Source: Acaryochloris marina MBIC11017 (GTDB lineage Bacteria; Cyanobacteriota; Cyanobacteriia; Thermosynechococcales; Thermosynechococcaceae). From it: a stretch of DNA of 32,000 nt. The stretch spans positions 480,001 to 512,000 of the forward strand of contig NC_009925.1 of NCBI RefSeq assembly GCF_000018105.1. The letters run 5' to 3'. Made by a program: the position numbers and the translations under genes. Positions 1 to 32,000 of this stretch are shown piece after piece; position 1 is the first letter of the stretch, and the number at the start of each line of letters is the position of its first letter. Under the pieces are notes generated by a model that saw only the letters and a program-made list of their open reading frames with translations, did no database searches and was not told the DNA's origin.

Positions 1-348
1 AAGAAACCTTTTTTCGTTGCATATCGTTATATTGTAGCGATACTTAGATGGTACTGCAGGAAATGCCTTCAGAAATGTTCTACTCACCCCCTGATATACG
101 AGACTTGGTATGGTTAATTGAGTGGATAAATCATCTAGCTTTCTCGTAGTTCTTATCATGGGCTTATATATGGGGATTTAAAGAATGCTAATTTTTTACT
201 ATCTCATAGAACAATAAACTATTATGAATGTTCCCACTGATCATTTGGAATATATGGATTTGCGCAGCTTTGGATTGATTGATACTATTTATTCATTAGA
301 CCTCTTGCAATATTCATTTGACGATGTGGTATTGCTGTTTGCCATCCC

Positions 349-801
349 TCAAGTTGTCAAAGATAGCTCGTAGTTATAGATAGCTGCAATCAAGTTACAC
401 CGCAGCGCGTAGCGACGACGACGATTGCGATAGCGCTCCGACAGAATTCTGAAAATCTTCAGGCTGCGATTAATGTGTTCAATGCCCATTCGTTCCTGAC
501 TCAGAGCACGGTTATACTCTCGCTGCAGGGAAGTCAGTTCACCGTGTTGTGGCTTCTTGAGAGGAACATAGCTGTTGGTATGATAGGCTGCAATCCCTTG
601 ATATCCGCTATCTTGCAGACTCTCGGTATCTGGATGGATATGGATACCTGAAACCTTGAAGATCTGAAAATCATGCCGACGACCTGGACCAACGTTAAGG
701 CAGATAATCTCTAAAGTGTTGCGGTTAGCGATAATCTGGTATTTGAAGGTATGTCTCTTTTTTTTCCTGAATAATACGCTTTTTGTCTTGTCTGGGGACG
801 T
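349..801 (-). CDS. IS5-family transposase, downstream -1 frame (orfB: C-terminal part of DDE domain)
   Basis: This is my own translation; the frame has no early Met, so it is absent from the ORF track. It reads ...KKKRHTFKYQIIANRNTLEIICLNVGPGRRHDFQIFKVSGIHIHPDTESLQDSGYQGIAAYHTNSYVPLKKPQHGELTSLQREYNRALSQERMGIEHINRSLKIFRILSERYRNRRRRYALRCNLIAAIYNYELSLTT, with stop TGA at 349-351. The frame is open from 801 and overlaps orfA. It joins orfA by a -1 shift in the A8 run. Confidence 0.7.
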   Translation of the reverse strand, partial: TSPDKTKSVLFRKKKRHTFKYQIIANRNTLEIICLNVGPGRRHDFQIFKVSGIHIHPDTESLQDSGYQGIAAYHTNSYVPLKKPQHGELTSLQREYNRALSQERMGIEHINRSLKIFRILSERYRNRRRRYALRCNLIAAIYNYELSLTT

Positions 802-1190
802 TCAATGGGCGTTTCAGTCACATCCATCACAACGACATCCGGTCGCTCGAACCCTTGTAGCAGAGATTTCTGACCGGGTAAGCGAAAGAGTCCTGAGTTC
901 ATCAGAGCGGTCTCGACCTGGTGGACAATACGGCAGACGGTTGATTCAGAGACTTCCCAATCTCCAGCAATGTGGAAATAGGTCCGATATTCTCGCCAAT
1001 ATTGAAGGGCTACCAACAGTTGATCACATCGACACAACTTTGGAGGACGCCCTGCATTAGAGCGACTCAGGTGATAGGTATGCCATGCATGGAGCATGGG
1101 TTTAAAGGTTCGCTTGTAGACTCCAGTTCGTCGCTTAAAGTCCTTCGCACTCAGCTGTTGGGCTGTTTCGTAATTCATTGGATATGGCAC
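711..1190 (-). CDS. IS5-family transposase, upstream frame (orfA: HTH plus first part of DDE domain)
   Basis: ORF track 159 aa. It contains ...VVVMDVTETPIERP...YYSGKK, typical of DDE_Tnp_4 transposases. The codon at 1188-1190 is GTG, and an ATG lies at 1176-1178 (MNYETAQ). The frame ends at TAG 711-713, shortly after an A8 run. Confidence 0.8.
   Translation of the reverse strand: MPYPMNYETAQQLSAKDFKRRTGVYKRTFKPMLHAWHTYHLSRSNAGRPPKLCRCDQLLVALQYWREYRTYFHIAGDWEVSESTVCRIVHQVETALMNSGLFRLPGQKSLLQGFERPDVVVMDVTETPIERPQTRQKAYYSGKKRDIPSNTRLSLTATL
758..765 (-). other. A8 homopolymer (A_AAA_AAA in orfA frame): candidate -1 frameshift site or one-base indel in the transposase
   Basis: The plus strand shows T8 at 758-765. 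On the minus strand the orfA frame reads GGA AAA AAA AGA and the -1 frame reads AAA AAA AAG AGA CAT. The fusion gives YSGKK(K)RHTFKYQ, matching the single-ORF YSGKKKRHT pattern I recall for this family. Confidence 0.6.
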
Positions 1191-1729
1191 TGAATAGAAA
1201 GAACATCAGGCTCAATACCATATCGCACATTCAATTATGCAAGAGGTCTATTAAGAAATTAGAAGGTTTTTCTGGTTTTCTGAGGTTGAGCTGGGCACTA
1301 GTTTGCTAATGGGCTCTATAAATCATGCTTCCGACGTAAAACGAGTAGATACTGTGGAATACTCGATCTGACGGAGCTGGGAGGTCAATCCGTAGGGCTT
1401 TGATTTCTACAAAAGGTGGTGTTTCAATAAAGGCACCGGTCCCCCACTAGTTCAGTGGGCTATGCCATCAAGGCTCGCGCGAAAGATATAAGGGCGATGA
1501 ACTGTAGGTCGCACCATTGGTCCATCCAATAACCTCATCATGGGTTGGCAAACTCCCTTGGCAGACCAAGCATGAAACTGGCCACCCCTAGCACTAGCTG
1601 ACGGTTGAAAGGTATGAGGTTACCTGTGCGAACGAGAAACTTTCCCCATCCAGGCTTAAGGCTGGACCATTCAATTTATTGAATGTGAGAGTTGCTTTTG
1701 GGTTACAGCATGGGTTAGGCGCTGGTCTT

Positions 1730-1735
1730 TAACTG
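1730..1735. repeat. Target-site duplication of outer IS, left copy (TAACTG)
   Basis: An identical hexamer directly abuts the right IR at 4927-4932. Confidence 0.8.
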
Positions 1736-2041
1736 CTTGAGTTTGGACTAAAGCAAACGAGAAAAGCAGTCAATGAAGTACACCGACTGCTTTAAGGTCA
1801 ATGAATCATCACACTCATTGCCCTTATGATTTTCGACCATCTGCGTCAATTCCGCCAAACTCTGTATAGCTGCTTTGGCGCCAGTAAAGACGCGTTATTT
1901 GAGCTAATGGATGCGGTATTGATGAGTCCGAGCCTGCGTTCATTTGTGTGTTTGTCTCAACATCCTATCTTCCGTCGTCAATGGTCGAGTACCTATTCAG
2001 CCCTGCATGATGGTCGTATCCATCGTGCCAAACTTCACCGA

Positions 2042-2047
2042 TATTTA
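2042..2047. repeat. Target-site duplication of inner IS, left copy (TATTTA)
   Basis: The same hexamer is at 3745-3750. Removing the IS plus one copy restores the outer ORF in frame. Confidence 0.75.
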
Positions 2048-3628
2048 GGGTTTGCTGAGAAAGTAAATTGAGCAAATTCCATGCATCAAATCGTACAAGC
2101 AACCCATTTGTGACGGCCAGAGCCATATCCTTTGACTGGCCCTAGCAAAGCCCCAAGGAAGTCCTGACAGCTCCATAACGCTTTCCAAAACCAGCAATCC
2201 CACCCCAAAAATGAACGATAAAAAGTGGCTGAGCCACCGCTCCAGATTCATGACCAAGAACGTGATAGCAATCGCACTGGCAGCCGTATCCGCTAACTTC
2301 GCCATCACTCGATTCAAGCCAAACCGTCGCTTGGCCTGCCCAAACTTACCCTCAATCTGGACCCTCACCTTTTCATCCTCACACGCTTGTTGCTTGAGTT
2401 GGGTCTGTACTTGTGGGTCTTGTTGAGGTCTTCCTAACGGCGGTCCACTCAAGCGAATCCCCCGAGCTTTACACCATCGTCGATTAGCCCGAGTCCGATA
2501 GATTTGGTCAGCATGGACTGAGAAAGGATAATGGCCAAAGCGACGACGAAAGGCTTCCACTTGATGTTGAAGATGCTGGGATTCATTGAACGCATCCCAA
2601 CTCAAGCGCTCCAGAAACACACATCCACGCACACAACTGAGGGATAGCTTGGCTCCAAACTCAACGGGTGTTCCAGCTTTGCCTCGGACCATCGGTCGGA
2701 CATGAGGCTGACTCATACTGACAATCCGGTCGTCCACTCGACGTACTGACTGTTGATACATCCATTCTTGCTGTCGAAAGACTTCATGAATCACCAGCAA
2801 CAGACGGTACTGCCGCCGGGACAATTGGGATAGGGAAGCCCCCAATGTTATCAACCCATCAATATGGGCTAGATTGCGACGCACATAGCCCAACTGCTGA
2901 CGAATCCCTTTACGAATCAGCTTGCGGCTCGGTTGACGTTTTTTGGCAATGGCCAGATAGGCTTTGCGGGCCTTCTGGCGGTAGGTGCGAGGTTTGCACT
3001 TGAGGGACAGCATGACTTGAGCATATAAAGCATCGAGGATGGCTTCGCTTGCTTTGCGGGCATCATTGAGCAAATCCAAGTCTGTCGGATAGCGAATATC
3101 GGCTGGTGCACAGGTCGCATCTATCAACAATTGGCCCTGGTTGGGAGGGGCAGGAGGCTCATCTTCATCATCGTCAGAGGGAGGAGATGACTCAGGGGAC
3201 ATCGCCACAGGAGACCCCTCGGATGCCAGCACAGAGTCCACGACTGCGTCATTGACTTGAGCTAGCAGCTCTAGATTCAACCGTTGGCGAAAGTGAACCA
3301 GCATGGAGGCATCAAACGGAGCACTCTCTCGATATTCACTAAACCCCAGAAAGTACTGCAAGTAGGGGTTCTCTCGAATCTGTTCTACGGTCTCTGCGTC
3401 GGATATACCCAGTTTCTCTTTGATGATTAAGGTCCCTAAGGCCACACGAAAGGGTTTGGCAGGTGCCCCCATGGTCTGACTGAATTGGTCTGCATATTCT
3501 GACTCAAAGCTCTCCCAAGGAATCAACTCGGCTAGTTTGACCCAGCGATTCTCTCCTGAAAGTTTCCCTCCAAAGGGCAAGTAGAAGTTCTCAAAGGACA
3601 GTTGACCGGGGGATGGACGGCGATACAT
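2045..3628 (-). CDS. IS5/IS1182-family transposase (InsH-type N-terminal domain plus DDE domain), 527 aa, apparently intact
   Basis: ATG at 3626-3628. The N-terminus GQLSFENFYLPFGGKLSGENRWVKLAELIPW...GAPAKPFRVALGTLIIKEKLGISDAETVEQIRENPYLQYFLGF is characteristic of IS5/IS1182 transposases. The C-terminal half has GKAGTPVEFGAKLS...HADQIYRTRANRRWC. The ORF runs through the IS end, and the stop TAA (2045-2047) lies in the duplicated target. Confidence 0.85.
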   Translation of the reverse strand: MYRRPSPGQLSFENFYLPFGGKLSGENRWVKLAELIPWESFESEYADQFSQTMGAPAKPFRVALGTLIIKEKLGISDAETVEQIRENPYLQYFLGFSEYRESAPFDASMLVHFRQRLNLELLAQVNDAVVDSVLASEGSPVAMSPESSPPSDDDEDEPPAPPNQGQLLIDATCAPADIRYPTDLDLLNDARKASEAILDALYAQVMLSLKCKPRTYRQKARKAYLAIAKKRQPSRKLIRKGIRQQLGYVRRNLAHIDGLITLGASLSQLSRRQYRLLLVIHEVFRQQEWMYQQSVRRVDDRIVSMSQPHVRPMVRGKAGTPVEFGAKLSLSCVRGCVFLERLSWDAFNESQHLQHQVEAFRRRFGHYPFSVHADQIYRTRANRRWCKARGIRLSGPPLGRPQQDPQVQTQLKQQACEDEKVRVQIEGKFGQAKRRFGLNRVMAKLADTAASAIAITFLVMNLERWLSHFLSFIFGVGLLVLESVMELSGLPWGFARASQRIWLWPSQMGCLYDLMHGICSIYFLSKP

Positions 3629-3744
3629 CGGGTTGCAGGTGCAAGGGTTTTAAATATTTTGAATGATTTTCCTTGCACTTCTCAAGGGCCCTCAACACTT
3701 GGATACACTGCAAATATTGGAACTTAGACTTCCGAAGCAAGCCC
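2048..3744 (-). mobile_element. IS5/IS1182-like insertion sequence (inner element) inserted into the outer IS transposase gene
   Basis: Imperfect terminal inverted repeats: GGGTTTGCTGAGAAAGTAAA (2048-) versus the reverse complement of the right end, GGGCTTGCTTCGGAAGTCTA (-3744), about 15/20 matches. It is flanked by the direct repeat TATTTA (2042-2047 and 3745-3750), or 7 bp TATTTAG if the first G is counted as target. Confidence 0.8.
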
Positions 3745-3750
3745 TATTTA
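3745..3750. repeat. Target-site duplication of inner IS, right copy (TATTTA)
   Basis: The same hexamer is at 2042-2047. Confidence 0.75.
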
Positions 3751-4926
3751 GTTCGACAAGTTTCCACTCAAGACCAGCCGCTCTTCGTGGGAGATAGTAG
3801 TCCTTGGCTGCGTCCCGAGGCCAAGACCCTCAAAGACAGAGGTTTTCATCATCAAGGGGGACATACTGTCGGGGTAGGCCAAAGTTATAGCACCCTTTCT
3901 TGGGTCCCAGACGAAAGTCAGCATTGGGCACTGCCCCTACGCCATGAACGAATCACGAGCTTTGAGACCGCTTTGACCAAAGCCACGTTTCAATTAAAGC
4001 AAGTCTGTCGTCATTTGCCGGTGCGTCCTCTAGCCGCGTTTGACCGTCACTACGGTAATGGCATCTTTCTCAATCACACTGCAGGGATTGAAGTCGACCT
4101 GTTATTGCGCTTAGCATCCAATCGCTGTGTCTATGGTATTCCCCTCGCCTATTCAGGACGAGGGGCTCCTCGTAAGCATGGACATAAGTTCAAATTGAAT
4201 GCCCCTAATACATATCCAGAAGCCAGCGAAATATTGGAGATAGAAGACACCCAACTTGGACAGGTCAGAGTAACTCGCTGGAGCCAATTCCATTTCCGTA
4301 ATTCGGCCAAACGAGAAATGGAAATTTTGCGCGTTGAGATCATCCAACCGAAAGGTAAACGACGAAAGTTTAAGCCGCTTTGGCTGGCCTGGACTGGAGA
4401 ATGCATGCCAAGTCTGGAGCGATTATGGCGAAGATATCTGCAGCGCTTTAGCATTGAGCATTGGTATCGATTTGCCAAACAACGGCTCTATTGGACGACC
4501 CCTCAACTCACGTCCAATGAAGCGACAGAGCGATGGAGTACTTTGATTGGGATGATATCTTGGCAATTGTGGTTTGCTCGGTCAGACTGTATGGATACGC
4601 CTTTACCCTGGCAGTCTCCTCAACAAGTTCTATCACCAGGACGCGTCGCTCAAGCATTCCCAAGTATTATTGCGGCGATTGGAACACCTGCTCAAGCACC
4701 AAAAACTCGCGGTAAATCACCCGGACGCAAGCAAGGCCAATCTCAACCACCAAGAACTCGATATCCAACGGTCAAAAAACGAGTCTCCAAACGCAGGAAA
4801 GCAAAGATTGTCTCAAAAACCGCTGCTTAACTGCTGAGTTAATACCAGAAAAACTTATGCTCAGGCTTTCAAGGGCCATGGGATATTTTACTCTGTCTGG
4901 AGATTTAAACTTAGTCCAAACTCAAG

Positions 4927-4932
4927 TAACTG
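4927..4932. repeat. Target-site duplication of outer IS, right copy (TAACTG)
   Basis: An identical hexamer directly abuts the left IR at 1730-1735. Confidence 0.8.
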
Positions 4933-5022
4933 GCCAATGTCGATGGAAATTTGGCTATCGTAGAGATTGGGAGATTGAAGCACTTCTCCCGTTGCATCTG
5001 TTGGAATATCCTTGCTTGAATC

Positions 5023-5409
5023 CTAAAAAAAGCTGGTTACTTTACCGACAATACAATCTAAAGGAACAGCATGAAATACCCGACTATCAGTACTTTCAGG
5101 CGCATTATCTCCTATTAGAAAATAGGAATTGTCGTCCACTGACTGAATACGCTTGATTAAATAAAGCTGACTTTGAAAAGGGTGCCGAGCCAACACGATA
5201 TCACCAACTTGAGGAGTTGTTAGTCGATAGGCTCGCGGATCAATTAAAACTTGGTCGCCAGGGCTTAGGGTTGGCATCATTGATCGCCCCTGCACCTCCC
5301 AACGCCGTCGTCGTCGACAGCACCATAGCAAGAACTCCCAAACTGAGCAGTCTGGGAGTGGTGAACTTACGGGGAAATCTGGTTTAACTAGCTTTGTACC
5401 AAGACACAT
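5023..5409 (-). CDS. sodX: Ni-SOD maturation peptidase SodX (S26 signal-peptidase family)
   Basis: It has the GRSMMPTLSPGD motif (catalytic Ser of S26 peptidases) and lies immediately downstream of sodN. The ORF-track start at 5454 is a TTG; I prefer ATG at 5407-5409 (MCLGTKL...). Either start overlaps the end of sodN. Confidence 0.8.
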   Translation of the reverse strand: MCLGTKLVKPDFPVSSPLPDCSVWEFLLWCCRRRRRWEVQGRSMMPTLSPGDQVLIDPRAYRLTTPQVGDIVLARHPFQSQLYLIKRIQSVDDNSYFLIGDNAPESTDSRVFHAVPLDCIVGKVTSFF

Positions 5410-5863
5410 CCGTTCGGTTTTTAGTTGCCCAAAAGACTTTATGAACTTCTTCAACTGCTGCTAGCAACTCCTCTGCATGCTGGAGATTGACCTCCACCTT
5501 GCAAGAAGAACAAAGCTTAGCTGCTTTCCAAAACATATCGTGCAGATTGGGATACTGCTCTAGGTGCTGAGGCTTAAAATAGTCCGTCCACAGGATTAAA
5601 ATTTCTTCTTTAGCCTTTTGAGCCTGCTCTTCTTTAATTTGGATATATCGCGACATCGTATTCAGATAAGTCGCCATAGCCTGCGGGTTTTGATCGGCTG
5701 GTGGTTGCAGATCCAAAATCTTACGTGTCATCGACACTACCGCTTCGGTATAAATTCTGGCTGTCGCTGGATCATATACCCCACAGGGACCATCACAGTG
5801 AGCGTGAGCAACAGGAGTCGGGAACCAACGCTTAATTAGAGTCTTAATTTGTCGCAGAACCAT
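5384..5863 (-). CDS. sodN: Nickel superoxide dismutase precursor
   Basis: The nickel-hook motif HCDGPCGVYDP follows a 21-aa leader (MVLRQIKTLIKRWFPTPVAHA). ATG at 5861-5863. The gene is adjacent to sodX. Confidence 0.95.
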   Translation of the reverse strand: MVLRQIKTLIKRWFPTPVAHAHCDGPCGVYDPATARIYTEAVVSMTRKILDLQPPADQNPQAMATYLNTMSRYIQIKEEQAQKAKEEILILWTDYFKPQHLEQYPNLHDMFWKAAKLCSSCKVEVNLQHAEELLAAVEEVHKVFWATKNRTDVSWYKAS

Positions 5864-5924
5864 AACTAATCCTTAATCTGAATCGAAACAATCTTCGCCA
5901 AGGTGTCAGTCAAATCCATGATTA

Positions 5925-6413
5925 CTATACACTCAACAACCGGGGTTGTATCTGACTAAAAAACATCTGAGCAAGCTCAGTGTTATGTTCGAACACCCTG
6001 CGAGCTTTATCCTGCTGTCCTAGACGCAGATAAAACTCATAGACCTTGAGGCTAACCATTTTCAATGCTTTTGCAGCTTCGATGCGGAGGCATTGAAAAT
6101 AGTGGGTGGCATGCATCAAATCAACCACTCGATCCAACGCTTGTTGCATCGTGGTTTCTGCAACCTGGAAATCCTCAAGTTTTACTAAATTATCGGCCAA
6201 ATTGTGGCAAGCCATCACATAAGCATGGATAGCTTCCGGGTGACGACGCTCTTTTTTGGCAGTCATCAACATTAACTCAGCTAAGGCAATGGCTTTGCGA
6301 TAGGCATGAAGCGCTTCCAGATATGAACCTGCAAGCAGGCACTGATTGCCTGCTTGAGTGTGCAACTGCCAGTTCAATTCGTAGGAAGAGTAAATCTGAG
6401 GATCGTAAGCCAT
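5925..6413 (-). CDS. Hypothetical helical (TPR-like) protein
   Basis: 162-aa ORF with ATG at 6411-6413, in the same orientation as and 61 nt upstream of sodN. It contains helix-repeat-like segments (AGSYLEALHAYRKAIALAE..., HAYVMACHNLADNLVKLEDFQVAE). I do not recognise a family. Confidence 0.5.
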   Translation of the reverse strand: MAYDPQIYSSYELNWQLHTQAGNQCLLAGSYLEALHAYRKAIALAELMLMTAKKERRHPEAIHAYVMACHNLADNLVKLEDFQVAETTMQQALDRVVDLMHATHYFQCLRIEAAKALKMVSLKVYEFYLRLGQQDKARRVFEHNTELAQMFFSQIQPRLLSV

Positions 6414-6978
6414 ATCGAGCGATTCTTTTGAGTGAAGTAGACCAGGATTACCCGTCGATCAACTATTTCTACCGTCAGGGTATGAATTAAATATCTTTTT
6501 TTCAGCCTTGAACTGAAGATAGAGTTGGGCTGCCTCCCTGAGGGTAGAAACTGCTAAACACCTTTTTCTGCCTTGATTCACAAACGATATCGGTAAAGAC
6601 TTATCAGCACGACTCACCGATTCAAACCATTAGCTACTGAGTATTTTGCTGGCTAAGCCATCACCATAGACCTTATGCTGTCATATCTAGTCACCAATTG
6701 CAAACTGTTATCAATAAGCAGTTTAAGGGGTTTCAGCACATCATCTCAGGGATCCTTACTCCTGGAGTTTTGCTTGCAGTCCAGCCTTTTTTCAAGCCGA
6801 TAGATACAAAGGGGGGCATAGCCAAAGAGAGAGCATGTTCAGATACCTACCTTGGGGGAGCGACGTTCATAACAATCCCCGCAAAGAGATGTTGAAAAGC
6901 TTGAAATCTTCTGTCGTTTGAAAACACTCAGGAAAAAATCATGGCAGGGTAAGGTTGAATCGATTTAATTAAGTTGCC

Positions 6979-7485
6979 GTGCTAACGCTTCACCCCCATC
7001 AAATGGATCAGATTTATGACCATGCCCAGGACTGCTATCCCGAAGAGTGCTGCGGGCTAATGCTTGGGAAAATCCTAGAACCAGATGCTCAATTAGAAAA
7101 GAAACTGTTTGAACTCTATCCTCTAGATAATGCTTGGGAGCAAGCCGAATCATCTATACGAATAGAAGAGTCAGGAACACCGTTAACCGCAACCCGCCGC
7201 TATTGGATTGCCCCTCAAGATTTATTTAACGCTCAGAAATACGCACGCACACAGGGGTGGGATATTATAGGGGTCTACCACTCACATCCCGATCACGAAG
7301 CCGTGCCTTCTGAATGCGATCGCAAATGGGCTTGGCCCCAATATTCCTATGTGATAGTTGCCGTCAAAAACGGTGTACCCCACGACTTTCGCAATTGGAT
7401 ATTGGATGACCAGCAGCAATTTCGAGCAGAACCAGTAACGGTTGTGGATGATGTGGTCCCGTCAACCCTTGAAACAGATATTTAG
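6979..7485 (+). CDS. JAB/MPN (Mov34) family metalloprotease
   Basis: JAMM motif: E in YPEECCGLMLG, then HSHPDHEAVPSECD (H-x-H-x7-S-xx-D). The start is GTG at 6979; the segment LTLHPHQMDQIYDHA fits the usual N-terminus. An alternative ATG is at 7003. Confidence 0.85.
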   Translation: MLTLHPHQMDQIYDHAQDCYPEECCGLMLGKILEPDAQLEKKLFELYPLDNAWEQAESSIRIEESGTPLTATRRYWIAPQDLFNAQKYARTQGWDIIGVYHSHPDHEAVPSECDRKWAWPQYSYVIVAVKNGVPHDFRNWILDDQQQFRAEPVTVVDDVVPSTLETDI

Positions 7486-7511
7486 AAACCTCATACATCT
7501 TTCCTTTAAGG

Positions 7512-8693
7512 ATGTCCGCCATGCTTAATCCGAATTTGGACCAGATTCAGCTCAATAAAGAAGAATATGAGCGGTTCTCTCGCCACCTCATTTTGCCGGA
7601 GGTGGGCCTAGAGGGACAAAAACGCTTAAAAGCCGCTAGCATCCTTTGTGTTGGTACCGGAGGCTTAGGGTCACCGTTATTACTCTATTTGGCCGCCGCT
7701 GGAGTTGGCCGTTTGGGCATTGTCGATGCCGATGTGGTCGATAGCTCTAACCTCCAACGCCAGGTGATTCACGGTACCTCTTGGGTGGGCAAGCCTAAGA
7801 TCGAATCCGCTAAAAATCGAATTCATGAGATCAACCCGCTCTGTCAGGTGGACCTGTATAACACCTGGCTCACCTCAGAGAACGCCCTAGAAATTGCTGA
7901 ACCTTATGACATTGTTATTGACGGTACGGACAATTTCCCGACTCGGTATCTGGTCAACGATGCCTGCGTCTTGTTAGATAAGCCCAATGTGTATGGGTCG
8001 ATCTACCGCTTTGAAGGCCAAGCCACTGTATTTAATTACGAGGGTGGTCCCAACTATCGGGATTTGTATCCAGAACCCCCACCTCCTGGACTGGTGCCCT
8101 CTTGTGCTGAAGGGGGTGTTCTAGGGATATTGCCAGGTATTATTGGTATTATTCAAGCCACCGAAGCGATTAAGATTATTTTGGGCCAGGGCACAACGTT
8201 AAGTGGCCGTTTACTGCTCTTTAACTCCCTTGACATGAAGTTTCGAGAGTTAAAGCTCAGACCCAACCCAGAGCGTCCTGTGATCGAAAAGCTGGTGGAT
8301 TACCAAGAGTTCTGTGGTATTCCTCAAGCCCAAGCAGCCGAAGCGGAGCAAAAAGCCAATATGGAAGAAATGACCGTTCAAGATCTCAAGCAACTGCTCG
8401 ATAGCGGTGCGGATGATTTTGTCCTCTTGGATGTGCGTAATCCCCATGAATATGAGATTGCCCGCATCCCTGGCTCAGTCTTGATCCCCTTGTCTGAGAT
8501 TGAGAGTGGCGAAGCCATTCCCAAAGTCAAAGAGCTGCTGAATGGCCACCGCCTGATTGCTCACTGCAAGATGGGGGGACGCTCGGCTAAGGCCCTGGGC
8601 TTCCTCCAAGAAGCAGGGATTTCAGGCACCAATGTGACCGGCGGAATCACGGCCTGGAGCCGTGAAATCGATTCTTCTGTACCTGAATACTAA
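7512..8693 (+). CDS. moeB: MoeB/ThiF-type adenylyltransferase with C-terminal rhodanese domain (MoeZ-like sulfur-carrier-activating E1)
   Basis: Nucleotide loop GTGGLGSP, RQV... motif, active-site region PSCAEGGVLG, and rhodanese loop HCKMGGRS. The start is ATG 7512, or ATG 7521 which has better AAGGA spacing. Confidence 0.9.
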   Translation: MSAMLNPNLDQIQLNKEEYERFSRHLILPEVGLEGQKRLKAASILCVGTGGLGSPLLLYLAAAGVGRLGIVDADVVDSSNLQRQVIHGTSWVGKPKIESAKNRIHEINPLCQVDLYNTWLTSENALEIAEPYDIVIDGTDNFPTRYLVNDACVLLDKPNVYGSIYRFEGQATVFNYEGGPNYRDLYPEPPPPGLVPSCAEGGVLGILPGIIGIIQATEAIKIILGQGTTLSGRLLLFNSLDMKFRELKLRPNPERPVIEKLVDYQEFCGIPQAQAAEAEQKANMEEMTVQDLKQLLDSGADDFVLLDVRNPHEYEIARIPGSVLIPLSEIESGEAIPKVKELLNGHRLIAHCKMGGRSAKALGFLQEAGISGTNVTGGITAWSREIDSSVPEY

Positions 8694-8695
8694 GC

Positions 8696-8731
8696 CCTGA
8701 ATTAATAGGTATAGATGAATTTAATTTCAGG
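8696..8731. terminator. AT-rich hairpin between convergent moeB and the response-regulator gene (possible bidirectional terminator)
   Basis: CCTGAATTAA (8696-8705) pairs with TTAATTTCAGG (8721-8731) with one bulge. There is no clear U-tract. Confidence 0.3.
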
Positions 8732-8755
8732 TGCGATATGCCCCAACCTATACTG

Positions 8756-9385
8756 CTAGCGCTGTTGTAGGTTGGTGGCTAGGATCGCAGCTTGAGTGCG
8801 ATCACGCACATTTAACCGTTTCAAAATACTATTGACGTGGTTTTTGACCGTCCGTTCAGAAATATACAGGGCCTCAGCAATTTCTCGATTGCTCTGGCCC
8901 TCTGCGATTAAAGCCAAAACTTCCGTCTCTCGGGGCGTCAGTTCGGCCAATTCGGGCGGTTCTTCCACCGTTGGCGTTGCCGTGATCATCTTCTCAAACA
9001 AACCAGGGCCAAAGTGAGTGTACCCTTTGTGAACCGCTCGAATGGCCTCTGCTAATTCATCAGAGGGGGTATCCTTGAGCAGATAGCCCTTGGCCCCTAA
9101 GCGCATAGCTTGAGAGACATAGTCCTCATCATCGAACGTGGTTAAGACCAATATATTGATTTGAGGAGCCTGCTGCCGGATGGCTTGGGTCGCAGCAACT
9201 CCATCCATCACCGGCATACGCATATCCATCAGGATAATATCGGGCTGGATTTCCAAAGCTTTCTCAAGGGCAACTTGACCGTTCTCTGCCTCACCCACGA
9301 CTTCTAAATCGGGTTTGGTGTTGAGCAGACTGGAGAGCCCTTCCCGCACAATCCCTTGATCATCTACCAACATCACTCGAATCAT
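8756..9385 (-). CDS. NarL/LuxR-family response regulator
   Basis: Receiver domain (VDDQ, DMRMPVMDG, KGYLLK) plus LuxR HTH (LTPRETEVLALIAEGQSNREIAEALYISERTVKNHV). ATG at 9383-9385 overlaps the kinase stop (TAATG). Confidence 0.9.
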   Translation of the reverse strand: MIRVMLVDDQGIVREGLSSLLNTKPDLEVVGEAENGQVALEKALEIQPDIILMDMRMPVMDGVAATQAIRQQAPQINILVLTTFDDEDYVSQAMRLGAKGYLLKDTPSDELAEAIRAVHKGYTHFGPGLFEKMITATPTVEEPPELAELTPRETEVLALIAEGQSNREIAEALYISERTVKNHVNSILKRLNVRDRTQAAILATNLQQR

Positions 9386-10653
9386 TATTCTTCTCCTAAT
9401 CGAGGAATCTTGATCTGAATATGGCAGCCTGTTTGAGGTTGGCTCCAGAGTTCGAATAGGCCGCCCAAGGCTACTGTCCGTTCCTGCATCCCTTGGAGAC
9501 CAAAGCCTGTTGTATTTTTCTCTGGCAGAAACCCTTTGCCATTGTCAGAAATGTTGAGGGACAGTTCCATTTCTTGCTCCGTCAACTCAATCGTAACTTG
9601 GGTCGCTTCGCTGTGTTTTGAAACATTAGTGAGGGCTTCTTGCACTAAACGATAGAGGGCTGCAGCCATTTCTCGAGGGACTGGCATCTCAAGGTGGGTA
9701 GAGAATTGGACCTGAATCGATGTGGTTCGTTCAAACTCTTGGGTTAGGTGGGATAGCGCTTGGGACAAGGATTGACCTTGTAGGGGGTTATTCCGCAAGG
9801 TGGCAACGGTATGGCGGACATTTTGAAGAGCCTCTTTCCCCAAAGATCGCGCTTTCGCCAGGTGATCTGTGGCTTTGGCCCGATCAGAGGCCATCCATAC
9901 ATCCACATTCTCCAGCTGAATACTTTGAGCCGTGAGGGAATGGCCAACGGAATCATGCATTTCCCGGGCAATTCGGTTCCGCTCCTGTAGAGTGGCTTGA
10001 TTTTCGATCATTAGGGCATATTGCCGCAGGCGTTGGTTCGCAGCTGCTAATTCTGTCCGACTCTGACGCTCAGTCAAAAGCGCCCCTACCATCAGGAAGA
10101 CAAAGACCAAGACTAACCCAAATAAAAGTGCACTTCTGATCTGCAAGCTCGCCAGTAATTCTTGGGGCAGTCCTCTGCTCCGCCAAGGCGGTGGAGGCCC
10201 TAACCTGGGAAATGGACGCATCCGCTGGGCCCCCGTCATTAAGCGGACAAGAAAAGAGCCATAGGCAACAGAGGCTGCTATCAATCGCTGCCGACAAGGA
10301 AACAGTAAGCAGGCTCGAATCACCACAATTAAGAGCATCGGGGTGAAGAAGTCTCGAAACCGCCCTCCCATAAACACTGTTGCCCAACAGAGCAGAAAGC
10401 CCAAACAGGTATACAGCACTTTCACCTTTTGAGATTGATGGATGGGGAGTTTAAGGCCTAAACCCGCTAATGCCAGAATACTCAGGAAGATGCCCAAGGG
10501 AAACCTTAACGCTCCCCTTGGCGTAAAGTGGGGCAGGAGAAAATGGTGGCGAGGAAAAGGTACAAACAACGTTAATAGAGCAACTCCCAACAAAATCCAT
10601 TCCAAATACAGCAGTAAGTGAAATGGATGGTTGGAACGAAACAACCGAGACAT
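9385..10653 (-). CDS. Sensor histidine kinase (HisKA_3 / NarX-DesK type) with multi-TM N-terminal sensor
   Basis: H-box MHDSVGHSLTA and ATPase region (DNGKGF, GFGLQGMQERT). The N-terminal ~190 aa consist of hydrophobic segments. Confidence 0.85.
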   Translation of the reverse strand: MSRLFRSNHPFHLLLYLEWILLGVALLTLFVPFPRHHFLLPHFTPRGALRFPLGIFLSILALAGLGLKLPIHQSQKVKVLYTCLGFLLCWATVFMGGRFRDFFTPMLLIVVIRACLLFPCRQRLIAASVAYGSFLVRLMTGAQRMRPFPRLGPPPPWRSRGLPQELLASLQIRSALLFGLVLVFVFLMVGALLTERQSRTELAAANQRLRQYALMIENQATLQERNRIAREMHDSVGHSLTAQSIQLENVDVWMASDRAKATDHLAKARSLGKEALQNVRHTVATLRNNPLQGQSLSQALSHLTQEFERTTSIQVQFSTHLEMPVPREMAAALYRLVQEALTNVSKHSEATQVTIELTEQEMELSLNISDNGKGFLPEKNTTGFGLQGMQERTVALGGLFELWSQPQTGCHIQIKIPRLGEE

Positions 10654-11327
10654 ATAGGCTCCCAGTCCAGGAATGGATTTACCAGGCCGCTAGGGCTCTG
10701 ATGTTCTCCCACTATAGGCGACGGTTTCTAGGTTGGTTTGTCTCCCAGCGCTTCTTGGGCTTAAGCTACATCCTTTGTCTCCCAGAATACAAGTTGATAG
10801 AGCAAGGGGGACTATATCTGTTAGAAAAGAGATCTTAACGGTCAATGTGAATGTGTTCTTGGCCTCATATAAAAAAATTCGATATGGGGTGTAAAACATC
10901 TATGGAATTTCTAAAAAATAGTTAACCTTTACCCCCTGCACACTTTGAAGTATGAGGAAAACATTTAATTCTACAGTTATCTGTTCGATTGATAATGATC
11001 ACTTCTGAACTGTTGGCAACCCGTCAATATCCTTTCCTTTCTCGATAGTGATCAACCTCGAATCCTCTTGACTGTTCAATTTTTTTTCATAAAGGACTAT
11101 ACTGATGCAAAGGTTAGTGATTGTTGTGAATTCAATAATTAATTAATATTTTTTGGTCTATAAAAATATTAGTTCTTCTCAAGATCTATTCAGGTTCTAT
11201 CAAAGAAAATTTTCGCAGTAATTGAATCAGTTGATCGTATTGCTGTAATGTCCTCTCGCAGAGTGAGGGGTCTATCAGTAACCAAGGTAATTCGTTCATC
11301 TTTTGGCGACTTTGACGATTGATCATC

Positions 11328-11963
11328 ATGGCTCCTTCCTCTGTTCACCGCCAAATTCAGATTGTGTTGAAGTGGGTGATTGATCGCACCGTTGCTTTGT
11401 TGGCGCTAATCCTGCTTACTCCGGTCTTGGGGATGATTGCGATCGCAATCTGTATCAAGATGGGTTGGCCCCCCTGGTTTACCCAACCTCGCCCTGGTAA
11501 AAATGGTCAAATTTTTACCTTCTATAAATTCCGGACCATGACTAATCAGCTGGATGGCAATGGCCAGCTACTGCCGGATGAACAGCGATTGACGCCCTTT
11601 GGCCAGTTTATCCGTAAAACCAGTTTGGACGAGCTGCCTCAATTATGGAATGTTCTGCTGGGTCATATGAGTCTTGTGGGGCCTCGCCCCTTAATTGTCG
11701 AGTATCTTGATCGCTATACTCCAGAACAAAATCGCCGCCATGAAGTATTACCGGGGATTACAGGGCTAGCCCAAATTAATGGCCGCAACGCCATTAGTTG
11801 GGAATCTAAATTTGAAATGGATGTTTGGTACATCGACCACTGGTCTCTATGGCTTGACTGTAAAATCTTGGCCCTGACTGTGTGGAAAGTTTTGAAGCGA
11901 GATGGCATTAACCAAGAGGGCTTTGCGACCTCAGAAGAGTTTATGGGGACCCTAGATCCATGA
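11328..11963 (+). CDS. Small monotopic phosphoglycosyl transferase (bacterial sugar transferase family, PglC/EpsL-like)
   Basis: Motifs KWVIDRTVALLALILLTPV (re-entrant helix), FTQPRPGKNGQIFTFYKFRTM, SLDELPQLWNVLLGHMSLVGPRP and PGITGLAQINGR. The ORF-track start 11319 is a TTG; the ATG is at 11328. The stop overlaps the next start (ATGA, 11960-11963). Confidence 0.9.
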   Translation: MAPSSVHRQIQIVLKWVIDRTVALLALILLTPVLGMIAIAICIKMGWPPWFTQPRPGKNGQIFTFYKFRTMTNQLDGNGQLLPDEQRLTPFGQFIRKTSLDELPQLWNVLLGHMSLVGPRPLIVEYLDRYTPEQNRRHEVLPGITGLAQINGRNAISWESKFEMDVWYIDHWSLWLDCKILALTVWKVLKRDGINQEGFATSEEFMGTLDP

Positions 11964-12880
11964 GGCCTCAAGCCCTATCCACCATGCAATGGGAGCCTCT
12001 GGAGCAATCCTTAAGTGCCCAGCAACGAGCTCTGCTACCCACGGACCAAGATATTGCTTTCTATCGTCAGCATGGCTGGTTTGTTACTCCACCTGTTATC
12101 TCGGATGACATTATAGAGCAAGCTATTGCGGGAGCAGAACGCTACTATCAGGGGGAGCGAGATGCGGTTCTTCCCGTCAACGAAGGTTTCAGTGATTGGC
12201 AGCCCAGGGATGGTTTGGACCTGGTGCGCAATAACGAGTTTGTATCTCTACAAAGTCAAGCCCTGAGACAACTGGCACTCCAGCCGGTGGTGGGAGCAAT
12301 TGCTGCAAAATTAGCAGGTACTCAACAAATCCGACTTCTGGATGATCAACTGGTTTACAAGCCCCCTCAAGATCACACTGCCCAAACGAGCGTCGGTTGG
12401 CATGCGGATCGGGCCTACTGGGCCAACTGCACCTCAGATCAGTTGCTGACTGCTTGGATCCCTTTTCATGATTGTGATATTGATATGGGGCCGTTAGTTG
12501 TTATTGATGGTAGTCATCAATGGTCAGGCTTAGAGCATTTGCGAGGATTTCATCGGACAGACCTAACTCAGCTATCGGCGCAACTCCAACAGATGGGGAT
12601 CGACCATTCGATCAAAGAAATTCCTCTCGCCCTACGGAAAGGCCAAGTCAGCTTCCATAACTGTTGGACCATCCATGGCAGCTACCCAAACCGTAGTCAA
12701 CGAACCCGACTTGCGATCGCAGTACATCTTCAAGATGCAGCCAACCACTATCGCCCCTACCAGAATGACCAAGGTCAAGCCATTCATATGTTTGACGAAC
12801 AGTTGTGTAGAACCCTCCCCAACGGCGATCCAGACTTTAGTGACCCGAGTGTTTTTCCAAAACTATGGTCAGAACCTTAA
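11960..12880 (+). CDS. PhyH-family Fe(II)/2-oxoglutarate-dependent dioxygenase
   Basis: H-x-D in VGWHADRAYW, a distal His in WTIHGSYPNRS, and a PhyH-like N-terminal region (FYRQHGWFV). It is translationally coupled on both sides. Confidence 0.7.
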   Translation: MRPQALSTMQWEPLEQSLSAQQRALLPTDQDIAFYRQHGWFVTPPVISDDIIEQAIAGAERYYQGERDAVLPVNEGFSDWQPRDGLDLVRNNEFVSLQSQALRQLALQPVVGAIAAKLAGTQQIRLLDDQLVYKPPQDHTAQTSVGWHADRAYWANCTSDQLLTAWIPFHDCDIDMGPLVVIDGSHQWSGLEHLRGFHRTDLTQLSAQLQQMGIDHSIKEIPLALRKGQVSFHNCWTIHGSYPNRSQRTRLAIAVHLQDAANHYRPYQNDQGQAIHMFDEQLCRTLPNGDPDFSDPSVFPKLWSEP

Positions 12881-12886
12881 ACAGTA

Positions 12887-13978
12887 ATGAAAAGCAAAGT
12901 ATTGGATTGGCGCGATCCCTTATGGTCAGACCTGCTGACTCACCTGTCTCACGACATTTACCACTTACCTGAATATCTGTATTGTGAGGCCCTGAGAACC
13001 CAAAGCATTCCAGAAGCAATCCTAATTACAGAGGGGCAAAAAGTCTGCCTAATTCCCTATCTACGACGGTCTTGCAATTTCATTCCAACAGCATCGTCCC
13101 CTACTAATATCTATGACATCACATCACCCAATGGGTATTCAGGATTTTTACTCAATCCAGCAGCCCTAGACGATTCAGCATTTGGCTTCCATGCTTGGCA
13201 GCAATTTCTTGACTTAGGAAAAGAACAGGGAATTTGCTCAGCGTTTCTTCGTCTTCACCCTAGTCTTAATACCATTCATCCCCAAGGGATAAATAATATC
13301 CTCGTCAAAAAAGTGGGGCATACGGTCTCCATTAACTTAGGGCTTTCAGAATCAGACCTCTGGAGTCATACCCATAAAAGCCAGCGAAACAAAATTAACC
13401 GAGGGAAACGACTGGGGTTAGTGGCAAAGATCAAGCCATTTTCTGAATACATCAATGAATTCTGCAACATCTATGAAGCTACGATGCAGCGGGTTGAAGC
13501 TGAGACCAGCTTTTTTTCATTTAATCGAGATTACTTTTACCTACTCCAAAAGCATCTTGGTCATAAACTATTCGTTTGTATTGTTGAATACCAAGATGAA
13601 ATTATTTCTGCTGGACTCTATTCGGAATGTTCGGGTATTGTCCAAGGACTATTAGGAGGGACAACCCCTGAAGGGCTAAAACTTTCTCCCACAAGCCTAG
13701 AGTTTTATCAAACGAGTCTATGGGCAAAGCAGCGGGGGAATACAATCCTTCATTTAGGCGGTGGAGTCGGTTGTTCTGAAGATGGTCTTTATCAATACAA
13801 AGCAAACTTTTCGAAGCAAAGGCATGAGTTTTATACCGCATCTATCATTATTAAGCCGCTACAATATAAACTGCTCCTTGAATCCCATTCAAAAGCGCAT
13901 AACATTGATCTTGACCATTTAAACTCTATTCAGTTTTTCCCAGCTTACCGATATAGACCCAATCCCAGTGAGTTTTAG
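12887..13978 (+). CDS. FemABX-fold / GNAT (Acetyltransf_6-like) transferase, paralogue 1
   Basis: Block pattern resembles FemX-type enzymes: HKSQRNKINRGKR, YEATMQR, EYQDEIISAGLY, LWAKQRG...LHLGGGVG, GLYQYKANFS. The ATG is 6 nt after the preceding stop. Confidence 0.65.
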   Translation: MKSKVLDWRDPLWSDLLTHLSHDIYHLPEYLYCEALRTQSIPEAILITEGQKVCLIPYLRRSCNFIPTASSPTNIYDITSPNGYSGFLLNPAALDDSAFGFHAWQQFLDLGKEQGICSAFLRLHPSLNTIHPQGINNILVKKVGHTVSINLGLSESDLWSHTHKSQRNKINRGKRLGLVAKIKPFSEYINEFCNIYEATMQRVEAETSFFSFNRDYFYLLQKHLGHKLFVCIVEYQDEIISAGLYSECSGIVQGLLGGTTPEGLKLSPTSLEFYQTSLWAKQRGNTILHLGGGVGCSEDGLYQYKANFSKQRHEFYTASIIIKPLQYKLLLESHSKAHNIDLDHLNSIQFFPAYRYRPNPSEF

Positions 13979-14031
13979 AGATTAATCATTTTTTACCCAG
14001 TCTGAAAGATAAGTCATAGGTAAAATCGAAA

Positions 14032-15108
14032 ATGGATGTGCAGATACTTGCATTAGATGATCCTCGCTGGCTCCAAGTTCTTGATGGTATTCGACATGAT
14101 GTTTATCACTTGCCTACCTACGTTTCCATTGAATCCAAACGTTTAAAGGCTCCTGCAGAAGCGATTGTGGTTCAAGACAAAAACAAGATACTTTTTTTGC
14201 CTTACTTACTTCGGTCCTGTAAAGATGTTTGCTCTGACCATCTAAAAGATAAAGAGATACTCGATATTATTTCTCCCTATGGTTATTCAGGAATCGCCTT
14301 GAGTCCAGAAGCAATTGGAGACCCAATATTTATCCAATCATCACTCCAAGAGAGCATTAAAGCCTTCAAAGATAAAAACATTTGTTCAGCCTTCTTTCGG
14401 CTTCACCCGATTTTAAGCTCCCAGTATATCGAGCATCTTGATTCCCCTACGGCAACCCCAGACGGTGTAACCGTTTCAGTTGATTTATTGCAGCCAGAGT
14501 CAAAGATTTGGGCTCACACCAGAAAAGGGCATCAAAGTACTATTAACAAGTGCAAACGATTGGGACTGCAAGCCAGAATTGTTCCTTACGCTGAGAGTAT
14601 TGAGGTCTTTACGTCTATTTACACCGAGACGATGAACCGGGTTTCAGCCACTCAATCCTATTACTTTAATCAAGACTATTTTGAAAACCTGCTCAATTTA
14701 GGTGACAAGCTACACTGCTGTATCGTCGAAAATGCTGACCAAATTGTTGCCGCTAGCTTATTTTTTGAATGTTGTGGCATTGTTCAAGCCCACCTCGGTG
14801 GAACCCGTACGGCGTTTATGCCCCAGTCTCCTTTTAGCTTGCTGCTTCATCATATGCGCCTCTGGGCAAAGGAGCAGGGAAATGAATTTCTACACCTAGG
14901 TGGGGGGGTGGGCGGATCGCAAGAGGATCGGTTATTTAAATTTAAGTCGGGCTTTTCTAAGCAGCAGCATGATTTTTACACCCTCAGGTTGATCGTCAAT
15001 CCTGAAGTCTATGCTGAATTGCTTCAACATCGGGCGCAAGCTATAGATGTACCAGTTGAGCAATTACAGCAATCCACCTTTTTTCCGGCATATCGGACAG
15101 CCTCCTAA
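14032..15108 (+). CDS. FemABX-fold / GNAT (Acetyltransf_6-like) transferase, paralogue 2
   Basis: It shares blocks with 12887-13978: H D(I/V)YHLP, SP(N/Y)GYSG, ICSAF(L/F)RLHP, LHLGGGVG, F(K/S)FKSGFSKQQH, FFPAYR. Confidence 0.65.
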   Translation: MDVQILALDDPRWLQVLDGIRHDVYHLPTYVSIESKRLKAPAEAIVVQDKNKILFLPYLLRSCKDVCSDHLKDKEILDIISPYGYSGIALSPEAIGDPIFIQSSLQESIKAFKDKNICSAFFRLHPILSSQYIEHLDSPTATPDGVTVSVDLLQPESKIWAHTRKGHQSTINKCKRLGLQARIVPYAESIEVFTSIYTETMNRVSATQSYYFNQDYFENLLNLGDKLHCCIVENADQIVAASLFFECCGIVQAHLGGTRTAFMPQSPFSLLLHHMRLWAKEQGNEFLHLGGGVGGSQEDRLFKFKSGFSKQQHDFYTLRLIVNPEVYAELLQHRAQAIDVPVEQLQQSTFFPAYRTAS

Positions 15109-15143
15109 CTGTGGGAATCGCTCCCCAAGAAGAGGTGATGTTA

Positions 15144-17804
15144 TTAATGGACTTGAATTAGTTGAGGATTGTTGAGGATAAAGACTTCAGCTGCGTCACT
15201 AGACAGAGGTTGGGAGAAATAGTTCCCTTGAGCTTTCTGACACAATAGCTTCTTTAAGTAATTGAGTTGCTGTTTGGATTCTACGCCCTCAGAAATGGCA
15301 TCCATATTTAATTGACTGGCTAAATTAATGATGGTTTCAATAATTTCTTGATTTTCTCCCTGGGCACCAATGCGAGTAATAAAAGACTGATCAATCTTGA
15401 TGGTATTGAAGGGAAATAAATGAAGATAACTCAGGCTGGAATAGCCGGTACCAAAATCATCAATACTCAGTTGAATGCCTCTTTCCTTTAATTGATTTAA
15501 AATTACTTTTAATTCGATCACATTCTCCATCAAGATGCTTTCAGTCAGCTCCAAAGACAACTGGTGGCGGTTTAATCCCGATTGCTCTAAGGCTCTATCA
15601 ACCTTCGTCAGCAGGTTTGGATCTTTAAGCTGCTTGATCGACATGTTTACACTGATGGTGTATTTCACTGCCGATGGATAGGTTTGTAGCCAAGTTGCCA
15701 TCTGTTGACACGCTGATTGCAAGATCCATTCCCCTAACGGGATAATTAAGCCCGTTTCTTCGGCAATGGGTATAAATTCCGTTGGTGGAATAAATCCCCG
15801 TTGGGGATGAGGCCAGCGTCCTAAAGCTTCAAATCCTGATAATTTGCCCGTTTGGATATTGACGATGGGCTGATAAAACACCTGGAGCTGTTGATTGGCA
15901 ATGGCTTGTCGCAAATCATTTTCTAATTGCAGCCGATCTAAGGCTTGCGTATACATCCGCTCATTAAAGATTTCAAAGCAAGCTTTTCCCCGATTTTTTG
16001 CCCGATACATGGCGATATCCGCATCCCTGAGAATGTCCGTGGCCTGACTGTAGTCCGGCGAACTGAGGGCAATGCCCACACTGGCTGAAATAAAGACCTG
16101 GCGATTACTCAAGTCAATCGGAGCGCTCAACTCTTGCACAATCCGATCGGCTACTCGCACGGCATCGTTGACTTCCTCAATGGGTTCGAGAAGAATAACA
16201 AACTCATCTCCACCTAATCGAGCCACAATATCAGTGGCTCTTACTAGGGAATGAAGCTGATGTGCGATCGCACCCAGTAACTGATCTCCCACTTCATGGC
16301 CCAGGCTATCATTGACGATCTTGAACCGATCTAAATCAATAAACAGTACGGCAAATAAATATTGTGAATGCCGCTGGGTCTGCTTCACTGCACGTTCCAA
16401 TTGCTCCATAAAAAAAGCGCGATTGGGAAATCCCGTCAACGGATCGTGAAGGGCGAGATGCTTAAACTGTTCTTCTGCCCGTTGCCGTTCTGCTACTTCT
16501 TTCGTTAAAGCCAGATTGGCCGCTTCCAAATCAGAGAACGTGGCCTGTAGTTTCTCCGCCATACGGTTAAAGGATTGTTGGAGAACCCCAATCTCCTTAA
16601 ATCCTTTGACGGCCACCGTTTGATCAAATTGCCCCGAGGATATGGCTTGACTTGCTTGACTAAAACGGAGAATCGGTCTGGCAATCCAACTGGCGGTACA
16701 CACCCCCAAATAAATAGCACACCCCAACGCTAGGAAACACAGCAATAGGGTCGTTCGTGTGTTGGCATCGATCTGAGCCATAAAGCTGGATTCGGGGATA
16801 ACCAACACACTGAGCCAATCTAATCCATGCTGATCCTGCAACGGCGTCACCTGCAGGAAATATCGCTGCCCCTTAATCGAGAATTGGATTTGGCGTCGAG
16901 CATTAATTTGCTGAAGCCCTCCAGCTTGCTTTGCTAAATAGGCTGCAGTGGCCTGGACAACACCATCTTCACTATGGGTTGCCATCAATCGGCCGGGTTT
17001 ATGATTGCGCCAAACAAATGGCAGCTCATTGGACGATGTCGCAACAATGTCACCGGAGCGTTCCAGAATAAATGTCCGACTGGAGTCACATAGACTCAAC
17101 TCTTTGAGAAAATCACTAATTTGGGCCAGGGAGAGATCTGTCGCTAAAATGCCCTGGAATTTTCCTTGAGCATCATAATAGGGCTGACCCAGGGTGATAG
17201 CTAAGGTGGGCGGGCTGACCCAGGGATAGATCTCTGTCCAGGCCGGTTTGTCGGCCTGTTGAGGCACAATGTACCAGGGACGCTGACGAGCATCAAAGTT
17301 AGGAGAGATTTTAAGATACTGCTTGCGATCTCCTTTTGTATCAATACTGTAGGTCTGCAGTGCTCCCGTCTCTTCTGTCACCTGGTAGGTGAGCGTCCCA
17401 TCATCGTTGACCGCTAAGCCTACAAACTCCCCTTGCAAATTGCCAAATTGAATATAGCTAATCAACTTAAACACTTGGCTCTGACGCCAAAAATGGCGTT
17501 CCATACTCTGGAGATCATTCAGTTGGAGCTGCCCCATATCTAAGGCATCTTCATTGAGTTGATTGACTTGATGAGGGGTCAATAGATAAATATTGAGTCG
17601 CTCTGAAATCCGATCTCCCGTTTCTGACATCAACTGATTGGCTAAGTCTTCTATCGCCTCTTCGCCATTACGCAAAGACAAGTAGCCCACCAGACCCACA
17701 GAAACCAGTAGCTGCAGAACGAATAGAACAATCAGTGTAAAACGTAGCGGTAACGCTCGATGGAGTGGAAAACGAATCTTTTTCCAGCGTGATAACTGTT
17801 CCAT
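15144..17804 (-). CDS. Membrane sensor: Cache-like periplasmic domain, HAMP, GGDEF, EAL (c-di-GMP turnover)
   Basis: N-terminal TM, about 300-aa extracytoplasmic region, second TM, then HAMP (IARPILRFSQASQAISSGQFDQ...FNRMAEKLQ). GGDEF is intact (RLGGDEFVILL). The EAL domain has GFEALGRW, ...ELTES..., DDFGTGYSSL. Confidence 0.9.
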   Translation of the reverse strand: MEQLSRWKKIRFPLHRALPLRFTLIVLFVLQLLVSVGLVGYLSLRNGEEAIEDLANQLMSETGDRISERLNIYLLTPHQVNQLNEDALDMGQLQLNDLQSMERHFWRQSQVFKLISYIQFGNLQGEFVGLAVNDDGTLTYQVTEETGALQTYSIDTKGDRKQYLKISPNFDARQRPWYIVPQQADKPAWTEIYPWVSPPTLAITLGQPYYDAQGKFQGILATDLSLAQISDFLKELSLCDSSRTFILERSGDIVATSSNELPFVWRNHKPGRLMATHSEDGVVQATAAYLAKQAGGLQQINARRQIQFSIKGQRYFLQVTPLQDQHGLDWLSVLVIPESSFMAQIDANTRTTLLLCFLALGCAIYLGVCTASWIARPILRFSQASQAISSGQFDQTVAVKGFKEIGVLQQSFNRMAEKLQATFSDLEAANLALTKEVAERQRAEEQFKHLALHDPLTGFPNRAFFMEQLERAVKQTQRHSQYLFAVLFIDLDRFKIVNDSLGHEVGDQLLGAIAHQLHSLVRATDIVARLGGDEFVILLEPIEEVNDAVRVADRIVQELSAPIDLSNRQVFISASVGIALSSPDYSQATDILRDADIAMYRAKNRGKACFEIFNERMYTQALDRLQLENDLRQAIANQQLQVFYQPIVNIQTGKLSGFEALGRWPHPQRGFIPPTEFIPIAEETGLIIPLGEWILQSACQQMATWLQTYPSAVKYTISVNMSIKQLKDPNLLTKVDRALEQSGLNRHQLSLELTESILMENVIELKVILNQLKERGIQLSIDDFGTGYSSLSYLHLFPFNTIKIDQSFITRIGAQGENQEIIETIINLASQLNMDAISEGVESKQQLNYLKKLLCQKAQGNYFSQPLSSDAAEVFILNNPQLIQVH

Positions 17805-18259
17805 GTCATCAATGCAACCCTTTTACTGCATTTGTTAGCTAGAAAATTGCTAATACAGTGATTTTATGGTTATACCACCATTAATTATTCATTAGTCAGA
17901 GAGGTTAAGTATTAACTGAATAAATTTATCAAGCTCAACCGATGGAGATGCTTTGAGGGCGAGGTTACATGGGCTGAATAAGACTGCCTTGATGGGGAAC
18001 ATCTTGCCAATAAAAGTATTCAAGATTGGACAATAGCGATTAAATCACCGACTTGTAAAACCCTCAAATTCCTCGTTAATTGAATAAATCAATAACTAAA
18101 GCTTAAAAAAACAATATTTTCTCATTAGTTTGAATTGAAATATTGAAGAAGCGTTCACGAGGGAACAGACTAATTTTTGTCGATTGTATTTGAAGGGGTT
18201 GAAGAACGCACAACGCTAAAGGGTGCCAAACTGCTTGATGGTTCACAATCAAGCTATAG

Positions 18260-18347
18260 ATTGAAGTCGACAAAAGTGCACACTGCTGACGACTTCAATG
18301 ACCGAGACGGGAGCCAAAACTCGATTATCGGAGTCTAAAACCCCGTC
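18260..18347 (+). promoter_or_regulatory. Candidate structured RNA element (two adjacent hairpin domains) in the leader of the amidinotransferase gene; class unknown
   Basis: A 10-bp perfect stem pairs ATTGAAGTCG (18260-18269) with CGACTTCAAT (18290-18299). A second helix pairs GACGGG (18306-18311) with CCCGTC (18342-18347). It encloses symmetric 7-nt internal loops and a 6-bp bulged hairpin (18319-18334). Confidence 0.3.
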
Positions 18348-18479
18348 AAGACGGTGCAAATCGTTACAGACAAAGAACTCCCTGCTGGGCAAGATTGATT
18401 TTCTGAACAAGATCTCATACAGTTCTGAGGAAACTTTTGGCATCAACTAGGGGCCATTCGAAATAGGTGAGGAAAGATA

Positions 18480-19586
18480 ATGACGGAATTGATGACAGAC
18501 TCGACCGAATCGACCACCGCAACCCCCTGTCCAGTCAATTCCTATAATGAATGGGATCCACTAGAAGAGGTGATTGTCGGTCACTTAGAAGGGGCGATTA
18601 TTCCTCCCTATCACGTGACCGTGACTTACAATATCCCCCCCAGTACCGCCCGGTTATATCGGATTTTTGCGGGACAAAAGTACCCTGGGTTCTTGCTCAA
18701 AAAAGCTCAGCGGGAACTGGATGAATTTATTCACATCCTAGAATCTGAAGGGGTGGTTGTTCGACGTCCTGAAGTAATTAAAGGCACCAAACGCTATAAG
18801 GCCTTGGATTGGTCTTCTAAGGGATTTTGTACCGCCTGTCCTCGCGATGGTTTTATGGTGCTGGGCGACGAAATCATTGAAACTCCAATGGCATGGCGGT
18901 GCCGCTATTTTGAAACCCATGCTTACCGTCCGCTCTTTAAGGAATATTTTGCTCAAGGGGCTCGTTGGACTTCAGCACCGAAGCCGGAGTTAACGGACGA
19001 TCTATTCGATTATTCCTTTAAGCCCCCCGCTAAGGGAGAACCCATTCGTTATGTGATCAATGAGTTTGAACCCGTCTTTGATGCTGCTGATTTTGTCCGC
19101 TGTGGCCGCGATTTATTTGTGACCCAAAGTAATGTCACTAATCAAGCAGGAATTACTTGGCTGCGGCGTCACCTGGGTGATCGCTATCAAATTCACGAGA
19201 TCAATAGCTCCTGTCCCACCCCCATGCACATTGACTCTACCTTTATTCCCTTGGCACCGGGGAAAGCCTTGATTAATCCTGAGTATATTGATGTGGATAA
19301 ACTCCCTAAAGCCCTTAAATCTTGGGATATGCTAGTTCCCCCCGAACCAGATCCGATCAAGGGCGTTCCCTCCATGTGTAGTAAGTGGATTAGTCTCAAC
19401 GTTCTCATGCTGGATGAGAAACGGGTGATCGTCGAAGAAGATCAAACCTCATTGATCGCAGCTTTTAAAGATTGGGGATTTGAACCGATTAAATGTCCCT
19501 TTATCAACTTTGCGCCCTTTGGGGGGTCTTTCCACTGCGCCACTTTGGATATTCGTCGGCGTGGTACTTTGCAGTCCTACTGTTAG
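18480..19586 (+). CDS. Amidinotransferase of the glycine amidinotransferase (AGAT) / StrB1 family
   Basis: The C-terminus FGGSFHCATLDIRRRGTLQSY closely resembles the catalytic-Cys region and C-terminus I recall for AGAT. A catalytic-His candidate is in TPMHIDSTF. SD AGGTGAGGA is at 18465-18473. Confidence 0.85.
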   Translation: MTELMTDSTESTTATPCPVNSYNEWDPLEEVIVGHLEGAIIPPYHVTVTYNIPPSTARLYRIFAGQKYPGFLLKKAQRELDEFIHILESEGVVVRRPEVIKGTKRYKALDWSSKGFCTACPRDGFMVLGDEIIETPMAWRCRYFETHAYRPLFKEYFAQGARWTSAPKPELTDDLFDYSFKPPAKGEPIRYVINEFEPVFDAADFVRCGRDLFVTQSNVTNQAGITWLRRHLGDRYQIHEINSSCPTPMHIDSTFIPLAPGKALINPEYIDVDKLPKALKSWDMLVPPEPDPIKGVPSMCSKWISLNVLMLDEKRVIVEEDQTSLIAAFKDWGFEPIKCPFINFAPFGGSFHCATLDIRRRGTLQSYC

Positions 19587-19590
19587 GCCC

Positions 19591-20607
19591 ATGCAGTCTT
19601 CAGCACAGAAGTATCGATTGGACTGGAAACTCCAGATTCTGAAGGGTTTATTAAACCGTTCTCAGCCGATTGAGCTGTTAAGTCCTGAAGCACTACGCCA
19701 GCGGAATGAAACATCGCGCCCGGCTGTCATTGATTGGCTCAAGCATGGGCGCAAACGCAAATTACCCAAAGTTCGCAATCAGTGGGTGACGGGTCGCCAT
19801 GGCAATATCCCTATTCGGCTTTATTACCCCAGCTTGAACTCCCCTCTCCCCTGCGTTGTTTTCTTTCATGGTGGGGGTTGGGTAACGGGGAACCTGGGCA
19901 CCCATGATGCCTTCTGTCGGCAGATTGCCTATCAAAGTGGGGCTTTGGTCCTGTCGGTGGCCTATCGCTTAGCCCCTGAATTTCCCTATCCCACTCCTTT
20001 AGAAGATTGCTATGACGCGACCCAATGGGCAGCTCAAAATGCGGATGCTTTAGGAGCTGATCCCCGGCAACTCATGGTTATGGGAGATAGTGCGGGAGGC
20101 AACCTGGCTGCAGCTGTCTGTCTAATGGCTCGCGATTTAGAGGGTCCTAATCTCCAAAAACAGATTTTGCTCTATCCAGCGTTGGATGGCACTCTCAACC
20201 ATCCTTCCATGGATCAGTATGCGGATGCCCCCGTCCTCAAGAAAACTGCCATGGAGATCTTCATTAATCAATATGCCAATTCGCCTGCAGATATTCAGTC
20301 CCCCTATTTTTCGCCATTGTTAGCTGAGACCTTGAATCACTTACCGTCTGCCCTGGTAATTACGGCGGCCTATGATCCCTTACGAGATGAAGGCCAAGCC
20401 TATGCTCAGCGCTTACAGCAGGCTGGTGTTCCCACCCAAGTGACGGACTATCCAGGCATGGTTCATGGTTTTCTGAGTTTTCCCCGATTCTGTAGCGGTG
20501 CAAAGCTAGCCTGGGCTGAAATTACCCAATACCTTCAGGCCGCCACTTCTCCCAATTGTTCCCCTACCGATAGCCTTAATCCATTGGCAAAGTCTCCCCC
20601 CGACTGA
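19591..20607 (+). CDS. Alpha/beta hydrolase fold-3 esterase/lipase (hormone-sensitive-lipase-like)
   Basis: Oxyanion motif FFHGGGWVTG, nucleophile elbow GDSAGGN, acid DPLRDE and His in MVHGF. The ORF-track start 19480 overlaps the upstream gene. ATG 19591 is in frame, 4 nt after the upstream TAG (19584-19586). Confidence 0.85.
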   Translation: MQSSAQKYRLDWKLQILKGLLNRSQPIELLSPEALRQRNETSRPAVIDWLKHGRKRKLPKVRNQWVTGRHGNIPIRLYYPSLNSPLPCVVFFHGGGWVTGNLGTHDAFCRQIAYQSGALVLSVAYRLAPEFPYPTPLEDCYDATQWAAQNADALGADPRQLMVMGDSAGGNLAAAVCLMARDLEGPNLQKQILLYPALDGTLNHPSMDQYADAPVLKKTAMEIFINQYANSPADIQSPYFSPLLAETLNHLPSALVITAAYDPLRDEGQAYAQRLQQAGVPTQVTDYPGMVHGFLSFPRFCSGAKLAWAEITQYLQAATSPNCSPTDSLNPLAKSPPD

Positions 20608-21536
20608 CGACGTTTACCGGCCATTTGCAAGGATCGCAATAGCAATAACCCTTCACCCGTTTGTACGACTGGACCTTGCTGAGGCGCAATATAAACGATG
20701 GTACCGGGAGAAGCATCTGAAGGGGGGATGACCGGGGTGAGAGCTGCTAACTCCTCGGGTAGAGCAGCTGCATAGGCTTCCCCCAGAGGGGCTGTGGCCA
20801 TGATTTTAAGGCCAGATTCTCGAAATTGAGTGACACAGTTAGGTGAAAATCCTCGAATCTGATTGTGTAGTGCGATCGCAGATCGAGACCAATCTAATAT
20901 AAAATCAGATTTTTGAATCAAGGGAGCATAGGTAGCTTGGTCAGAGTCTTGAGGGGTAGGCGTTAGGATTTGTTGATCAAGCTGGTTCAGGGTATCGATC
21001 AACAAATCACCGGACAAATCAGCCAAACGAATTGCCACATCCAGAGTATTTTCCAGTAGACCAATCTCAATGCTTTTGATCAGCAGCATATCGCCAGTAT
21101 CCATGCCTTCATCCATCAGCATGGTGGTGATACCGGCTAAGGACTCACCATGATAGAGACCCCACTGAATAGGGGCCGCCCCCCGATATTTAGGGAGTAA
21201 GGAGCCATGGCTATTAATGCAGCCTAAGCGAGGCATAGCCAGGATCTCTGGGGATAGAAGTTGACCGTAGGCAACCACAACAAAGGCATCCGCCCCTTGC
21301 GATTTCAACTCTGTCAAAATCTCTTGATCTTTTTTAATATTATGAGATTGCCAAATCGGCAATCCTGCTTCCATGGCAACCGTTTTCACGGGAGATGGAG
21401 ACACTTTGCTTCCCCTACCTCGTCGTTTATCCGGCTGAGTCACCACCCCTAATACCTGTATCTCAGGTGCATGGAGCAGACGTTCTAAACTAGGAACGGC
21501 GAACTGTGGAGTTCCCCAATAAATAAGCTTAATCAC
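20535..21536 (-). CDS. fmt: Methionyl-tRNA formyltransferase
   Basis: N-terminus IKLIYWGTPQFAVPSL and formyltransferase core HGSLLPKYRGAAPIQW, with a C-terminal tRNA-binding-type domain. GTG start at 21534-21536. Confidence 0.95.
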   Translation of the reverse strand: MIKLIYWGTPQFAVPSLERLLHAPEIQVLGVVTQPDKRRGRGSKVSPSPVKTVAMEAGLPIWQSHNIKKDQEILTELKSQGADAFVVVAYGQLLSPEILAMPRLGCINSHGSLLPKYRGAAPIQWGLYHGESLAGITTMLMDEGMDTGDMLLIKSIEIGLLENTLDVAIRLADLSGDLLIDTLNQLDQQILTPTPQDSDQATYAPLIQKSDFILDWSRSAIALHNQIRGFSPNCVTQFRESGLKIMATAPLGEAYAAALPEELAALTPVIPPSDASPGTIVYIAPQQGPVVQTGEGLLLLRSLQMAGKRRQSGGDFANGLRLSVGEQLGEVAA

Positions 21537-21624
21537 ACCGCCAATCTTGGCTCTTGCTTACAACTTTGGCATCATACCCCAGCACAGCAAAGATCAAGCC
21601 CCGTTAGATTAAAAGCTAGGGAAT

Positions 21625-22419
21625 CTAAACGGTTTTCTCTGCTGTCTCTTCAGAGCCTTTCAACATTTGGCGGAGAGCAACTAACCCTTTCTTGACTTGA
21701 CGAGAGACCGTCACCGCACTGATACCCAAGACTTCAGCTGTTTCCTTTTGAGTTAAGTCATGGAAAAAGACAAACTCTAGGACATCCGAAGTTCGCTTTT
21801 CTAACTTAGATAAGGCTTGGCGCAATCGAATTTGATCTTCTTGAGCGAGCTGAAAACTATGATAGTGGCGATCAGGCAGTAGCTCACCCAAAGACATGGA
21901 TTCTTGCTCAGAATTATGAACTGGAGCATCAAGGCTTAAAACTGAGCGATTGCAAGATGCCAGCTTTACTTCTTGCCATTCCTTTTGGCAAATGTCTAAG
22001 GCTGCAGCTACCTCAACGTCCGTAGGTTGCCGTTGTAATTCATCCCTCATTTCCCGGGTCACGTTAATGGCCTGCCGTTGGAGTTCGTGCCATTTGCGAG
22101 GGATCCGAACCTGAGGACTTTTATCTCGCAGATAATGTTGAATCTCTCCTCGGATGTAGGGAACTGCAAAGGAACTAAAGGCATGTCCTTTAAAGGGGTC
22201 AAACCGTTCGATGGCTCGAATTAAGCCAAGGGAACCTACCTGCATTAAATCATCAAAACTTTCAGTGGAATGGCCAACCCAGCGATGAGCCTCTCTCCTG
22301 ACTAATCCCAAATTCATCTGTACGAGGCGATTTCGCAACTCAGTGCATGAAGACTGTTGATACTGCTGCAATAACTCCAAGCTTTCACTTTTAAGATTAT
22401 TAGTAAGAGTTGCGGTCAT
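21625..22419 (-). CDS. Group-3 sigma-70 family factor (SigF/SigB-like)
   Basis: Region 2 (DLMQVGSLGLIRAIERFDP, FSSFAVPYIRGEIQHYLRD), region 3, and region 4.2 HTH (LTQKETAEVLGISAVTVSRQVKKGL). It has no region 1.1 and no long N-terminal extension. Confidence 0.9.
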   Translation of the reverse strand: MTATLTNNLKSESLELLQQYQQSSCTELRNRLVQMNLGLVRREAHRWVGHSTESFDDLMQVGSLGLIRAIERFDPFKGHAFSSFAVPYIRGEIQHYLRDKSPQVRIPRKWHELQRQAINVTREMRDELQRQPTDVEVAAALDICQKEWQEVKLASCNRSVLSLDAPVHNSEQESMSLGELLPDRHYHSFQLAQEDQIRLRQALSKLEKRTSDVLEFVFFHDLTQKETAEVLGISAVTVSRQVKKGLVALRQMLKGSEETAEKTV

Positions 22420-22754
22420 GTCAAAAAAATATGAATTTGTTTTTAAGTCCGTTCTAATTCAGAGTTCTGAGGAGAAGAAAACGATTTCGAACCTTTCATT
22501 AACTTAAGAAGTCAAAGGATAAACGGACATCAGCAAATCCACGGAACTTTGTTGATCACTCCTTAACATTCCTTATCTATCTATCTTCTCCCCTTACGTC
22601 TGGGAGGATGAAGTTCTCGATAAACCATTGATAGAAGGGAATTTGAAGTGTGTAGGATCAAATCCTGGTCTCCCTTCAATTCAATAAAAATTTCCTTAGT
22701 ATAGATGGGGCCAGTAAGAATACGCAGTTGCCTTATTCACTAAATTGAGACATA

Positions 22755-22793
22755 AAAAAGCAGGTGCGTTTGATTAAAACACACCTGCTTTTT
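22755..22793 (-). terminator. Rho-independent terminator downstream of psbO
   Basis: GC core GCAGGTG (22760-22766) pairs with CACCTGC (22782-22788) around a 15-nt loop. The minus strand has a following T6 tract (A-run 22754-22759). It lies 55 nt after the psbO stop and has A/T tails on both sides, so it may act bidirectionally. Confidence 0.7.
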
Positions 22794-22848
22794 GAATGTA
22801 TATTTTAGGTTACAGAATAACCCTCAATGTTCAAGTTAATAGAATCTC

Positions 22849-23652
22849 TTAGTTGACACGACCATAGAAAATTCCACGGACTTTCACTTCTAAGGGGTCA
22901 ATAGCACCTAAGTCACTATCTGAAAACTGTTCGCTTTCGAAGGTGCCACCAAATTCTCCAGTTTCGCTATCAACAGAAGCAACATCCATGGAGATACTAC
23001 CTTTGGTGAGGTCAAAGCGCTTGGCATTGGCTCGGTTTAGCTTGTCAGCATCTGCAGAAGCAGGTAGTGCGACAGCATTGTCATAACCTGTGGAAACACC
23101 CCGACCTTTGGGATCTAAGAAACCTGAAGTTCGGTATGAAGGAACAGCATACTCTCCAGAGAAGCTAGTTCCGTCAGCGATGGAGCTACCGGAGGCAGAA
23201 GCTAGAAGCTCCTTGACGGTGAACAGCATGGGTACCCGTTCACGGCCAGAAATTTGTACGGTAATAGCTTGGAAATCCATACCGTCTTTTTCTTTGAACG
23301 TTAAACCGCCGCCATCAGCAGATAAAGGTCCTTCAATCTGCTCAAGGGTCGTTGTTTTCCGAGTCATAACGCTCGCAGGCACGAATTCGGCCTCTTGGCG
23401 AGGGTTCTTAGGCTCTTCTTTCACGAAGAAAGAAGTGGGTTGGAAACACAAATCTGTAATGTAGGCAGAGCCTCCGACTGATATGGTGTCACCGGTGCCT
23501 GTAGGAAGGGTTGGGCAGCTATCAGCCAGACCAGTGCCTTTTACCTGGTCGTAGGTCATAGAGCTGGGTACAACTGCCAAAGCTTTGGCGTTGACTGAGA
23601 AAACCCCCAGACAGACCGCTAAAAAAGTAACGATTAAAGTGCGAAATCTCAT
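22849..23652 (-). CDS. psbO: Photosystem II manganese-stabilising protein PsbO precursor
   Basis: Signal peptide, then TYDQVKGTGLADSCPTL, LCFQPTSFFVKEEPKNPRQEAEFVP, VPSYRTSGFLDPKGRG, GTFESEQFSDSDLGA and VKVRGIFYG. Both conserved Cys are present. Confidence 0.95.
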   Translation of the reverse strand: MRFRTLIVTFLAVCLGVFSVNAKALAVVPSSMTYDQVKGTGLADSCPTLPTGTGDTISVGGSAYITDLCFQPTSFFVKEEPKNPRQEAEFVPASVMTRKTTTLEQIEGPLSADGGGLTFKEKDGMDFQAITVQISGRERVPMLFTVKELLASASGSSIADGTSFSGEYAVPSYRTSGFLDPKGRGVSTGYDNAVALPASADADKLNRANAKRFDLTKGSISMDVASVDSETGEFGGTFESEQFSDSDLGAIDPLEVKVRGIFYGRVN

Positions 23653-24182
23653 TGATCACCCTCTAGTATCAAAAGTTATGTTAATTCTTGCCAGATTGCC
23701 ATCAAGGCACTGATGACCATGTTTGGTAAGACTTTTAGCTTTAGAGCCAACAATAATTTCTATCGGTAATGTCATAAAACGATGACCTTCGCAGAGTCTG
23801 CACTTTAGGGATGTAAGTGCTATGCTCTGGGTGCAAGTGCACCGAAGAAATCGTCTAGGAGAAGGGTAGAACCTTTGTAGATTCCACTTGAAAAAAACCA
23901 CCTATACAATTGATGGGTGGTCTTCTGCGATCGCAGGAAGGATTCCCTCTCTCATAGAGCATTGTACACGGCGTTGACGCTTTTACTATGCTTGGTTTTA
24001 GAAATCATGTGTTTAATTTGCGACAGAGATTGCCGGGAGTCAGATGGGAATTCGCTATCCTGCCAGCATATATATTAGTGAATGATATCTATTTACTAGC
24101 GGCTGTTCCCAGTTAGATATTGGTGATACTTGATTGATCCCCCAATCGCTTCAACTCACAATTCCAGACCTAGTCCCTACAA

Positions 24183-24242
24183 AAATCACCAGCACCTCTA
24201 TCGATTGGAGCTAAAACGCTAAACAATAGAAGTGCTGGTGAT
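24183..24242. repeat. Hairpin A: 12-bp inverted repeat with 36-nt loop
   Basis: AATCACCAGCAC (24183-24194) pairs with GTGCTGGTGATT (24231-24242). Confidence 0.85.
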
Positions 24243-24244
24243 TC

Positions 24245-24305
24245 TGATATGTCAAAGCAGAATTGGGTGAAGTCAGTTGCCTCACCCAATTCTGCTTTGA
24301 CATAT
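24245..24305. repeat. Hairpin B: 25-bp perfect inverted repeat with 11-nt loop
   Basis: GATATGTCAAAGCAGAATTGGGTGA (24245-24269) pairs with TCACCCAATTCTGCTTTGACATATC (24281-24305). It lies 33 nt downstream of the stop of the 24339-24881 gene. Confidence 0.9.
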
Positions 24306-24338
24306 CATCGAGTCTTTTGAAAGAGCAATGCTGTCAAC

Positions 24339-24881
24339 CTAGGCAAACGCCACCTCATGGGACGCAAAACTGGGCTCAGGAGCAGAGGACTGTGAAGGGG
24401 CACTTGGCTTGCGGCCACCAGTCGATAATTGTTTCCAAGCTGTCGCCATTGTTGAAGGTAAAACCCCCACCAGCTTAGCCAAAACTTCATTGGGAATCAT
24501 TTGGATCTCATCTTGGTAAAAATGCTGAGTTAGCATTTCAAGTACTGCAACTGCTCGTTCGATGGGTAGATCTTTTTCACAAATTAGCTGCATCTGTTCG
24601 ATATCTTCCATTCTCCTTTGAAACGCGTTTTGGCGCTCATCCAACGTCTCAGGAGTACTGAGTTCAGCTTTGCCCAAAGGGTGAATCGTGACGCACTGGA
24701 GATCAAACATCCCACCTACGGCTGAACCCGGACCAATATACTCAGCATAATAAGGTTTTTGCAGAATGAGTCCTGCAGGGTAGCTCTCGGATAAGGATAA
24801 TAGTTGTCCTTCTTTCAGCATCTCAATAGGCTGCTTGTTCTCTGAATTGCCGGAATTATCATGTGAATGGATAACTTTCAT
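24339..24881 (-). CDS. Short Crp/Fnr-like DNA-binding protein (degenerate beta-barrel plus winged HTH), Pro/Ser-rich tail
   Basis: The segment PIERAVAVLEMLTQHFYQDEIQMIPNEVLAKLVGVLPSTMATAWKQL matches the Crp-family pattern: dimerisation helix, then an HTH of the type lt.e.lA.lvG..r.tv.r.l..L. The N-terminal 90 aa look beta-rich. The assignment is tentative. Confidence 0.4.
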   Translation of the reverse strand: MKVIHSHDNSGNSENKQPIEMLKEGQLLSLSESYPAGLILQKPYYAEYIGPGSAVGGMFDLQCVTIHPLGKAELSTPETLDERQNAFQRRMEDIEQMQLICEKDLPIERAVAVLEMLTQHFYQDEIQMIPNEVLAKLVGVLPSTMATAWKQLSTGGRKPSAPSQSSAPEPSFASHEVAFA

Positions 24882-25377
24882 ATGATTAATAAGGTGAAGT
24901 GACGATATGAGCGAGACGATGGGACTTGACTATTTCTGAAAACCTAAATGCTGCAAAACAAATGAACAAGAACGGCTCTTTCTCTAAATGCAGTGAGGTA
25001 TACAGTTTGTCTAAGAAATACGAATCTACTATTAATATCTTGCTCTACCCTCACAGAAATATCTTCCGTAGGATCACTGGAAAAATACTTCCGTAAATTC
25101 ACATAAGCCTTTTATAATCAGCTTTACAGAAACCGAATAGTTCGCTCGTTCCGTAATCTTGCGGAGAAAAAAACGAACGCTTTTCATATCTCAGATAACT
25201 TCTTATACATAGACAAAAGGTAAATATACAACTCAAACTCGTTTATATACCTCTGACTATTTATATCTTGGAAAAGAAGGTGCTACGGGAAATACTGAAA
25301 TTACGATAAAATTAAAATATTATTAACTTTTAATCCAAGATCTTTGTGGAAATTTTTCTCCTTCATAACACCCCTCG

Positions 25378-25902
25378 TTATTGGACAGAAGGTGATTGAG
25401 GCAGTATATATACAATGCCAGAAACGACTGTTAGGCATATCGATGCGGCATAAATTCCTAAGGAAACGGGTACCCACACCCCTGACAAAGGTGCAATTAA
25501 GAAAGAGACGGCAATAATCTGCAGAACAGTTTTAACTTTGCCCCACCAATTGGCTCCTGAAATTTGGGTTTGCTGGACGCGCCATCCAGCAATGGCTAAC
25601 TCTCGAGTCAGAATAATCACCACACTCCAAGCAGGGATCTGGCCTAATTCGACTAGTGCAATTAAGGGGCCCAAAATCAGTAACTTATCTACAAGGGGAT
25701 CGAGGAATTTTCCCAGATCGGTCACTTGATCGAATTTACGGGCCAGATAACCATCTAACCAGTCAGTGCTAGCAGCCACAATAAAGATGGCTAAACAAAT
25801 CCAGCGGGCAGAGAAATTCTCCGCAATACCGTCCTGTAAACCATAGAGCAAAAAGGGTAGAGCAAACAATCGGGAAATCGTGATCCAAGTGGCAAGGGTC
25901 AT
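25378..25902 (-). CDS. pgsA: CDP-diacylglycerol--glycerol-3-phosphate 3-phosphatidyltransferase
   Basis: CDP-alcohol phosphatidyltransferase motif DWLDGYLARKFDQVTDLGKFLDPLVDK (D-G-x2-A-R-x8-G-x3-D-x3-D). It is a multi-TM protein of 174 aa, and its start is 6 nt after the tamB stop. Confidence 0.9.
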   Translation of the reverse strand: MTLATWITISRLFALPFLLYGLQDGIAENFSARWICLAIFIVAASTDWLDGYLARKFDQVTDLGKFLDPLVDKLLILGPLIALVELGQIPAWSVVIILTRELAIAGWRVQQTQISGANWWGKVKTVLQIIAVSFLIAPLSGVWVPVSLGIYAASICLTVVSGIVYILPQSPSVQ

Positions 25903-25908
25903 AGGGTG

Positions 25909-28900
25909 TCAAAAACGAATGCGATATTCGAGAATGCCAACAGCTTCTCCATCAGTACTGATAGCACTTCGCACCCGTAGTTGTTCATTAATGTCGTAAC
26001 TCGCATTAAATAAAGTGGCTTCATCTAGTCCCGTTAAGATTTGCAAGGCCGACACGGAGAATCGATCCGTCACGTCATAACCCAATTCGGCTCCAAATGC
26101 CAACACAGACTGATCTTGGTCATCATTGGGAATTAATACGGGGAACAAGCGGAAGCTGGCCCGTGTTCCCAAGGCATCGGAGAATAATCCTTCAAATCCG
26201 GTTAGAAATGCCGAACTAGCCAAGTTAACTAAGGCAAGTTCAGTATTCCCATCTTCTAAATTATTGGTAACACTCCCCCCCAACAAAGCTAGGATTTCTC
26301 CCTCCGAACGGCTGGGCGTGCTTGTCAACTGCACCACTTGATTAAAGTTATTGACCAGCTCACTAGCCCGTCCTTCCACTGTTGCCCGGACGCGCACCGA
26401 TTCAATGGCCCCGATTCGGCCTGCAGGGAGGTCCTCAAACTCATTCAGTTCCGTGGCCCGCCCTCCAGCAATGTCTGTGGCGGTCGTCACCATGCCAATG
26501 CTAAGAAAAGGATCCAACCCCAAGCTCGGATCGAATTCGGCAAAATTATCTCGACGCGAATCAATCCGAAAACGGCTAGTAAATAGATTGACAGACCCCT
26601 GACGAAATCGAATCCTACCGGCAGGACGAGGGGCATTCACCGAACCATTCGCAGTGACGTTACCCGCCGCAACAAAGCTAAGCAAGGGGGGCTGAGTAAC
26701 CCGAACATTATTATTGAGCTGAACTTGCAGATTGTTAAATTCCAGAGGAGTGGTTTGTCCAAATTGGCCTGGAGCACTAGATGAGGCCACGTTGACATCA
26801 GCCAAAATAACTTGGCCATTGGTTAAGGCCATTACGCCCCCCAATTGAGGGGCTAGCAGGGAGCCAGAAATCTTCAGATCGCCATCAATTTGACCTTTAT
26901 ACAGTCCTTTGACATTGAGTTTGAGGGCTTTAAGCGCTAGTTGCAGCGATGCAGAAGAGGGAGGAGGCTCGGAAACAAATAAGGGGAGGCTGCCCGAAGC
27001 CTCCAGTTCGCCCTGGCTATAGAGGCCAATCAGGCGGTTAATCCGTAATTGATTGCGATCGAATTGAATGGTTCCGGTAACGTTGGTGAGGGGTTCAAAT
27101 AATAGATCAGATGTCAGTGTGGCCTGGTTTAACTGGATACTCCCCTGCATGGAAGGTTGGGTTAGGGTACCAGTGACATTGAGATCGATTTCTCCCTGAC
27201 CCTCTACCCAATTAAGCTGATCTGTAAATAAGTTAATCAGAGATAGGCCATCATCCTTCACTTTCAGAGATACGTCCAGGGCATCACTATCCGGTCCCAC
27301 CGCAGTCAAGGGTAATTGATAGGGGATATTTCCTGTAAATCTGAAGGGAAGAGCCTCTGAGCCGCCCTCAAAGGTCAATCGCCCCCGGTTATAAGCAAAG
27401 GTTGTTCGAGCTTGATTGAGTGCCAGGGTATTCACCCTAGCCTCATCCCAATTCAGTTCACCCTGGAGACGTGGGTCGGCTAAAGTGCCAGCAAGGGTTG
27501 CCGTTCCATTCACCGTACCCGCAACCTCAAAGGGCAAATCGAGAAATTGATTCAGTCCTTGCAAAGGTAAATTCTTTAGGGTTAGCTGGCCGGACTGCTG
27601 CTGAAGACCAATCGTTCCCTGGAACTTGGCTTCCTGTTTTCCCGTTGCCACCAACAAAGGCCGGAGTTTTAAGCTGCCATCTGTATATTGCCCTTGTGCC
27701 GTAATACGATCAATGGCATAGTCCCCCCACTTCAAGGCTTTACTCTGCAGCGCAAAACGAGTATCTAGACCTGATTGTAGAGACCCTGAAAACTGTAGTC
27801 GGCCTGCCAGCTTACCGGATAATTCATTTAAATCGGGAAATAGAGGGTCTGGAGGAGCGTCAGCTTGTTGTTGCGTCGCCAAGGCATCTAACTCAGACAG
27901 GCGGCGAAGCTGCATCATTAAAGACTCTTGGGCGGAGCCAACGGGAAGGGTTTCAACATCTTTGGCTTTCCCTCGAGGCTGATCTGGAAGCGCTGATGGG
28001 TTGAGATTGAGGGATGTTGCCGCAGCGACCAAATCGGCAATTTCGGTTTGGCGAATGTTGAGAGTCCCTGAAAATTTGGGATTAATGCCAGGGATAACGT
28101 TGGCTTGGAGCTGGTATAGGTTGTTGCGATCGCGTAATTCACCTTGTTGCAACTGAATGGTATCGCTCGTCAGTTGAAACCGACCTAAAAATTGATCGCC
28201 CACTAATTTGCCCAGGGCAGGACGGGTCACCGCAAGGGTGCCAGCCCCCGCATAGGTGGTGGGATTAAGCGAGAATTCACCTGATGAGAGGCCAGAGATC
28301 GGCCCAAGGTTATCAACGGGCTTCCAGTTTAAGGCTGCGAGGGGAACCTCTTGAAACGCAAGGTTTAGCTTACCCTGCTCCGTTTTGCCTTTCGCCCAGG
28401 CTTGATCGCGACGGATATCAAAGGCGGTGGGTAATTGATTGGAATTTAATGCGAGGTTAATGCGATCTCGTTGTCCCGATACGCGTAAATCTAGCTTGGC
28501 CTGCTGTCCATACAGCATCTTGCCCTTGAGTTGATTTTCAAAGGGAATCCCTCCGACCAATAAGTTATTGATTTGTACTGTGGACTCTAAATAGGGATCC
28601 GCCACAGTCCCCGTGAGTTGCCCCACGAGGTTGGCTCGCCCCGCCATTTTGACCTGTGTAGGGCCAAAGGGAGGAAATAATCCCAAATCGTAACCCCGAG
28701 AACGGACTGCCAGATTAAGGGTCGTCAGCTGAGGACCTTGGGGCGTGTCAAAATCCAAGCCCACTTGGCCTTGAGACCAAAACCCTGGGGCTGTGGCTTG
28801 ATCCACCAAAATTTGCTGTCCATCCCATCGCAGTTGGGCAGCGATGGGATCGTAGACAATGGCAATCCCATCAGAAAAGCGGGCCTGCCCTTTTACTCTG

Positions 28901-31095
28901 GCTGTATTGACGCTAAAGCCATCAAAAGGTCCAGTAATCCTAAGTTGTCCCGTCATGAGTCCCCGAGCATCAGGGGTATAAGCCTTTAGGGCTACTCCTG
29001 ACGTCGTCGTTGTGACGTTGACCCGATTATCTTTAATCTGACCTTGGGTCCGCAGTTCTCCCCCCGGAATCTGAGTGACAATCCGTCTGAGTTGAGCAAT
29101 GCTATCGCGAACAAAAACATTTCCCCTAGTCGGGAATTGTCCCTTCAGAGCTTGAAAATCGACATTGGTACGGATATCGTCTGGGGGACCAAATATCTTA
29201 ATCTGTCCTTGGAGGGGACCCAAGGGAAAACCCGGATCGGCTTGGTAGGACTGGGCAATCCCATTCCCGGGGATATTGCTGGCTTCAAGTTGGGTTAATA
29301 ACTGTCCCCCTGGCTCAACGTTAAAGCGTGCTGTCCCTCGAAACTGTCCCCCTGCCGTGGGCTCAGCTTTGATGTCCTCCATTTTTAGCAAGGCATCAGC
29401 CAATTGGAACTGAGCTGTCAGTTGTTTAAACGGTACCCGATCCACCTTTGGTTGCTTTGCCAATTGAACTGAACCCGAAAAAATGGGTTGGTCAATGGCA
29501 CCATCAAATCGGAGATTATCCCCTTTGAACTGTCCCGTCACGGGAAACGGTAAACCTGTGACTTGGAGGGTTTCCAGGGTGGGTTGAGCGGCTACCCACT
29601 CTGTCTGCCCCACCAAGCTATAGCCGCGATCTGGGTCGATCCAGCCCGTAGCCTGCATGGGGATCTGCCCATAGTCCCCCTTGAGCCCTTCTAGGCGCAC
29701 GGCGATTCCTTTAAATCGCAGAAATCCGCGTACACGACTGAAGGGTTGAGGAACATTGACAATTCCCATCTCAACACGTTTGAGTAGGGCCGTACCTTGG
29801 ACATCCGGACGCTGTTTGGGACGGAGTTTTACCCGAATGCTGGCACTGACTTGCCCCGAATCTGCGGTGATGGGGAGTTGAAAGGCTTGGTCAAATAGGG
29901 GCGCTGGCAGATTCTGAAGCTGCAAGCGCATATTGGTCTGTTGTTCTAGGAAGGAGGCAGTGCCTCTAGCTTTCAGTCGCCCTGTTTGACCCATCCGTCC
30001 CTGGAGATCAAAGCGAAACCGCTGTTTGAGCCCCAGGAAATCAACGGTCCCCTGGAGTTGGGACAAACGGCGAGGCCGCTGACGTCGGTTATCGAGGATT
30101 AGATCTTCAGGAACATCTGCCCTTGCTCCATCAATATAGGCCTCTCCCTTCAGCTCCACCGGACGCTGAGGGGGCACCTCGATGCGAACATCGGTGCGAA
30201 TGTTGTTGGCTTGGACCCGAATGGCTTGCCTGGGAATCCAAATATCCCCTTGGGATAAGGTGGCATCAGAATGAATGGTTACGGGGTGTTGGGGAAGCAG
30301 TTTGACCTGAAATTGCCCCTGTAATTGTCCTTTGTTGATTTCGAACGGAAGCTTGGGCAGTAGGCCCATCAAAGGAGCAGCCACGAGGTCCTTTGTTTGG
30401 GCATTCACCTCTAACTTTTTCTGTTTGGATTGCCATGCCCCTTTAACAGAAAGTTGGCCCCCCGAATCCACCTGGCTTTGGGTATTGAAGTATAGGGTTT
30501 CTGGGGTTGAGAAATTAAGGGTGCCGTTGAGCTGGCTAAATTGCCGAGCCTCGATGTTGGCCGGTTCAATCTGAGCCGTTCCCTGCTGCACCTGAAGCTG
30601 ATTTAGTTTGACTTTAATCCAAGCCTTTGATGGTCCAGAGCGAAGTCGCGTCGCAATCCATTCCCCATCCTGGGTCTGGTCGAGGTACAGCTGGGGTTTG
30701 ATCAGTGTTGCCTCTAGAGGCAGTTTGCGGCTCCAGAGAACTGGCAACAGGTTGAACCGGATATCAACAGCTTCCATTTTGGCGGAGTCAGCGTCTTCTT
30801 TCGCACATCCTTGCTGGGGCGAACAAGCCGGAATCTCCGACGGTCCAAACCGAATATGGGTGAGGGAGTAATTTTGTACCTCCCCCATTTTGACGGGCCG
30901 ATTTAAAGTTTTGCTCAGCTCCTCTGCCACAAGGGGGGTTAAGTCTTCATCAATAAATCTCAACACCCACCAGCTCACCCCTGCGATCGCAGCCAGTAAC
31001 AACCCAACTACAATGAGCAGAACGTGAAGACGAGTGAAGTGTCGATGGGGAGGAGATGGACGAGAAGCTTGCCCGGGAGGGGAAGGTTGGGGCAT
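25909..31095 (-). CDS. tamB: TamB-like translocation and assembly module protein (DUF490/AsmA-like; cyanobacterial homologue of plant TIC236), 1728 aa
   Basis: Single N-terminal TM (LHVLLIVVGLLLAAIAGVSWWVL), then a very long repetitive beta-rich body with G/Q/L-rich repeats. The C-terminal DUF490-like end reads VQLTSTPSRSEGEILALLGG ... YDINEQLRVRS...LEYRIRF. Confidence 0.85.
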   Translation of the reverse strand: MPQPSPPGQASRPSPPHRHFTRLHVLLIVVGLLLAAIAGVSWWVLRFIDEDLTPLVAEELSKTLNRPVKMGEVQNYSLTHIRFGPSEIPACSPQQGCAKEDADSAKMEAVDIRFNLLPVLWSRKLPLEATLIKPQLYLDQTQDGEWIATRLRSGPSKAWIKVKLNQLQVQQGTAQIEPANIEARQFSQLNGTLNFSTPETLYFNTQSQVDSGGQLSVKGAWQSKQKKLEVNAQTKDLVAAPLMGLLPKLPFEINKGQLQGQFQVKLLPQHPVTIHSDATLSQGDIWIPRQAIRVQANNIRTDVRIEVPPQRPVELKGEAYIDGARADVPEDLILDNRRQRPRRLSQLQGTVDFLGLKQRFRFDLQGRMGQTGRLKARGTASFLEQQTNMRLQLQNLPAPLFDQAFQLPITADSGQVSASIRVKLRPKQRPDVQGTALLKRVEMGIVNVPQPFSRVRGFLRFKGIAVRLEGLKGDYGQIPMQATGWIDPDRGYSLVGQTEWVAAQPTLETLQVTGLPFPVTGQFKGDNLRFDGAIDQPIFSGSVQLAKQPKVDRVPFKQLTAQFQLADALLKMEDIKAEPTAGGQFRGTARFNVEPGGQLLTQLEASNIPGNGIAQSYQADPGFPLGPLQGQIKIFGPPDDIRTNVDFQALKGQFPTRGNVFVRDSIAQLRRIVTQIPGGELRTQGQIKDNRVNVTTTTSGVALKAYTPDARGLMTGQLRITGPFDGFSVNTARVKGQARFSDGIAIVYDPIAAQLRWDGQQILVDQATAPGFWSQGQVGLDFDTPQGPQLTTLNLAVRSRGYDLGLFPPFGPTQVKMAGRANLVGQLTGTVADPYLESTVQINNLLVGGIPFENQLKGKMLYGQQAKLDLRVSGQRDRINLALNSNQLPTAFDIRRDQAWAKGKTEQGKLNLAFQEVPLAALNWKPVDNLGPISGLSSGEFSLNPTTYAGAGTLAVTRPALGKLVGDQFLGRFQLTSDTIQLQQGELRDRNNLYQLQANVIPGINPKFSGTLNIRQTEIADLVAAATSLNLNPSALPDQPRGKAKDVETLPVGSAQESLMMQLRRLSELDALATQQQADAPPDPLFPDLNELSGKLAGRLQFSGSLQSGLDTRFALQSKALKWGDYAIDRITAQGQYTDGSLKLRPLLVATGKQEAKFQGTIGLQQQSGQLTLKNLPLQGLNQFLDLPFEVAGTVNGTATLAGTLADPRLQGELNWDEARVNTLALNQARTTFAYNRGRLTFEGGSEALPFRFTGNIPYQLPLTAVGPDSDALDVSLKVKDDGLSLINLFTDQLNWVEGQGEIDLNVTGTLTQPSMQGSIQLNQATLTSDLLFEPLTNVTGTIQFDRNQLRINRLIGLYSQGELEASGSLPLFVSEPPPSSASLQLALKALKLNVKGLYKGQIDGDLKISGSLLAPQLGGVMALTNGQVILADVNVASSSAPGQFGQTTPLEFNNLQVQLNNNVRVTQPPLLSFVAAGNVTANGSVNAPRPAGRIRFRQGSVNLFTSRFRIDSRRDNFAEFDPSLGLDPFLSIGMVTTATDIAGGRATELNEFEDLPAGRIGAIESVRVRATVEGRASELVNNFNQVVQLTSTPSRSEGEILALLGGSVTNNLEDGNTELALVNLASSAFLTGFEGLFSDALGTRASFRLFPVLIPNDDQDQSVLAFGAELGYDVTDRFSVSALQILTGLDEATLFNASYDINEQLRVRSAISTDGEAVGILEYRIRF

Positions 31096-31423
31096 GACAT
31101 CCCTCAGAGGGGTACCGTTGACAGATAAGTAGTGGGCCCTTTAACTCAAAATCTGAATCAATGAACTGTAACCTTATTACAGAAGGCTTTTTTAAGGGTT
31201 AGTTCCTCAACAATTTATAAAGTGCAACAGAATTAAAAATGATTTGAATCAAGTAACCCTCTTCAGATATTCTGTCCCCCAAGCAAATGTTGAGTCTGAC
31301 TCACCATGGGTTAGCCTTGTTATCATTGCCCTGACAAAGAACGATTATAGAGGTAAATGTTATTCTTGTTCAGCACCCTCTAGTGGTCGATAAAAGGTAT
31401 ATATAAGATTTCAACTCAGGATC

Positions 31424-31804
31424 ATGCGTGTATTTGTTTTGTTATTTAATGCTGGAACTGAGAACGAGGGCATTCACTCCTTACAAAAGCAGGTTTCCAC
31501 CGATGAAGGCAGTTATACACAAGATGTAGTTCTGGCTTTTGAAGAGGAAGACGACGCCACTCGCTTTGCCTTAATGCTGGAAGCTCAAGATTTTCCAGCA
31601 GCCACGGTGGAGGGATTTGATCAAGAAGAGATTGAAGCATTTTGCGACAGTGCGGGCTTAGAACTGGAATTAATTCCCGTGGGCTCCCTTGCTGTACCGC
31701 CAGAGGCTAATGTCGATAAAACAGACTGGCAACCGGATCAACCGGAAGCCGATGTTAATGATTTAGATCAAATTCGTCGTCGCTTAGAGAATCTGCTGGA
31801 TTAA
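31424..31804 (+). CDS. DUF3110-family protein (cyanobacteria/plastid lineage)
   Basis: The N-terminus RVFVLLFNAGTENEGIHSL and VLAFEEEDDATRFALMLEAQDFP match my memory of DUF3110, with an acidic C-terminus. Confidence 0.65.
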   Translation: MRVFVLLFNAGTENEGIHSLQKQVSTDEGSYTQDVVLAFEEEDDATRFALMLEAQDFPAATVEGFDQEEIEAFCDSAGLELELIPVGSLAVPPEANVDKTDWQPDQPEADVNDLDQIRRRLENLLD

Positions 31805-31829
31805 CCCGTTACGGTCTGCAAGGGTTTCC

Positions 31830-32000
31830 ATGCTGGGTTACTTTCTAGTTGTTGTCATTATTATTTTGGGTGGTGCGATCGCGACTTTGGGCGATCGGAT
31901 TGGTTCGAAGGTGGGCAAAGCTCGCCTCAGCCTCTTCAACCTCCGTCCTAAAAATACTGCCATTGTCATTACGATCATGACGGGTGCAGTGATTTCTGCC
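31830..32000 (+). CDS. DUF3084-like membrane protein, 5' fragment (runs off the window)
   Basis: My translation from ATG 31830 is MLGYFLVVVIIILGGAIATLGDRIGSKVGKARLSLFNLRPKNTAIVITIMTGAVISA. The frame stays open to the window end, and the GDRIGSKVGK...LRP..TA pattern is as I recall for DUF3084. Confidence 0.55.
   Translation, partial: MLGYFLVVVIIILGGAIATLGDRIGSKVGKARLSLFNLRPKNTAIVITIMTGAVISA

Follow-up and report, generated by a model that had tools for sequence, protein, structure and literature searches.

Within a 32-kb stretch of Acaryochloris DNA, called the window here and used for the numbering of all positions, four closely packed genes encode a small phosphoglycosyl transferase (PGT), a PhyH-family dioxygenase and two FemX-like transferases, Fem1 and Fem2. 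This quartet raises the question of what its products build together and whether they can do so on their own. The original prediction proposed a minimal pathway to an aminoacylated, possibly hydroxylated sugar on polyprenyl-PP. Cyanobacterial loci with relatives of the two Fem genes (FEM genes) were found in 425 cases, of which 80 were examined; individual loci are designated by L numbers.

Organization and integrity of the locus

The four family assignments of the original prediction proved correct by Pfam HMM scores (Table 1). The ORF listing places all four frames on one strand, the first as 11319..11963 and the others as tabulated, and direct reading of the sequence reproduced the junctions first described: an ATGA stop/start overlap at 11960-11963 and gaps of 6 nt (12881-12886) and 53 nt (13979-14031). 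The quartet ends 35 nt (15109-15143) from the stop of the convergent gene, again as reported. For the PGT gene, the stop at 11963 stands, but TTG 11319 merely marks where the mechanical ORF opens. The most likely start is ATG 11328, where homology begins, and the L081 and L082 orthologues are annotated as 211-aa proteins; the table gives this most likely extent.

Table 1. Features of the quartet locus and its immediate neighbors
Feature	Position	Strand	Basis
Leader	10654..11327		Between divergent histidine-kinase gene and PGT; 38% GC
PGT, PglC-type small monotopic, 211 aa	11328..11963	+	Bac_transf and PglC alignment
PhyH-family Fe(II)/2-oxoglutarate dioxygenase, 306 aa	11960..12880	+	PhyH 80.8 bits; overlaps PGT stop (ATGA)
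Fem1, FemX-fold double-GNAT transferase, 363 aa	12887..13978	+	FemAB/Acetyltransf_6 and AF2 fold
Fem2, FemX-fold transferase, 358 aa	14032..15108	+	FemAB 32.9 bits; phmmer to FemX
HisKA_3 histidine kinase and NarL/LuxR response regulator	8756..10653	-	Pfam; context only; divergent
Cache-HAMP-GGDEF-EAL c-di-GMP enzyme	15144..17804	-	Pfam; context only; convergent

The 665-bp intergenic region upstream of the quartet (10654-11318) is AT-rich as noted earlier, with 38.0% GC against 46.9% in the window. The leader, which presumably contains the operon promoter and 5′ UTR, shares 78-81% identity with its counterpart in L082, and its final ~60 nt are conserved in L001 too. No Rfam family matched the leader, and its consensus promoter matches showed no excess over chance. 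The divergent HisKA_3/NarL-LuxR pair is a candidate regulator of the module: it also flanks the quartet in L082, and in Scytonema (L038) a divergent pair with 49% and 63% identity lies upstream of a full cluster. On the other side, orthologues of the GGDEF/EAL gene (85-93% identical) occupy the same position in L001, L081 and L082, and in every Acaryochloris-clade locus the module is bounded on the right by this conserved gene.

A Pfam scan of the 20 other ORFs of at least 110 aa confirmed that the window holds no glycosyltransferase, Wzx, Wzy or ABC exporter, and it contained neither Wzc nor a sugar aminotransferase; a 4,6-dehydratase is likewise absent from the 32 kb. A DDE transposase is located ~8 kb upstream of the quartet.

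All four reading frames are intact. Compared with three Acaryochloris-clade orthologous loci, including the compact L082, the four genes show dN/dS values of 0.04-0.15, similar to the 0.05 of the neighboring GGDEF/EAL gene. The arrangement is therefore real and maintained, and not a matter of chance ORFs.

PGT and PhyH

The PGT reaches 218.8 bits (5e-65) with the Pfam family Bac_transf and aligns over 195 aa without gaps to PglC of Campylobacter concisus (8g1n; 232 bits, 58% identity). It carries the Asp101-Glu102 dyad, Pro119-Arg-Pro121, the GxLLP motif (G79-Q-L-L-P83) and all five residues of the aromatic box (Y126/Y130/W158/F162/F205), which together constitute the UDP-diNAcBac fingerprint described for PglC-type PGTs (PMC10186338). 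Against a bacillosamine-type reading counts that the Glu117-Lys196 salt bridge of PglC is Glu/Glu in the quartet PGT.

The PhyH protein matches its Pfam family with an E-value of 2e-22, and at least 97% of 42 orthologues retain His148-x-Asp150...His239 and Arg250. Its closest solved relatives are the sugar-modifying SnoK (6e-14) and SnoN, and in 37 of 72 informative loci its gene immediately precedes a FEM gene.

Family, fold and conserved residues of Fem1 and Fem2

Fem1 (FemAB 26.7 bits, Acetyltransf_6 26.2 bits) and Fem2 (32.9 and 32.4 bits), which are 43% identical to each other (BLASTP, 3e-101), barely exceed the Pfam cut-offs of 24 and 22 bits, and these scores do not discriminate FemAB from Acetyltransf_6/CelD. 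In Foldseek searches with the AF2 model of Fem1 (pLDDT 88.8), FemX of Weissella viridescens (E 2e-15) was the top PDB fold, followed by Sba18/Sbb17 with bound amino sugar; these, FemA, FemX_Sa and MprF, which also rank at the top, are all aminoacyl-tRNA-dependent. The expected resemblance to FemX and not to ordinary GNATs was thus upheld. The tRNA-binding coiled coil of FemA/MurM, for which the original prediction had suggested a comparison, is absent and the proteins are instead FemX(Weissella)/Sba18-like. Lys305 of Fem1, within an F/Y-K-x-x-F motif, aligns with the catalytic Lys305 of FemX, the key reactive residue of that enzyme (PMC12945691). At least 97% of 96 cyanobacterial FEM proteins have this lysine, which is invariant in A1, and both lysine and motif are also retained in FEM-like proteins of four other phyla. 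For Fem2, phmmer gave a match to FemX (4ii9/1ne9) with the catalytic lysine aligned.

In a neighbor-joining tree calculated without support values, Fem1 is a divergent paralogue on a separate long branch, found in Acaryochloris-clade loci only, and Fem2 belongs to a clade of FEM genes that usually directly follow PhyH. Clade membership in this tree goes with the type of tailoring gene next to FEM (PhyH, methyltransferase or c12), which would be expected if each FEM installs the residue that its neighbor modifies.

The FEM proteins could also serve the same initiation module as acyl-CoA- or acyl-ACP-dependent double-GNAT N-acyltransferases which add acetyl, hydroxybutyryl or similar groups. Both match Acetyltransf_6 (PF13480) at 26-32 bits, many relatives are labeled GNAT family N-acetyltransferase by NCBI, the conserved glycine-rich loop H289-L-G-G-G-V-G295 could in principle bind the CoA pyrophosphate, and some clusters include a FabH-like gene and further genes for acyl handling. 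Acetyl-CoA-dependent tandem GNATs do appear in the fold search, but only from rank 29 on and with TM-scores of at most about 0.5, whereas all 28 matches ranked above them are either aminoacyl-tRNA-dependent or of unknown function. Considering also that the FemX lysine and its motif persist across phyla, and that the neighboring tailoring genes (N-methyl-, N-formyl- and N-acetyltransferases, hydroxylases, ATP-grasp ligases) fit the modification of an installed amino acid, we regard acyl-CoA or acyl-ACP dependence as unlikely.

The module in cyanobacteria and other phyla

In most of the 80 loci, the module resides inside a canonical Wzx/Wzy cluster, with the usual order PglF-like dehydratase, Wzx, GT4s, Wzy, GT4s, PGT, optional PhyH, one or two FEM genes, tailoring genes, PglE-like aminotransferase and Wzc. 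Synteny of the quartet in relatives, whose absence would have spoken against the original prediction, was found. A PGT gene lies at most 4 kb upstream of FEM in 61 of 72 informative loci; GT4s, Wzx/MurJ and Wzy also lie upstream of FEM; a DegT aminotransferase follows within 4 kb downstream (58 of 67 loci) and Wzc within 7 kb (45 of 57). The PglF-like dehydratase marks the 5′ edge in 7 loci, and ATP-grasp genes come after FEM in at least 10. The cluster aminotransferase of the relatives has C. jejuni PglE as best PDB match (1o61/4ztc, 4e-91), reaches 387 bits against the LegC family model, below its cut-off of 420, and bears the JGI name EpsN.

A representative-based scan of unassigned cluster ORFs detected PglD_N+Hexapep genes in four of the 80 loci (L059, L065, L066 and L078); in L066, a degenerate PGT-PglD-DegT cassette lies beside two PGT-FEM cassettes. 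Since PglD and FEM occur together in these loci, FEM is no simple replacement of PglD; FEM may have another amine as its target, or PglD may serve to cap the aminoacyl group.

Similar arrangements exist outside the cyanobacteria. Cetobacterium somerae combines a PglF-like protein, a LegC-family aminotransferase, a small PGT, a FEM-like protein and a GT4; Priestia megaterium a PglF-like protein, an aminotransferase, a PGT, a GNAT, a hypothetical protein, a FEM-like protein and a GT4; and Deinococcus proteolyticus a PGT, a GNAT, DegT and a FEM-like protein.

The compact arrangement within Acaryochloris

In the close Acaryochloris relative L081/L088, the quartet forms one continuous cluster with Wzc, DegT, Wzx, Wzy and four GT4s and shares the right-hand junction with the window. 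On the left, leftward DegT and Wzc diverge from Wzx-GT4-Wzy-GT4-GT4-GT4; on the right, PhyH2-PGT-PhyH-FEM-FEM-MBL/Rieske converges with GGDEF/EAL. Nucleotide homology to the window spans 11352-15122 and 15143-17902; the GT/Wzy block upstream and the MBL-Rieske gene downstream have no counterpart in the window. The L082 locus has the quartet alone between the two-component system and the GGDEF/EAL gene, as in the window, and L090 contains a Wzc-DegT-Wzx-GT4-Wzy block to which the quartet is not adjacent. As L081/L088 retains the full cluster at the same junction and L090 has the block without an adjacent quartet, these sequences indicate that the compact quartet is a derived state within Acaryochloris. 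When the dehydratase and aminotransferase were searched for elsewhere in the genome, Acaryochloris was absent from 282 plasmid matches and not named among the best 120 of 8000 scored DegT homologues; no Wzy homologue at E<=1e-80 was present on a 6.5-Mb contig.

A self-contained pathway, as originally predicted, would end with an aminoacylated polyprenyl-PP-sugar or small glycoconjugate and dispense with polymerization and the usual export. The quartet does stand alone in the window and in L082, and is under purifying selection nonetheless. It cannot make its own acceptor, however, because the window encodes neither a 4,6-dehydratase nor an aminotransferase, and in most of the 80 loci, as well as in L081/L088, it sits within full Wzx/Wzy/Wzc clusters that also encode GT4s and a PglE-like aminotransferase. 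L090 demonstrates that the GT/Wzx/Wzy/DegT/Wzc block can occupy a separate locus, and in cyanobacteria the genes for EPS are often dispersed over the chromosome and other replicons of the genome. Self-sufficiency of the quartet is therefore improbable. Even less credence is due to a decaying remnant that yields no product after loss of the remaining cluster: the missing GT/Wzy block and MBL-Rieske gene and the transposase upstream would suit it, but the four intact frames and dN/dS values in the range of the GGDEF/EAL gene, also against compact L082, make it very improbable.

Comparison with characterized systems

The nearest counterpart is the bacillosamine module (PglF-PglE-PglD-PglC of Campylobacter, Neisseria and Bacillus; EpsC-EpsN-EpsM-EpsL in B. 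subtilis), in which a 4-amino-4,6-dideoxy-HexNAc is made, N-acylated and loaded on polyprenyl phosphate as first sugar. The quartet shares this logic through its PglC-like PGT and its fingerprint, and the clusters of relatives through the PglE/LegC/EpsN-like aminotransferase and the PglF-like dehydratase at their edge. It differs in that one or two FemX-fold proteins would take the N-acylation slot of PglD, that a PhyH dioxygenase is added, that Wzx/Wzy/Wzc and not an oligosaccharyltransferase act downstream, and that the window lacks the dehydratase and aminotransferase. A natural precedent for exchanging the N4 acyl group while keeping the remaining pathway is Neisseria PglB2, an ATP-grasp variant giving a glyceramido-acetamido-trideoxyhexose; unlike the Fem proposal, it employs an ATP-grasp domain and glycerate instead of a FemX fold and an amino acid.

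Weissella FemX, the UDP-MurNAc-pentapeptide:L-alanine transferase, is the best structural match (TM-score 0.71, target-normalized). Like the Fem proteins it is a soluble double-GNAT enzyme without the FemA coiled coil, with Lys305 and the adjacent Phe aligned, and its acceptor amine is UDP-linked. Identity is only about 14%, and the Fem context is polysaccharide instead of peptidoglycan, so that the acceptor would be a sugar amine and not a lysine side chain. That the Fem proteins build peptidoglycan interpeptide bridges is hardly credible: several homologues are annotated 'peptidoglycan bridge formation glycyltransferase FemA/FemB family protein' and fold and lysine are common to FemX, but the scores on the NCBIfam FemX equivalog are 22-27 bits against a cut-off of 500, the FemA-type coiled coil is missing, synteny is strict with PGT, sugar aminotransferase, Wzc and GT4s and absent with mur/pbp genes, and cyanobacterial peptidoglycan is directly cross-linked (A1-gamma type).

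Orf11, Sba18 and Sbb17 of streptothricin-type pathways (TM-scores 0.77-0.79, target-normalized) provide the demonstrated transfer from tRNA to an amino-sugar nitrogen, namely the Gly-tRNA-dependent aminoacylation of streptothrisamine (PMC12945691). In contrast to the Fem proteins, they are actinomycete secondary-metabolite enzymes of about 285 aa with 13-14% identity and no link to polyprenyl-phosphate glycan assembly. In the type B flagellin locus of C. difficile, a FemAB-like gene (CDR20291_0244) adjoins genes for an ATP-grasp ligase (0245) and an FdtB-like aminotransferase (0247), much as in the cyanobacterial loci; its role is putative, and it resisted mutation (PMC5207246). Unlike the quartet, that locus has soluble GT2 enzymes and no PGT, its product is a protein O-glycan (PMC5207246), and its amino sugar is of the 3-amino type.

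The FemAB proteins of PEP-CTERM/XrtA systems (TIGR03019) and CelD/BcsL (PF13480) share a Pfam clan with the Fem proteins and occur in exopolysaccharide loci, their function being unknown. Membership in the former family, considered earlier, was refuted: Fem1 reaches 37 bits where 260 are required, Fem2 has no match, and no XrtA/EpsH or PEP-CTERM genes were found in the window or the 80 loci.

Proposed role of the quartet

The gene content and synteny of the quartet, the folds and conserved catalytic residues of its proteins and the purifying selection on its genes together point to an initiation module of the bacillosamine type. In this module, FemX-like transferases that draw on tRNA probably aminoacylate the sugar amino group, in the slot usually filled by PglD. 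The fold and one conserved lysine suggest aminoacyl-tRNA as donor; the acceptor would be N4 of a 2,4-diamino-2,4,6-trideoxyhexose carried on UDP or polyprenyl-PP. The sequence of reactions, the target of PhyH and the supply of the amino sugar by enzymes encoded elsewhere in the genome are likewise put forward as a model.

A PglF-type 4,6-dehydratase and a PglE/LegC-type aminotransferase, cluster-encoded in relatives but not in the window, would first convert UDP-GlcNAc to UDP-4-amino-4,6-dideoxy-GlcNAc. Fem2 would then acylate the amino group with an amino acid from aminoacyl-tRNA, where the classical pathway has the left-handed-beta-helix acetyltransferase PglD. Fem1, the Acaryochloris-specific extra paralogue, may add a second residue, either to the first one at its alpha-amino group, in the way that FemA acts after FemX, or to another amine. 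Since tRNA delivers only proteinogenic amino acids, any unusual residue must arise after transfer, and PhyH could at this stage hydroxylate the installed residue or the sugar. The PGT would move the N-acylated bacillosamine-type sugar 1-phosphate onto polyprenyl phosphate, and its extension, flipping, polymerization and export would fall to glycosyltransferases, Wzx, Wzy and Wzc from other loci. Precedents for single elements are the glycylation of an amino sugar from Gly-tRNA by Orf11/Sba18 (PMC12945691), the peptidylamido sugar attributed to FemAB-like, ATP-grasp and aminotransferase proteins of the C. difficile type B flagellin locus (PMC5207246), and amide-linked Gly, AcGly, Ala and AcSer on E. 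coli O antigens (PMC7685785).

The searchable literature yielded no description of an aminoacylated polyprenyl-PP-sugar in cyanobacteria, in line with the original prediction, and the literature searched contained no characterization of a FEM-containing initiation module. An aminoacylated, possibly hydroxylated, polyprenyl-PP-linked sugar is still the most likely reading of the product, as we infer from the above. The quartet is best explained as a module that starts a Wzx/Wzy-dependent surface polysaccharide of the EPS, O-antigen or capsule type and tailors its first sugar; in this Acaryochloris genome, the module would be separated from the rest of its cluster.

Organization of the four-gene module

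The genes for a phosphoglycosyl transferase (PGT), a PhyH protein and two FemX-fold proteins (Fem1 and Fem2) form a module that is detached from the rest of a Wzx/Wzy cluster of a common kind. The original prediction described four tightly packed genes on the same strand, and this layout was confirmed: the first two genes overlap by an ATGA at 11960-11963, 6 nt and 53 nt separate the following ones, and there is a distance of 35 nt to the stop codon of a convergent gene. The 665-bp upstream intergenic region is indeed AT-rich (38.0% GC compared to 46.9% for the whole window). The PGT reading frame was called mechanically from a TTG (11319..11963), and its start was corrected; it is most likely the ATG at 11328, since the orthologues are called as 211 aa and homology begins at that codon. 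The operon structure is deduced from spacing and synteny only, since promoter and terminator counts in a scan of 10600-15300 were no higher than the shuffled expectation. An Rfam scan of 10500-15300, including the 665-bp leader, detected no c-di-GMP or other riboswitch.

The proposed protein families were recovered by Pfam (Bac_transf, 5e-65; PhyH, 2e-22; FemAB and Acetyltransf_6, barely over their cut-offs). The claim that the usual polysaccharide machinery is missing from the window also holds: no glycosyltransferase, flippase, polymerase, chain-length regulator, exporter or sugar aminotransferase was found by Pfam among all other ORFs of at least 110 aa, and a Pfam search of the window gave no Hexapep or PglD_N protein.

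The two-component pair next to the module may be a dedicated regulator. A counterpart, 49% and 63% identical, is encoded in a Scytonema metagenome-assembled genome (L038), divergent from and upstream of a full cluster whose first gene is PglF-like. Loci of the Rivularia type carry a different, LuxR-type regulator downstream of Wzc. Further genes of the window are included in the table. The mobile-element genes (transposase and HTH_Tnp_4 fragment), located 8-10 kb before the module, may have a bearing on local rearrangement. An ORF of 368 aa without Pfam match overlaps by about 100 nt with an esterase gene called from a mechanical TTG; the true start of the latter is probably further downstream, as its counterpart in the Acaryochloris-clade locus L082 is called shorter (336 aa).

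Features of the window and of related loci
Feature	Sequence	Coordinates	Strand	Remarks
DDE transposase and HTH_Tnp_4 fragment	window	711-1190 and 2045-3628	-	transposase of 527 aa (DDE_Tnp_1_2 + DUF772)
Nickel superoxide dismutase and S26-type peptidase	window	5023-5863	-	adjoining, sodN/sodX-like pair
Prok-JAB and ThiF-rhodanese proteins	window	6979-8693	+	adjoining, MoeZ-like sulfur-carrier activating pair
HisKA_3 kinase and NarL-type response regulator	window	8756-10653	-	upstream of module, divergent
PGT	window	11328..11963	+
PhyH	window	11960..12880	+
Fem1	window	12887..13978	+
Fem2	window	14032..15108	+
Cache-HAMP-GGDEF-EAL protein	window			886 aa; downstream of Fem2, convergent
ORF without Pfam match	window	18480-19586	+
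Abhydrolase_3 esterase	window	19480-20607	+	mechanical start
HisKA_3/NarL pair	L038	2-1812	-
Second PhyH-like gene	L081 (L088)	7534-8436 (17023-17925)		300 aa
MBL-SCP2-Rieske gene	L081	12233-13789		518 aa
PglE-like aminotransferase	L088	5201-6820	-
PglE-like aminotransferase	L090	5184-6794	-
Three tandem starter cassettes	L066	7336-16878
Family c12 gene (example)	L032	9107-9973
FEM-family gene	L086	7992-9062		Azospirillum oryzae plasmid

The PGT and PhyH proteins

The single-domain PGT of 211 aa matches the complete Bac_transf profile (PF02397, positions 1-179 of 179) with 218.8 bits at a cut-off of 27, and aligns without gaps over 195 residues to PglC of Campylobacter concisus (232 bits, 58% identity). 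In an alignment of 74 sequences, comprising 72 cyanobacterial PGTs, the window PGT and C. concisus PglC, the catalytic dyad D101-E102 and the nucleotide-binding motif P119-R120-P121 are invariant (74/74). Small PGTs specific for UDP-diNAcBac carry a fingerprint of a five-residue aromatic box (Y118, Y122, W150, F154 and F197 in C. concisus numbering) and a GLLLP loop, which accompany the DE dyad and the PRP motif (PMC10186338). The window PGT has the whole box (Y126, Y130, W158, F162, F205) as well as the loop (G79-Q-L-L-P83), and the five aromatic positions are kept in 64-74 of the 74 sequences. The phmmer score of 232 bits against PglC itself is a proxy for the score of at least 200 on the subgroup HMM of that study. 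The salt bridge Glu117-Lys196, by which the C-terminal loop of PglC is held, has no equivalent in the window PGT, where Glu125 and Glu204 (11700-11702 and 11937-11939) occupy these positions; most cyanobacterial PGTs in the family alignment are charge-swapped at this bridge, with Arg or Lys at 117 and Glu at 196.

The PhyH protein scores 80.8 bits on PF05721 (cut-off 22). Its putative metal ligands H148-x-D150 and H239 (2-His-1-carboxylate) and the 2OG-binding R250 are kept in at least 97% of 42 orthologues, and the HxD motif indicates an enzyme of the hydroxylase type; a halogenase is ruled out by this triad. Among its relatives with solved structures, the nearest are SnoK and SnoN, two enzymes that modify an amino sugar; phytanoyl-CoA hydroxylase and MysH come next.

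The FEM proteins

Fem1 and Fem2 are paralogues with 43% identity; the best protein match, reported with the Fem-like paralogues, is AM1_0520 of A. marina MBIC11017 (100% identity). Together with their cyanobacterial relatives they constitute a double-GNAT family, here termed FEM. Profile scores are low: PF02388 gives 26.7 and 32.9 bits at a cut-off of 24, marginal values with partial coverage that are equalled by PF13480, and the FemX equivalog of NCBIfam gives 22-27 bits compared to 500. The two proteins belong neither to the FemX equivalog nor to the PEP-CTERM/XrtA-associated FemAB family considered in the original prediction; on TIGR03019, Fem1 reaches 37.1 bits at a cut-off of 260 and Fem2 has no match.

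An AlphaFold (AF2) model of FEM, built from 25 sequences, is confident (pLDDT 88.8, pTM 0.88). The top PDB match of the predicted fold in Foldseek is FemX of Weissella viridescens, followed by Sba18/Sbb17 and then by FemA, S. aureus FemX and the MprF aminoacyl-phosphatidylglycerol synthases. Sba18 and Sbb17 are aminoacyl-tRNA-dependent peptide synthases, whose structures were solved with the amino sugar streptothrisamine. The leading matches are enzymes that depend on aminoacyl-tRNA; tandem GNATs using acyl-CoA appear only from rank 29 on in the search with the model, with lower TM-scores of at most about 0.5. The FemA-type coiled-coil insert is absent from the model, so that the comparison with the tRNA-binding coiled coil of FemX/MurM, proposed as a check of the original prediction, had a negative outcome for the predicted structure.

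The key reactive residue of FemX is Lys305 (PMC12945691). It aligns with the lysine of a conserved motif, (D/E)D-x-L-(Y/F)-x-(F/Y)-K-x-x-F, which is Lys305 in Fem1 and the equivalent lysine in Fem2. This residue is kept in at least 97% of 96 cyanobacterial FEMs and also in FEM-like proteins of four other phyla (Priestia, Cetobacterium, Deinococcus and Azospirillum). In databases, FEM proteins are named ‘GNAT N-acetyltransferase’ or ‘peptidoglycan bridge formation FemA/FemB’, names that are generic or probably wrong. A role in peptidoglycan bridges was rejected on the basis of the genomic context, which is a polysaccharide cluster and not one of mur genes.

The module in cyanobacterial polysaccharide clusters

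One genome per species was scanned with an alignment of FEM homologues, which led to the detection of 425 loci encoding FEM relatives. The best 80 of the 425 were kept with 10-kb flanks and analyzed by tblastn with the window proteins, by clustering of all ORFs and by comparison of the cluster representatives with Pfam and NCBIfam. The recurrent gene order is (PglF-like dehydratase) - Wzx/MurJ - several GT4 - Wzy - GT4 - PGT - [c7] - [PhyH] - one or two FEM - [methyltransferase, ATP-grasp, MBL-Rieske or others] - DegT - Wzc, where c7 is an ORF family of the clusters and DegT the cluster aminotransferase. Among loci with enough flank, a PGT lies within 4 kb upstream of FEM in 61 of 72, DegT within 4 kb downstream in 58 of 67 and Wzc within 7 kb downstream in 45 of 57; PhyH is adjacent to FEM in 37 of 72, and 17 of the 80 loci have two FEM genes. 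A PglF-type dehydratase of about 680 aa is located at the 5′ edge in the seven loci with flanks reaching that far. Synteny of the quartet is thus seen in relatives, where the module is the core of a canonical Wzx/Wzy-dependent cluster, which speaks against the idea of a stand-alone minimal pathway.

The cluster aminotransferase, present in the relatives only, has C. jejuni PglE as its best PDB match (4e-91), reaches 387 bits with the model of the LegC family and carries the JGI name EpsN. Enzymes of the PglE/LegC/EpsN type make NDP-4-amino-4,6-dideoxy-GlcNAc. The PglF-like, PglE-like and PglC-like set of the full clusters recreates the bacillosamine pathway. The acetyltransferase PglD is usually absent, proteins with PglD_N and Hexapep domains occurring in 4/80 loci, and the element common to the clusters is the FEM gene. 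Its products take the corresponding slot with a different fold and are not members of the PglD family; they may work like PglD. The genes between PGT and DegT are variable and include PhyH, methyltransferase, formyltransferase, PglD-like acetyltransferase, ATP-grasp, TauD and P450. The locus L066 contains, in order, a degenerate PGT-PglD-DegT cassette, a PGT-FEM-methyltransferase cassette and a PGT-PhyH-FEM-DegT cassette, which look like alternative starter modules swapped in. Two or three tandem cassettes of a PGT with tailoring genes are also found in L016 and L069. Such loci suggest that modules for the starter sugar are exchanged like cassettes, which recalls serotype variation.

The joint occurrence of a PglD-like protein and FEM in L059, L065, L066 and L078 makes the proposed site of FEM action less certain. 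In these loci, the product might plausibly carry an N-acetyl-aminoacyl group by analogy with E. coli O121 and O114, where such a group is present (PMC7685785).

In a neighbour-joining tree computed without support values, the FEM clades track the adjoining tailoring gene; Fem2 falls into a clade that normally has PhyH directly upstream, and Fem1 forms a long separate Acaryochloris branch in the same tree. Fem1 was apparently inserted between PhyH and Fem2. About 11 loci without PhyH (L007, L028, L030, L032, L068, L074, L077 and others) have directly upstream of FEM a gene of family c12, with products of about 289 aa without Pfam or NCBIfam match. The c12 C-terminus (…SPEDEKLCIFKDGIGF) resembles the FEM catalytic motif, a resemblance at the motif level only, as the comparison with the FEM profile by hhalign was not significant (probability 0.5%).

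Origin of the compact arrangement in Acaryochloris

Judged by gene order and sequence, four related loci show the origin of the compact state. L082 (Fem1 88% identical) has exactly the layout of the window, and in L001 (82%) Fem2 is followed by an additional MBL-SCP2-Rieske gene. The sister cluster L081, extended as L088 (73%), comprises Wzc(-) and DegT(-), then Wzx, GT4, Wzy and three GT4 genes, followed by three small reverse ORFs, a second PhyH-like gene, PGT, PhyH, two FEM genes, MBL-Rieske and GGDEF/EAL(-). In L090, a Wzc-DegT-Wzx-GT4-Wzy-GT4x3 block is followed by unrelated genes and not by the quartet, so a split arrangement does occur naturally. At the nucleotide level, homology of L081 to the window covers 11352-15122 and resumes at 15143, and this break indicates that MBL-Rieske is cleanly absent from the window; everything upstream of the PGT differs between the two.

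The metallo-beta-lactamase, SCP2 and Rieske [2Fe-2S] protein following Fem2 in L001 and L081 belongs to family c24, which follows FEM in 7 other cyanobacterial loci and is absent from the window (15109-15143) and from L082. The second PhyH-like gene, directly upstream of the PGT in L081/L088, is absent from the window as well; its product is very divergent, with no significant similarity to the window PhyH. The DegT of L088 shows 70% identity to the PglE-like DegT of other cyanobacterial clusters. In L088 and L090 this aminotransferase has an N-terminal extension of about 165 aa without Pfam assignment and is transcribed divergently from Wzx, not placed after FEM.

The dN/dS values of all four genes against L082, L001 and L081 range from 0.04 to 0.15, comparable to the neighbouring GGDEF/EAL gene, which argues that the compact quartet is maintained by selection and is not decaying. 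The missing parts of the cluster were sought elsewhere: tblastn of the PglE-like DegT against a plasmid collection matched 282 records, none from Acaryochloris; a DegT protein search gave only heterocystous or filamentous cyanobacteria, about 80% identical, among the 120 matches listed; and no match of the Wzy of the sister cluster lay on a contig with the size of the A. marina chromosome (6.5 Mb). A literature search for the locus tags AM1_0517-0522 returned nothing relevant.

Other phyla and known systems

Annotated records from outside the cyanobacteria have similar gene orders: PglF-like, LegC-family aminotransferase, small PGT, FEM-like and GT4 in Cetobacterium somerae; PglF-like, aminotransferase, PGT, GNAT, hypothetical protein, FEM-like and GT4 in Priestia megaterium; and PGT, GNAT, DegT and FEM-like in Deinococcus proteolyticus. 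A putative substitution of FEM for PglD is thus also seen in these three records. On the Azospirillum oryzae plasmid (L086), a FEM-family protein with 159 bits on the cyanobacterial FEM HMM and the catalytic lysine kept has radical-SAM and carbamoyltransferase genes as neighbours and no polysaccharide cluster, which places the family in another, possibly natural-product, context, too.

The closest system is the bacillosamine module PglFEDC/EpsCNML, which has the logic and the PGT and aminotransferase families in common with the clusters described here but differs in the N-acylating enzyme. The enzymes closest to FEM are FemX of W. viridescens and Orf11/Sba18, the latter being proof that an amino sugar can receive an amino acid from tRNA through an enzyme with the Fem fold (PMC12945691). 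Among glycan loci, the closest precedent is the type B flagellin locus of C. difficile with a FemAB-like gene, an ATP-grasp gene and an aminotransferase gene; it goes with a peptidylamido sugar, and the part of the FemAB-like gene therein is putative (PMC5207246). Our literature searches found no link between aminoacyl-tRNA and bacillosamine, cyanobacteria and bacillosamine, or FemAB and cyanobacterial polysaccharide.

Proposed pathway and implications

The usual lack of PglD, the constancy of FEM, the cassettes of L066 and the non-cyanobacterial records point to a pathway in which FEM would acylate the 4-amino group of UDP-linked (or polyprenyl-PP-linked) 4-amino-4,6-dideoxy-GlcNAc with an amino acid from aminoacyl-tRNA, and the genes between PGT and DegT would tailor the installed residue. 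The FEM clades tracking tailoring genes are loosely in line with this reading. As tRNA delivers proteinogenic residues only, unusual residues would have to arise after transfer. For the window, Fem2 would add the first residue, PhyH would hydroxylate, Fem1 would add the second residue and the PGT would load the sugar onto polyprenyl phosphate; donor, acceptor and order are what we infer here. Overall, we regard this mechanism as more probable than not. From the original interpretation, an aminoacylated first sugar on polyprenyl phosphate is retained as the best-supported product, and the minimal pathway is given up in view of the canonical cluster in relatives.

In summary, many cyanobacteria and at least three other phyla have a starter module of the bacillosamine type in which a predicted FemX-fold enzyme sits in the slot of PglD. 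The novelty lies in this class, as the starter-module logic is familiar and the FemX-fold enzyme is new in this slot; the window itself is less remarkable, being a trimmed copy of a common and widespread module. More tentatively, and with slightly less than even expectation, many cyanobacteria (425 loci) and some Bacillota, Fusobacteriota and Deinococcota might start a surface polysaccharide with a bacillosamine-type sugar, the 4-amino group of which is aminoacylated directly from aminoacyl-tRNA by FemX-like transferases and the residue then tailored by hydroxylation, methylation, formylation, acetylation or ATP-grasp extension. If true, charged tRNA would have a use in glycan assembly beyond peptidoglycan that has so far gone unrecognised, and there would be a genetic basis for the substituents, peptides and amino acids, that have long been described in polysaccharides of bacteria; the Acaryochloris product would bear two residues, of which one is hydroxylated.

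It is well known that amino sugars of O antigens and capsules can carry amide-linked amino acids, and for many of these linkages we know of no assigned transferase. FEM proteins are a candidate enzyme class for such linkages, which would be a more likely role for many genes labelled ‘GNAT N-acetyltransferase’ or ‘peptidoglycan bridge formation FemA/FemB’. If FEM proteins are tRNA-dependent, polysaccharides would join peptidoglycan, lipids and antibiotics as the fourth field in which Fem-type enzymes act, and charged tRNA would feed the surface polysaccharide chemistry of a large and ecologically important phylum, linking translation to the cell surface.
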